From: Pseudomonas sp. PDNC002 | Lineage (GTDB): Bacteria; Pseudomonadota; Gammaproteobacteria; Pseudomonadales; Pseudomonadaceae | Direction: 5' to 3' | Assembly: GCF_016919445.1 (NCBI RefSeq) | Contig: NZ_CP070356.1 | Coordinates: 3,575,502-3,599,501 of the forward strand | Length of the DNA: 24,000 nucleotides | Shown: in pieces, positions 1-24,000 of the stretch | Layout: each line of letters starts with the position of its first letter | How positions within the stretch are numbered: position 1 is the first letter of the stretch | Notes under the pieces: generated by a model | The model's database searches: none | The model's input: the letters and a program-made list of their open reading frames with translations, nothing else | What the model was told of the DNA's origin: nothing | Position numbers and translations under genes: made by a program

Positions 1-413
1 CCGTCGATCAGCCGGCGGCGGTGCAGGCGGAAGACGGGTTCGTCCGGTGACGGCAGATTCATCCGCGCGGCCAGCCAGGCGCCGGCGCGGCGGCGTTCGG
101 CGCTCAGGCATTCGGTGAGTGGCTCGCGGCCCTGCAGGCGCACGTAGTCCATGAAGCTGACCAGCCGCGTCGGGTCGTAGTCGATGCGCGGCGGGCTGAG
201 GTACCAGCCGCGGCGGTTCTCGCGGTAGATCAGGCCCTCGGTTTCCAGCTGCTGCAGGGCCTGGCGCAGGGTCACGCGGGTGCATTCGAAGCGCTCGGCG
301 AGGTCGCGCTCGGGCGGCAGCTTCTGCCCGGCGAGGAAGCGCCCCTGGGCGATGTCCGCGGCCAACTGGTCGCGGATGCGCGCGTAGTGCGGCGGGATGG
401 CCTGGTAGAGCAT
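1..413 (-). CDS. GntR-family (HutC/UTRA-type) transcriptional regulator, partial (C-terminus runs off window start)
   Basis: This ORF is absent from the track because it is open to the window edge. The reverse complement from ATG 413-411 reads MLYQAIPPHYARIRDQLAADIAQGRFLAGQKLPPERDLAERFECTRVTLRQALQQLETEGLIYRENRRGWYLSPPRIDYDPTRLVSFMDYVRLQGREP... This is a canonical GntR winged-HTH followed by the start of a UTRA-like effector domain. The start lies 8 nt downstream of the pnuC stop on the same strand. Confidence 0.8.
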   Translation of the reverse strand, partial: MLYQAIPPHYARIRDQLAADIAQGRFLAGQKLPPERDLAERFECTRVTLRQALQQLETEGLIYRENRRGWYLSPPRIDYDPTRLVSFMDYVRLQGREPLTECLSAERRRAGAWLAARMNLPSPDEPVFRLHRRRLID

Positions 414-421
414 GGCGTTTC

Positions 422-1015
422 TCAGGAGTTGCCGGCCAGTGCCGGAGCGCTGGGCGGTTCGTCATGCAGCTCGCGCTGCCAGGCCAGCAGGCCGTAGATC
501 GCCAGCACCACGAAGCCGGCGTAGAGCCCGGCGGTGAGGTACAGCGCCTTGTAGAGGAAGACCCCGGTGTAGAGCACGTCGAGGATGATCCACAGCCACC
601 AGCTGGCGACGTATTTGCGCGCCGCCCAGAAGCTCGCCACCAGGCTGAAGGCGGTCAGCGCGGCGTCCATCCAGGGCAGGGCGGCGTCGGTGTGGGTGTG
701 CATCGCCCAGCCCAGGGCGAAGGCGCCCACGGCACCGGCCAGGCAGCTGGTGATAGCGGTGGAGAGGGGCAGGCGTTCGACGCGCACCTTGCCGTGGTCG
801 CTGCCACCCTTGCTCCATTGCCACCAGCCGTAGAACTGCAGGACCACGAAGACCAGTTGCAGGAGCATGTCGGAGTAGAGCTTCACGCTGAAGAAGATCC
901 ACGCGTAGAGCAGCACCGCCACCACGTTCACCGGCCAGCACCAGCGGATGCGCCGGGCGGTGAGCCAGACGCCGAGCACGTTGACGATCACCGCGATGAT
1001 TTCCAGAGCAGACAT
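422..1015 (-). CDS. pnuC: PnuC-family nicotinamide riboside (or related vitamin/nucleoside) transporter
   Basis: The 197-aa protein is polytopic and hydrophobic. It has a PnuC-like Trp-rich motif (LQLVFVVLQFYGWWQWSKGG) and a second half-repeat (SFWAARKYVASWWLWIILDVLY). ATG start at 1015, with GAGG RBS upstream. It begins 11 nt after the TBDR stop. Confidence 0.82.
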   Translation of the reverse strand: MSALEIIAVIVNVLGVWLTARRIRWCWPVNVVAVLLYAWIFFSVKLYSDMLLQLVFVVLQFYGWWQWSKGGSDHGKVRVERLPLSTAITSCLAGAVGAFALGWAMHTHTDAALPWMDAALTAFSLVASFWAARKYVASWWLWIILDVLYTGVFLYKALYLTAGLYAGFVVLAIYGLLAWQRELHDEPPSAPALAGNS

Positions 1016-1026
1016 TCGCGCTTACC

Positions 1027-3198
1027 TCAGAAGTTGACGCTCGCCGTCAGGCGAGCCGTACGCGGCGCACCCTGGAACAGGTAGCCGTCGCCAAAATATT
1101 CACCGACATCGCGCCAGTAGCGCTTGTCGAACAGGTTGTCGACGCTCAGCCGCAGCACGGTCGGGTAGTCGCCGATGCGTGTGCTGAAGCGTGCGCCGGC
1201 GTCATACACGGTGTAGCCGCCGGCCTCTACTGCGCCATCGCGGTCGGCATACTTGGCGCCGCTGTAGCGTGCCGCGCCCAGCAGCGAAAGCCCCGGCACT
1301 TCGGCCAGCGCGTAGTCCGCCTGCAGGCTTGCGCGCAGGCGCGGGACGTTGATCGCCTGGTGGCCTTCGTAGTCGTCCGTGCCGCTGTTCACCACCCGCG
1401 AACGGATCGCCGCGAGGCTGCCGCTCAATTGCAGCGTGGAGGTTACCCGGCCACTGGCGGACAACTCCAGCCCGCTGTTCTTCTGCTGGCCCTGCTGCAC
1501 GTAGGTGAAGGTACCGTCGCCGTTGGGCCGGGCGAACTGGTAGGCCTGGTGGATCTGGAACAGCGCGGCGCTCCAGTCGAAGCCGGCCAGCTCCTGCTTG
1601 ATGCCGAACTCGACCTGGCGTGAGGAGGTAGGCGCCAGGGTGTCGCCGGCGTTGCTGGCGAACCACGGAGCCTCGCCGCCCAGGGACAGGCCCTTGCTGT
1701 AGCTGCCGTAGATCGAGATGTCCGCACGCGGCTTGAAGATCACCGCGCCGTTGGGCAGGAATTCCGCGCGGCGGGTATGCCGGGTGGTGTCGCCGTCGCT
1801 GTCGAAGGTGCGCTCGTCCAGGCGCACCTGGCGTCCGCCCAGCACGACCTGCCATTGCTCATTGAAGGAGATGCGGTCGCTGGCGAACAGGCCGTACTGG
1901 CGGCTGTCGAGGTGGCGATAGCTGTGGCCGGGCTCGCCGTCGAAGGGCTCCACGGCGCCGATGCCGGTGTAGATGTTGCCGGTGCCGACCCACTCGTTGA
2001 GCTCCGGGCGGCTGTCCAGTACACGGCGGAAGGCCGAGGTGCCGATAGTCAGCTCGTGGCGCAGCCAGCCGGTGGCGAACTGGCCGTGCAGGGCGGCTTC
2101 CAGTTCGTCGTTGCGGCGAGTGTCGTCGGGGCTGCGGAAGTCGTAGAGGTCGTAGTCGCCTTCCGGGCTGAAGTAGTTGGGCACCGCCGAGTCGGCGCAA
2201 CTCGCCGCACCATAGCAGCCCCAGGGGAAGGCGCTGTAGTCGTCGATCACCACGCGGCTGCGCGAGGCGCTGAGCGTGCCTGTCCAGGCGTCGTTGAAGC
2301 GGTATTCGAAGCGCGTGTTGAGGTTGAGCGATTCGATGCGTACCGGGTCGGCCCAGCTCTGGTAGCCGATACGGTCGTGCGGGTCGATGTCGTGGGGCAG
2401 CTGCGTACCGCCGAGCAACTGGTAGCCCGGAGCGGAGGGTTGGCGGCGGTTCTGGTACTCGGCGTCGAATTGCCAGAGCGCGTTGGGTGAGAGGTTCCAG
2501 TCCAGTGCCAGGGAGGCGAAGTCGCGTTGGCCGTCGGTGTGGTCGATGTAGGAGCGCAGGTCGTCGTGGGCGAGGTTCACCCGAACGCCGACGGTCTGCT
2601 CGCTGTCCAGCCAGGCACCGACGTCGGTGGCGACATAGCGGCCGCCTTCATCGTCGGTACCGAGGGTCACCGAGCGCACGTCCTGCGGGCGCTTGGTGAC
2701 GTAGTTGATCACGCCGCCCGGCTCGGACACGCCGCTCTGCAGGCCGGACAGGCCCTTTAGCACCTCGACCTGTTCCTTGTTCTCCAGCGCCACGTTCTGC
2801 TCGCCGGTGATGGTGCGGCCGTTGATCTTGTAGCTGCTGGCGGAGTTGAGCGAATAGCCGCGGATCTCGAAGTTCTCGTAGTAGCCCACCGGTGCGTAGG
2901 CCTCGCCGGTGGAGGCGTCGTTCTTCAGCACGTCGCTGAGCAGGCGCGCCTGCTGGTCCTTGAGCAGCGCCTGGTTGAATACCAAGATGGAGGCGGGCGT
3001 ATCGAGCAGCGGGGCTTCGCCGAAGCCACCGACCGAAGCGCGGCCGCTGGCGTAGCTCTCGGTGTCGTGGCCGATCACCGTCACGGTGTCCAGGGTTGCT
3101 GCGTCTTCGGCGTGGCCGGGGCCGCTGGCCAGCAGTACGGCCAGGGTCAGCAGGCTGAGGGGAAATCGCGTGCGCGCGGGGCGCGGCAGGTACTGCAT
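1027..3198 (-). CDS. TonB-dependent outer-membrane receptor (siderophore-receptor-like subfamily)
   Basis: 723 aa. Signal peptide: LLTLAVLLASGPGHA/EDA. Plug-domain motifs: DTVTVIG and VEVLKGLSGLQSGVSEPGGVINYVTKRP. The long beta-barrel ends in the typical terminal aromatic (LTASVNF). AGGAG RBS before ATG 3198. I saw no Fur-box-like sequence upstream. Confidence 0.92.
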   Translation of the reverse strand: MQYLPRPARTRFPLSLLTLAVLLASGPGHAEDAATLDTVTVIGHDTESYASGRASVGGFGEAPLLDTPASILVFNQALLKDQQARLLSDVLKNDASTGEAYAPVGYYENFEIRGYSLNSASSYKINGRTITGEQNVALENKEQVEVLKGLSGLQSGVSEPGGVINYVTKRPQDVRSVTLGTDDEGGRYVATDVGAWLDSEQTVGVRVNLAHDDLRSYIDHTDGQRDFASLALDWNLSPNALWQFDAEYQNRRQPSAPGYQLLGGTQLPHDIDPHDRIGYQSWADPVRIESLNLNTRFEYRFNDAWTGTLSASRSRVVIDDYSAFPWGCYGAASCADSAVPNYFSPEGDYDLYDFRSPDDTRRNDELEAALHGQFATGWLRHELTIGTSAFRRVLDSRPELNEWVGTGNIYTGIGAVEPFDGEPGHSYRHLDSRQYGLFASDRISFNEQWQVVLGGRQVRLDERTFDSDGDTTRHTRRAEFLPNGAVIFKPRADISIYGSYSKGLSLGGEAPWFASNAGDTLAPTSSRQVEFGIKQELAGFDWSAALFQIHQAYQFARPNGDGTFTYVQQGQQKNSGLELSASGRVTSTLQLSGSLAAIRSRVVNSGTDDYEGHQAINVPRLRASLQADYALAEVPGLSLLGAARYSGAKYADRDGAVEAGGYTVYDAGARFSTRIGDYPTVLRLSVDNLFDKRYWRDVGEYFGDGYLFQGAPRTARLTASVNF

Positions 3199-3310
3199 GG
3201 AACGCTCCTGAAAATCGCCGGGGCGTGCGCCGGGAATGCACGGGGCTGAGCCCCTCCCGCGCGAAACGGATGGCCTTGGATGTGAAACGTGATTGCCCGT
3301 GGGCGGGCTG

Positions 3311-4186
3311 TCAGGCCGGAGCTGCTCCGGTGGTCAATGGCAGGGAGGGCTCGGCGGCCCACTCCTGCAGCGAGCCGTCGTAGATCGCGACTCGGGTTTC
3401 CCCGGCCAGCGTCAGGGCCAGCGCGAGGGCAGCGGCGGAGATACCGCCACCGCAGTACAGCAATAGCGGCGGCTCGGCCTGTCTTAGCCCGCTGAGGGCT
3501 TCGCTCAGTGCCGCGCCGCGCCGGTAGCGGCCGTCGTCGTCGAACAGGCTGCGCGCCGGTAGGTTGCTGCTGCCGGGAATGTGCCCACGGCGGGCGTAAC
3601 GGGTGACGGCGCTGCCGTCGAAGAGGGCGGCGGACAAGGCGCAGACCAGTGTGCCCGGTGCTTCTCCCGCGACGACTTTCCCCACGCCGTGGCGGTCGAT
3701 CCAGAACCCATCGAGGTAGCGCGTGGCGGCGGATAATGTTCCCGTGCGTACGCTGGGTTCATCGCCTTTCTCCAGCGCTAGGCCAGCCGCAATCCAGGCG
3801 CGCAATCCGCCATCGAGGACCGCTGCCGCGATGCCGAGGCTGCGCAGCATCCACCACAGGCGTGCGGCCCAGAAGCCGTCACTGCGGTCGTAGATCACGA
3901 TCAGCGAGTCGTCGTGGACGCCCAGTCGTTGCAGGGAATCCAGGGCCGATCGGGCATCCGGCAGGGCGAAGCTGAAAGACGCCTGCGGATCGACCAGCTC
4001 GCCCAGCAGATCCGCGTGGCGAGCGCCGCGAATGTGCCCGGCGAGCCAGCCGGCCTTGCCGGATTCGACGCGATAGTCGCCATCGAATTCAGGCGCCGCC
4101 AGTTCCACGCTGGCATCCAGCAGGCACAGGCGCGGGTCGTCCAGCGCGGTGGCCAGCCAGCCTACGGTGACCAGGGGTTCGCGCAT
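3311..4186 (-). CDS. Tandem-rhodanese sulfurtransferase (thiosulfate/3-mercaptopyruvate sulfurtransferase-like)
   Basis: 291 aa. The N-terminal VTVGWL...LLDAS motif and the C-terminal active-site loop LLLYCGGGISAA are typical of two-domain rhodaneses. The ATG at 4186 lies 1 nt after the stop of the upstream kinase gene. Confidence 0.8.
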   Translation of the reverse strand: MREPLVTVGWLATALDDPRLCLLDASVELAAPEFDGDYRVESGKAGWLAGHIRGARHADLLGELVDPQASFSFALPDARSALDSLQRLGVHDDSLIVIYDRSDGFWAARLWWMLRSLGIAAAVLDGGLRAWIAAGLALEKGDEPSVRTGTLSAATRYLDGFWIDRHGVGKVVAGEAPGTLVCALSAALFDGSAVTRYARRGHIPGSSNLPARSLFDDDGRYRRGAALSEALSGLRQAEPPLLLYCGGGISAAALALALTLAGETRVAIYDGSLQEWAAEPSLPLTTGAAPA

Positions 4187-4187
4187 C

Positions 4188-5333
4188 TCAGTTCACCTTA
4201 GCGGCCAGTTGGCGAAGGTGATTCAGCAGGCGCTGGCCTTCGGCTTCGAGGAACCAGCGGGTGTGGCCGATCAGGTAATTGTCATAGGCCAGCGAAGCGC
4301 TCTCGGCCGAGCCGAGGATGCCGTGGAAGTAGATGACCTCGGACAGCGCGAAATCCGTGTGCACCAGTGGCAGCAGCGCGGCCAGCGCGAGCAGATCGCC
4401 GCGGCGCAGAGGGCGCACGCTGGTGTAGCCCTGCAGCAGGGCGTCCAGCGCATCGAGGTCGGCGACGGCGGCGCGTCCCTGGTCCAGCTCCAGCCAGGGC
4501 ACCAGATTGCGCTCGATGGCGGTGGCCAGGTCGAAGAGGGCGAAGGTGCGATCGCTCAGTCCGAAGTCCAGCACAGAGACCACCTGCGCCTGCGGGCCAT
4601 CCTCGCTCCACAGCAGGTTCGAGGCGTGCCAGTCGTTGTGGGTCCAGAGTGCCGGCTGACGTTGCAGGTAGGGCAGCAGCTCCCGTTGCAGCGGCAGGTG
4701 CAGTTCGCTGAGCGTTTCCTTCCAGGGGCGTGCTTGCAGGTACTCCGCCAGGGCGGGTGCTTGGTCAAATGTCGCTTCGATGGCGGCCAGCGGGTCCTGC
4801 GCGCCGAACAAGTCGAGGTTGCTGACCAGTACGCCGGCGCTGCGCGAAGGCGCGGCGAAACCTTCGGCGGCACGGTGCAGTTTCGCCAATGCAGCGCCAG
4901 CGGCGAAGGCGTGGGCGTTGTGCTGGAAGGGCGTCCAGGACAGCGCATCGCGGTACAGGTCCAGCCCTTCCGCCTTCTGGTGAACTTCGTAGGTCCAGCC
5001 GCCCAGTTCGATAGCGCTGCGGCCGTATCGATCCCGCAGTACCTGCGCGACCGGCGCACCATGTCGGGCCAGGTGATCGAGGAAGGCGTGTTCTTCCGCC
5101 AGCCAGTCAGCCGTGCGCACGCTGGGGTGATGGCGCTTGACGAACAGCGGGCCGCTGGCGGTTTCCACCAGCGCGGCGGCGGAGAAGGGCCGCGGGCTGT
5201 GCCAGGCCAGGCGCGCCTCGTCGCCGGCCTGCGGGAAGTCTTTCAACAGCTCGGCGACCTCCGCTTCGGTCAGCGCTGGCCAGTCGGCCTCCACCGGCTC
5301 CAGGCCCATGCCGTGGCTCAGGCGTTTTGTCAT
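4188..5333 (-). CDS. APH/choline-kinase-fold phosphotransferase (homoserine-kinase-type-II / thiamine-kinase-like family)
   Basis: 381 aa. Brenner-type catalytic motif LWTHNDWHASNLLW followed by VLDFGLSD (the DFG-like metal-binding Asp). ATGA start/stop overlap with the upstream THI5-like gene (5330-5333). Confidence 0.8.
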   Translation of the reverse strand: MTKRLSHGMGLEPVEADWPALTEAEVAELLKDFPQAGDEARLAWHSPRPFSAAALVETASGPLFVKRHHPSVRTADWLAEEHAFLDHLARHGAPVAQVLRDRYGRSAIELGGWTYEVHQKAEGLDLYRDALSWTPFQHNAHAFAAGAALAKLHRAAEGFAAPSRSAGVLVSNLDLFGAQDPLAAIEATFDQAPALAEYLQARPWKETLSELHLPLQRELLPYLQRQPALWTHNDWHASNLLWSEDGPQAQVVSVLDFGLSDRTFALFDLATAIERNLVPWLELDQGRAAVADLDALDALLQGYTSVRPLRRGDLLALAALLPLVHTDFALSEVIYFHGILGSAESASLAYDNYLIGHTRWFLEAEGQRLLNHLRQLAAKVN

Positions 5334-6250
5334 GCTGGATTCTCCACTTGCCAGGCATTGCTGGTGGCGCCGCGCCAGATGTCCGGGGCGCGCAGCACAC
5401 CATGTTCATGCAGCCACTGGGCATAGGGCTGCAACAGTTCTTCGCGCTGTTCGCCCCAGCGGCCGTCGTGCAGCCAGCTGGGCGCGATGCGCCGCAGCGA
5501 TTCTGCCAGCATCTCGTGGGGAAAGTAGGGAATGGTGCGTTCATAGACCGGCAGTGCGGCTTCCGGATCGGCTGCCGCCGCGAGGAACCCCTGCGCGGTG
5601 ACGGCGAGGAAGCGCCGGGCGATCTCGGTGTTGGCGTCGAGCCAGTCTTCGCGGGCACCCAGCAGATAGCTGTGGTAGGGCGGCGCGCCGATCTCGTCCA
5701 CCGGCAGCACCACGCGCCGTTCGTTGGGGATCGAGCTGGGCAGCAGCGCTTCCCAGGCCCAGTAGCCGCCGAAGCTGGCGTCGGCCAGGCCGGCGGCCAG
5801 GTCTTCGGGGCGCAGCTCGCGGAAGCCGGCATCCACCAGTTCCACCGCATCGGGATCGCCGCCATCCTGGCTCACCAGATGCCGCACCATGGCCAGGCCG
5901 CGCGGGGTCGGGTTGAGCGCCAGGCGCTTGCCCTGCAGGTCGCGGGGCCGGCGGATGCCGCTGTCGGTGAGGGTCTGGATCGATTCCAGGCCGCGATGGT
6001 TGATGGCGGCCACGCCGATCAGCGGCTGGCCCAGTTCTCGGCGTACCAGCAGGCGGTTGCTGGGGAACACGCCGAAGGCAGCGTCGCCGCGCAGCAGGTG
6101 CTCCAGAGTGTCGCCGTGGTAGGGGTCGTGCACCACCAGTTCGACCTCCAGCCCCGCCTCGCGGTACCAGCCGCGTTCACGGGCGAGGTAGAAACCGGCC
6201 GAATTGGGCCAGGGGTGGAAGTATTCGAGCATGACCCTCAGGGCGAACAT
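5330..6250 (-). CDS. NMT1/THI5-like (periplasmic-binding-protein fold) protein without signal peptide
   Basis: The ORF 5330..6265 begins with TTG. The ATG at 6250 (MFALRVMLEYFHPWPNSAGFYLA...) has a GGAG 9 nt upstream and is the preferred start. The sequence resembles cytosolic THI5/NMT1/SsuA-like proteins (GLEVELV..., LQGKRLALNPTPRG, GGYWAWE). There is no N-terminal signal sequence. Confidence 0.7.
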   Translation of the reverse strand: MFALRVMLEYFHPWPNSAGFYLARERGWYREAGLEVELVVHDPYHGDTLEHLLRGDAAFGVFPSNRLLVRRELGQPLIGVAAINHRGLESIQTLTDSGIRRPRDLQGKRLALNPTPRGLAMVRHLVSQDGGDPDAVELVDAGFRELRPEDLAAGLADASFGGYWAWEALLPSSIPNERRVVLPVDEIGAPPYHSYLLGAREDWLDANTEIARRFLAVTAQGFLAAAADPEAALPVYERTIPYFPHEMLAESLRRIAPSWLHDGRWGEQREELLQPYAQWLHEHGVLRAPDIWRGATSNAWQVENPA

Positions 6251-6314
6251 GAAACCTATCTCCAAAACGGCCGGCGGCCGATGACTGCGATGGGGCGTAT
6301 TCCACGGGAGAATA

Positions 6315-6330
6315 ATTGGTATATACCAAT
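6315..6330. promoter_or_regulatory. Perfect 16-bp palindrome ATTGGTATATACCAAT; candidate HutC/GntR operator
   Basis: The palindrome was read directly from the sequence. Its core GTATATAC fits the HutC-subfamily GT-N-TA-N-AC operator consensus. It sits in the AT-rich 276-bp divergent intergenic region between the THI5-like gene (minus) and mtnB (plus), next to TATAAT/TATAAA-like hexamers. Confidence 0.5.
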
Positions 6331-6541
6331 ATGATTTTCACTGGTTTTTATAATCTGAAGGCATAAAAAATTCCGGCGGCAGGGTGACACGAGGCGCACA
6401 TGATGCAAGCCCGGAATCTGGATGAATCGCTCTGGCTCGGGGTGCGGCGGGTTATGACCTCATGCGATTAAGGTATTTAGGGCTGCGACCGGCCGTGGAT
6501 AGAGTGGCGATCCTTTCCGACCTCAACCTCCGTGGTTATCC

Positions 6542-7168
6542 ATGACCGACATTCGCCAACAACTCACCCAACAGATCATCGAGGCCGGGCGCTTCCTTTA
6601 CAGCCGCGGCTGGTCGCCGGCCACCAGCAGCAATTACTCGACGCGCCTGGCGGCCGATCGTGCGCTGCTCACCGTGTCCGGCAAGCACAAGGGCCAGCTT
6701 GGCATCGACGATGTGCTGGAAACGGACCTCGCCGGCAATAGCCTGGAGCCGGGCAAGAAACCCTCGGCGGAAACCCTGCTGCATACCCAGTTGTACGCCT
6801 GGCGCCCGGAGATCGGCGCGGTGCTGCATACCCATTCGGTGAATGCCACGGTGCTCTCGCGCCTGACCGTTGGCGACCGGCTGGAGCTGGAAGACTACGA
6901 ACTGCAGAAGGCTTTTTCCGGCGTCACCACCCACGAAGGCCGCGTCACCGTGCCGATCTTCGACAATGACCAGGACATCGCCCGCCTGGCGGCCAAGGTG
7001 CAGCCTTGGCTGGACGCCCACCCGGACTGCCCCGGTTACCTGATTCGTGGCCACGGCCTGTACACCTGGGGCGCGCGGATGAGTGATGCGCTGCGCCAGA
7101 TCGAAGCCTTCGAATTCCTCTTCGAATGCGAGCTGAAAGTCCTGAGCCTTCACGGTGGTGTGCGCTGA
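6542..7168 (+). CDS. mtnB: Methylthioribulose-1-phosphate dehydratase (class II aldolase/adducin fold, methionine salvage)
   Basis: 208 aa. The N-terminus QLTQQIIEAGRFLYSRGWSPATSSNYSTRL...LLTVSGKHKGQLG...SAETLLHTQLY...AVLHTHS closely matches my recollection of Pseudomonas MtnB, including the His metal ligands. Confidence 0.88.
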   Translation: MTDIRQQLTQQIIEAGRFLYSRGWSPATSSNYSTRLAADRALLTVSGKHKGQLGIDDVLETDLAGNSLEPGKKPSAETLLHTQLYAWRPEIGAVLHTHSVNATVLSRLTVGDRLELEDYELQKAFSGVTTHEGRVTVPIFDNDQDIARLAAKVQPWLDAHPDCPGYLIRGHGLYTWGARMSDALRQIEAFEFLFECELKVLSLHGGVR

Positions 7169-7336
7169 GCGAGGGACTTGGCGGATCGGCTTCCTGCTGT
7201 TCGGCGCGTTGTCCATGCGCGGCGATGCACCGCCGCCCTCAGGTGGCCGGGATGTTTGCCTGTAGCGCCGTCAGGTAGGCGCGCGAGCTCCCTGCGCGGC
7301 GACTCGCTGGAACGCGCCCGCTCCCGAGTGGACCGA

Positions 7337-7990
7337 TTACCGAATCCCCAGCCCCGCCAGCAGGACGTCCAGGCCCAGTTCGAAGGTCCGGTCGAAGTGC
7401 TCCGGCTGGAAGTATTCGCCCGCGCGGGACACCAGGGGGAAGTCTTCCGCGAGTTCTTCATCGGTGATGGGGCTGAGCGACGAGGTGCCCTCGGCGTAGC
7501 CATTGATCTCGTCCAGCGTGGCGCCCAGCACGTAGTAGCCGAGCACGCGGAAGCCTCGCGCGGCCGCCTCGTCGTCCAGACCGGCCGCCACGAAGCAATC
7601 GAGGATCTCGCCGAGGAACGCCACCCCGGTCCGTGAGTTCCAGCGATGCAGTGCCAGCCAGGTGTACAGGCGCGCGTGTTGCCGCGCCAGTTGCCGCCAT
7701 TGGGCGACCAGTTCCCTGAGGCGAGCGCCCGCTGTTTCGTCGCGGGAGGGGAACTGCACGGTGGAGAGCACCCGGTCCACCAGCGCGTCGAGGATGTGGG
7801 CCTTGCTCGGGAAGTAGTTGTAGATGCTCATCGCCTCGCATCCCAGGGCCGTGCCCAGGCGGCGCGTGCTGAAGCCTTCCAGGCCCTCCTGCTCGATGAG
7901 GCGTAGCGCCTCGGTCTCGATGCGCTCGTGTGTCAGGGGTTCGCGAGCGGGTGACTGCGACTCCTCGGTGATTGGCTTCTTGCGTGGCAC
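7337..7990 (-). CDS. TetR/AcrR-family transcriptional regulator
   Basis: N-terminal TetR HTH: IETEALRLIEQEGLEGFSTRRLGTALGCEAMSIYNYFPSKAHILDAL. The track ORF start (8029) is a TTG lying next to the operator. The GTG at 7990 has a GAGGGG RBS 6 nt upstream and is the preferred start (VPRKKPITEE...). Confidence 0.85.
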   Translation of the reverse strand: MPRKKPITEESQSPAREPLTHERIETEALRLIEQEGLEGFSTRRLGTALGCEAMSIYNYFPSKAHILDALVDRVLSTVQFPSRDETAGARLRELVAQWRQLARQHARLYTWLALHRWNSRTGVAFLGEILDCFVAAGLDDEAAARGFRVLGYYVLGATLDEINGYAEGTSSLSPITDEELAEDFPLVSRAGEYFQPEHFDRTFELGLDVLLAGLGIR

Positions 7991-8039
7991 GTGGCACCCC
8001 TCGAATAAAAGACTTGCAGTGTAAATCAACTTCTGCCAG

Positions 8040-8069
8040 CTTACATCGTAAGTTTACTTACGGTGTAAG
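8040..8069. promoter_or_regulatory. Tandem palindromes CTTAC-N3-GTAAG x2 (CTTACATCGTAAGT tt ACTTACGGTGTAAG); candidate TetR operator
   Basis: Two 13-bp palindromes (8040-8052 and 8057-8069) together form a 13/14 inverted repeat. They lie in the 94-bp divergent region between the tetR-like gene and the MAPEG gene. Confidence 0.55.
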
Positions 8070-8084
8070 TATGAAGGGGGAAAG

Positions 8085-8264
8085 ATGATCGAGATACCGA
8101 TAACGTCGTGTGTGGCAGCCGTGTCTGCGATTGCGCTGACTGGTCTGTCCGTGAATGTTTCCAGGTTGCGGATGCGCTATCGCGTCGGCCTTGGTCACGG
8201 TGGTCAGAAGGCGCTGCAGCTGGCCGTGGCGCCGGTCAATCTTTTCCTCAAAATTATCAATTAA
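8085..8264 (+). pseudogene. Truncated YecN-like MAPEG-family membrane protein (only the N-terminal ~50 residues are recognisable)
   Basis: ATG 8085 is preceded by AGGGGG. The translation is MIEIPITSCVAAVSAIALTGLSVNVSRLRMRYRVGLGHGGQKALQLAV... This matches the YecN/MAPEG N-terminus (..VVRLRMQYRV.YGDGG...LQ.AIR.HGN..EY). The expected HGNxxEYxP motif and the last ~70 aa are missing. The frame runs into the G-free tract and stops at 8262-8264. Confidence 0.6.
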
Positions 8265-8877
8265 ATTTCATAACTATCGACTCTATAAATAATTTTTAAC
8301 TTCATTTTAATTATTGTCTTTCTTATTTTTATTTTTCCATCCTAATTCCATTTACATCCATCTATATTCTCATCATTTAAATATATATTTATAAAATCAT
8401 CATCTCAACCATACAACACCTCTACCTTATAATCCATCATTCTCCCAATATATTCTATTTAAAGATTATATATTTATATTCCTACTCTCTAAACCTATTT
8501 TTCTTTAACATCTATATTTCATAACACAATTTCATTTAATAACTATATATTAATTCCCCAATTATTTATATAATAACTTTTACAATATCTACATTATTCA
8601 AATTATACTCATATCCAATTTCATCCCTCATCAAAATTAACATTTCATAAATACATACTCATTATTCTTTTATTCATAATAACCCCACCCAAAAAAATAA
8701 AACCAAAAAAAAACCTCCCCAAAAAAAAAAAACACCCCCAAAAAAAAAAAAAAATATAAATAAATATTTTCAAATTAAATTTTTATATATATATACAATT
8801 ATACCCTATATATATATATCCCCCCCCCCCCCCCCCCCCTATATAAATATATATACCCCCCCCACCCCCCCCCAATT
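8238..8877. other. G-depleted AT/C low-complexity tract with terminal homopolymer runs (artefact or anomalous insertion)
   Basis: I count only three G on the + strand between 8238 and 8877 (at 8279, 8316 and 8464). The flanks are typical high-GC sequence. Runs: A9 8705-8713, A12 8721-8732, A15 8740-8754, (TA)n around 8787-8819, C20 8820-8839, C8 8856-8863, C9 8865-8873. The tract contains no ORF, no terminal inverted repeats and no periodic repeat unit. Confidence 0.9.
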
Positions 8878-9226
8878 CGTATTTTCGTCGAGCGACGCAA
8901 CTGACCCTGCCACGCCGCGCCCCGGAGAGCGCTCCAGACACCTCGCACCCGAGAGCCCTCCCGAGTGCGAGCCCTCTCCGGATACACGAAGAACCTCCGC
9001 TGCCTACCTGAAAATCCGGCGACAGGCCGGGTTTCGCCCATCCGCGCCGCCTGGGCCGTTCGATGCGCCTGGGGCGGCGATTCGCGATGTCACGCCGAGT
9101 TGTTCAGGGCCCGCTTTGCCTGCGGGTCGCGCAGTGGCGCATGCCTTGCTCAAACCGCTGTGATACTTGCCGTTCCCACTCGCTCAGCATGGGCTTTCTA
9201 CACGGCGCTCAGGTTGACGAAATCCA

Positions 9227-9309
9227 TACAGATTTACATCCCTTGGTTGATTGATTAGGTTCGCCTTGTACCGCAGTTGATCAATATATTGATGGATAAT
9301 CAATGTGTT
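9227..9309. promoter_or_regulatory. AT-rich promoter region of the DUF1302 gene, with motifs shared with the 13816-13895 divergent promoter
   Basis: TACAGATTTAC (9227-9237), palindrome TTGATCAA (9277-9284), ATATATTGAT (9284-9293), inverted repeat ATTGAT-N5-ATCAAT (9288-9304) and ATCAATGTGTT (9299-9309). The same words recur at 13816-13895. Confidence 0.45.
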
Positions 9310-9398
9310 GATCGGCGACTTCGCCCAGGGCTGCTGTGCTGTGCCGGTCATCGAGAACCGGATTCTGCTCCCATAAGCACAATAACAAGGTGGAATAC

Positions 9399-11171
9399 GT
9401 GGAAAGAACCTTCTACCGCCGGCGCCTGCCCGTCGCGCTCGGCAGCCTCGTTCCTGCTCTTCTCGCATCCAGCGTCCAGGCGGTGACGTTCGAGGTCGGG
9501 GAGATCCAGGGGCAGTTCGACTCGTCCCTCTCCGTTGGCCAGAGCTGGGCGATGAATGATCCGAACCCGAACTTCATCAGCAAGGCCAATGGCGGACGCG
9601 GTGACTCCCAGACCACCGACGACGGCCGCTTGAATTTCAGGAAGGGCGAGACATTCTCGAAGATCTTCAAGGGGACGCACGACCTGGAATTGAAGTACGG
9701 CGACTGGGGGGCCTTCCTGCGAGGGAAGTACTGGTATGACTTCGAGCTGAAGGACGGGCACCAGCACCTCTACGACATCCAGGACAACGGCCGTGATCAG
9801 GCGGCGCGCTCCTCGGGTGCGCAGTTCCTCGACGCCTTCGTCTACCGCAACTACGACCTGGCCGGGCAGCCCGGCTCGGTCAGGCTGGGCAAGCAGGTCG
9901 TGAGCTGGGGGGGCAGTACCTTCATCCAGGGTGGCATCAACAGCATCAACCCGCTGGATGCCAACGCGCTGCGGCGTCCGGGTTCCGAGTTGAAGGAGGG
10001 GCTGATCCCGGTGCAGATGATCTATCTGCAACAGAGCCTCAGCGATGCCGTCAGCGTGGAAGGTTTCTACCAGCTGAAATGGCAGGGCACCGTGGCCGAT
10101 AACTGCGGGACCTTCTTCGCCAGCTCCGATCTTCCAGCCAAGGGCTGCGACGACCGCTACGTGCTCCAGGGCAAGGACATCAAGCCCGGCGCCTCGGACA
10201 ACAGCGGGCAGAACGGCAACACCATTTTCCTGCCGCGCGGACCGGACCGCGAACCGCGCGATGGCGGGCAGTACGGCCTGGCGCTGCGGTGGTTCGTGCC
10301 GGAGCTCAACGACACCGAGTTGAGCCTCTACTGGATGAATTATCACAGCCGCATGCCGATCGGCAGTTCGACGATGACCACCGCCAACCCGTTTACCGCG
10401 CCGCGTTTCGGTGCCGCGTCGGCGACCTATTTCCTGGAGTACCCCGAGGACATCCGCCTCTATGGCCTGAGCTTCAGCACCAACATCGCCGGCGCGGCTG
10501 TGGAAGGCGAGATCAGTCACCGACCGAATATGCCGCTGGGCTTCGACGACCTGATCTACGCCACGCTGCGCCTGTCGCCCGTCGTGCCGACGCCCATCGA
10601 GAACTCCGGTATCCCCGGCGACACCATCCATGGCTACAAGCGGGTGCCGTTCACCCAGGTCCAGACCACCGTCACCAAGACCTTCGACCAGGTCATGGGC
10701 GCGAGCCGCCTGACGCTGGTTGGCGAGGTTGGCTACAACCACATCTCCGGGATCGACGACGGCACCTACGGCCACCTGCGCTATGGCCGAGCCAGTCCTT
10801 TCGGGCCCGGCGAGTATTACGGCGCCAACGGCAATGACCTCTGCACCACGCTGCTCAGCGGTCGCCCCGAGTACTGCAACAACGACGGCTTCTACACCCG
10901 CAATTCCTGGGGATACCGCCTGCGCTCGGCGCTCACCTACAACGGCGTCATCGGCGGACTCGACCTCACGCCGAACCTGGCCTGGTCCCATGACGTCCAG
11001 GGTTACGGGACGAACTTCACCGAGGGCGGCAAGGCCGTCAGCGTCGGGCTGAACGCCGTTTACCTGTCCAAGTACAACGCCAGCATCAGTTACACCGATT
11101 TCTTCGGTGGCAAATACACCACCAACACCGATCGCGACTTCCTGAGCGTCAGTTTCGGCGTCAGCTTCTGA
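9399..11171 (+). CDS. DUF1302-family outer-membrane beta-barrel protein
   Basis: The track ORF (9336) starts at a GTG with no RBS. The GTG at 9399 follows AAGGTGG by 5 nt and gives a signal peptide (VERTFYRRRLPVALGSLVPALLASSVQA/VTFEVG). DUF1302 hallmark motifs are present: DDGRLNF.KGE, LGKQVVSWGGSTFIQGGINSINPLDANALRRPGSELKEGLIPV, and the C-terminal DRDFLSVSFGVSF. Confidence 0.88.
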   Translation: MERTFYRRRLPVALGSLVPALLASSVQAVTFEVGEIQGQFDSSLSVGQSWAMNDPNPNFISKANGGRGDSQTTDDGRLNFRKGETFSKIFKGTHDLELKYGDWGAFLRGKYWYDFELKDGHQHLYDIQDNGRDQAARSSGAQFLDAFVYRNYDLAGQPGSVRLGKQVVSWGGSTFIQGGINSINPLDANALRRPGSELKEGLIPVQMIYLQQSLSDAVSVEGFYQLKWQGTVADNCGTFFASSDLPAKGCDDRYVLQGKDIKPGASDNSGQNGNTIFLPRGPDREPRDGGQYGLALRWFVPELNDTELSLYWMNYHSRMPIGSSTMTTANPFTAPRFGAASATYFLEYPEDIRLYGLSFSTNIAGAAVEGEISHRPNMPLGFDDLIYATLRLSPVVPTPIENSGIPGDTIHGYKRVPFTQVQTTVTKTFDQVMGASRLTLVGEVGYNHISGIDDGTYGHLRYGRASPFGPGEYYGANGNDLCTTLLSGRPEYCNNDGFYTRNSWGYRLRSALTYNGVIGGLDLTPNLAWSHDVQGYGTNFTEGGKAVSVGLNAVYLSKYNASISYTDFFGGKYTTNTDRDFLSVSFGVSF

Positions 11172-11181
11172 GGAACAAACA

Positions 11182-12540
11182 ATGAGAAATACGATTCCGG
11201 CAGCGGGCCTGCTGTCTTTCTGCCTGTCTTTCATCAGCCCTGTTTCCCTGGCCGCGGTCGATGCGGCCAAGGCGGCAGAGCTGGGCTCCATACTGACGCC
11301 GGTCGGCGCCGAGCGTGCGGGCAACGAGGCGGGAACGATCCCGGCCTGGACGGGCGGGTTGGCGCCTGACGCGGGGCAGGTCAGGGACGGTACACACGGC
11401 GATCCTTTCGCCGGCGAGAAGCCGCTGTTCGTCATTACCCCGGCTACCCTCGAGCGCTACAAGGAGCGCCTGAGTCCCGGCCAGCTCGCGCTGTTCCAGC
11501 GTTACCCGGACACCTACCGCATCCCGGTGTACGCCAGCCATCGCACGGCGGCCTGGCCGGACAGCGCGTATGCCGCCGCCAAGCGCAACGCCACCAGCAC
11601 AGAGCTGGTCGCCGGTGGTAATGGCCTGAAGGACTACCAGGCGCCGCTGGCATTCCCGATTCCGCGCAACGGCCTGGAAGTGATCTGGAACCACATTACC
11701 CGTTACCGGGGTGGCAGCTTCGATCGCGAGACCAGCAGCTACCTGGTGACGCCCAACGGCGACTACTCCTGGAAGACCGAGCGTGACCGCCTGGCCTACA
11801 GCAACCAGCTCACCGACTACGACCCGGAGCGCTCGAAGAACATCCTCTACTACTTCACCTCGCTGAATATCGCACCGGCGCGGGATGTGGGCGATGTGCT
11901 GCTGGTCCACGAGACCCTGGACCAGGTCGCCGAGCCGAGAATGGCCTGGCAGTACAACGCCGGCCAGCGCCGGGTGCGTCGCGCACCCCAGGTGGCCTAT
12001 GACAGCCCCGGCCCCGGCAACCTGCGCACCAACGACCAACTGGACATGTTCAACGGCTCGCCCGATCGCTACGACTGGCAGCTGGTGGGCAAGCGCGAGC
12101 TCTACGTTCCCTACAACAGCTTCCGCCTTGCCGACCCGGCCAACAGCCCGGATAAACTGGTGCAGAAGGGGCACATCAACCAGAACCTGACGCGCTACGA
12201 ACTGCACCGCGTCTGGGAGGTGATCGCCACCCTGAAGCCGGGCCAGCGCCACGTCTATGCCAAGCGGCACCTGTACATCGACGAGGATACCTGGACCATT
12301 CTCGAAGCCGATCACTACGACAATCGCGGGACGCTGTGGCGCGTTTCCGAGAACCACACGCTGCCTTTCTACGACCAGAAAGTGGTGATCAGCGCAGGGG
12401 AGATGACCTACGACCTGACCTCCGGGCGCTATCTCGCCAACGGCATGTTCAACCAGATCAAGGATGCTTACCGCTTCGGCCTCAAGGCCAAGACTTCCGA
12501 CTTCACGCCCGCCGCCCTGCGCACCATCGGCATTCGCTGA
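11182..12540 (+). CDS. DUF1329-family (LolA-like / outer-membrane lipoprotein-sorting-like) periplasmic protein
   Basis: 452 aa. Signal peptide (LSFISPVSLA/AVD). DUF1329 hallmarks: LTPVGAERAGNEAGTIPAWTGGL, FPIPRNGLEVIWNHITRYRG, ELYVPYNSF. GAGGA RBS. It starts 10 nt after the DUF1302 stop. Confidence 0.88.
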   Translation: MRNTIPAAGLLSFCLSFISPVSLAAVDAAKAAELGSILTPVGAERAGNEAGTIPAWTGGLAPDAGQVRDGTHGDPFAGEKPLFVITPATLERYKERLSPGQLALFQRYPDTYRIPVYASHRTAAWPDSAYAAAKRNATSTELVAGGNGLKDYQAPLAFPIPRNGLEVIWNHITRYRGGSFDRETSSYLVTPNGDYSWKTERDRLAYSNQLTDYDPERSKNILYYFTSLNIAPARDVGDVLLVHETLDQVAEPRMAWQYNAGQRRVRRAPQVAYDSPGPGNLRTNDQLDMFNGSPDRYDWQLVGKRELYVPYNSFRLADPANSPDKLVQKGHINQNLTRYELHRVWEVIATLKPGQRHVYAKRHLYIDEDTWTILEADHYDNRGTLWRVSENHTLPFYDQKVVISAGEMTYDLTSGRYLANGMFNQIKDAYRFGLKAKTSDFTPAALRTIGIR

Positions 12541-12566
12541 AGCCAGGAAAGCAGCGGCAGGGAAGC

Positions 12567-12600
12567 AGGCCCGCCTCGTGAGAGGCGGGCCTTGTCGTTT
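12567..12600. terminator. Bidirectional hairpin terminator between convergent genes
   Basis: AGGCCCGCCTC (12567-12577), loop GTGA, GAGGCGGGCCT (12582-12592), followed by TGTCGTTT. This is an 11-bp perfect GC-rich stem between the DUF1329 stop (12540) and the regulator stop (12600). Confidence 0.6.
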
Positions 12601-13790
12601 CAGTCCGGCAGGGTGCCGGTGTAGCGGGCGCGCGGACGCAGCAGCGGGTACTGGTGATACTGCTCGCTGGCATGGGCAATCCAGCCAATGGCACGGCCGA
12701 CGCCGGCGAGGGCGATCTCCTGGCCCTGCAGGCCCAGTTTGCGGCCGACGAAGGTCAGCAGGAGGATGAAGTCCATGGGCTGCCCGGTCAGCTCCTCGGC
12801 GACCGTGGCTGCCTCCAGCAGGCTGCGGAACTCCGCATCCTTGGCGAACAGCCGATGCAGGCTCTGCAGCAGGCAGGTCGCGCGGGGATCGCTTTCGCCG
12901 TGCTGATTGGAGCCAAAGCCCAGGATGGCGCCATCCTCGCGGAAGCGCTGGACGATCGGGTCCGCCGGATGGCGGGCGGTGCAAATGTCGTCCAGCAGGC
13001 GTGCCACCGACTCGTTCCTGCCGTAGGCCAGGTGCCGGCCCCGTGACGTGGCGATGCCCACAATCGCGGCGTAGTAGGGCGTTATGCCGGTGTTCGCGGC
13101 CGCCCTCACGCTGTAGGTGGTGGGGTCGAGTTCATGGTCGATGGACAGGATCAACACCTGGCGGATCAGGTCGGCCAGCGCCTCGTTCACCCCCAGCGAT
13201 TCGGCGATGAACCGATGCAGGGGACGGTCATCGGGCACAGCTGCGCCGACCAGCAACGCAGCGAACCAGCGAACCACATCGACGCCGGTGCGGGCATAGC
13301 CTTCCACCGAGAGGTCGTGGGCGCGCGGGTTCTCACGCTCCAGCAGCGGGAACAGAGCGATCAGTTTTTCTCCCACGGCCAGGTCGCCCAGCGCCTTGAG
13401 CAGGGCGCCGGTGCCTTTCGGACGACGCGGCAGCGGCGCGTCGAAGACGCCTTCCGCCTGCCACATCAGTTCCGCTACCGCCTCGACGCTGGCGCTCGCG
13501 GCCAGTTGCGTCACGTCGTGCCCCCGGTAGTACAGCCCCTTGTCGGTCAGCAGCGTGATCGAGCTCTGCGCGCCAACGCGGGGAGCGTCGGTTCCGGATC
13601 CTGCTGTTGGCTTGAGCTTGCGCAGGCGTTCGATATCCGCCGCCCAGTACTTACGGCTGCGCGAGCCCTCGACCTTGAGCGAGCGGATGTTCTTCCGGCT
13701 GACGTAGGCATAAAGCGTCGGAAGGCTGATGCCGAGCGCGCTGGCGGCCTCGTCCGCGCTGAGGTAGAGATCGTCTTCTGGGGTGGACAT
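12600..13790 (-). CDS. Excisionase/MerR-type HTH fused to a citrate-synthase-like domain (putative ligand-sensing transcriptional regulator)
   Basis: 396 aa. The N-terminus LSADEAASALGISLPTLYAYVSRKNIRSLK is an HTH_17/excisionase-type DNA-binding motif. Residues ~75-396 align by eye with small citrate synthases (SITLLTDKGLYYRGHDVTQLA; LILSIDHELDPTTYSVRAAANTG; GFGSNQHGESDPRA; GRAIGWIAHASEQY; RPRARYTG). The catalytic GFGH motif reads GFGS. ATG 13790 has a GAGG RBS. Confidence 0.8.
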   Translation of the reverse strand: MSTPEDDLYLSADEAASALGISLPTLYAYVSRKNIRSLKVEGSRSRKYWAADIERLRKLKPTAGSGTDAPRVGAQSSITLLTDKGLYYRGHDVTQLAASASVEAVAELMWQAEGVFDAPLPRRPKGTGALLKALGDLAVGEKLIALFPLLERENPRAHDLSVEGYARTGVDVVRWFAALLVGAAVPDDRPLHRFIAESLGVNEALADLIRQVLILSIDHELDPTTYSVRAAANTGITPYYAAIVGIATSRGRHLAYGRNESVARLLDDICTARHPADPIVQRFREDGAILGFGSNQHGESDPRATCLLQSLHRLFAKDAEFRSLLEAATVAEELTGQPMDFILLLTFVGRKLGLQGQEIALAGVGRAIGWIAHASEQYHQYPLLRPRARYTGTLPD

Positions 13791-13815
13791 GGCGGCCTCG
13801 GATTGATGAATTTCG

Positions 13816-13895
13816 TACAGATTTACTATTTATGGGGGCCTATATATCTTGCTGTCAACATCAACAGAATACATATATTGATCAATGTATGTGTT
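13816..13895. promoter_or_regulatory. Divergent AT-rich promoter/operator region between the HTH-citrate-synthase-like regulator and the DUF1446 operon
   Basis: The 123-bp intergenic region (13791-13913) contains TACAGATTTAC (13816-13826), ATATATTGAT (13873-13882), the 10-bp perfect palindrome ATTGATCAAT (13877-13886) and ATCAATGT..TGTGTT (13881-13895). These are the same words as in 9227-9309. Confidence 0.5.
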
Positions 13896-13913
13896 CGCCA
13901 GACGGAGACACGC

Positions 13914-15278
13914 ATGGAAATTCGTGTTCTGGCGCCCAATGGCGCCATAGGCACCGGCTTCAAGGAAAGTTCGTTCGAGCGCGGGGTGTCGCTTGCCCCC
14001 CATGTGATTGCCTGTGACGCCGGTTCGACCGATTCGGGCCCGGCTTACCTGGGCAGCGGCAAGGCGCGGCTTTCCCGCGAAGCTTGCAAGCGCGACCTGC
14101 GCCTGCTCCTGCTGGCGCGTGACCGCTTGGGCGTTCCGCTGATCGTCGGGTCCTGCGGCACCAGCGGGAGGGACGCAGGGGTCAACTGGATGGCGGAGAT
14201 CGCGCTGGAGATCGCGGACGAGGAGGGGCTCAACTTCCGCCTCGCGCTGATCTACTCCGATCAGGACGGCGAGTACCTGAAGCAGCGCCTGGCCGATGGA
14301 CGCATTCAGGCGTTGCACCCGGCGCCGCCGCTCGACGAGCAGGTCATCGAACGCAGCCATGTGGTCGGCATGATGGGAACCGAGGCGCTGTCCGAAGCAC
14401 TGGATCAGGGCGCCGAGGTGATCCTGGCGGGCCGTGCCAGCGACTCGGCGCTGTTCGCCGTGGTGCCCGAGCGCCTCGGCGCCGATCGCGGGTTGGTCTG
14501 GCACGCGGCGAAGACCATCGAGTGCGGCGCGGCCTGCTGTGTCACGCCGGCTGCCGATGGCCTGATCGCGTATATCCGCGAGGACCATTTCGAGATCGAG
14601 CCGCTGGACCCGCAGGCGCGCGTGACGCCCTTGTCCATCGCCGCGCACACCCTCTACGAGAACGCCAACCCCTTCCTGCTCACCGAGCCGGCCGGCATCG
14701 TGGACACCGAGCACGCGGTATATACCGCGACGAGCGAGCGCAGCGTGCGGGTGAGCGGTTCGAAGTTCCATCCGGCACAACGCTACAGCATCAAGCTGGA
14801 AGGTTCCGAGCCGGTGGGCTTCCAGTCGGTGATCATCGGCGGTATCCGCGACCCGAAAATCTTCCTGGGCCTGGATCGGTTGATCCCGATGGCGAAGCAG
14901 TATTTCCAGCAGCGCGTCGCCCAGTTGTTCGGAGGCCGGCTTGGCCCCGAGGACTACGACATCAGCTTCCGCAGTTATGGTCGCGGCGCGGTGATGGGTG
15001 AACTGGAGGTCGAGCGCGACAGCGTGCCGATCGAAGTCGGGGTGCTGATCACCGTCACGGCACCGACGCAGGAGCTGGCGAGTAAGATCGCCACCTTCGT
15101 CAGCCATGTCAGCGCGCACCTGCCGGTGCCCGGCTACGAAGGCATCATCAGCACCATCGCCTATCCGTTCTCGCCGCCGTACCTGGAACGAGGCGCCGTC
15201 TACCGGTTCAGTCTCAACCACGTGCTGTTCCCCGACTCGCCCAGCGAAATGTTCCGTCGCAAGATGATCGAGGTGTAA
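13914..15278 (+). CDS. DUF1446 / AtuA-family protein (acyclic terpene utilisation AtuA N-terminal domain homologue), function unknown
   Basis: The track ORF (13134..15278) is open far upstream. The ATG at 13914 follows GGAGA by 5 nt and gives MEIRVLAPNGAIGTGF...ACDAGSTDSGPAYLG...IVGSCGTSG..., which is typical of DUF1446. The upstream part of the track ORF is the antisense of the regulator gene. Confidence 0.8.
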   Translation: MEIRVLAPNGAIGTGFKESSFERGVSLAPHVIACDAGSTDSGPAYLGSGKARLSREACKRDLRLLLLARDRLGVPLIVGSCGTSGRDAGVNWMAEIALEIADEEGLNFRLALIYSDQDGEYLKQRLADGRIQALHPAPPLDEQVIERSHVVGMMGTEALSEALDQGAEVILAGRASDSALFAVVPERLGADRGLVWHAAKTIECGAACCVTPAADGLIAYIREDHFEIEPLDPQARVTPLSIAAHTLYENANPFLLTEPAGIVDTEHAVYTATSERSVRVSGSKFHPAQRYSIKLEGSEPVGFQSVIIGGIRDPKIFLGLDRLIPMAKQYFQQRVAQLFGGRLGPEDYDISFRSYGRGAVMGELEVERDSVPIEVGVLITVTAPTQELASKIATFVSHVSAHLPVPGYEGIISTIAYPFSPPYLERGAVYRFSLNHVLFPDSPSEMFRRKMIEV

Positions 15279-15281
15279 TCC

Positions 15282-15593
15282 ATGACTCAACTCTTCGAAC
15301 TCTGCAGCCTGATCCGCTCCAAGAACGCCGGCCCGTTCATGCTCACCTTCGACCTGATGTTCGCATCGGCGGAGAGTTACCAGCGCGCCAAGCGGACCCA
15401 GCCCATCACCCGTGAGCTGATCTCGCGCATTTATCGCCAGCCGGAGGACGACATCACGCTGGTTTACCACGACGCGGCACAGGCGATAAAAATCTCCTTT
15501 CCCAGGCCGGTCTTCCAGGGCGAGCTGCACGACAGCGATTGCTACGGCGGTCAGCAATACGTGCCGCTGATGGGCATCACGGTCGCCGAATGA
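15282..15593 (+). CDS. DUF4387 protein (equivalent to the AtuA C-terminal ferredoxin-like domain)
   Basis: 103 aa: MTQLFELCSLIRSKNAGPFMLTFDLMF...AIKISFPRP. It starts 3 nt after the DUF1446 stop, with GAGGTG RBS. In full-length AtuA proteins this domain is fused to DUF1446, so the two genes read as a split AtuA. Confidence 0.75.
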   Translation: MTQLFELCSLIRSKNAGPFMLTFDLMFASAESYQRAKRTQPITRELISRIYRQPEDDITLVYHDAAQAIKISFPRPVFQGELHDSDCYGGQQYVPLMGITVAE

Positions 15594-15630
15594 TCACCTT
15601 CGATTCGCACAACAAGAATAAGGAATGAAC

Positions 15631-16920
15631 ATGGCCTGGGTCGGTTTTGCCATGGTGTTGACCTTCATGTACCTGATCATGAGCCAGCGGCTGTCCGCGG
15701 TCGTGGCGCTCATCCTGGTACCGGTCTGCTTTGCGGTTGCCTGCGGCTTCGGGCCGCAAACCGGAGGCATGGTGCTGGACGGCGTGCGTCAGCTCGCGCC
15801 CACGGCGCTGATGCTGATGTTTGCCATCCTGTTCTTCTCGATCATGTATGACGCCGGGTTATTCGAGCCGGCGGTGCGCCGGATCGTGCGGGCCGTGGGC
15901 AACGATCCGCTGCGGGTCAGCGTGGGAACCGCGGCCTTGTCGGCACTCATCTCCCTGGATGGCGACGGCTCGACCACGGTCCTGGTGGTCGTCACGTCCA
16001 TGCTGCCGGTCTATCGGCGCCTGGGCATGAACCCGCTGATTATCGCGACGCTGGTGTTGCTGACCAATACATCCATCAACCTGGTGCCCTGGGGCGGGCC
16101 CACGGCACGCGCGGCGAGCGCGCTGCACGTGGATGCCATGCAGGTCTTCCAGGGACTGGTTCCGACCATGATCGCCGGCATCGCTTTCGCCTTCCTGGCG
16201 GCGGTCTGGTTCGGCCTCCGGGAGCGCCGGCGCCTGGGATGGACGCCGCAGTCAGGGGAGGCGAATCTTTCCGAGGAGATCCTCGCCGAGGTCCGCGAAA
16301 CCCATCGCCCGAAGCTGTTCTGGGTCAACCTGGCGCTGACCATCGGCCTGGTGTTGTCCATGGCGCTCGGGCTGGGGCCGCTGCCGGTGCTGATGATGGT
16401 CGCCTTCGCCCTGGCATTGCTGATCAATTACCCGAGGCTGGATCAGCAAAAGGCGCGGATTGCCGCGCATGCCGACAATGTCCTCAACGTGCTGGCGCTG
16501 ATATTCGCCGCGGGCGCCTTCACCGGCATCCTGGCAGGCACCGGGATGGTGGACGCCATGTCGGGCAAGTTCCTGGCCGTGGTTCCCGAAAGCGCGGGCC
16601 CGTACCTGAGCGTCATCACGGCCTTTGCCAGCGTTCCGTTCACCTTCTTCATGTCCAACGACGCCTTCTACTTCGGCATCCTGCCGGTGCTGGCGAAAAG
16701 CGCTGCGCAATATGGCGTCGACCCGGTGCTGGTGGCCCGCGCATCGGTCCTCGGCCTGCCGGTCCATGCGCTCAGCCCGCTGGTGGCGGCGGGGTACCTG
16801 ATGAGCGGGTTGCTGAAGGTCGAGGTCGGCGCGCTCCAGCGGTTCTCCCTGAAATGGGCGCTTGCCAGCTCGCTGGTACTGATCGCCGCGGCCCTGGCAA
16901 GCGGCGCCATCCTGGCCTAG
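15631..16920 (+). CDS. CitMHS-family (citrate-divalent-metal:H+ symporter family) transporter
   Basis: About 429 aa, polytopic. The N-terminus MAWVGFAMVLTFMYLIMSQRLSAVVALILVPVCFAV and the internal LPVYRRLGMNPLIIATLVLL and NDAFYFGILPVL match the CitM/CitH family. The track start (15625) has AAGGA immediately abutting it. The ATG at 15631 has proper 6-nt spacing. Confidence 0.85.
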   Translation: MAWVGFAMVLTFMYLIMSQRLSAVVALILVPVCFAVACGFGPQTGGMVLDGVRQLAPTALMLMFAILFFSIMYDAGLFEPAVRRIVRAVGNDPLRVSVGTAALSALISLDGDGSTTVLVVVTSMLPVYRRLGMNPLIIATLVLLTNTSINLVPWGGPTARAASALHVDAMQVFQGLVPTMIAGIAFAFLAAVWFGLRERRRLGWTPQSGEANLSEEILAEVRETHRPKLFWVNLALTIGLVLSMALGLGPLPVLMMVAFALALLINYPRLDQQKARIAAHADNVLNVLALIFAAGAFTGILAGTGMVDAMSGKFLAVVPESAGPYLSVITAFASVPFTFFMSNDAFYFGILPVLAKSAAQYGVDPVLVARASVLGLPVHALSPLVAAGYLMSGLLKVEVGALQRFSLKWALASSLVLIAAALASGAILA

Positions 16921-16963
16921 GCAAGAGCACTTACCGTCTCACTCCAGTGCTGCTCCACCATTG

Positions 16964-16985
16964 ACCCGCTTCGGCGGGTTTTTTT
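16964..16985 (+). terminator. Rho-independent terminator of the DUF1446-DUF4387-CitMHS operon
   Basis: ACCCGC-TTCG-GCGGGT stem-loop (16964-16979) followed by a T7 run, 44 nt after the transporter stop. Confidence 0.75.
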
Positions 16986-17220
16986 ATGGCGCTCCATGGC
17001 TTTCGCGAGTGGCCTCGGACGCAATCGGCGCAGCGACCTTCGAGCCCGGCGGATGTACGGTCGGCAAATCCTCTGAACTATCGCGGCGGGGATGATTCCA
17101 CCGAGGGAGCGTCCGCCACTCTGGCGTTTCGCCGAACCGTGGGGTGACGACAGCGCCGGCCCGTTGCTGGCGCCGCGAATCCTCGATGCGCAGGGGCACC
17201 GCTGCCCCGGGAGATGCAGG

Positions 17221-17406
17221 ATGAAAGAGGAAATTGTGCCCGAGCCCCGTCCGGGGCCGATCGCCGAACATGACAAGGACGGCGAGCGGCCGCCGAAGAC
17301 GCCGGTCCGCCAGGAGGAGCCCGATCCAGCCCGTCCAGGGCCGGTGATCGAAGAGCCCCACGAGGAAGACGACCCCGCGCAGGACGATTCGAACGATCGG
17401 CGGTGA
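17221..17406 (+). CDS. Hypothetical small acidic Pro/Glu-rich protein (61 aa)
   Basis: ATG 17221 is preceded by GGAG 7 nt upstream. The translation is MKEEIVPEPRPGPIAEHDKDGERPPKTPVRQEEPDPARPGPVIEEPHEEDDPAQDDSNDRR. Third-position GC is high, as in the neighbouring genes. I recognise no family, so this could be non-coding. Confidence 0.3.
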   Translation: MKEEIVPEPRPGPIAEHDKDGERPPKTPVRQEEPDPARPGPVIEEPHEEDDPAQDDSNDRR

Positions 17407-17562
17407 GCCACTGCCGGCGCCTGGGATCGAGGCCCTGGAGGGCGCCGTCCCGGGCCTCTGTGCGCCGCCAGCGCGGAGCGAGCCCCTTTGTAGTGGATTG
17501 GTAGCGGATGAGTTTGCCCGCAGCGCCCGGCGTCCGCCGCAGCCGGTGTCCGGGAGGTCGAC

Positions 17563-18633
17563 ATGAAGAAGCGCTACACCGTGCCACTGGTGAGCCTGGC
17601 GGTGATCGTCGTCCTGCTGGTGGCCGCGCATATCGCGTTGCCCTACGTGATCCGCAATTACCTCAACGAGAAACTCGACCGCATGGGCGATTACCACGGC
17701 CAGGTCCTCGACGTGGACCTGGCGCTGTGGCGCGGCGCGTATCGCATCAACGGTCTGCGGATCGTCAAGGTCAACGGCAAGGTGCCGGTGCCGCTGCTCG
17801 ATGCGCCGGTGATCGACCTCTCGGTGAGCTGGCACTCGCTGTGGTACGACCACGCCGTGGTGGCGCGGGTCGTATTTCTGCGGCCGGAACTGAACTTCGT
17901 CGACGGTGGCAGCCGCCAGGACTCGCAGTCCGGCGCCGGCACCGATTGGCGGGAGCAGCTGGAGAAGCTGTTGCCGATCACCTTGAACGAAGTGCGCGTG
18001 CAGGATGGCCGCTTCAACTTCCGCAACTTCCACTCCAGACCGCCGGTGCATCTCGTCGCCAGCGACGTGCAGGCGAGCCTCTACAACCTCACCAACGTTG
18101 CCGATGCCAAGGGCGAGCGGGTGGCGCGCTTCGATGGCCGTGCGCAGCTCTTCGGGCATGCGCCGATGACCGTGCAGGCGAGCTTCGATCCGTTTTCCAA
18201 CTTCGAAGACTTCGAGTTGCGCCTGCGCGTCAACGATGTCGAACTGCGCCGCCTCAACGATTTCGCCTCGGCCTATGGCAAGTTCGATTTCAACCAGGGC
18301 CACGGCACGCTGGTGATCGAGGCCCAGGCCGAGAAGGGCCAACTGAGCGGGTACATCAAGCCATTGCTGCGCGACGTGGATGTCTTCAACTGGCAGCAGG
18401 ACGTCGAGAACAAGGACAAGAGCCTGTTCCGTTCGATCTGGGAAGCGCTGGTGGGCGGCGGAGAGACTGCTCTGAAGAACCAGCGCAAGGACCAGTTCGC
18501 CACGCGCGTGGAGCTCAGCGGCAGCGTCCACCGGCAGGACATCAACGGCTTCCAGGCCTTTCTCGGCATTCTGCGCAATGCCTTCATCCAGGCCTTCAAC
18601 GCGCGCTACGAGCGATCTGCGCCGGAGCAGTGA
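17563..18633 (+). CDS. DUF748 domain-containing (AsmA-like) membrane-anchored protein
   Basis: 356 aa. GGAGG RBS. An N-terminal transmembrane anchor (VPLVSLAVIVVLLVAAHIAL) is followed by YVIRNYLNEKLDRMGDYHGQVLDVDLALWRGAYRINGLRIVKVNGKVPVP, which matches my recollection of Pseudomonas DUF748 proteins. Confidence 0.75.
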   Translation: MKKRYTVPLVSLAVIVVLLVAAHIALPYVIRNYLNEKLDRMGDYHGQVLDVDLALWRGAYRINGLRIVKVNGKVPVPLLDAPVIDLSVSWHSLWYDHAVVARVVFLRPELNFVDGGSRQDSQSGAGTDWREQLEKLLPITLNEVRVQDGRFNFRNFHSRPPVHLVASDVQASLYNLTNVADAKGERVARFDGRAQLFGHAPMTVQASFDPFSNFEDFELRLRVNDVELRRLNDFASAYGKFDFNQGHGTLVIEAQAEKGQLSGYIKPLLRDVDVFNWQQDVENKDKSLFRSIWEALVGGGETALKNQRKDQFATRVELSGSVHRQDINGFQAFLGILRNAFIQAFNARYERSAPEQ

Positions 18634-18690
18634 CGGCCGTTGCAGGCGGGTGGTCTGTTTTCGTCAGGAAACGCTCGCGTCTGAGGTACC

Positions 18691-19473
18691 ATGCCGCGCC
18701 GAAACCTCCGCCCAACCCGCCGGTCGCTTATGTCCTCCAACGCGCTGTACACCGATCTTTCCGCCTACTACGACCTGATGTGCGCCGACATCGACTACCA
18801 CGCGCAGAGCCACTGCGTGCGCCGGCTGCACCAGTTGTTCGGCAACCAGGGCGATCGGCACCTGGATCTCGCCTGCGGAACCGGGCCGCACGTGCGCCAC
18901 TTCCTCGACTTCGGCTACCGCAGCGCCGGCCTGGACATCAACCAGCCCATGCTGGATATCGCCCAGTCGCGTTGTCCGGAGGCGCAGTTCAGCCGGCAGG
19001 ACATGGCGGATTTCCGCGTGGCCGAGCCGCTGGACCTGATCACCTGCTTTCTCTACTCGATCCACTACAACGCCGGCATCGAGCCTTTGCGCAGATGCCT
19101 GGACAGCGTCCACGGCGCCCTCGCGGAGAACGGCGTGTTCTGCTTCAACACGGTGGACAAGGGGCAGATCGACAACCGCTCGTTCGTGCGCCACGCGGTG
19201 GAGCACGAGGGCAGCCGCTTCACCTTCGGCTCCGGCTGGTACTACAGCGGCGCGGGCGAGCGGCAGGCGCTGCGCCTGAGCATCGAGAAGAACACGGCGG
19301 GCATGATCGAGTCCTGGCAGGACGAACACACCATGGTCGCGCTGAGCTTCACCGAGCTGCAGCAGCTGTTGGCGCCGCAGTTCGACGTGCACGTCTTCGA
19401 GCATGACTACGAGCGGATCACGCCGTGGGGCGGTACGTCGGGGAATGCGTTGTTCGTCTGCGTCAAGCGCTAG
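18691..19473 (+). CDS. Class I SAM-dependent methyltransferase
   Basis: 260 aa. Motif I is HLDLACGTGPHVRHF, the post-I acidic residue is in GLDINQPML, and motif II-like sequence is DLITCFL. GAGG RBS 4 nt before ATG 18691. An alternative ATG is at 18730. Confidence 0.8.
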   Translation: MPRRNLRPTRRSLMSSNALYTDLSAYYDLMCADIDYHAQSHCVRRLHQLFGNQGDRHLDLACGTGPHVRHFLDFGYRSAGLDINQPMLDIAQSRCPEAQFSRQDMADFRVAEPLDLITCFLYSIHYNAGIEPLRRCLDSVHGALAENGVFCFNTVDKGQIDNRSFVRHAVEHEGSRFTFGSGWYYSGAGERQALRLSIEKNTAGMIESWQDEHTMVALSFTELQQLLAPQFDVHVFEHDYERITPWGGTSGNALFVCVKR

Positions 19474-19535
19474 GCCGCGGCCGGTAATCCACGCGGGGCC
19501 CCGCCCGGGCGCCGTGGGGATCGGCCGCGTCGCGC

Positions 19536-20849
19536 CTACGCCCGCTCGGGGCGGCGCAGTCCTAGGTGCTCGCGCAGCGTGCTGCCCCGGTATTCGCGGC
19601 GGTACAGCCCGCGCTTCTGCAACTCCGGCACGACGAGGTCGACGAAGCTGTCCAGGCCATGGGGCAGCAGCGGCGGCATGATGTTGAAACCATCGGCGGC
19701 GCCGGCGCTGAACCAGGCTTCCAGGTGATCGGCGATCTGCTTCGGGTCGCCGACCAGCGTGCAGTGCCCGCGCGCGCCAGCGACCCGCAGGTAGAGTTGG
19801 CGCAGGGTCAGGTTCTCGCGGCGGGCCAACTCGATGAACAGCGCCTGGCGACTCTTCATGGCATTGCTGGGCGGCAGTTCCGGCAGCGGCCCGTCCAGCG
19901 GGAAGCGCGACAGGTCCAGGCCGCCGGCCATGCCCGACAGCAGGGCGAGGCCGAGTTCCGGTTCGATCAGCCCTTGCAGCTCGGCGTGAAGGTCCTCGGC
20001 TTCGCTCTGGGTCCGACCGATCACCGGGGAGATGCCCGGCATGATCTTCAGCTCGTGGGGTTCACGTCCATAGCCAGCCAGGCGCCCCTTCAGGTCGCTG
20101 TAGAAGGCGCGTGCATCCTCCAGCGTCTGCTGCGCGGTGAACACCACTTCGGCGGTGCGCGCGGCCAGGGCCTTGCCTGGCTCCGACGACCCCGCCTGCA
20201 CCAGCACCGGGTGGCCCTGCGGCGCACGCGGCTGGTTCAGCGGACCGCGCACCCGGTAGTAGTCGCCATGATGGGCGAGGGTCCGTAGTTTTGCCGGGTC
20301 GAAGTAGCTGCCGCTGAGCTTGTCGCGGCGGAAGGCGTCGTCGGCGAAGCTGTCCCACAGGCCGCGGGCGACGTCGATGAACTCCTCGGCGCGGGCATAG
20401 CGGTCGGCGTGCTCGAAGTGCTGGTCGAGGCCGAAGTTCTGCGCTTCCTGGTCGGTGGCGGAGGTCACCAGGTTCCAGCCGGCGCGGCCGCCGGACAGGT
20501 GATCGAGCGAGGCGAAGCGGCGCGCCAGCAGGTAGGGATCGTTGTAGCTGGTGGAGACCGTGGAAATCAGGCCGATGCGCTCGGTGACCGAGGCCAGCGA
20601 GGCGAGCAGCATCAATGGGTCGAATACCTCGCCGTGGGTGGTGTGCGCGGCGAGCTCGTTGCTCCCCAGCAGGGCGAGGTTGTCGGCGAAGAAGATCGCG
20701 TCGAACAGGCCGCGCTCGGCGGTCTGCGCCAGGCGGCGGAAGTGTGCGAAGTCCAGCGCCGCGGTGGGCGCCAGTGGGTGGCGCCAGGCGGCGAGGTGGT
20801 GGCCGCTGCCCATCAGGAAGGCGCCGAGGCTGATCTGTGTCTGGCTCAT
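19536..20849 (-). CDS. FMNH2-dependent LLM-class monooxygenase, NtaA/SnaA/DszA(SoxA) family
   Basis: The N-terminus ISLGAFLMGSGHHLAAWRHP and the overall ~437-aa length are typical of this family. The track start (20855) is a GTG. The ATG at 20849 has GAGG 5 nt upstream, and that RBS overlaps the TBDR stop codon. Confidence 0.85.
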   Translation of the reverse strand: MSQTQISLGAFLMGSGHHLAAWRHPLAPTAALDFAHFRRLAQTAERGLFDAIFFADNLALLGSNELAAHTTHGEVFDPLMLLASLASVTERIGLISTVSTSYNDPYLLARRFASLDHLSGGRAGWNLVTSATDQEAQNFGLDQHFEHADRYARAEEFIDVARGLWDSFADDAFRRDKLSGSYFDPAKLRTLAHHGDYYRVRGPLNQPRAPQGHPVLVQAGSSEPGKALAARTAEVVFTAQQTLEDARAFYSDLKGRLAGYGREPHELKIMPGISPVIGRTQSEAEDLHAELQGLIEPELGLALLSGMAGGLDLSRFPLDGPLPELPPSNAMKSRQALFIELARRENLTLRQLYLRVAGARGHCTLVGDPKQIADHLEAWFSAGAADGFNIMPPLLPHGLDSFVDLVVPELQKRGLYRREYRGSTLREHLGLRRPERA

Positions 20850-20856
20850 GTTCACC

Positions 20857-23184
20857 TCAGAAGTCGTAGCGCAGGGTCACGCCGGTCACGCGCGGCTGGC
20901 CCGGATAGCCCACGTACAGGCCGTTGGAGGAGGCGATGACCGCCTGGTAGTACTCCTTGTCGAAGGCGTTCTTCACCCACAGGGAGGCGTCCAGCAAGCC
21001 GTCGCCGACCTCGTGGCGCAGGCCCACGGAGAAGTTGGCCAGGCCGTAGCCGGGGATCTTCGACAGGCTGGAATTGTCCAGCGTGCCCTCGGCCTCGGAG
21101 CGGTAGGCGTAGCTCGCGGTGACGTAGGGTTCGAAGCGGTTGTCCAGTTGCCACTTGTATTCGCCGTTGAGGTTGGCGATCCAGCGCGAGGCGCCCATCA
21201 CCCGGTCGCCGGAGAGGTCGCAGGTGCTCGGTGCGCCGGGCTGGCTGCTGACTTCGGCCGGGCAGGGTGCGTCCTTGAACGACAGGTAGGTGACGTCGTT
21301 GAACGAGCCGTTGACGTTCAGCGTCAGGCCGCGCAGCGGCAGCGCGGTGGCCTCGAACTCCAGGCCGCGCGAGCGCAGGTCGCCGGCGTTGGCCAGCACC
21401 TGGTAGCCGGTCACCGAGCCAGCGGGCTGGTAGTAGGTCGTGGCCTGGTAGCCGGTGATGCCAGTCCAGAACAGGTTGGCGTTGAGCTGCAGGCGACGGT
21501 CGAAGAGGGTGCTCTTGATCCCCAGTTCGGCGTCGTTGGCGCGCTCGGGGCCGACCAGCAGGGAGTCGGCACCGGCACTGGGCGCGCTGCCGACGCTGAG
21601 GTTCACCCCGCCGGATTTCTCGCCGTGGGACAACGAGGCATAGCCGAGCAGGTTATCGTCGAAGGTGTAGCTCAGGCTGAGCAGCGCCGAGGGCGCGGCA
21701 TTGTGCAGGCTGAGGTCGCCGGAGTCGTAGGCGCCGGCCTGGCTGGCGCGGATCGCCGCCGGGATGCCGCCGACCGCGGCGCCGCCTTGCGGTGCGTAGC
21801 GCTCGACCTGCGCCTGCTTTTCTTCATAGGTGCCGCGCAGGCCGACGGTGAAGTCCAGCTTGTCGCTCAGGTGCCAGGTGCCCTGGGAGAACAGGGCGAA
21901 GCTGTTGGTGTCGATCCAGCCCTTGCTGGTGCTGCTGACGTTGTTCAGCGCGTTGAAGTTGGCGCCGATCAGGTTGAGGTCGGCCAGCGGGCCGAGGTCG
22001 ACGAAGTAGCGGTTGTTCAGGCTCTGGCGGAAGGCGTAGGCGCCCACGACGTAGTCGAAGGCGCCACCGGTGGGCGAGGCCAGGCGGATTTCCTGGGAGA
22101 ATTGGCGGTCGTGGATCTCGTAGCCCAGGTCGCGGATCACCGGTACGTCCAGTTCGTCCGAATCGTTGGCCGGGTTGAAGTGCCAATAGCGGTAGGCACT
22201 GATGGACGTCAGCGTGTAGCCGCCATCGAGGTTCCAGTTGGCCTCCACGGAGCTGGCGTTCTGGTGGACGCTGACGTTCTGCCGGCCGTCGATATTCGAC
22301 TTGCCCAGCACCGGGTTGGCGCCGACCAGCGCGGCGCGGCGCCAGAACTGGCTGGAGGCGCCATAGATCACGCCGCTGCCCTGGCTGGAGTTCTCGCTGT
22401 TGTACTCGTTGATCCAGCGCAGGCTGAAATCGTCGTTGGGCTGGAACAGCAATTGGCCGCGCACTCCCTCGCGCTCGCCGCCGAGCAGGGTGCGGCCGTC
22501 GGAGAGGTTGTTCAGGTAGCCGTCGTCGCGGGTGCGATAGAGCGACAGGCGCCCGGCGAGGGTGTCGGTCAGCGGGCCGGAGAAACTGCCCTTGCCCTGG
22601 AAGTAGCCGTTCTCGCCACCGGAGGTTTCGATGCTGCTCTCGGGGGTGAAGGTCGGTTTGCGCGTGGTGATGTTCAGCACGCCGGCGGTGGTGTTCTTGC
22701 CGAACAGGGTGCCCTGCGGGCCACGCAGCAGGTCGAGTTGCTCGATGTCCATCAGGTCGAACACGGCCATGCCGGGGCGGCCGAGGTAGACGTTGTCCAG
22801 GTAGATGCCGGCGGAGCCTTCCAGGCCGTCGCTGGCCGGGTTGTTGCCGATGCCGCGCACGGCCAGGCTCGACTGGCGCGCGTGGATATAGGCGACGTTG
22901 ACGCTGGGCAGCGCCTGCTGCAGGTCCTGGATCTTGTAGATGCGCTGCTTGTCGAGGGTGTCGCCGCTGAGCGTGGTGATCGGTGTCGGCACGTCCTGGG
23001 CGTTCTCTTCGCGGCGGCGAGCGGTCACCGTGACCGTCTGCAGAGCATCGGCGCTGGCTTGGCCGTCGGAGCTGGCGGCGCCCTGCTCATCGGCGACGGC
23101 GTTGCCAGCGGCCAGCAGCAGCGCCAGGGTCAGTGGATGCAGCGCCAAGCCGGTACGGCTGGTGCGCGAAGGAAGTCTATGCAT
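20857..23184 (-). CDS. TonB-dependent outer-membrane receptor
   Basis: The track ORF extends to 23307. The internal ATG at 23184 (AAGGA RBS) gives the signal peptide MHRLPSRTSRTGLALHPLTLALLLAAGNAVA/DEQ. Plug motifs are LQTVTVTA and LDLLRGPQGTLFGKNTTAGVLNITTRKP. The barrel ends GVTLRYDF. Confidence 0.9.
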   Translation of the reverse strand: MHRLPSRTSRTGLALHPLTLALLLAAGNAVADEQGAASSDGQASADALQTVTVTARRREENAQDVPTPITTLSGDTLDKQRIYKIQDLQQALPSVNVAYIHARQSSLAVRGIGNNPASDGLEGSAGIYLDNVYLGRPGMAVFDLMDIEQLDLLRGPQGTLFGKNTTAGVLNITTRKPTFTPESSIETSGGENGYFQGKGSFSGPLTDTLAGRLSLYRTRDDGYLNNLSDGRTLLGGEREGVRGQLLFQPNDDFSLRWINEYNSENSSQGSGVIYGASSQFWRRAALVGANPVLGKSNIDGRQNVSVHQNASSVEANWNLDGGYTLTSISAYRYWHFNPANDSDELDVPVIRDLGYEIHDRQFSQEIRLASPTGGAFDYVVGAYAFRQSLNNRYFVDLGPLADLNLIGANFNALNNVSSTSKGWIDTNSFALFSQGTWHLSDKLDFTVGLRGTYEEKQAQVERYAPQGGAAVGGIPAAIRASQAGAYDSGDLSLHNAAPSALLSLSYTFDDNLLGYASLSHGEKSGGVNLSVGSAPSAGADSLLVGPERANDAELGIKSTLFDRRLQLNANLFWTGITGYQATTYYQPAGSVTGYQVLANAGDLRSRGLEFEATALPLRGLTLNVNGSFNDVTYLSFKDAPCPAEVSSQPGAPSTCDLSGDRVMGASRWIANLNGEYKWQLDNRFEPYVTASYAYRSEAEGTLDNSSLSKIPGYGLANFSVGLRHEVGDGLLDASLWVKNAFDKEYYQAVIASSNGLYVGYPGQPRVTGVTLRYDF

Positions 23185-23337
23185 GGCTTGTCCTTGCAGC
23201 GGGGCCGTGGCACGCACGGCTGGAAGTCGGCGGAACGGGGGCTGGTCACCCCTCTGGTCGCTGATGCTAGGCAAGCGCGTTCGAGTACGATGGGCTTTGG
23301 CGGACAATCCATGGTCCGCCGCAGACAGAGGCCGCTC

Positions 23338-24000
23338 TCACAGGGCCAGGGCGAAGCCGGCGACTGGCCGGACGGCAGCCGGTTGCACGGCCAGGCCCAG
23401 TTCGCCCTGGCGCCATTGGCCGGGGCTCTGGCCGGTCCAGCGGCGGAAGGCGCGGTTGAAGCTGCTGGGCTCGTTGAAGCCCAGTCGGTAGCAGACTTCG
23501 TTGACTGAGCAGTGAGGCTGGCGCAGGTGCGCGAACGCCAGCTCACGCCGCGTTTCCTCCAGCAGTTCGGTGAAGCTGGTGGCATGACGCAGCAAGTGGC
23601 GATGCAGGTTGCGCGTGCTCATGCCCAGTTCCCCGGCCACCAGCGCCTGCTGGACTTCGCCGCTGGGCAGCTGGCGCACGATCGACTGGCGCACCTGCTC
23701 GGGCAGGTCGTAGCCGGACAGGCGCTTGAGGTAGCTGTTGAGGCTACCGTCGAGGATCAGCGCCAGCTCACGGTTGCCGCTGCGCAGGGGCACATCGAGC
23801 AGGGCCGCGTCGTAGTCCACGGCGTTGTGCGCGGCATCGAAGATCAGGCGCTGGCCGAAGCGCGACTCCCAGGCCTCGGCGTCGAGCGGGCGGGGCCGCG
23901 CCAGGTGGACGCAACGCACCACGCCCAATCCCCAGATCGAGGTGGCGTGGCGCAGCCCGGAGGCAAGCAGCGCCTCGGTGGCCATCTGTTCGACCTGGGC
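23338..24000 (-). CDS. AraC-family transcriptional regulator, partial (N-terminus beyond window end)
   Basis: C-terminal dual-HTH AraC signature: GELGMSTRNLHRHLLRHATSFTELLEETRRELAFAHLRQPHCSVNEVCYRLGFNEPSSFNRAFRRWTGQSPGQWR. The frame stays open from 23985 to the window edge (..AQVEQMATEALL), and the upstream part resembles an AraC-type ligand-binding domain. Confidence 0.85.
   Translation of the reverse strand, partial: AQVEQMATEALLASGLRHATSIWGLGVVRCVHLARPRPLDAEAWESRFGQRLIFDAAHNAVDYDAALLDVPLRSGNRELALILDGSLNSYLKRLSGYDLPEQVRQSIVRQLPSGEVQQALVAGELGMSTRNLHRHLLRHATSFTELLEETRRELAFAHLRQPHCSVNEVCYRLGFNEPSSFNRAFRRWTGQSPGQWRQGELGLAVQPAAVRPVAGFALAL

Follow-up and report, generated by a model that had tools for sequence, protein, structure and literature searches.

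A virtually G-free tract of 640 nucleotides in the Pseudomonas sp. PDNC002 genome, probably a product of long-read noise

Results

Genes on either side of the tract

The window analysed here is a stretch of 24,000 nucleotides (24 kb) from the genome of Pseudomonas sp. PDNC002, in which ordinary DNA of 65% GC is broken at positions 8238-8877 by 640 nt composed of A248, T237, C152 and G3. The features around this tract are collected in Table 1. On its left lie a TetR/AcrR gene, whose product is 100% identical to the TetR/AcrR family transcriptional regulator of Pseudomonas sp. PDNC002, and a MAPEG gene, the two being divergently transcribed. In every relative compared, a full-length MAPEG protein of 125-131 aa is encoded beside the same divergent TetR gene; the intact pair is present in Leptothrix, Rubrivivax, P. 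solani, P. tohonis, Aquipseudomonas alcaligenes and P. nitroreducens. The first-pass annotation of this DNA had suggested looking for such an intact gene in related genomes, and had claimed that in the window the 3' two-thirds of the gene was replaced and could not be found to the right. Both points hold: blastn matches to the relatives (L005 and L007-L014) stop at 8228-8233, MAPEG residues 49-126 (78 residues) are supplanted by the tract, and tblastn located the C-terminal part in none of the frames of the 24-kb window.

What is left of the gene comprises residues 1-48 only, with APVN where the conserved RAHGN motif is expected, and the 59-aa ORF that contains it is unrecognised by Pfam; a full-length MAPEG protein of about 125-131 aa with the conserved RAHGN..E region is not encoded here. 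This ORF consists of 48-51 MAPEG residues followed by eight residues (NLFLKIIN) and a stop, the last part being read from the tract, over its initial 27 nt. In a collection of about 15 billion proteins its product (QRY77214.1 / WP_205335275.1) forms a cluster by itself, and it is a spurious protein made by the tract. At the left junction, positions 8229-8240 read like an indel-ridden copy of the native RAHGN codons, in a stretch too short to tell from chance.

Table 1. Features at and around the G-free tract (positions in the 24-kb window)
Feature	Position	Strand	Basis and description
TetR/AcrR regulator, 217 aa, intact	7337-7990	-	Pfam TetR_N and TetR_C_1
MAPEG gene, N-terminal 48 codons	8085-8228	+	tblastn with relatives' proteins: residues 1-48, 56-73% identity
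59-aa ORF, hypothetical protein JVX91_16515	8085-8264	+	exact match to QRY77214.1 / WP_205335275.1
Left junction	8229-8240	+	alignment: GCGCCGGTCAAT where relatives have CG(T/C)GCCCACGGCAA(C/T), coding the conserved RAHGN motif
Tract, phase 1	8238-8677	n/a	440 nt, three-letter: A.35, T.44, C.20, 3 G
Tract, phases 2-4	8678-8877	n/a	C-words alternating with A7/A9/A12/A15; TA-rich block; C20, (TA)n, C8AC9, AATT
GC-rich, non-coding, C-skewed DNA	8878-9205	n/a	328 nt, found in PDNC002 alone
Conserved promoter/operator region upstream of DUF1302 block	9206-9398	+	blastn/MAFFT: 84.6% identity to L006, 86.3% to L168
DUF1302 outer-membrane protein gene, intact, first gene right of tract	9399-11171	+	Pfam PF06980, E = 1.6e-170

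To the right, the DNA resumes with CGTATTTTCG, and the hexamer TTCGTA thus straddles the right junction. The 8878-9205 segment has no match in L006, L168, the other loci compared, plasmids or the rest of the window; it displays no codon periodicity and no protein similarity to the MAPEG or DUF1302 neighbours of the relatives. Homology to L006 and L168 begins at exactly 9206 in both, with a different left-hand context in each. From this position on, the window carries a block of DUF1302, DUF1329, citrate-synthase-like, AtuA, DUF4387 and CitMHS genes that is 85-86% identical to two relatives, and the genes at 9206-16987 are all full length compared with theirs; the DUF1302 protein is 99.8% identical to WP_240201777.1 / QRY82436.1 of PDNC002. 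The closest relatives are about 90-96% identical at the protein level, and synteny across the tract site is not common to them. The comparison of the flanks proposed by the first-pass annotation thus gave differing contexts for the right-hand block and no synteny across the site. Judged from these alignments, the tract lies at a junction of blocks with species-variable neighbours, and it takes the place of sequence instead of interrupting it. An inference of "80 genes apart", drawn from accession numbers, was dropped because the mtnB neighbourhood also differs between species.

The anomaly belongs to the deposited genome

GenBank protein numbers run on across the tract: mtnB is QRY77212, the 59-aa ORF QRY77214, the DUF1329 protein QRY77215 and the citrate synthase QRY77216. 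Since the 59-aa ORF is an NCBI protein of PDNC002 and the accessions are consecutive across the tract, the anomaly belongs to the deposited genome itself, and a planted or synthetic sequence is thereby ruled out. The PDNC002 genome is a single contig of 6,393,486 bp, which makes long-read sequencing likely. Its proteins were found in NCBI-derived sources only, no Logan run assembly carrying them, and our search of the literature returned no primary paper on the strain.

Composition and layout of the tract

Windowed analysis gave a GC content of 0.20-0.24 and a GC skew of -0.92 to -1.0 in the tract, against about 0.65 and about 0 in the flanks, and both edges are sharp at 40-nt resolution. T amounts to 37% of the tract and to 18% of the whole window. 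The three G sit at 8279, 8316 and 8464, leaving G-free runs of 414 nt (8465-8878) and 147 nt (8317-8463) as the two longest. Given a G frequency of 0.33 in the window, the 414-nt run is beyond chance. The count and positions of the three G reported by the first-pass annotation are therefore exact, as is its statement that GC skew is close to -1.

The tract is not uniform along its length. Compared with shuffles, phase 1 (440 nt) has a run count of z = 1.5, a compressibility of z = 0.4 and a repeated 7-mer count of z = 0.7, and it is statistically indistinguishable from independent random three-letter draws. The last 200 nt is strongly non-random (run count z = -6.3, repeated 7-mers z = 13.8) and collapses to A, C and TA runs: A7 at 8691, A9 at 8705, A12 at 8721, A15 at 8740, C20 at 8820, C8 at 8856 and C9 at 8865, with (TA)n in between. 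The homopolymers and (TA)n listed earlier are all present at their places, and the growing degeneracy that had been noted is borne out by the shuffle tests. The word ATTTCATAA, which had been pointed out as recurring, does occur repeatedly; because the repeated 7-mers of phase 1 are not above those of shuffles, its recurrence is due to chance and it was rejected as a motif.

Searches for a biological signal

The tract has no ORF, and its codon periodicity is at chance level (chi-square p = 0.45-0.49; phase 1, p = 0.49), against values of 1e-13 to 1e-21 for the neighbouring genes. A search of the tract against Rfam gave no match; the G-free strand can self-pair through A/T only. Plasmid and phage collections returned chance matches only, to AT-rich plasmids and phages, in answer to the homology search that had been advised, and a plasmid search with the window segment 7300-9900 had no match at all. 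Neither terminal inverted repeats nor a target-site duplication nor direct repeats across the junctions were seen. Together with the lack of an ORF, this rules out an insertion sequence or transposon. A CRISPR, repeat-spacer or tandem array is likewise excluded, 8694-8873 showing only homopolymer-driven pseudo-repeats. The earlier statement that ORFs, inverted repeats, target-site duplication and periodicity are all lacking in the tract and at its junctions thus stands. No reverse transcriptase, transposase or integrase gene was found in the 24-kb window.

We also considered whether the tract could be native DNA in altered form. When the MAPEG 3' end of the relatives was recoded by G>A, G>T or G>C, its ungapped identity to the tract was 0.21-0.36, with no consistent excess over shuffles. 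The failure of the recodings to align and the missing period-3 signal rule out base-converted native DNA, such as would result from deaminase hypermutation or a bisulfite-like treatment; moreover, since T stands at 37% in the tract and at 18% in the window, G>A conversion of 65% GC DNA is impossible as a source. Dropout of the G channel is excluded by composition: the C content expected of 65% GC DNA stripped of its G is about 48%, and the observed one is 20-24%.

Finally, the junctions were searched for adapters (ONT ligation, rapid and PCR; SMRTbell; Illumina; Nextera), and no score rose above the null. A match to the SMRTbell hairpin by the 10-mer TCTTTTCCTC at 8240-8249 scored 20, where the null averages 18.2 and has its 95th percentile at 23, and the 10-mer was rejected as an adapter remnant on that ground. 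A palindromic missed-adapter chimera was ruled out as well, the right flank not being the reverse complement of the left flank.

Sibling tracts in a long-read metagenome

Public contigs were scanned for long H (not-G) runs anchored on C14, A14, C5A9 or (TA)7, with 14 fixed bases required. In 2.9 million viral contigs, only two internal A/T/C tracts were found outside AT-rich genomes, referred to here as L017 and L033; the remaining matches were poly-C contig ends, poly-A blocks and AT-rich DNA of giant viruses or phages. The L033 tract (6172-6702 of its contig, 531 nt) contains A197, C162, T164 and G8 in a contig of 62% GC, and truncates a DNA methylase ORF whose N-terminus is missing. The L017 tract (about 2350-5550, 3.2 kb) contains A894, C1428, T900 and G88.

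The two contigs are unrelated and both come from IMG 3300041964, a long-read biocrust assembly (PMC12634412) that was made by metaFlye v2.4.2 from PacBio RS II, Sequel and Sequel II reads. The Sequel II reads are termed HiFi (PMC12634412). The original study gives 19.1 million reads and 108 Gb for a single Sequel II cell and, across all libraries, a mean read length of about 3 kb; these statistics appear to be those of uncorrected subreads rather than of consensus reads.

Both sibling tracts share with the window tract a virtual absence of G within ordinary DNA and a lack of ORFs and codon periodicity. In all three, G fades past the left end (within 120-230 nt in L033 and the window tract; 120 nt in L033), while at the right end its return is abrupt. 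They also have a weak dinucleotide bias in common, a depletion of AC. The likeness is closest for L033, which after the G fade is a random-like A/T/C sequence as in the window tract. Long A-runs begin at a fractional offset of 0.73 in L033 and 0.71 in the window tract; an A/C phase then extends to about 0.80 and gives way to a TA-rich phase in both; terminal C-runs occupy 0.96-0.99 in L033 and 0.91-0.99 in the window tract; and after the final C-run TTCGTA follows within two bases in each, before normal DNA. Sequence homology of the window tract to L033 or L017 was not significant, the global alignment with L033 being z ~2.5 above block shuffles. L017 differs from the window tract in being five times longer and richer in C, and both siblings sit in low-coverage metagenome contigs, whereas the window tract is part of a "complete" isolate genome. 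The L017 tract was found in no other assembly.

The C5A9-anchored pattern H80-C5A9-H80, scanned over 241 million JGI metagenome records, matched at least 80 loci. Among the matches listed (80 loci), tracts measure 190-6060 nt with a median of about 500, and most come from two assemblies, Ga0179591 and Ga0179593. The tracts of these two assemblies resemble the window tract in being G-free, low in complexity and embedded in otherwise ordinary DNA, but they are two-letter A/C sequences in which T is nearly absent, on contigs that look error-rich, whereas the window tract uses three letters. Their concentration in two datasets, among the matches listed, indicates that embedded G-free tracts are dataset-specific and not organism-specific. 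G-poor DNA that is real also exists: two independent metagenomes (L069 and L105) contain a CA-rich tract of 930 nt at 99.4% identity, in low-GC contexts and of a different appearance, and AT-rich viral genomes contain G-free stretches of 200-600 nt.

Discussion

The composition of the tract, with three G in 640 nt between abrupt edges, is impossible for replicating Pseudomonas DNA, and the tract either overwrites or bridges the true sequence after MAPEG codon 48. We propose that it is most probably the noise of a single long read that polishing was unable to correct, and not a part of the organism's biology. Flye-type assemblers build a draft from single-read stretches, which they then polish with aligned reads. 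At this place, the backbone of the PDNC002 assembly was most likely one raw long read in which base calling had lapsed into noise. It was probably a continuous read of the PacBio type, either chimeric or the sole read bridging a gap. As no other read would align to the noise, consensus polishing would have fixed the flanks and left the 640 nt as they were, and the genome would then have been deposited as "complete". The full-length genes on both sides and the garbled dozen bases at the left junction fit such unpolished noise between polished flanks. The first-pass annotation had put an assembly or base-calling artefact at the head of its explanations, and this preference is strengthened by the public record, by the absence of biological hallmarks and by the sibling tracts in a PacBio/metaFlye assembly.

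Assemblies are known to suffer from high-error regions in raw long reads and from reads that are chimeric (10.1101/674036). The problem that read scrubbers such as DASCRUBBER and yacrd address is the closest known parallel: in the window, too, a stretch that no other sequence supports and whose composition is non-biological lies at a break in a conserved gene, between well-polished flanks. The accounts of high-error long-read segments consulted differ from our case in mentioning neither a G-free three-letter signature nor ordered phases, and a literature search on base-caller "hallucination" returned no useful paper. As would be expected of an artefact, coding signal, homologues and a genomic composition are all absent from the tract, and the same signature recurs within one technology and pipeline, on two sibling tracts. 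We infer that the PDNC002 tract arose by the same route as these siblings, and that the true genome has an intact or differently truncated MAPEG gene at this site.

Several observations speak against an artefact. The remainder of the window looks accurately assembled, and a high-coverage isolate normally has its noise bursts polished away unless one read alone supports the join. The likeness to L033 lies in composition and phase order and does not extend to sequence, and there are two sibling tracts only. Long-read assemblies may be the only ones to carry such low-complexity DNA, and enrichment there is no proof. Neither junction is marked by adapter sequence.

The main biological rival is a true deletion or rearrangement with loss of the MAPEG 3' end, the break having been sealed with untemplated DNA. 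Such DNA would have been made on the spot by a polymerase of terminal-transferase-like or Abi type with little use of dGTP, or would be a captured single-stranded product of such an enzyme. A real rearrangement junction is plausible at this site, as the neighbours of the flanking blocks differ from relative to relative, and both the resemblance of the first 440 nt to random polymerisation and the directional trend along the G-free strand suit an enzymatic origin. We nevertheless hold this explanation to be unlikely. The product of AbiK is a protein-linked single-stranded DNA that, to our knowledge, is not known to integrate, and we know of no case in which a product of such a polymerase has become integrated in a chromosome. 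AbiK synthesises random-sequence DNA of more than 500 nt, with three-letter products if one dNTP is withheld (PMC3177184), which recalls the random-like, G-excluding phase 1 of the window tract. With all four dNTPs it incorporates all four bases (PMC3177184), whereas the tract excludes G. The lack of reverse transcriptase, transposase and integrase genes in the 24-kb window also argues against this explanation; runs such as C20, A15 and (TA)n would not stay stable as a chromosome replicates; and an order of phases shared with an unrelated PacBio contig is not expected of independent enzymatic events. The related proposal that the 640 nt are a real, template-independent, dG-excluding filler, that the biocrust siblings stem from the same process and that only long reads assemble such DNA seems to us similarly unlikely, if not a little more so. 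Should the noise explanation be wrong, the tract would be remarkable evidence that untemplated DNA synthesis on a large scale can become fixed in the chromosome of a bacterium.

The other alternatives fit worse. Horizontal acquisition of foreign AT-rich or low-complexity DNA, for instance a eukaryotic fragment, with loss of the MAPEG 3' end, could appeal to the strongly G-poor real tracts mentioned above (the 930 nt of L069 and L105, and AT-rich viral genomes). These natural examples occur in low-GC settings and not at 65% GC, the tract carries no mobility features and had chance matches only among plasmids and phages, and random draws followed by collapse are unlike a natural tract of the microsatellite type; we regard such an acquisition as quite improbable. 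The same degree of doubt applies to a systematic misreading of real DNA of similar length, for example through heavy modification, damage or a lost dye channel; the flanks would then be adjacent, and the tract would be a distorted image of the real segment. It would agree with the length of 640 nt, which is on the order of what the lost 3' part of MAPEG and an intergenic region would occupy, with the 12 nt before the tract, which resemble a garbled native motif, and with the gradual fade of G past the left junction in all three tracts. It fails to explain why the tract is not a G-recoded MAPEG 3' sequence, why C is at 20-24% instead of the level that G deletion would leave, and why codon periodicity is lacking. 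As for a cassette engineered into the strain, which might be a barcode, a watermark or a G-less cassette for transcription, the last of these is a laboratory tool that does exist at lengths of several hundred bp; the classical one is C/T-rich and without long homopolymers, and the tract is unlike it. Neither cloning scars nor markers nor vector matches were seen (the 7300-9900 segment being without a plasmid match), a design would not finish in A15, C20 and (TA)n, and the siblings sit in contigs of environmental metagenomes, all of which makes engineering extremely improbable.

If the tract is noise of a single long read, as we favour, a "complete" genome very probably holds 640 nt that are no sequence at all, and it may also conceal a misjoin or lack a segment. 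A spurious protein has been seeded into the databases (QRY77214.1, WP_205335275.1 and a UniRef100 entry), and the truncated MAPEG gene is open to misreading as a pseudogene. Our scans met this class of error again in at least one long-read assembly in the public domain, and it is relevant to comparative genomics and to the training of sequence models. A cheap screen would be to flag, in otherwise balanced DNA, stretches from about 150 nt upwards in which one base is missing. In the 24-kb window, the only runs of at least 60 nt without any one base are the 147-nt and 414-nt runs of the tract itself.

Base-depleted and homopolymeric tracts in other assemblies

Two viral contigs from the PacBio/metaFlye metagenome IMG 3300041964 carry siblings of the nearly G-free tract of the window (see table). 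In L033, the order of the phases is identical to that of the window tract, from random-like A/T/C sequence through A-runs, an A/C phase and a TA-rich phase to the terminal C-runs. A DNA methylase ORF of this contig (5404-6045, minus strand) has lost its N-terminus to the tract, which stops 8 nt before the stop codon of an ORF at 6710-7222 (minus strand). The second tract, enclosed in the 107-kb contig L017, contains C-runs of up to about 54 nt, with neither ORFs nor codon periodicity, and to its right the sequence returns to ordinary coding DNA.

Base-depleted tracts and homopolymer blocks in viral contigs
Feature	Length	Record	Coordinates	Composition or context
Nearly G-free tract	3.2 kb	L017 (IMGVR_UViG_3300041964_000076)	about 2350-5550	A894, C1428, T900, G88
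A/T/C-only tract	531 nt	L033 (IMGVR_UViG_3300041964_000043)	6172-6702	host contig 62% GC
Poly-A block		L034	12171-13610	viral contig, IMG 3300044699
Poly-A block		L046	9551-10080	viral contig, IMG 3300044699

Strongly G-poor DNA of low complexity can be real, since a 930-nt CA-rich, G-poor tract recurs with 99.4% identity in two different metagenomes (L069 4906-5835 and L105 4911-5840). Among the matches listed for the G-free pattern (L048-L127), the contigs come mostly from the JGI metagenome assemblies Ga0179591_* and Ga0179593_*, many contigs of which have embedded A/C-only tracts of 190-6060 nt, where T and G are both almost missing. In L054, a G/T tract directly follows the A/C tract. The poly-A blocks (about 0.5-1.4 kb, >90% A), in two contigs of a single metagenome, are probably a further dataset-specific artefact. 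One public record, L113 (RCNI01012357.1), lacks one base over its full 2,986 nt. The examined strand has no G (A.43, C.31, T.26), its complexity is ordinary, and the record resembles sequence after a bisulfite-type conversion.

Genes flanking the tract

The TetR-MAPEG pair (window 7344-8233; L005, L007-L014, L019-L021) behaves like a small portable module: its genomic context differs among PDNC002, the P. solani/tohonis/alcaligenes group and P. nitroreducens. In the latter two, the gene after the pair encodes a conserved protein of 139-157 aa without a Pfam match.

Three species share the region upstream of the DUF1302 block (window 9206-9398), whose conservation sets in sharply at 9206. Within it, and especially at 9277-9313, lie clusters of TTGATCAA / TTGAT..ATCAA-type half-palindromes (gttgatcaatatattgatggataatcaatgtgttgatc), which look like operator sites for a regulator. 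The start of the PDNC002 DUF1302 protein itself (window 9399-11171) is called differently in two NCBI entries, giving 581 aa (WP_240201777.1) or 562 aa (QRY82436.1), and the annotated length in relatives is 590 aa; the GenBank accession QRY82436.1 is out of series with those of its neighbours. P. multiresinivorans CP048833.1 carries a second DUF1302/DUF1329 pair at L168 13837-17057, in inverted orientation and close downstream of the first block; this pair has 66-69% DNA identity to the window pair.

Follow-up and report, generated by a model that had tools for sequence, protein, structure and literature searches.

A 25-bp composite site at two promoters of Pseudomonas sp. PDNC002 that probably joins a DUF1302/DUF1329 gene pair and an AtuA-like/CitMHS operon in one regulon

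GabR combines a helix-turn-helix with an enzyme-fold sensor and is divergent and autoregulated. Operators of MerR-family regulators lie within an over-long (19-20 bp) spacer between the -35 and -10 elements, and the FNR/Anr box reads TTGAT-N4-ATCAA. Citrate-responsive control of citrate transporters is exerted by the two-component systems CitST and CitAB and by CitO, CitI and CcpC; we know of no report that any of these controls an outer-membrane DUF1302/DUF1329 pair. A DUF1302-DUF1329 pair has been described as a two-gene unit that has its own regulator next to it, with linked genes for fatty esters and with BNR and RND partners (bioRxiv 10.1101/2020.07.04.188060).

We analysed a 24,000-nt stretch of Pseudomonas sp. 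PDNC002, here called the window (GCF_016919445.1 NZ_CP070356.1:3575502-3599501; coordinates are counted from the window start; host genome 6,393,486 bp, 64.9% G+C). On the plus strand, a gene for a DUF1302 outer-membrane protein (9399..11171, GTG start; PF06980, E = 1.4e-170) is followed by a DUF1329 (LolA-like) gene (11182..12540; PF07044, E = 5.7e-144). Convergent to this pair on the minus strand (12600..13790) lies the gene for the adjacent helix-turn-helix/citrate-synthase-like regulator, here called REG, and a GC-rich hairpin between the convergent genes (12567..12592; 11-bp stem with 9 G-C pairs) is likely a terminator. The plus strand continues with an AtuA-like gene (13914..15278; PF07287, E = 6e-16), a DUF4387 gene (15282..15593; PF14330, E = 5.6e-33) and a CitMHS-family transporter gene (15625..16920; PF03600, E = 1.2e-33), whose product matches TIGR00784 over its full length and above the curated cut-off (516.3 versus 259.7 bits). 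An intrinsic terminator lies 3' of CitMHS (16963..16980, +). The AtuA-like protein shares 26% identity, across 237 aa, with the canonical 615-aa AtuA-family ORF of the genome. The preliminary description of this DNA had spoken of a split AtuA, for which we obtained no confirmation: BLASTP of the DUF4387 protein against that ORF gave no match. Both promoter regions, upstream of DUF1302 and between REG and the AtuA-like gene, are AT-rich islands.

REG consists of an N-terminal excisionase/MerR-like helix-turn-helix and a citrate-synthase-like domain (Pfam Citrate_synt, E = 4.3e-32) without catalytic residues. The helix-turn-helix scores just below the cut-offs of HTH_17 (25.7 versus 27 bits), MerR_1 (20.8 versus 21.6) and TIGR01764 (27.1 versus 28.8), and many REG homologues match PF12728, PF13411 or PF00376. 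A role for REG as a citrate synthase enzyme was rejected: all NCBIfam citrate-synthase models fall far under their cut-offs (best, 85.7 versus 421 bits), and when REG is aligned to the citrate synthase of E. coli, its residues at the three catalytic positions are Ala, Ser and Thr. In the same alignment REG retains the HxDHE histidine, the DPR arginine, the RxxGW arginine and the RPR arginine. The protein no longer has the His, His and Asp of citrate synthase catalysis, and it retains the residues binding the citrate/oxaloacetate carboxylates.

REG resembles MocR/GabR-type regulators in the fusion of a DNA-binding domain to a ligand sensor derived from a metabolic enzyme, in its position divergent from a target operon with the putative operator in the shared spacer, and in its apparently small, local regulon. 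It differs from them in its sensor (citrate-synthase rather than aminotransferase fold), in its DNA-binding domain (excisionase/MerR-like rather than GntR-type) and in the REG-linked operator, a TTGAy-N7-rTCAA inverted repeat. With the MerR family it shares the near-threshold HTH_17/MerR_1 match and the arrangement of an N-terminal helix-turn-helix and a C-terminal effector domain. As in the citrate-responsive systems, a CitMHS-type gene appears to stand under a local, probably carboxylate-sensing regulator, but the regulator families and operators of those systems are unrelated to REG's. The previously described DUF1302-DUF1329 system (bioRxiv 10.1101/2020.07.04.188060) likewise pairs the two genes with a dedicated adjacent regulator, but one of another family; the genes linked to the pair in the present locus are CitMHS and AtuA-like/DUF4387, and other taxa have TonB-dependent receptors in this place.

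The two promoter regions had been noted to share exact words, each of which we located exactly where it had been placed upstream of DUF1302 and at the divergent promoter, respectively: TACAGATTTAC (9227-9237 and 13816-13826), ATATATTGAT (9284-9293 and 13873-13882), ATCAATGT (9299-9306 and 13881-13888) and TGTGTT (9304-9309 and 13890-13895). The palindromic core reported with them is present as ATTGATCAAT at 13877-13886 and TTGATCAA at 9277-9284, as are ATTGAT-N5-ATCAAT at 9288-9304 and the additional half-sites (GTTGAT/ATTGAT at 9246-9255, GTTGAT at 9307-9312, ATTGAT at 13802-13807 and ATCAAC at 13860-13865). The two longest words, TACAGATTTAC and ATATATTGAT, lie on a single diagonal (offset 4589) at an identical 57-bp spacing. 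Absent from the earlier word list is a 13-mer, TTGATCAATATAT (9277-9289), that is the reverse complement of 13873-13885. Dinucleotide-preserving shuffles gave P ~0.010-0.015 for an 11-mer on either strand, in agreement with the earlier estimate of ~1 in 100, and P ~0.001-0.002 for a shared 13-mer; two runs totalling 21 on one diagonal arose in 0/3000 shuffles. Over the 6,393,486 bp searched, TACAGATTTAC occurs exactly twice and TTGATCAATATAT exactly twice, in each case at these promoters. The sharing of words between the two promoters is real and far above chance.

We compared the window with 79 foreign REG loci (L numbers) from other Pseudomonadota, including Pseudomonas, Bradyrhizobium, Caulobacter and Burkholderiaceae, and with a genus set of 34 Pseudomonas genomes comprising the window genome (G000), G006 and 32 others. 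The similarity reaches further upstream than had been listed, GTTGACGAAATCCATACAGATTTAC (9213-9237) corresponding to ATTGATGAATTTCGTACAGATTTAC (13802-13826). The true shared unit is a 25-bp composite, rTTGAy-N7-rTmmA-GATTkAC (Element 1), made up of a 17-bp inverted repeat and a -35 hexamer, with TACAGATTTAC as its 3' portion. At the DUF1302 promoter it reads GTTGAC-GAAATCC-ATACA-GATTTAC (9213..9237, +), in which the imperfect inverted repeat TTGAC-N7-ATACA abuts and overlaps the -35; this copy is kept in G006, and the site also precedes DUF1302 in L032-L040, L046, L058, L060 and L090/91/98. At the divergent promoter it reads ATTGAT-GAATTTC-GTACA-GATTTAC (13802..13826, +), with its outer arm 12 nt from the REG ATG, and is kept in G006, L032 and L033/34. 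Both window operators are of mixed type, with a TTGAy left arm and an rTACA right arm, and the dyad is therefore imperfect. Scored with a matrix trained on 94 sites from the 79 foreign loci, window and G006 excluded, each copy reaches 39.6 bits, joint top in the genome and 19 bits above the runner-up (20.5).

The composite defines a predicted promoter in each region. For DUF1302, the predicted -35 is TTTACA (9233..9238, +) and the predicted -10 is TAGGTT (9256..9261, +), giving a probable start near 9268; TAGGyT stands at the same 17 bp in L033 and L040. For the AtuA-like operon, the predicted elements are TTTACT (13822..13827, +) and TATCTT (13845..13850, +), with a probable start near 13857, and TATC(T/G)T has the same 17-bp placement in G006, L032, L033 and the window itself. 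These assignments draw on the related sites, where TAnnnT follows the TTkACn hexamer at exactly 17 bp in 56/99 cases (every other offset, at most 6), and the resulting spacings, TTTACA-17-TAGGTT and TTTACT-17-TATCTT, fall within the 16-18 bp of sigma-70 hexamers. A simple consensus scan flagged neither proposed promoter, the window hexamers being below its threshold; on the AtuA side it returned a rival, CTGTCA-16-TATATT (13852-13879). A MerR-type promoter was considered and rejected, as only 17 bp separate the two hexamers and the dyad is located 5' of the -35.

The pattern TTGAYN7RTMMAGATTKAC has two matches in the window genome, two in G006 and none in the 32 other genus genomes, and REG orthologues are found in exactly the same 2/34 genomes; because these two genomes share a single cassette, the co-occurrence within the genus counts as one event. 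Among the foreign REG loci, 64/79 have at least one site and 27/79 at least two; statistics over these related loci overstate independence. In 41/79 loci a site lies within 200 bp upstream of REG and points away from it; the median distance to the REG start codon is 17 nt (usually 12-18 nt). An unseeded count of strand-specific 8-mers upstream of REG in the same loci was headed by TCAAGATT (28 loci), TACAGATT (24), AGATTTAC (23) and AGATTGAC (21), nearly always oriented away from REG, followed by the palindromic ATATTGAT/ATCAATAT (15-16 loci). The first gene downstream of the sites encodes CitMHS in 22 cases, TonB-dependent receptors in 21, DUF1302 in 17, AtuA in 10, MipA in 7, MFS in 5 and TauD in 4, and the site stands ahead of DUF1302 in three distinct gene arrangements, Bradyrhizobium among them. 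Within the window genome, it is present at 1/14 DUF1302 genes, the other 13 being without it in the genome matrix scan, and at 1/2 AtuA-family genes. The window genome and G006 are 93.5% identical over 13791-13913 and 86% over 9213-9312, against a baseline of 64-70% at third codon positions and 59% in the convergent spacer, a pattern that suggests purifying selection on the promoter regions. A lack of conservation in orthologous loci had been named beforehand as grounds for giving up the common operator; instead, the motif recurs in most REG loci and emerges from the unseeded count, while its flanks diverge.

REG is the sole DNA-binding protein common to the compared loci. TTGAy is paired with rTCAA in 35 sites and TGnAC with rTACA in 30, and 22 sites are mixed (Fisher P = 4.5e-6, uncorrected for relatedness). 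At the variable residue of the REG helix motif YAYV[S/G]RK, the REG tree shows four or more changes to G, and all three site-bearing G lineages have the TGnAC/rTACA operator type. The operator arms co-vary both with one another and with the Ser/Gly change in the REG helix-turn-helix.

Downstream of each predicted start, the transcribed leader contains further TTGAT/ATCAA repeats (Element 2). In the DUF1302 leader (~130 nt overall), alternating half-sites at 9277..9312 (+) include TTGATCAA, the perfect palindrome ATCAATATATTGAT (9280-9293) and TTGAT-N5-ATCAA (9289-9303); as RNA they would form a 15-bp hairpin (z = -2.6). The remainder of this leader (9313..9398, +), including AATAACAA (9381-9388) just 5' of the ribosome-binding site, is 95.3% identical between the window genome and G006. 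The AtuA leader carries a 22-bp near-perfect palindrome, ACATATATTGATCAATGTATGT (13871..13892, +; 20/22 positions), that is identical in G006 and palindromic in L032 and L033, and as RNA the span 13867-13896 would form a 13-bp hairpin (z = -3.0). TTGAy-N7-rTCAA occurs 50-63 bp after AGATT in 26/101 related sites and in 0/101 upstream controls; the window's clade has the repeats without the canonical N7 spacing, those of the window being spaced -2 and 5 rather than 7. Rfam covariance models found nothing in 8880-14000 except a sub-threshold match at the terminator. Element 2 may be a second operator, an RNA hairpin, or both.

The reading of Element 2 (9277-9312, 13871-13892) purely as a 5'-leader RNA hairpin for stability or translation, with Element 1 as the only protein-binding DNA, seems to us possible but on balance doubtful. 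The long folds in both leaders favour it, as do the G-U pairs that account for all four imperfect positions on the sense strand, the variable arm spacing (-2, 5, 6, 7, 8), easier to accommodate in a loop than under a rigid dimer, and the constant location between predicted start and ribosome-binding site. However, the arm sequence TTGAy...rTCAA is itself kept, beyond complementarity, from Pseudomonas to Bradyrhizobium and Burkholderiaceae, the arms are identical to those of Element 1, which sit upstream of the promoter, and neither hairpin has an Rfam family match or a following U-run; nor do the hairpin and operator roles exclude each other. That the shared words are remnants of promoter duplication, or -35 plus AT-rich composition without common regulation, is very improbable. 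TTTAC does belong to the -35 hexamer, both regions are AT-rich and the 57-bp spacing recurs, but outside the motif blocks just 55/126 positions match on the shared diagonal, the corresponding promoter pair of P. gingeri has the motifs at unequal spacings (53 and 57 bp), the block 5' of the -35 is kept across distant Pseudomonadota lineages and its flanks are not, and the 13 other DUF1302 promoters of the genome are without the site.

It is also unlikely that another protein, such as a global Anr/FNR-like regulator, reads the motif with REG as a mere neighbour. TTGAT is the FNR/Anr half-site, and REG is tied to the site by inference; an FNR/Anr box was nevertheless rejected, as the window holds no TTGAT-N4-ATCAA with up to one mismatch and the spacing is 7, not 4. 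The site, found twice in this genome, is restricted to REG-bearing genomes and loci and travels with REG rather than with a CRP/FNR-family protein, no other DNA-binding protein is common to the loci, and the operator type follows the REG helix-turn-helix residue. Taking REG as the reader, one may ask for the sign of control. As an activator, REG would bind around -46 and bring in RNA polymerase from there, and its ligand would switch both operons on rather than de-repress them, which we regard as a tenable minority view: the operator abuts the -35 directly upstream, a position common to many activators, and the window's clade has a weaker -35 (TTTAC) and poor -10s (TAGGTT, TATCTT). Against this, the -35 is a consensus TTGAC in roughly half of the related sites and the 17-bp spacing is optimal, and such promoters should therefore fire unaided; the A-rich N7 spacer resembles, on our reading, an UP element that bound protein would cover; and the further leader repeats and the operator on the REG 5' UTR suit repression. 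Provided that REG binds, we lean somewhat towards a repressor that sits beside and over a good -35 and may cover the leader repeats too.

The adjacent regulator had been proposed to govern both operons as one regulon, and conservation, co-occurrence and specificity at DUF1302 genes support this in silico, with REG binding and co-expression inferred. Both promoters would be sigma-70-type and follow one template: TTGAy-N7-rTmmA at about -54 to -38, GATTkAC directly after the inverted repeat with TTkACn as -35, a TAnnnT -10 17 bp on, and a transcribed leader bearing TTGAT/ATCAA inverted repeats. If the 17-bp inverted repeat is the REG operator, REG would therefore control three transcription units, DUF1302-DUF1329, AtuA-like-DUF4387-CitMHS and its own gene, and these would be the entire REG regulon in the genome. 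As a repressor, REG would probably let go of the DNA in response to a citrate-like di- or tricarboxylate imported by the system. Points that weigh against the model are the imperfect, mixed-type dyads of the window, the non-canonical spacing of its leader repeats, the consensus scan that passed over both proposed promoters, and the helix-turn-helix scores just short of the family cut-offs. This model of sigma-70 promoters, REG operator and three-unit regulon is, taken as a whole, one in which we have good confidence: the 25-bp site most likely places the DUF1302/DUF1329 pair, the CitMHS transporter and the AtuA-like enzyme under joint control by REG.

Gene annotation of the region was confirmed with Pfam and NCBIfam. 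Plus-strand genes for DUF1302 (9399-11171) and DUF1329 (11182-12540) are followed by the minus-strand regulator gene, REG (12600-13790), and then by plus-strand genes for an AtuA-like protein (13914-15278), DUF4387 (15282-15593), and CitMHS (15625-16920; TIGR00784, 516 bits). With one terminator-like hairpin after DUF1329 (12567-12592) and another after CitMHS (16963-16980), the region comprises three transcription units. The preliminary description spoke of a split-AtuA/CitMHS operon. The canonical AtuA-family ORF of this genome (615 codons, genome position 5239503) is 26% identical to the AtuA-like protein over 237 aa, and BLASTP matched no part of it to the DUF4387 protein, which leaves 'split AtuA' unproven. 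Our literature search found no paper on DUF4387 and none linking AtuA and CitMHS. Upstream of these genes, the plus strand is almost devoid of G for ~640 bp (8240-8878; G-free runs at 8317-8463 and 8465-8878, G+C 16-28%). This tract, the sole one of its kind in the 6.39-Mb genome, cuts short a small ORF starting at ATG 8086 and has poly-A and poly-C runs at its end (C20 at 8821-8840). An assembly artefact is one possible origin, foreign junk another.

The preliminary description proposed that exact words common to the AT-rich promoters of DUF1302 and the AtuA-like gene mark one regulon joining DUF1302/DUF1329 with the AtuA/CitMHS operon. Every word it reported is present at the position it gave. 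When the two promoter regions are compared, TACAGATTTAC and ATATATTGAT lie on one diagonal (offset 4589), and a 13-mer that had been overlooked, TTGATCAATATAT (9277-9289), recurs in reverse complement at 13873-13885. In dinucleotide-preserving shuffles of both spacers, an 11-mer shared on either strand has a chance P of ~0.01-0.015 and a shared 13-mer one of ~0.001-0.002; two runs totalling 21 on one diagonal were obtained in 0 of 3000 shuffles. TACAGATTTAC and TTGATCAATATAT each occur exactly twice in the complete genome (6.39 Mb, 64.9% G+C), both times at these two places.

Conservation was examined in 79 loci encoding REG relatives (34-68% identity) from Pseudomonas, Alloalcanivorax, Steroidobacteraceae, Burkholderiaceae, Caulobacter, Acetobacteraceae, Bradyrhizobium, and others, to which two genomes from the window's own genus were added. 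AtuA-like/DUF4387 adjoins REG almost everywhere among the related loci and CitMHS does so often; in Pseudomonas, DUF1302/DUF1329 adjoins REG in three different arrangements. Inspection of the spacers revealed a composite site, rTTGAy-N7-rTmmA-GATTkAC (Element 1), that is longer than the unit originally reported. Examples are GTTGACGAAATCCATACAGATTTAC (window 9213-9237), ATTGATGAATTTCGTACAGATTTAC (window 13802-13826), ATTGACGAAATCTGTACAGATTGAC (Bradyrhizobium), and GTTGACGAAAAAAATCAAGATTTAC (Pseudomonas sp. D1-36, upstream of CitMHS). When strand-specific 8-mers were counted without a seed over the 215 bp preceding REG, TCAAGATT, TACAGATT, AGATTTAC, and AGATTGAC ranked highest (21-28 loci each), oriented away from REG except in 0-2 loci each, with the palindromic ATATTGAT/ATCAATAT next (15-16 loci). 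By this ranking, no words in the orthologous promoters are better conserved than the two motifs of the preliminary description.

The composite has a fixed relation to a potential −10 element. TAnnnT lies exactly 17 bp past the TTkACn hexamer in 56 of 99 related sites, against six at most for any other offset between 0 and 59; the 3' end of the composite can therefore be assigned as a −35 hexamer. On the plus strand, the predicted DUF1302 promoter comprises TTTACA (−35, 9233-9238) and TAGGTT (−10, 9256-9261), with an inferred start near 9268, and the predicted AtuA-like promoter comprises TTTACT (−35, 13822-13827) and TATCTT (−10, 13845-13850), with an inferred start near 13857. The 17-bp inverted repeat would then span about −54 to −38. 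A simple consensus scan does not flag the proposed hexamers of either promoter and returns a rival, CTGTCA-16-TATATT, at 13852-13879. The comparative evidence favours the proposed hexamers. Several loci have no room for a promoter over the leader repeat, which there abuts the ribosome-binding site or start codon. We found no convincing placement for REG's own promoter; a perfect TTGACA at 13858-13853 (minus strand) lacks a good −10 element 16-18 bp away.

A scan matrix built from 94 distinct sites, all from foreign loci, scored each of the two window sites at 39.6 bits; the runner-up across the genome, in AT-rich sequence, reached 20.5 bits. Among 34 species genomes of the genus, REG orthologues are confined to the window's own genome (G000) and a second species (G006). 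The pattern TTGAYN7RTMMAGATTKAC has two matches in each of these and none in the other 32, all of which lack REG, and the reversed control pattern has none among the 34. G000 and G006 share a 7.7-kb six-gene block (window 9206-16910; G006 locus L031 6428-14117; 86.5% identity) that starts 7 bp ahead of the first operator and ends ~10 bp short of the CitMHS stop, and the G006 matches to the window's flanks are located elsewhere in G006, far from the block. The six-gene cluster is a self-contained cassette, and the co-occurrence of REG and the site in the genus thus counts as one event. Directly downstream of the G006 cassette, on the opposite strand, lies a second DUF1329/DUF1302 pair (L031 14242-17402; 56% and 51% identity). 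Between the two genomes, third codon positions within the block are 64-70% identical, the convergent spacer 59%, the divergent spacer 93.5%, the DUF1302 operator/promoter 86%, and the remaining DUF1302 leader (9313-9398) 95%, the last well above synonymous sites. Judged from these identities, the non-coding regions of the block are under purifying selection.

Other origins for the shared sequences were considered and rejected. A repeated or mobile element is ruled out by the presence of the words just twice in the genome. Simple promoter duplication is ruled out because the two regions are no more alike than background outside the motif blocks, and duplication is contradicted also by conservation of the motifs across widely separated Pseudomonadota lineages. 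G000 encodes 14 DUF1302 genes and two AtuA-family genes, and the site is found at the window's copies only; the lack of a site at the other 13 DUF1302 genes excludes a generic DUF1302 promoter feature, as does its absence from the second pair beside the G006 cassette. An FNR/Anr box has the same half-site, but with a spacing of 4 rather than the 7 seen here, and the window contains no TTGAT-N4-ATCAA, which eliminates that assignment. REG resembles MerR regulators in domain order, but the promoter is not of MerR type: its 17-bp spacer rules out a MerR-type spacer operator.

The N-terminus of REG gives near-threshold HTH_17/MerR_1/excisionase matches, and its C-terminal citrate-synthase domain scores far under every curated citrate-synthase cut-off. 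Aligned to Escherichia coli citrate synthase, REG has Ala at the GPxHGGA histidine, Ser at the GFGHRVY histidine, and Thr at the catalytic Asp, and retains the HxDHE histidine and the DPR, RxxGW, and RPR arginines, which we take to be the residues that hold citrate or oxaloacetate in citrate synthase. About 2,900 homologues were found at E <= 1e-20, and our literature search found no paper on this regulator family; the family, a helix-turn-helix fused to a dead citrate synthase, is widespread and uncharacterised.

The position of the site and the sequence of its arms connect it with REG. In 41 loci it lies <=200 bp upstream of REG and is oriented away from it. The outer arm and the REG start codon are separated by a median of 17 nt (mostly 12-18 nt; 12 nt in the window). 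Transcription of the REG 5' UTR must therefore cross the operator, and this predicted placement within the 5' UTR is a geometry for autoregulation. TTGAy is paired with rTCAA at 35 sites and TGnAC with rTACA at 30, with 22 mixed (Fisher P = 4.5e-6, uncorrected for relatedness, the related loci being non-independent samples); the window's own sites are of the mixed type. Such co-variation would be expected of a symmetric dimer. In the helix motif TLYAYV[S/G]RK, a maximum-likelihood tree of 80 REG proteins shows S replaced by G on at least four occasions, four changes being required by well-supported branches. The G lineages with sites are all of the TGnAC/rTACA type (3/3), which a few S-type lineages also have. 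Position and co-variation, both correlative, tie the motif to REG and not to an unrelated factor. The basal-most REG subfamily (L100-L110; 34-36% identity; Bradyrhizobium, Mesorhizobium, Acidobacteriota) lacks Element 1 and has neither AtuA nor CitMHS as a neighbour within 10 kb; its operator and targets are probably different.

Further repeats occur in the leaders. Of 101 sites, 26 have TTGAy-N7-rTCAA at 50-63 bp past AGATT, compared with 0 of 101 upstream control windows and 0.4% of shuffles; the spacer is 7 in 16 cases and 8 in four. The spacing differs in the window's clade: the AtuA-like leader carries TTGATCAA within the 22-bp palindrome ACATATATTGATCAATGTATGT (13871-13892), and the DUF1302 leader (9277-9312) carries TTGAT-N5-ATCAA and the palindrome ATCAATATATTGAT. 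Both leaders can form RNA hairpins (AtuA-like, 13 pairs, z = −3.0; DUF1302, 15 pairs, z = −2.6) whose four imperfect positions all form G-U pairs on the sense strand. The leaders match no Rfam family, and with no U-run after the hairpins an intrinsic attenuator is ruled out. Protein recognition of DNA is favoured by the arm sequence, the same as that of the untranscribed Element 1, and a hairpin by the variable spacing of the repeats; the two roles may coexist. At L054 (near 9848) and L077, loci of some Steroidobacteraceae and Usitatibacteraceae, the AtuA start codon directly follows the right arm of the leader repeat (GTCAAC-ATG) and no Shine-Dalgarno sequence is visible; translation initiation there could be a direct target of an occupied repeat or of a hairpin. 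The DUF1302 leader also contains an AAnAAnAA word, AATAACAA (9381-9388), 10 nt ahead of the GTG start, and similar words precede CitMHS in L047-L052. A-rich motifs of this kind are used by Crc/Hfq in Pseudomonas.

Taken together, the comparative data make it probable that at both promoters REG binds the inverted repeat beside the −35 hexamer, probably along with the leader repeats, and would thereby control DUF1302-DUF1329, AtuA-like-DUF4387-CitMHS, and itself. Were REG to bind in this way, it would on balance be expected to repress, with a citrate-like carboxylate relieving repression. Repression is preferred to the main alternative, activation by REG from −46, because many related promoters have a consensus −35 and optimal spacing, the operator overlies the UP-element region and lies directly against the −35, the leaders hold further repeats, and the operator sits in REG's own UTR. 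In its logic the circuit comes closest to the MocR/GabR class, whose members join a helix-turn-helix to an enzyme-fold sensor.

The first gene downstream of the site encodes CitMHS (22 sites), a TonB-dependent receptor (21), DUF1302 (17), an AtuA-like protein (10), MipA (7), an MFS carrier (5), a TauD-like dioxygenase (4), a secretory-lipase-like hydrolase (2), a MetA-type outer-membrane channel (2), or PrpD/MmgE (1). The recurring set pairs an outer-membrane component with an inner-membrane carrier and adds the AtuA-like/DUF4387 enzyme, which supports the earlier idea of an envelope-spanning uptake and conversion system and suggests that DUF1302/DUF1329 fills the role held elsewhere by TonB-dependent receptors. 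For DUF1302/DUF1329, the literature proposes export of a cell-wall component (bioRxiv 10.1101/072470) or esterase activity (bioRxiv 10.1101/2020.07.04.188060). We tentatively propose, as a possibility well short of probable, that the pair is an outer-membrane uptake device for citrate-like carboxylates, functionally interchangeable with the TonB-dependent receptors found under the same operator in other Pseudomonadota lineages. The envelope-spanning route would lead from this device through a CitMHS or MFS carrier to the AtuA-like/DUF4387 enzyme, under a dead-citrate-synthase sensor that still binds its substrate.

The circuit, a local regulator with its operator and two operons, is of an ordinary type; new are the undescribed regulator family and its operator, and the functional lead for DUF1302/DUF1329 is a useful one. 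An operator, a promoter architecture, and a two-operon regulon are now proposed for a widespread, uncharacterised regulator family, and the 25-bp site is specific enough for regulon prediction in any REG-carrying genome. The regulon sets DUF1302/DUF1329 beside a citrate-type carrier, a functional context for a pair of debated function. Uptake under substrate-sensing control is a third hypothesis for DUF1302/DUF1329, open to direct testing, and if true would give the pair a concrete role.

Follow-up and report, generated by a model that had tools for sequence, protein, structure and literature searches.

A putative transcription regulator with a degenerate citrate synthase-like sensor domain, encoded within a putative uptake and cleavage cassette in Pseudomonas sp. 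PDNC002

The window analysed here is a stretch of 24,000 nucleotides from Pseudomonas sp. PDNC002 (contig NZ_CP070356.1, positions 3,575,502 to 3,599,501), and the features discussed below are collected in Table 1. The regulator gene corresponds exactly to the open reading frame of 396 codons for amino acids, on the minus strand, that was named in an earlier note on this DNA. As that note had also claimed, the gene is divergent from a transporter operon, here AtuA(DUF1446)/DUF4387/CitMHS. The AtuA product matches chain A of PDB entry 9erq (3e-89, 303 bits, about 40% identity over 425 columns, residues 3-439) and the DUF4387 product matches chain B (4e-23, residues 4-99), so that CmlA and CmlB homologues are encoded in tandem, as in two-subunit citramalate lyase. 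On the other side, the DUF1302 reading frame opens at 9336; its start was placed at a GTG codon on the basis of the length of the orthologue (590 residues in locus L084) and an upstream AAGGTGG. The hairpin located where the convergent DUF1329 and regulator genes meet is likely to be a bidirectional terminator.

Table 1. Features of the regulator locus and the associated cassette, in window coordinates
Feature	Position	Strand	Basis or remark
Six-gene cassette, whole	9204..16919	.	blastn vs L084, L085
Operator candidate O2, GTTGACGAAATCCATACAGATTTAC	9213..9237	+	Upstream of DUF1302-DUF1329 operon
TTGAT/ATCAA half-site cluster, GTTGATCAATATATTGATGGATAATCAATGTGTTGATC	9276..9313	.	Downstream of O2
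DUF1302 outer-membrane protein	9399..11171	+	Pfam DUF1302, 569 bits
DUF1329 LolA-like outer-membrane lipoprotein, DUF1302 partner	11182..12540	+	Pfam DUF1329, 480 bits
GC-rich hairpin	12567..12592	.	11-pair stem, 9 GC pairs
Regulator gene, 396 aa	12600..13790	-	ORF; Pfam and NCBIfam; homologues; AF2 model
Citrate synthase (CS)-like domain, putative sensor, residues 79-396	12603..13556	-	Alignments, Foldseek, NCBIfam scores
Flexible linker, residues 60-78	13557..13613	-	pLDDT <50 at residues 60-69; dN/dS 0.38
Winged HTH, HTH_17/MerR-type, residues 5-59	13614..13778	-	Secondary structure, HTH_17 score, two-clade HTH alignment
Operator candidate O1, GTAAATCTGTACGAAATTCATCAAT	13802..13826	-	Regulator strand
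Second palindrome, GAATACATATATTGATCAATGTATGTGTTC	13867..13896	.	Between O1 and cmlA-like start
AtuA/DUF1446-family gene, CmlA homologue	13914..15278	+	Pfam AtuA; PDB 9erq_A
DUF4387 gene, CmlB homologue	15282..15593	+	Pfam DUF4387, 114 bits; PDB 9erq_B
CitMHS-family citrate(-metal):proton symporter	15625..16920	+	TIGR00784, 516 bits vs cutoff 260; Pfam CitMHS

The regulator, which has homologues of equal length at 92% identity, was proposed in the earlier note to join a helix-turn-helix (HTH) to a full citrate synthase fold, and Pfam, the AlphaFold model and Foldseek confirm this. Both HTH_17 and Citrate_synt had been expected from Pfam; Citrate_synt (PF00285) is matched at 112 bits (cutoff 27), but HTH_17 reaches 25.7 bits, slightly below its 27-bit cutoff. 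MerR_1 (20.8 bits, cutoff 21.6) and the NCBIfam model TIGR01764 "excise" (27.1, cutoff 28.8) are also sub-threshold. The HTH shortfall concerns this one sequence; PF12728 (HTH_17) is found in nearly all homologues among the 120 matches listed. In the AlphaFold model (pLDDT 88.8) residues 5-59 form a beta-alpha-alpha-beta-beta-alpha winged HTH, with helices at 12-19, 23-32 and 50-59 and strands at 37-39 and 46-49. The recognition helix, LPTLYAYVSRKNIRS, hardly varies across the two clades of the HTH-CS family described below; residues 25-33 (TLYAYVSRK) match its family form TLYAYVSR[KG]. Against the PDB, Foldseek places PrpC and citrate synthases on top, and the fold is shared over about 320 residues with PrpC (3o8j) and citrate synthase (1a59, 1iom) at TM scores of 0.68-0.74.

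In canonical MerR proteins the winged HTH is succeeded by a long helix that dimerises as an antiparallel coiled coil, the effector pocket is C-terminal, and the operator dyad lies within an over-long -35/-10 spacer of 19-20 bp. The window protein resembles them in its winged HTH, which belongs to the MerR/HTH_17 superfamily by the scores given above. Unlike them, it is modelled with no coiled coil after the HTH; a linker predicted to be disordered (residues 60-78) leads directly to the CS fold, from which dimerisation would come.

HTH-CS fusions constitute one monophyletic family with a single fusion origin in a neighbour-joining tree, and the window protein falls inside it. The family spans more than 586 species and at least 275 clusters at 50% identity (E <= 1e-30). 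Most members belong to clade B, found in Bradyrhizobium, Reyranella, Burkholderia, Chloroflexota, Acidobacteriota and others, and retain the catalytic His/His/Asp (GPRHGG, GFGH and PNVDF); loss of the triad is seen only in clade A, that of the window protein. Since most fusions keep the triad, pseudoenzyme status is a derived trait of clade A and not of the architecture, and the idea that every HTH-CS fusion is a pseudoenzyme was rejected. Clade-B regulators share with the window protein the architecture, a near-identical recognition helix and a homologous operator about 40 nt upstream. They differ in their intact triad and in their neighbours: the divergent gene often codes for a full-length enzyme of the CS family (37 loci) or, in 9 loci, for a family III CoA-transferase, rather than belonging to an AtuA/DUF4387/CitMHS set.

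Clade A, for its part, stands beside the AtuA/DUF4387 pair: this holds for 10 of the 11 loci from the genome scan and for all five others looked up by protein. The usual companions of the pair are a transporter of the CitMHS type and a channel in the outer membrane. The same cassette occurs in P. aeruginosa in a different gene order. At the Caulobacter locus a TonB receptor takes the place of the outer-membrane partner, and at that of Alloalcanivorax, where PrpD and aconitase-like genes lie nearby, OprD does; Cupriavidus also has the AtuA/DUF4387 pair. The linkage thus holds across several bacterial classes despite the shuffled order. By blastn the cassette shares 86% nucleotide identity with its counterpart in a second Pseudomonas genome, the flanking DNA being unrelated, and on this comparison it moves as a unit.

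Such differing genomic contexts, the near-threshold match to TIGR01764 and the name "Xis" used for relatives in two sources would be expected if a mobile element used the protein as its excisionase or recombination directionality factor. We consider this almost certainly wrong, as no integrase or transposase was found in the window flanks or consistently near homologues, and the protein has a conserved metabolic-fold domain of 320 residues.

The catalytic triad of citrate synthase comprises H264, H305 and D362 in E. coli and H274, H320 and D375 in the pig enzyme. The motifs of the window protein were checked in an alignment with E. coli GltA and PrpC and 73 family members, and the statements on the pocket that follow refer to alignment with known CS residues. 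The change of the GFGH His to Ser claimed in the earlier note was borne out: the motif reads GFGS, and with S294 in place of the His the second catalytic His is lost. The degeneracy of GPxHGG likewise stands, as GRHLAYGR carries a one-residue insertion that leaves L254 or A255 in the catalytic His column; H253 is Arg in most orthologues. With the MAFFT alignment anchored on the clade-B PNVDF, the catalytic Asp column is I342 in the window protein and I, A or S in clade A, and the alternative candidate, D340 of "PMDF," is D, A, E or S among orthologues. The Asp is, in these alignments, not conserved under either choice. In the 73-member sample of genome loci, the two His columns of the window's clade contain L/I/S/T/V and S/T/Q/N/P; all clade-A members lack the triad, and Ser is one of several residues in the second column. 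In a second, independent sample, made up of 131 representatives at 50% identity, the approximately 50 nearest to the window protein are all dead, and the His/His/Asp set is kept in 70.

Two further elements, which we take to correspond to CoA contacts in the pig and E. coli CS structures, have changed in the CS-like domain: the 7-residue loop preceding NVDF is missing, and another residue stands in place of the Arg/Lys that follows GFGH. Among NCBIfam CS equivalogs the best score is that of TIGR01800, 85.7 bits against a cutoff of 421.3; the remaining CS and PrpC models lie 4-8 fold or more under their cutoffs, and citryl-CoA lyase models score even lower. With both His residues replaced, the Asp not conserved and the CoA-contact elements deleted, the aligned sequence indicates that the domain is most likely catalytically dead. 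Database annotations of homologues as "citrate synthase" or "citrate/2-methylcitrate synthase," and the strong Pfam Citrate_synt match, would suggest instead an active citrate or 2-methylcitrate synthase with an N-terminal extension. This is highly improbable in view of the missing catalytic and CoA-contact residues and the equivalog scores; moreover, the extension is a conserved winged HTH with a matching operator nearby.

Loss of the triad contrasts with the retention of the residues that bind the acid. H219 (DHE), R303 (DPR), R366 (GRxxGW) and R385 (RPR) are invariant carboxylate ligands in the motif alignments, equivalent to H238, R329, R401 and R421' of pig CS. The earlier note was correct in listing the DPR, GW and RPR elements as preserved, but not in including the Asp of "PMDF." The four columns read H/R/R/R in 72-73 of the 73 family members, clades A and B together, and the tetrad is kept in 112 of the 131 representatives. 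Compared with GltA and PrpC, then, the window protein has the same oxaloacetate/citrate carboxylate ligands but is without the two His residues, a conserved Asp and the CoA-contact loop, and it has gained the N-terminal winged HTH.

It could be asked whether a CoA thioester (acetyl-CoA, citryl-CoA or citramalyl-CoA) is sensed rather than the free acid, given that acetyl-CoA and citryl-CoA are ligands of the ancestral fold and that clade-B genes frequently diverge from one for a CS-family enzyme or a CoA-transferase. We regard this as quite unlikely: the CoA-contact loop and the Arg/Lys after GFGH are those that have been deleted and replaced, and the window cassette is without a CoA ligase or CoA transferase. 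In addition, the homologue Cml is reported in a preprint (bioRxiv 10.64898/2026.01.16.699985) to cleave free citramalate directly to pyruvate and acetate.

Selection bears on a further alternative. Compared with the L084 orthologue, dN/dS is 0.075 over the whole protein; the HTH gives 0.08 and the CS-like domain 0.06, with a value for the linker far above those of the two domains, and both domains are under strong purifying selection. Citrate synthase is an obligate dimer, and a palindromic or repeated operator needs a dimeric scaffold; the loops that replace the catalytic His loops have been rebuilt and are modelled at lower confidence (pLDDT about 65-70). A DNA-binding regulator whose CS-like domain does no more than hold the dimer together, or senses protein contacts (for example with the CmlAB-like lyase), and has no small-molecule pocket, would account for these points. 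It is nevertheless unlikely, because four carboxylate ligands superfluous to a pure scaffold persist at the frequencies given above while neighbouring catalytic residues drift, and because the CS-like domain has a dN/dS as low as that of the HTH.

Operator candidate O1 ends 11 nt before the regulator ATG (its 5' end lies 36 nt before) and contains a near-palindrome, AATTTCGTACAGATTT, at 13809-13824. Read toward cmlA, it overlaps a conserved -35-like TTTACT. O2 is the same element, with the palindrome at 9220-9235, and is conserved at the orthologous position in loci L084, L004, L005 and L086. The window operator consensus is GTAAATCTGTAYGnAWTTCRTCAAY (25 nt). A palindrome in the shared promoter, as described in the earlier note, does exist at 13867-13896, with 16-nt arms that are 88% complementary, but it is conserved in L084 and L004 only, and 13802-13826, recurring at 9213-9237, is the stronger candidate. 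The second palindrome is possibly an auxiliary operator or a 5'-UTR element.

The strict core, TACAGATTTAC, with at most one mismatch, is found only in the cassette intergenic regions of clade-A loci; 0.06 occurrences are expected in the window, and there are no matches across 1.30 Mb of clade-B loci. In several non-Pseudomonas clade-A loci it is replaced by a TCAATCTTGA variant. The family-wide pattern T[CA]AA[TC][ACT]T[TG][GT]A[TC] was sought on the regulator strand from -250 to +20 of the regulator start and was found in 69 of 80 loci, where the element precedes the regulator gene by some 40 nt, at a density of 4.24 per kb in that zone versus 0.034 per kb elsewhere. The family layout is T[CA]AATCT... 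followed by ATCAA in a 25-nt frame, set roughly 25-60 nt ahead of the gene and on its strand, which 13802-13826 fits, and O1 and the clade-B consensus gTCAATcTTGATTa..ttAatcAat have this frame in common. A reading in which the TACAGATTTAC palindrome is the site of another regulator and the TTGATCAAT palindrome the true operator was dropped, since the two proved to be variants of a common 25-nt frame whose spacing to the regulator start is fixed.

Downstream of O2, the half-site cluster resembles the clade-B operator TTGAT-N6/7-ATCAA; these half-sites occur at 42 per kb in both promoters versus 1.1 per kb in the remaining window. Hexamers read by eye (TTTAC[AT]-N17-TA[GT]nnT) have 17-bp spacers and place the operator over the -35. 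They fall below threshold in a sigma-70 scan, which proposes another site, 13852-13879, overlapping the second palindrome. A MerR-style operator inside a 19-20-bp spacer was not seen, the by-eye spacers being of 17 bp and unconfirmed by the scan. The leaders gave no Rfam match to a riboswitch or other RNA element, and no tRNA was found within the window.

The triad loss, invariant ligands, selection, linkage and operator together support the prediction, first made in the earlier note, of a sensor-regulator that fuses an HTH to a degenerate citrate synthase. The protein is most likely a DNA-binding switch, its sensor half being a citrate synthase that has lost the catalytic residues and kept those that bind the acid, and it probably controls the neighbouring gene set for import and splitting of a citrate-like acid. 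On balance we favor an autoregulated, ligand-responsive one-component transcription factor with a dead CS as sensor, in control of a 7.7-kb uptake and cleavage cassette. We infer that the regulator binds DNA and dimerises, and that it acts by repression or activation.

The N-terminal winged helix would bind the 25-nt operator at two places, before the regulator gene, where the site overlaps the divergent cmlA-like promoter, and upstream of DUF1302. H219, R303, R366 and R385 may still form the carboxylate clamp of the oxaloacetate/citrate site; the equivalent of R385 is supplied in CS by the partner subunit. The former acetyl-CoA side would be lined by new basic residues in a G-R-x4-G-R loop. 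A CS-like dimer could thus bind a citrate-like hydroxy-di- or tricarboxylate, and domain closure of the CS type would move the two HTHs into a new position and alter operator occupancy. The predicted regulon is the cassette itself: DUF1302/DUF1329 for the outer-membrane step, CitMHS for inner-membrane uptake, the CmlAB-like lyase and the regulator. The lyase, a putative CoA-independent 2-hydroxyacid lyase, would convert the imported acid to a 2-oxoacid and acetate.

The ligand is probably of the class of citrate, citramalate or a close analogue, the guess having been sharpened by the citramalate lyase homology of the DUF1446 operon. Citrate use by pseudomonads needs no lyase. The CmlA homologue shares only about 40% identity with the solved enzyme, and its substrate may differ. 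In likeness to CmlAB of Raoultella planticola (Cml; PDB 9erq/9evf), both subunits have homologues divergent from the regulator, and by analogy the conversion of a 2-hydroxy-2-substituted succinate to a 2-oxoacid and acetate would fit a citrate-like substrate. Unlike CmlAB, the window genes, at about 40% identity, are tied to CitMHS and a CS-like sensor; CmlAB genes are elsewhere linked to methylaspartate/mesaconate genes (PMC4682846).

A full-text literature search found no characterised HTH-citrate synthase regulator, in agreement with the earlier note, and no description of a regulator with the citrate synthase fold as sensor. Enzyme folds do serve as sensors in MocR/GabR (aminotransferase), HutC/UTRA (chorismate lyase) and ROK/NagC (sugar kinase), and PutA and BirA are bifunctional. 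As in these enzyme-derived one-component regulators, which are usually autoregulated and encoded beside the target operon, an HTH is joined to a metabolic-enzyme fold that would report a metabolite; the window HTH differs in being of the HTH_17/excisionase type and not GntR or ROK.

Judged by sequence, the label "citrate synthase" attached to clade A in databases is wrong, and this misannotation inflates the apparent TCA/methylcitrate capacity of hundreds of genomes, some P. aeruginosa strains included. The recently solved CmlAB family and the long-unexplained DUF1302/DUF1329 pair become linked to one uptake-and-cleavage module. Because the predicted regulon is compact and the operator defined, the proposal is directly testable, and the regulon could supply a tricarboxylate biosensor. 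More speculatively, HTH-CS fusions might be a phylum-spanning class of "trigger enzymes," with clade B active and operator-binding and clade A a pure sensor that switches on a CoA-independent pathway not described before. If so, clade B would autoregulate a paralogous CS or CoA-transferase gene, and clade A would be the end-point at which catalysis was discarded and the citrate pocket kept, the pathway comprising DUF1302/DUF1329 uptake, CitMHS import and CmlAB-like cleavage of citrate or an analogue; this would be the first concrete substrate-uptake role for DUF1302/DUF1329. If the regulator is confirmed, citrate synthase would become one of the few metabolic folds that have been recruited as sensor domains in transcription factors, with catalytically intact and dead stages within one family.

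The product of the regulator gene, an HTH fused to a citrate-synthase (CS)-like domain, matches the Pfam model Citrate_synt at 112 bits (cutoff 27). Its N-terminus is marginal as an HTH: HTH_17 (25.7 bits, cutoff 27), MerR_1 (20.8 bits, cutoff 21.6) and the NCBIfam excisionase-type domain (27.1, cutoff 28.8) all score below their cutoffs. This is a feature of the single sequence and not of the family; nearly all of the best 120 homologues carry both PF12728 and PF00285. An AlphaFold2 model built from 118 sequences (mean pLDDT 88.8, pTM 0.79) places a winged HTH (beta-alpha-alpha-beta-beta-alpha) at residues 5-59 and a disordered linker at residues 60-78, followed by an all-helical domain that Foldseek aligns with 2-methylcitrate and citrate synthases (TM 0.68-0.74). 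The HTH and CS fold proposed in an earlier note are supported by the Citrate_synt score, the model and the Foldseek matches. Relative to a 92%-identical orthologue, dN/dS is 0.06 in the CS-like part, 0.08 in the HTH and 0.38 in the linker; the CS-like domain is strongly constrained despite loss of the catalytic triad. Assignment as a canonical MerR protein was rejected, the coiled coil being absent.

Features of the regulator locus (window coordinates)
Feature	Position	Strand	Remark
Second element copy	9213-9237		DUF1302 operon
DUF1302-DUF1329	9399-12540		convergent with regulator
GC-rich hairpin	12567-12592		between DUF1329 and regulator
Regulator ORF	12600-13790	minus	396 aa
AtuA-like, DUF4387, CitMHS	13914-16920		divergent from regulator

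E. coli GltA and PrpC were aligned with family members, the catalytic residues being E. coli H264 (pig H274) and H305 (H320) for the two His and D362 (D375) for the Asp. At the first His the loop GRHLAYGR is rebuilt with a one-residue insertion, which leaves L254 or A255 in the column; H253 is replaced by Arg in most orthologues. The second His position is S294. Anchoring on the closest triad-bearing relatives (PNVDF versus PMDFIL) puts I342 in the Asp column, and the D340 position varies D/A/E/S among orthologues, so that the catalytic Asp is unconserved under either alignment. The earlier note was right that both His are lost and that carboxylate-binding residues are kept, but not in counting the Asp of PMDF (D340) among the retained elements. 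H219, R303, R366 and R385, the equivalents of pig H238, R329, R401 and R421', are found in 72-73 of the 73 loci. The regulator has also lost the 7-residue loop preceding NVDF, has a substitution for the Arg/Lys following GFGH (both CoA contacts in known CS structures), and has gained basic residues in its G-R-x4-G-R loop. With the NCBIfam CS, PrpC and citryl-CoA lyase models every score is far under the cutoff. Identification as a citrate synthase was rejected, since the triad is absent and the scores lie below curated cutoffs.

Scanning a single genome for each GTDB species gave relatives in at least 586 species, and an exhaustive phmmer search gave 275 clusters at 50% identity (E <= 1e-30); among the matches listed, nearly all clusters also covered the HTH. 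A neighbor-joining tree of the CS domain puts the 74 fusion proteins together in a single clade with the enzymes outside, and within that clade the relatives of the window protein (clade A, 12 sequences) are monophyletic. Clade B, which makes up most of the family, keeps the His/His/Asp residues (62, 61 and 62 of 73 for the three columns); among 131 representatives 70 have all three, and the approximately 50 closest to the window protein lack all three. Because clade B keeps the triad and clade A lacks it, pseudoenzyme status is a derived feature of clade A and not a property of the HTH-CS fusion. One phmmer representative (P0121, 792 aa) contains two tandem full-length HTH-CS units, matched as two stretches with 43% identity, and reflects either a tandem duplication fused into a single reading frame or an error of assembly or gene calling.

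The divergent citrate-family transporter operon described in the earlier note is confirmed, and AtuA and DUF4387 lie near the regulator in 10 of 11 clade-A genome loci, with CitMHS in seven and DUF1302 and/or DUF1329 in four. P. aeruginosa has the genes in shuffled order; Caulobacter has a TonB-dependent receptor in place of the outer-membrane partner, and Alloalcanivorax has OprD, alongside PrpD, a 2-hydroxyacid dehydrogenase and an aconitase-like pair. Cupriavidus has two regulator genes, and AtuA/DUF4387 is divergent from one of these. The six genes at 9204-16919 are 86% nucleotide-identical to those of another Pseudomonas genome (L084/L085 comparison), the flanking DNA is unrelated, and no integrase was found in the window flanks; the cassette behaves like a block exchanged by horizontal transfer, and no mobility genes are visible. 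A DDE transposase interrupts a Peptidase_S15 gene a few kb from the cassette in L084. In some clade-A loci, such as L008 (8114-9791, 11316-12982) and L026 (4266-5901, 12705-14395), two divergent AtuA/DUF4387 pairs flank the regulator. The paired sets in such loci are ~35-45% identical to each other, which suggests two lyase specificities under a single regulator. Just past CitMHS in the closest relatives there is a short, second DUF4387-like fragment (L084:6697-6858, L085:6698-6892), probably the remnant of a duplicated lyase subunit; it matches window 15445-15583, within the DUF4387 gene, at 72% nucleotide identity.

Both subunits of the citramalate lyase CmlAB, whose structure is solved (PDB 9erq/9evf), have homologues in the AtuA/DUF1446 and DUF4387 pair (13914-15593). 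The AtuA-like protein matches 9erq chain A, named by its depositors "Citramalate lyase, subunit A (cmlA) / AtuA family protein", at 3e-89 (~40% identity); for the DUF4387 protein the match is to chain B, "subunit B (cmlB)", with 4e-23. Pfam and NCBIfam label these families as acyclic-terpene-utilisation or of unknown function, and a DUF1446 gene adjoining methylaspartate ammonia-lyase was noted earlier and left unexplained (PMC4682846). The CitMHS protein scores 516 bits against the citrate:proton symporter model. DUF1302 and DUF1329 are outer-membrane proteins without a known role (10.1101/072470, 10.1101/2020.07.04.188060); their replacement by porins or TonB receptors in orthologous cassettes suggests that they serve substrate uptake. 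The DUF1302 ORF as listed opens at GTG 9336, but the 590-aa length of the orthologue and AAGGTGG upstream of GTG 9399 indicate the latter as the real start, a signal-peptide-like sequence following it.

A run of 641 nt in the window (8240-8880) contains only 0.6% G (A 38%, T 37%, C 24%) within 65% GC DNA, with G-free runs at 8317-8463 and 8465-8878 and poly-C (20 C, ~8821-8840), poly-A and (TA)n tracts. This stretch, which adjoins a small ORF starting at 8086, resembles an artefact, or an insertion of corrupted or foreign DNA, more than native Pseudomonas sequence.

Exactly two instances of the core TACAGATTTAC lie in the window (9227 and 13816; 0.06 expected). Allowing up to one mismatch, it is confined to intergenic regions of the cassette, in clade-A loci from Pseudomonas and a single Bradyrhizobium locus, with no occurrence in 1.30 Mb of clade-B loci. 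It lies within a 16-nt near-palindrome, AAATCnGTACnGATTT, which at 12/14 or more matches gives ten hits, all in the intergenic regions where the core occurs and none in clade B. Further element copies precede citMHS or atuA operons in relatives. The clade-B element reads gTCAATcTTGATTa..ttAatcAat, and 60 of 69 clade-B loci have TTGAT-N6/7-ATCAA between -200 and +20 relative to the regulator start (4.07 per kb, versus 0.0054 per kb elsewhere). An extremely conserved operator-like sequence, TTGATCAATCTTGATTAnnnnAATCAATATG, lies ~25-60 nt upstream of the clade-B regulator start (e.g. L035, L024, L043), often extending into the start codon, and ranges over Proteobacteria, Chloroflexota, Acidobacteriota, Gemmatimonadota and Myxococcota. 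The pattern T[CA]AA[TC][ACT]T[TG][GT]A[TC], on the regulator's strand at -250 to +20, occurs in 69 of 80 loci (4.24 per kb near the start versus 0.034 elsewhere), at -38 to -49 in clade A. The window's GTAAATCTGTACGAAATTCATCAAT has 25 nt between its GT[AC]AATCT and ATCAAT ends, the same as the clade-B consensus, and the two elements are variants of one frame, which agrees with the recognition helix, TLYAYVSR[KG], being near-invariant in the family. Strong comparative evidence indicates that the regulator would bind the 25-nt element and regulate itself and the DUF1302 operon.

By eye, a conserved TTTAC[AT]-N17-TA[GT]nnT is present in eight orthologous promoters, below the tool's sigma-70 threshold; the sigma-70 scan proposes 13852-13879 instead. 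The by-eye -35 shares bases with the 25-nt element at its 3' end, which would centre the palindrome near -40. Downstream of the element are the shared-promoter palindrome reported earlier, found at 13867-13896, and, at the other copy, a TTGAT/ATCAA cluster (9276-9313); both are conserved only among the closest relatives and are possible auxiliary sites. Nothing in the window matched an Rfam family.

In CS the equivalent of R385 reaches into the partner subunit's site, and since R385 is kept we propose that a CS-like dimer holds two HTHs up to the operator. Because the oxaloacetate/citrate carboxylate clamp is kept, the Asp and both His are lost and the G-R-x4-G-R basic residues are gained, the pocket would favour a stable hold on a product-like tricarboxylate or related 2-hydroxy acid over turnover. 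Ligand-driven domain closure is a hallmark of CS; here closure would change HTH geometry and operator occupancy, with uptake (through DUF1302/DUF1329 and CitMHS) and cleavage (by the CmlAB-like pair) switched on as a result. Candidate ligands are citrate, citramalate, 2-methylcitrate and hydroxycitrate, with citrate itself judged possible though less likely than not.

The regulator would operate similarly to MocR, UTRA and ROK, which are enzyme-derived one-component regulators. Its family, HTH_17-Citrate_synt, is uncharacterised: a full-text literature search found no experimental work on it. In clade B the divergent gene encodes a full-length, triad-bearing CS-family enzyme in 37 loci and a family III CoA-transferase in nine. 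Triad-keeping HTH-CS genes (L014-L083, e.g. L035:8784-9986 in Bradyrhizobium, L014:8795-9949) are divergent from this CS-family paralogue, which in the 37 loci has GPLHGGAP, GFGHRIY and NVEFY, Glu replacing the catalytic Asp. Regulator and paralogue of its own sensor domain possibly form a bifunctional enzyme-regulator system. The regulator architecture is clean and widespread, has been misannotated and can be tested directly, and the triad-intact and dead clades side by side make a good model for the transition from enzyme to sensor.

Follow-up and report, generated by a model that had tools for sequence, protein, structure and literature searches.

The locus described here raises the question of which compound is handled by an AtuA/DUF1446 protein and a DUF4387 protein whose genes share an operon with a CitMHS-family transporter. 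The window, meaning the whole stretch of DNA that was analysed, comprises 24,000 nucleotides of Pseudomonas sp. PDNC002. Apart from one recently solved citramalate lyase, the AtuA/DUF1446-DUF4387 family, which holds 2,229 clusters at 50% identity, is without assigned functions, and no paper found in the literature mentions DUF4387 or links AtuA with citramalate or CitMHS. Our reading, which we consider reasonably probable, is that these genes form an inducible import-and-cleave module acting on a citrate-like 2-hydroxy-polycarboxylic acid, citramalate and citrate being the most likely candidates. The CitMHS protein would import the acid, probably as a divalent-metal complex, and the heteromer of the two other proteins would be a CmlAB-type carbon-carbon lyase that needs neither CoA nor ACP, releasing the carboxymethyl arm as free acetate and leaving a 2-oxo acid (pyruvate from citramalate, oxaloacetate from citrate). 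A divergently encoded regulator may bind the acid or its product in an inactive citrate-synthase pocket and act through two conserved boxes on the lyase operon and on an adjacent DUF1302/DUF1329 operon.

Layout of the locus and its putative operators

Three co-directional genes on the forward strand make up the operon. Gene A (13914-15278) encodes a CmlA-like protein of 454 aa, the putative large lyase subunit (Pfam AtuA/PF07287, E 6e-16), and is followed after 3 nt by gene B (15282-15593), encoding a CmlB-like protein of 103 aa, the putative small subunit (DUF4387/PF14330, E 6e-33). The third gene (15631-16920) encodes a CitMHS-family symporter of 429 aa (PF03600, E 1e-33; TIGR00784). All three are strong profile matches rather than chance open reading frames. 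The frame of the transporter opens at 15625, 31 nt after B; the ATG at 15631, giving a gap of 37 nt, has a well-spaced AAGGA ribosome-binding site and yields the 429 aa annotated in homologues. An intrinsic terminator (GACCCGC-TTCG-GCGGGTT, then a T-run) lies on the same strand at 16963-16985. The operon thus agrees in genes, gaps and terminator with the initial annotation, which had also reported no other atu or liu genes here; indeed no genes of that type (carboxylase, acyl-CoA dehydrogenase, hydratase, HMG-CoA lyase) were found among the major open reading frames of the window. Mesaconase/class I fumarase and methylaspartate-pathway genes were likewise not found in the window, and an Rfam search of it returned no RNA elements.

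The regulator gene (12600-13790, reverse strand) is divergent from A-B-CitMHS and encodes 396 aa with an HTH_17/MerR-like N-terminus, probably of the MerR/excisionase type, and a citrate-synthase fold. Genes for two outer-membrane proteins, DUF1302 (9336-11171; PF06980, E 2e-170) and the LolA-like DUF1329 (11182-12540; PF07044, E 6e-144), are located on the forward strand. Operator-like box 1, also read on the forward strand, is found upstream of the DUF1302 gene at 9212-9237 (GGTTGACGAAATCCATACAGATTTAC) and between the regulator gene and A at 13801-13826 (GGATTGATGAATTTCGTACAGATTTAC); the window contains exactly two copies of TACAGATTTAC, where 0.06 would be expected. Box 2 consists of ATATATTGAT-type repeats upstream of DUF1302 (9276-9297, forward strand) and, upstream of A, of the palindrome GAATACATATATTGATCAATGTATGTGTTC (13867-13896, forward strand). 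The palindrome overlaps the -10 hexamer of a sigma-70-like sequence (CTGTCA, 16 nt, TATATT; 13852-13879, forward strand) which, as a consensus match only, is the candidate promoter of A-B-CitMHS. The order and spacing of the two boxes upstream of DUF1302 are the same as upstream of A. Box 1 is found at equivalent promoter positions in eight further loci (L001, L002, L003, L009, L081, L082, L084 and L085) and adjoins the regulator gene in L086 and L087, while the palindrome is conserved in the Pseudomonas loci L001, L002, L003 and L009. The DUF1302 gene, which adjoins regulator or A and B genes in Pseudomonas and Acetobacteraceae loci, is probably co-regulated with the lyase operon, judging by these boxes. 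The common boxes would give the enigmatic DUF1302/DUF1329 proteins a defined regulatory partner.

Relationship of A and B to the citramalate lyase CmlAB

A and B match both chains of PDB entries 9ERQ/9EVF, "citramalate lyase CmlA/CmlB", with E values of 3e-89 and 4e-23, so that the earlier view of the AtuA family as wholly uncharacterised is outdated. Homology of A to CmlA is full-length (phmmer E 3e-89 across residues 3-439). An AlphaFold model of A, with a pLDDT of 81, aligns structurally with 9EVF_A at a TM score of 0.88 and a Foldseek E of 9e-50, and beyond 9EVF_A no fold in the PDB gave a Foldseek hit below E 1e-3. According to a preprint in which the enzyme is used, CmlAB splits free citramalate into pyruvate and acetate. 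The only characterised homologue acts on a free hydroxy acid, which favours the initial proposal that the pair works outside terpene/CoA metabolism; the tricarboxylate substrate proposed with it is unproven, the nearest known substrate being a dicarboxylate.

Identity between the window pair and CmlA is only 37-38%, and both a neighbour-joining tree and average-linkage clustering set the window clade (81 sequences) apart from the CmlA cluster; neither reaction nor substrate is therefore simply transferable to it. A position counted as conserved across the sampled family if it was kept in 97% or more of the window clade, in five or more of the six CmlA-cluster sequences and in 85% or more of the remainder. 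There are 36 such positions, all retained in A, among them D40, R174, D177, H197, K200, E203, C204, Y248, E249, E296, E374 and H436. ADP is present in the 9EVF structure and could indicate a more complex reaction. Ten clade-specific substitutions with respect to CmlA include K254N, R307Q and H91G, by which positive charges are lost, not gained, and an extra carboxylate on the substrate thus gets no support. This comparison of specificity positions against the CmlA cluster did not discriminate between citrate and citramalate.

Citramalate is a plant and microbial acid. As a special case of the import-and-cleave module, the pair may be a citramalate lyase like CmlAB, with CitMHS importing citramalate and with pyruvate and acetate as products, which would reach central metabolism without any further enzyme. 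This is the sole characterised activity in the family, and conservation of 55-95% across the window clade, from Pseudomonas to Streptomyces, suggests one common substrate. In addition, uncultured-bacterium loci of the same clade (L028-L044) contain an aconitase/isopropylmalate-dehydratase-family pair, a maleate-isomerase/Amdase-like gene and acetyl-CoA synthetase, neighbours compatible with conversion of a C5-dicarboxylate (mesaconate/citraconate) to citramalate. However, the clade differs from CmlA at the low identity given above, and we know of no CitMHS member that carries citramalate. The window also lacks nearby mesaconase/methylaspartate-pathway genes, unlike CmlA-type loci, which carry them (PMC4682846), as does the CmlA-type locus of a Klebsiella plasmid. 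On balance we hold this narrower assignment as tentative, a real possibility on which we would not rely.

Gene neighbourhoods and the citrate-synthase-like regulator

The survey of neighbourhoods that the initial annotation had called for covered 81 loci (80 genomes and the window), with genes called by a start-trimming program whose starts are approximate. B directly follows A in all 80 related loci, a transporter gene is located within four genes of the pair in 76 of the 81, and an acetyl-CoA synthetase gene is near the pair in 18. In some family members DUF1446 and DUF4387 are fused into single proteins of 608-619 aa, confirming that they are two halves of one protein; the AtuA-type protein of Thauera is likewise a single fused polypeptide, of 615 aa. 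Members of the window clade are usually accompanied by MFS or ABC transporters and an alpha/beta-hydrolase rather than by CitMHS, which appears in P. gingeri only among the 80 genome loci and in four further, separately fetched loci. Pairs in Cupriavidus are accompanied by TctC binding proteins and those at other loci by MFS or ABC transporters. The neighbouring MFS proteins were considered as MHS-type citrate/2-oxoglutarate carriers and dropped, the best, though weak, score being to an aromatic-acid symporter model. Across the family, CitMHS genes accompany AtuA and DUF4387 pairs in P. gingeri, P. citronellolis, Pseudomonas sp. AAC, Stutzerimonas, P. aeruginosa, Alloalcanivorax, Caulobacter and Phenylobacterium. 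With regulator homologues as the starting point, the AtuA gene was present in 4 of 4 loci and CitMHS in 3 of 4; DUF4387 was present in three, and in the fourth the gene runs past the end of the locus. Starting from CitMHS homologues, the pair was found in 3 of 4 loci. The pairs reached by either route belong to several clades, and the triad of regulator, CitMHS and pair turns up with enzymes of at least three different clades. Of 27 soil-metagenome regulators with at least 39% identity, 15 shared a contig with the pair; of 52 more distant ones, none did. The association with a carboxylate importer and a citrate-synthase-like regulator, on which the initial annotation had built, is thus conserved across pairs, but CitMHS is exceptional in the window's own clade.

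These neighbourhoods bear on the reading in which the pair acts on CoA-thioester terpene intermediates, as assumed for AtuA, and lies beside CitMHS by accident. The Pfam family name points that way, as do the closest relatives of the window pair, which are in the P. citronellolis group, and signs of recent recombination: CitMHS is followed by a DUF4387 remnant in P. citronellolis and in Pseudomonas sp. AAC, which shows that the present order of genes came about by recombination, a point that also weighs against the import-and-cleave module. Yet atu/liu genes are lacking in the window, and the annotated neighbour families of the 80 related loci include no geranyl-CoA or methylcrotonyl-CoA carboxylase, enoyl-CoA hydratase or HMG-CoA lyase. 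Taken with the recurrence of the triad and a split architecture that is that of CmlAB, not of fused AtuA of about 600 aa, this makes a role in terpene catabolism very improbable.

Other neighbours could point to a rarer citrate analogue, or its ester or lactone, as the substrate (hydroxycitrate or its lactones, 2-methylcitrate, longer alkylcitrates, homocitrate or itatartarate), with the window as a trimmed version of a larger pathway. Alpha/beta-hydrolases, esterases, lipases and PrpD-family dehydratases recur in related loci, as do D-2-hydroxyacid dehydrogenases, an Iso_dh-family dehydrogenase and TauD dioxygenases. In P. putida, growth on fatty esters has been tied to DUF1302/DUF1329 genes, which here share the boxes of the lyase operon, and the best structural match of the regulator is 2-methylcitrate synthase. 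Accessory genes of this kind are absent from the window, however, and the proposal is too unspecific for sequence-based testing; we regard it as unlikely. A LeuC gene in Alloalcanivorax was rejected as a cluster member: it scores above the cut-off for true leuC, and a housekeeping role is probable.

Public databases list the regulator as "citrate synthase", and many genomes, that of P. aeruginosa among them, carry this annotation. Its N-terminus scores slightly under the cut-offs of HTH_17 (25.7 bits against 27) and MerR_1 (20.8 against 21.6), homologues are annotated with PF12728, PF00376 and PF13411, and residues 4-58 are modelled as a helical, winged domain. Residues 75-396, approximately, are modelled as a complete citrate-synthase fold (Foldseek TM 0.64-0.74 to PrpC and GltA). 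In an alignment with E. coli GltA, the regulator has Ser at the position of His305 and Ala at that of His264, the region of Asp362 being ambiguous, and the catalytic-histidine positions are unconserved in the regulator family. By contrast, GltA Arg314, Arg387 and Arg407, which bind oxaloacetate/citrate carboxylates, are conserved, and regulator R303, R366 and R385 do not vary among 17 family members. Among NCBIfam enzyme models the best match is TIGR01800 at 85.7 bits, far under its cut-off of 421. Relabelling the protein as a sensor would remove a false TCA-cycle paralogue from metabolic models, and the sensor would be one of few examples in which a transcription factor has taken over a complete enzyme fold as its ligand domain.

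The transporter scores 117 bits against a cut-off of 31.9 for PF03600 and 516 bits against 259.7 for TIGR00784, and no solved structure homologous to it was found. Characterised CitMHS members import their acid as a divalent-metal complex. The pair could accordingly be imagined as a citrate lyase of a new type, ACP- and CoA-independent, which would split metal-citrate entering through CitMHS into oxaloacetate and acetate, possibly freeing the chelated metal. The chemistry would be identical to that for citramalate, the transporter reaches twice the cut-off of the citMHS citrate-symporter model, and the sensor domain is a citrate synthase with its citrate/oxaloacetate-binding arginines retained. 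TonB-dependent receptors, OprD porins and TctC binding proteins in related loci, and a FecR/ECF-sigma pair adjoining the cluster in Caulobacter, fit as well. Citrate use in an aerobic pseudomonad needs no lyase, however, aerobes feeding citrate directly to the TCA cycle; the specificity positions show no positive charge added with respect to CmlA, and most window-clade members are linked to aromatic-acid-symporter-like MFS transporters, not citrate carriers. Citrate itself is in our view a distinctly unlikely substrate.

The boldest extension of the import-and-cleave module is one that we would expect to fail rather than hold. It takes the HTH-citrate-synthase fusion as a new class of one-component regulator, a whole dead enzyme serving as ligand sensor, over a regulon of DUF1302/DUF1329, CitMHS and lyase, and the lyase as the first CoA- and ACP-independent enzyme to cleave citrate or an analogue (hydroxycitrate, alkylcitrate or a metal-citrate chelate). 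If it were true, aerobic soil bacteria would gain a TCA-bypassing route for such acids or a release of bound metals. The locus is a widespread compact variant of four to six genes, in which importer, sensor and putative operators make testing unusually easy.

Comparison with known systems

The related system that is known is the two-subunit citramalate lyase, and the combination with CitMHS and the regulator differs from its context. CmlAB of Raoultella planticola (Berg laboratory) consists, like the window pair, of an AtuA/DUF1446 subunit of about 455 aa and a DUF4387 subunit of about 105 aa encoded by adjacent genes, and CoA or ACP genes are absent from both operons. CmlAB is accompanied by methylaspartate ammonia-lyase, glutamate mutase and mesaconase, whereas the window pair is accompanied by CitMHS and the citrate-synthase-like regulator. 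The classical ACP-dependent citrate and citramalate lyases (CitDEF-type) share the proposed net reaction, in which a hydroxy acid yields a 2-oxo acid plus acetate. The window pair is non-homologous to these, has neither an acyl-carrier subunit nor CitC/CitG/CitX activation genes, and would not be expected to use a thioester cycle. AtuA of the Pseudomonas atuABCDEFGH cluster shares its Pfam family with A, and the chemistry proposed for it, acetate elimination from a 3-hydroxy-3-substituted acid, parallels the CmlAB reaction. However, AtuA-type proteins are one fused chain of about 600 aa, they are encoded beside geranyl-CoA carboxylase and their substrates are CoA esters; the window pair shares none of these traits. 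The transporter belongs, well over curated cut-offs, to the same CitMHS family as the metal-citrate symporters CitM and CitH of Bacillus subtilis, yet its proteobacterial subgroup has relatives of 59-76% identity that lie mostly beside AtuA/DUF4387 pairs. Finally, GltA and PrpC have the fold and the three carboxylate-binding arginines in common with the regulator, which differs from both in its added, putative N-terminal DNA-binding domain and its replaced catalytic histidines.

Operon and putative control sites

The locus most likely encodes an inducible module in which a citrate-like 2-hydroxy acid is imported and then cleaved without CoA to acetate and a 2-oxo acid. Three co-directional genes had been proposed here in the initial annotation, and profile matches bear them out. 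Gene A, the large-subunit gene (13914-15278, + strand, 454 aa), matches Pfam AtuA (PF07287), and gene B, the small-subunit gene (15282-15593, + strand, 103 aa), which starts 3 nt past the A stop, matches DUF4387. The third gene, on the same strand, encodes a CitMHS symporter scoring 516 bits against TIGR00784 (cut-off 260). Its ORF opens at 15625, and an AAGGA ribosome-binding site is correctly spaced from the ATG at 15631; from this start the protein is 429 aa, the length annotated in relatives, and the 37-nt gap reported before the gene is reproduced. A terminator consisting of a stem-loop and T-run ends the operon (16963-16985, + strand). The divergent regulator gene (12600-13790, - strand) codes for a citrate-synthase domain with a predicted HTH domain fused at its N-terminus. 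No atu/liu-pathway gene is present among the remaining large ORFs of the window.

Two operator-like elements are located in the regulator-A intergenic region. Box 1, GGATTGATGAATTTCGTACAGATTTAC, lies at 13801-13826 (+ strand), and box 2, the palindrome ATATATTGATCAAT, lies at 13867-13896 (+ strand), overlapping a promoter-like -10 hexamer. Both are repeated in front of DUF1302 (at 9212-9237 and 9276-9297) in the same order and with similar spacing. Within the window TACAGATTTAC occurs at these two sites only, against 0.06 expected occurrences. Throughout 1.7 Mb of fetched loci CAGATTTAC was found almost only at equivalent promoters: before DUF1302 and before A in Pseudomonas and Stutzerimonas, before DUF1302 only in P. 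aeruginosa, and beside the regulator gene in Cupriavidus and Alloalcanivorax. The distribution of these motifs points to a single putative regulon that would include the DUF1302/DUF1329 outer-membrane pair, for which roles in cell-envelope export and in ester use have been proposed.

Elsewhere in the window, a minus-strand cluster at 422-6265 (PnuC-type nicotinamide-mononucleotide transporter, TonB-dependent receptor, rhodanese, APH-type kinase and NMT1/THI5-like protein) bears no relation to A-B-CitMHS. The stretch 8236-8878, which interrupts a small ORF starting at 8086, is nearly G-free (3 G in 636 nt; longest run without G, 8465-8878) and of low complexity; it contains long runs of A and of C, and its G+C content is 36% against 65% for the genome. 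Its appearance is that of filler or of an artefact of sequencing or assembly, rather than of biology.

Gene neighbourhoods and history of the locus

When relatives of A were sought in one genome per species, 80 loci were recovered with identities of 55-76%. Their sources are Pseudomonas, Acetobacteraceae, Steroidobacteraceae, Paraburkholderia, Streptomyces and its relatives, uncultured bacteria of marine origin and two Promethearchaeota bins. B directly follows A in all 80. The Promethearchaeota bins (L025 and L042) carry the pair at 60-61% identity, by transfer or binning error. The label Gordonia on a 2.9-Mb contig (L003) is probably wrong, or the contig contaminated, as its locus is of Pseudomonas type and includes outer-membrane DUF1302/DUF1329 genes.

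Neighbour families were built from our own gene calls and clustering, with Pfam/NCBIfam annotation. Counting the window, a transporter gene lies at most four genes away in 76 of 81 loci. Most Proteobacteria, as well as Streptomyces, have MFS genes; Streptacidiphilus, Catenulispora and Hyphomicrobiaceae have ABC systems, the marine bins EamA, and only the window and P. gingeri CitMHS. Closer relatives with CitMHS-linked copies are P. citronellolis, Pseudomonas sp. AAC and Stutzerimonas nitrititolerans. HTH-citrate-synthase regulators accompany 15 proteobacterial loci and GntR/FCD regulators 36, while acetyl-CoA synthetase is found near A-B in 18. Geranyl-CoA/methylcrotonyl-CoA carboxylase, enoyl-CoA hydratase and HMG-CoA lyase were absent from the neighbour families annotated around A-B, and we regard a terpene-CoA role for the pair as very improbable.

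Regulator homologues at 48-61% identity were examined in four loci (P. aeruginosa, Alloalcanivorax, Caulobacter and Cupriavidus). All four contain an AtuA gene, and three its DUF4387 partner, the gene running off the locus end in the fourth; an orthologous CitMHS, 59-67% identical to that of the window, is present in three. Outer-membrane components (TonB-dependent receptor, OprD porin or other porin) are frequent, and on a Cupriavidus plasmid the regulator is followed by A-B and then by two TctC binding proteins. The AtuA and DUF4387 pair likewise occurs in three of four loci of CitMHS homologues (59-66% identity), where additional genes encode PrpD-family dehydratase, OprD, D-2-hydroxyacid dehydrogenase, esterases and lipases, with an Iso_dh-family dehydrogenase added in Phenylobacterium. 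Because the A proteins of the loci reached from regulator and CitMHS belong to other clades, only 38-45% identical to window A, regulator and importer are better conserved than the enzyme beside them, and they are common to at least three enzyme clades. Some loci (L005, at 6810-8476 and 10001-11678; L110; L171) hold two AtuA/DUF4387 pairs of different clades either side of one regulator gene, which hints at a pair of related substrates or of stereoisomers.

For soil metagenomes, the pair was on the regulator's contig in 15 of 27 cases when regulators had at least 39% identity, exceptions being mostly short contigs. It accompanied none of 52 soil regulators at 32-38% identity, which are parts of other systems. 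Soil HTH-citrate-synthase proteins at 32-39% that are without the lyase pair stand head-to-head with a second citrate-synthase-like gene (L112, L113, L115, L117, L119-L121, L124, L126, L139, L141, L145, L147, L152, L154, L157, L161 and L167), and appear to be a separate, unexplored system.

The window has a G+C content of about 65%, and its nearest relatives belong to the Pseudomonas citronellolis group. Positions 9204-16919 form a collinear block (DUF1302-DUF1329-regulator-A-B-CitMHS) with 86% nucleotide identity to P. citronellolis and Pseudomonas sp. AAC, stopping exactly at the CitMHS stop codon. The flanks are unrelated on both sides between the window and P. citronellolis, and the block therefore sits in another chromosomal context. 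Downstream of CitMHS, the P. citronellolis and Pseudomonas sp. AAC genomes carry first a remnant, 53-64 aa long, of another DUF4387 gene (L081 10986-11180; L168 13020-13181) and then MFS and hydrolase genes. The remnant is a recombination scar; given it and the genes that follow, the A-B-CitMHS order arose through recombination into a pre-existing A-B-MFS-hydrolase cluster. The order in P. helleri is DUF1302-DUF1329-BNR-MMPL, A-B-MFS-hydrolase-MFS, regulator. The Stutzerimonas copy (L082) is bordered by IS elements and by a second, truncated copy of the regulator gene.

The regulator and citrate synthase

The regulator model superposes on complete citrate and 2-methylcitrate synthase structures with TM 0.64-0.74, a small HTH domain lying N-terminal to the fold. 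Databases label it "citrate synthase", also in P. aeruginosa, although its score is far under every enzyme cut-off. When aligned with E. coli GltA, catalytic His305 is replaced by Ser and His264 by Ala, while the Asp362 region is ambiguous. The three GltA arginines that bind the carboxylate groups of oxaloacetate and citrate (Arg314, Arg387 and Arg407) are kept as R303, R366 and R385 and are invariant in 17 family members. We infer that the regulator would sense a dicarboxylate or tricarboxylate moiety resembling citrate, oxaloacetate or malate.

The enzyme pair and citramalate lyase

A and B match the two chains of PDB 9ERQ and 9EVF (E 3e-89 for A, 4e-23 for B), solved from Raoultella planticola and named "citramalate lyase, subunit A (cmlA)" and "subunit B (cmlB)". 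The AlphaFold model of A (pLDDT 81) fits 9EVF_A with TM 0.88, and no solved fold besides citramalate lyase reached E 1e-3 in a structure search with this model. The 9EVF entry, "citramalate lyase - ADP - pyruvate complex", was released on 2025-10-08. The initial annotation treated the family as uncharacterised, which needs correcting as a characterised member exists already. An earlier paper from the same group as CmlAB had flagged as unexplained an enterobacterial DUF1446 gene downstream of methylaspartate ammonia-lyase (PMC4682846).

Fused family members of 608-619 aa carry both domains, so A and B act together. ADP is present in the solved complex. Among the weak Foldseek matches of the A model are nucleotide-binding proteins of the PII-like type (GlnK, CPII), and a regulatory domain that binds nucleotides may make up the C-terminal part of the large subunit.

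The earlier central inference, a free-acid substrate module tied to carboxylate import and a citrate-synthase-like regulator, is sound, with "tricarboxylate" to be read as a putative label. With CmlAB as the solved relative, citramalate can be put forward tentatively as the substrate. Some other citrate analogue, whether free or as an ester or lactone, seems rather unlikely, esterases and lipases in some CitMHS loci notwithstanding.

The family comprises 2,229 clusters at 50% identity reaching E 1e-3. In an alignment of 190 members, window A groups with its 80 genomic relatives in a single clade apart from the CmlA cluster, window A being 37-38% identical to CmlA. Ten sites are fixed in the window clade and differ in the CmlA cluster (window clade/CmlA cluster: C81/A, G89/H, M153/Q, A199/G, A207/I, C208/A, N250/K, Y270/F, Q304/R and H398/S). 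Basic residues at these sites are thus fewer in the window clade than in CmlA, a count that gives no support to a substrate more anionic than that of CmlA; citrate itself we consider unlikely. The conjugative resistance plasmid pHNLC3 (IncFII/IncR, Klebsiella pneumoniae; L170) also carries a CmlA-like pair with 56% identity to CmlA, located behind a LysR regulator and alongside several aldehyde and alcohol dehydrogenases and class I fumarate hydratase. The 36 positions conserved over the sampled family are all kept in window A, and we infer that the theme shared by CmlAB and the family at large would be the elimination of acetate from a 3-hydroxy-3-substituted acid.
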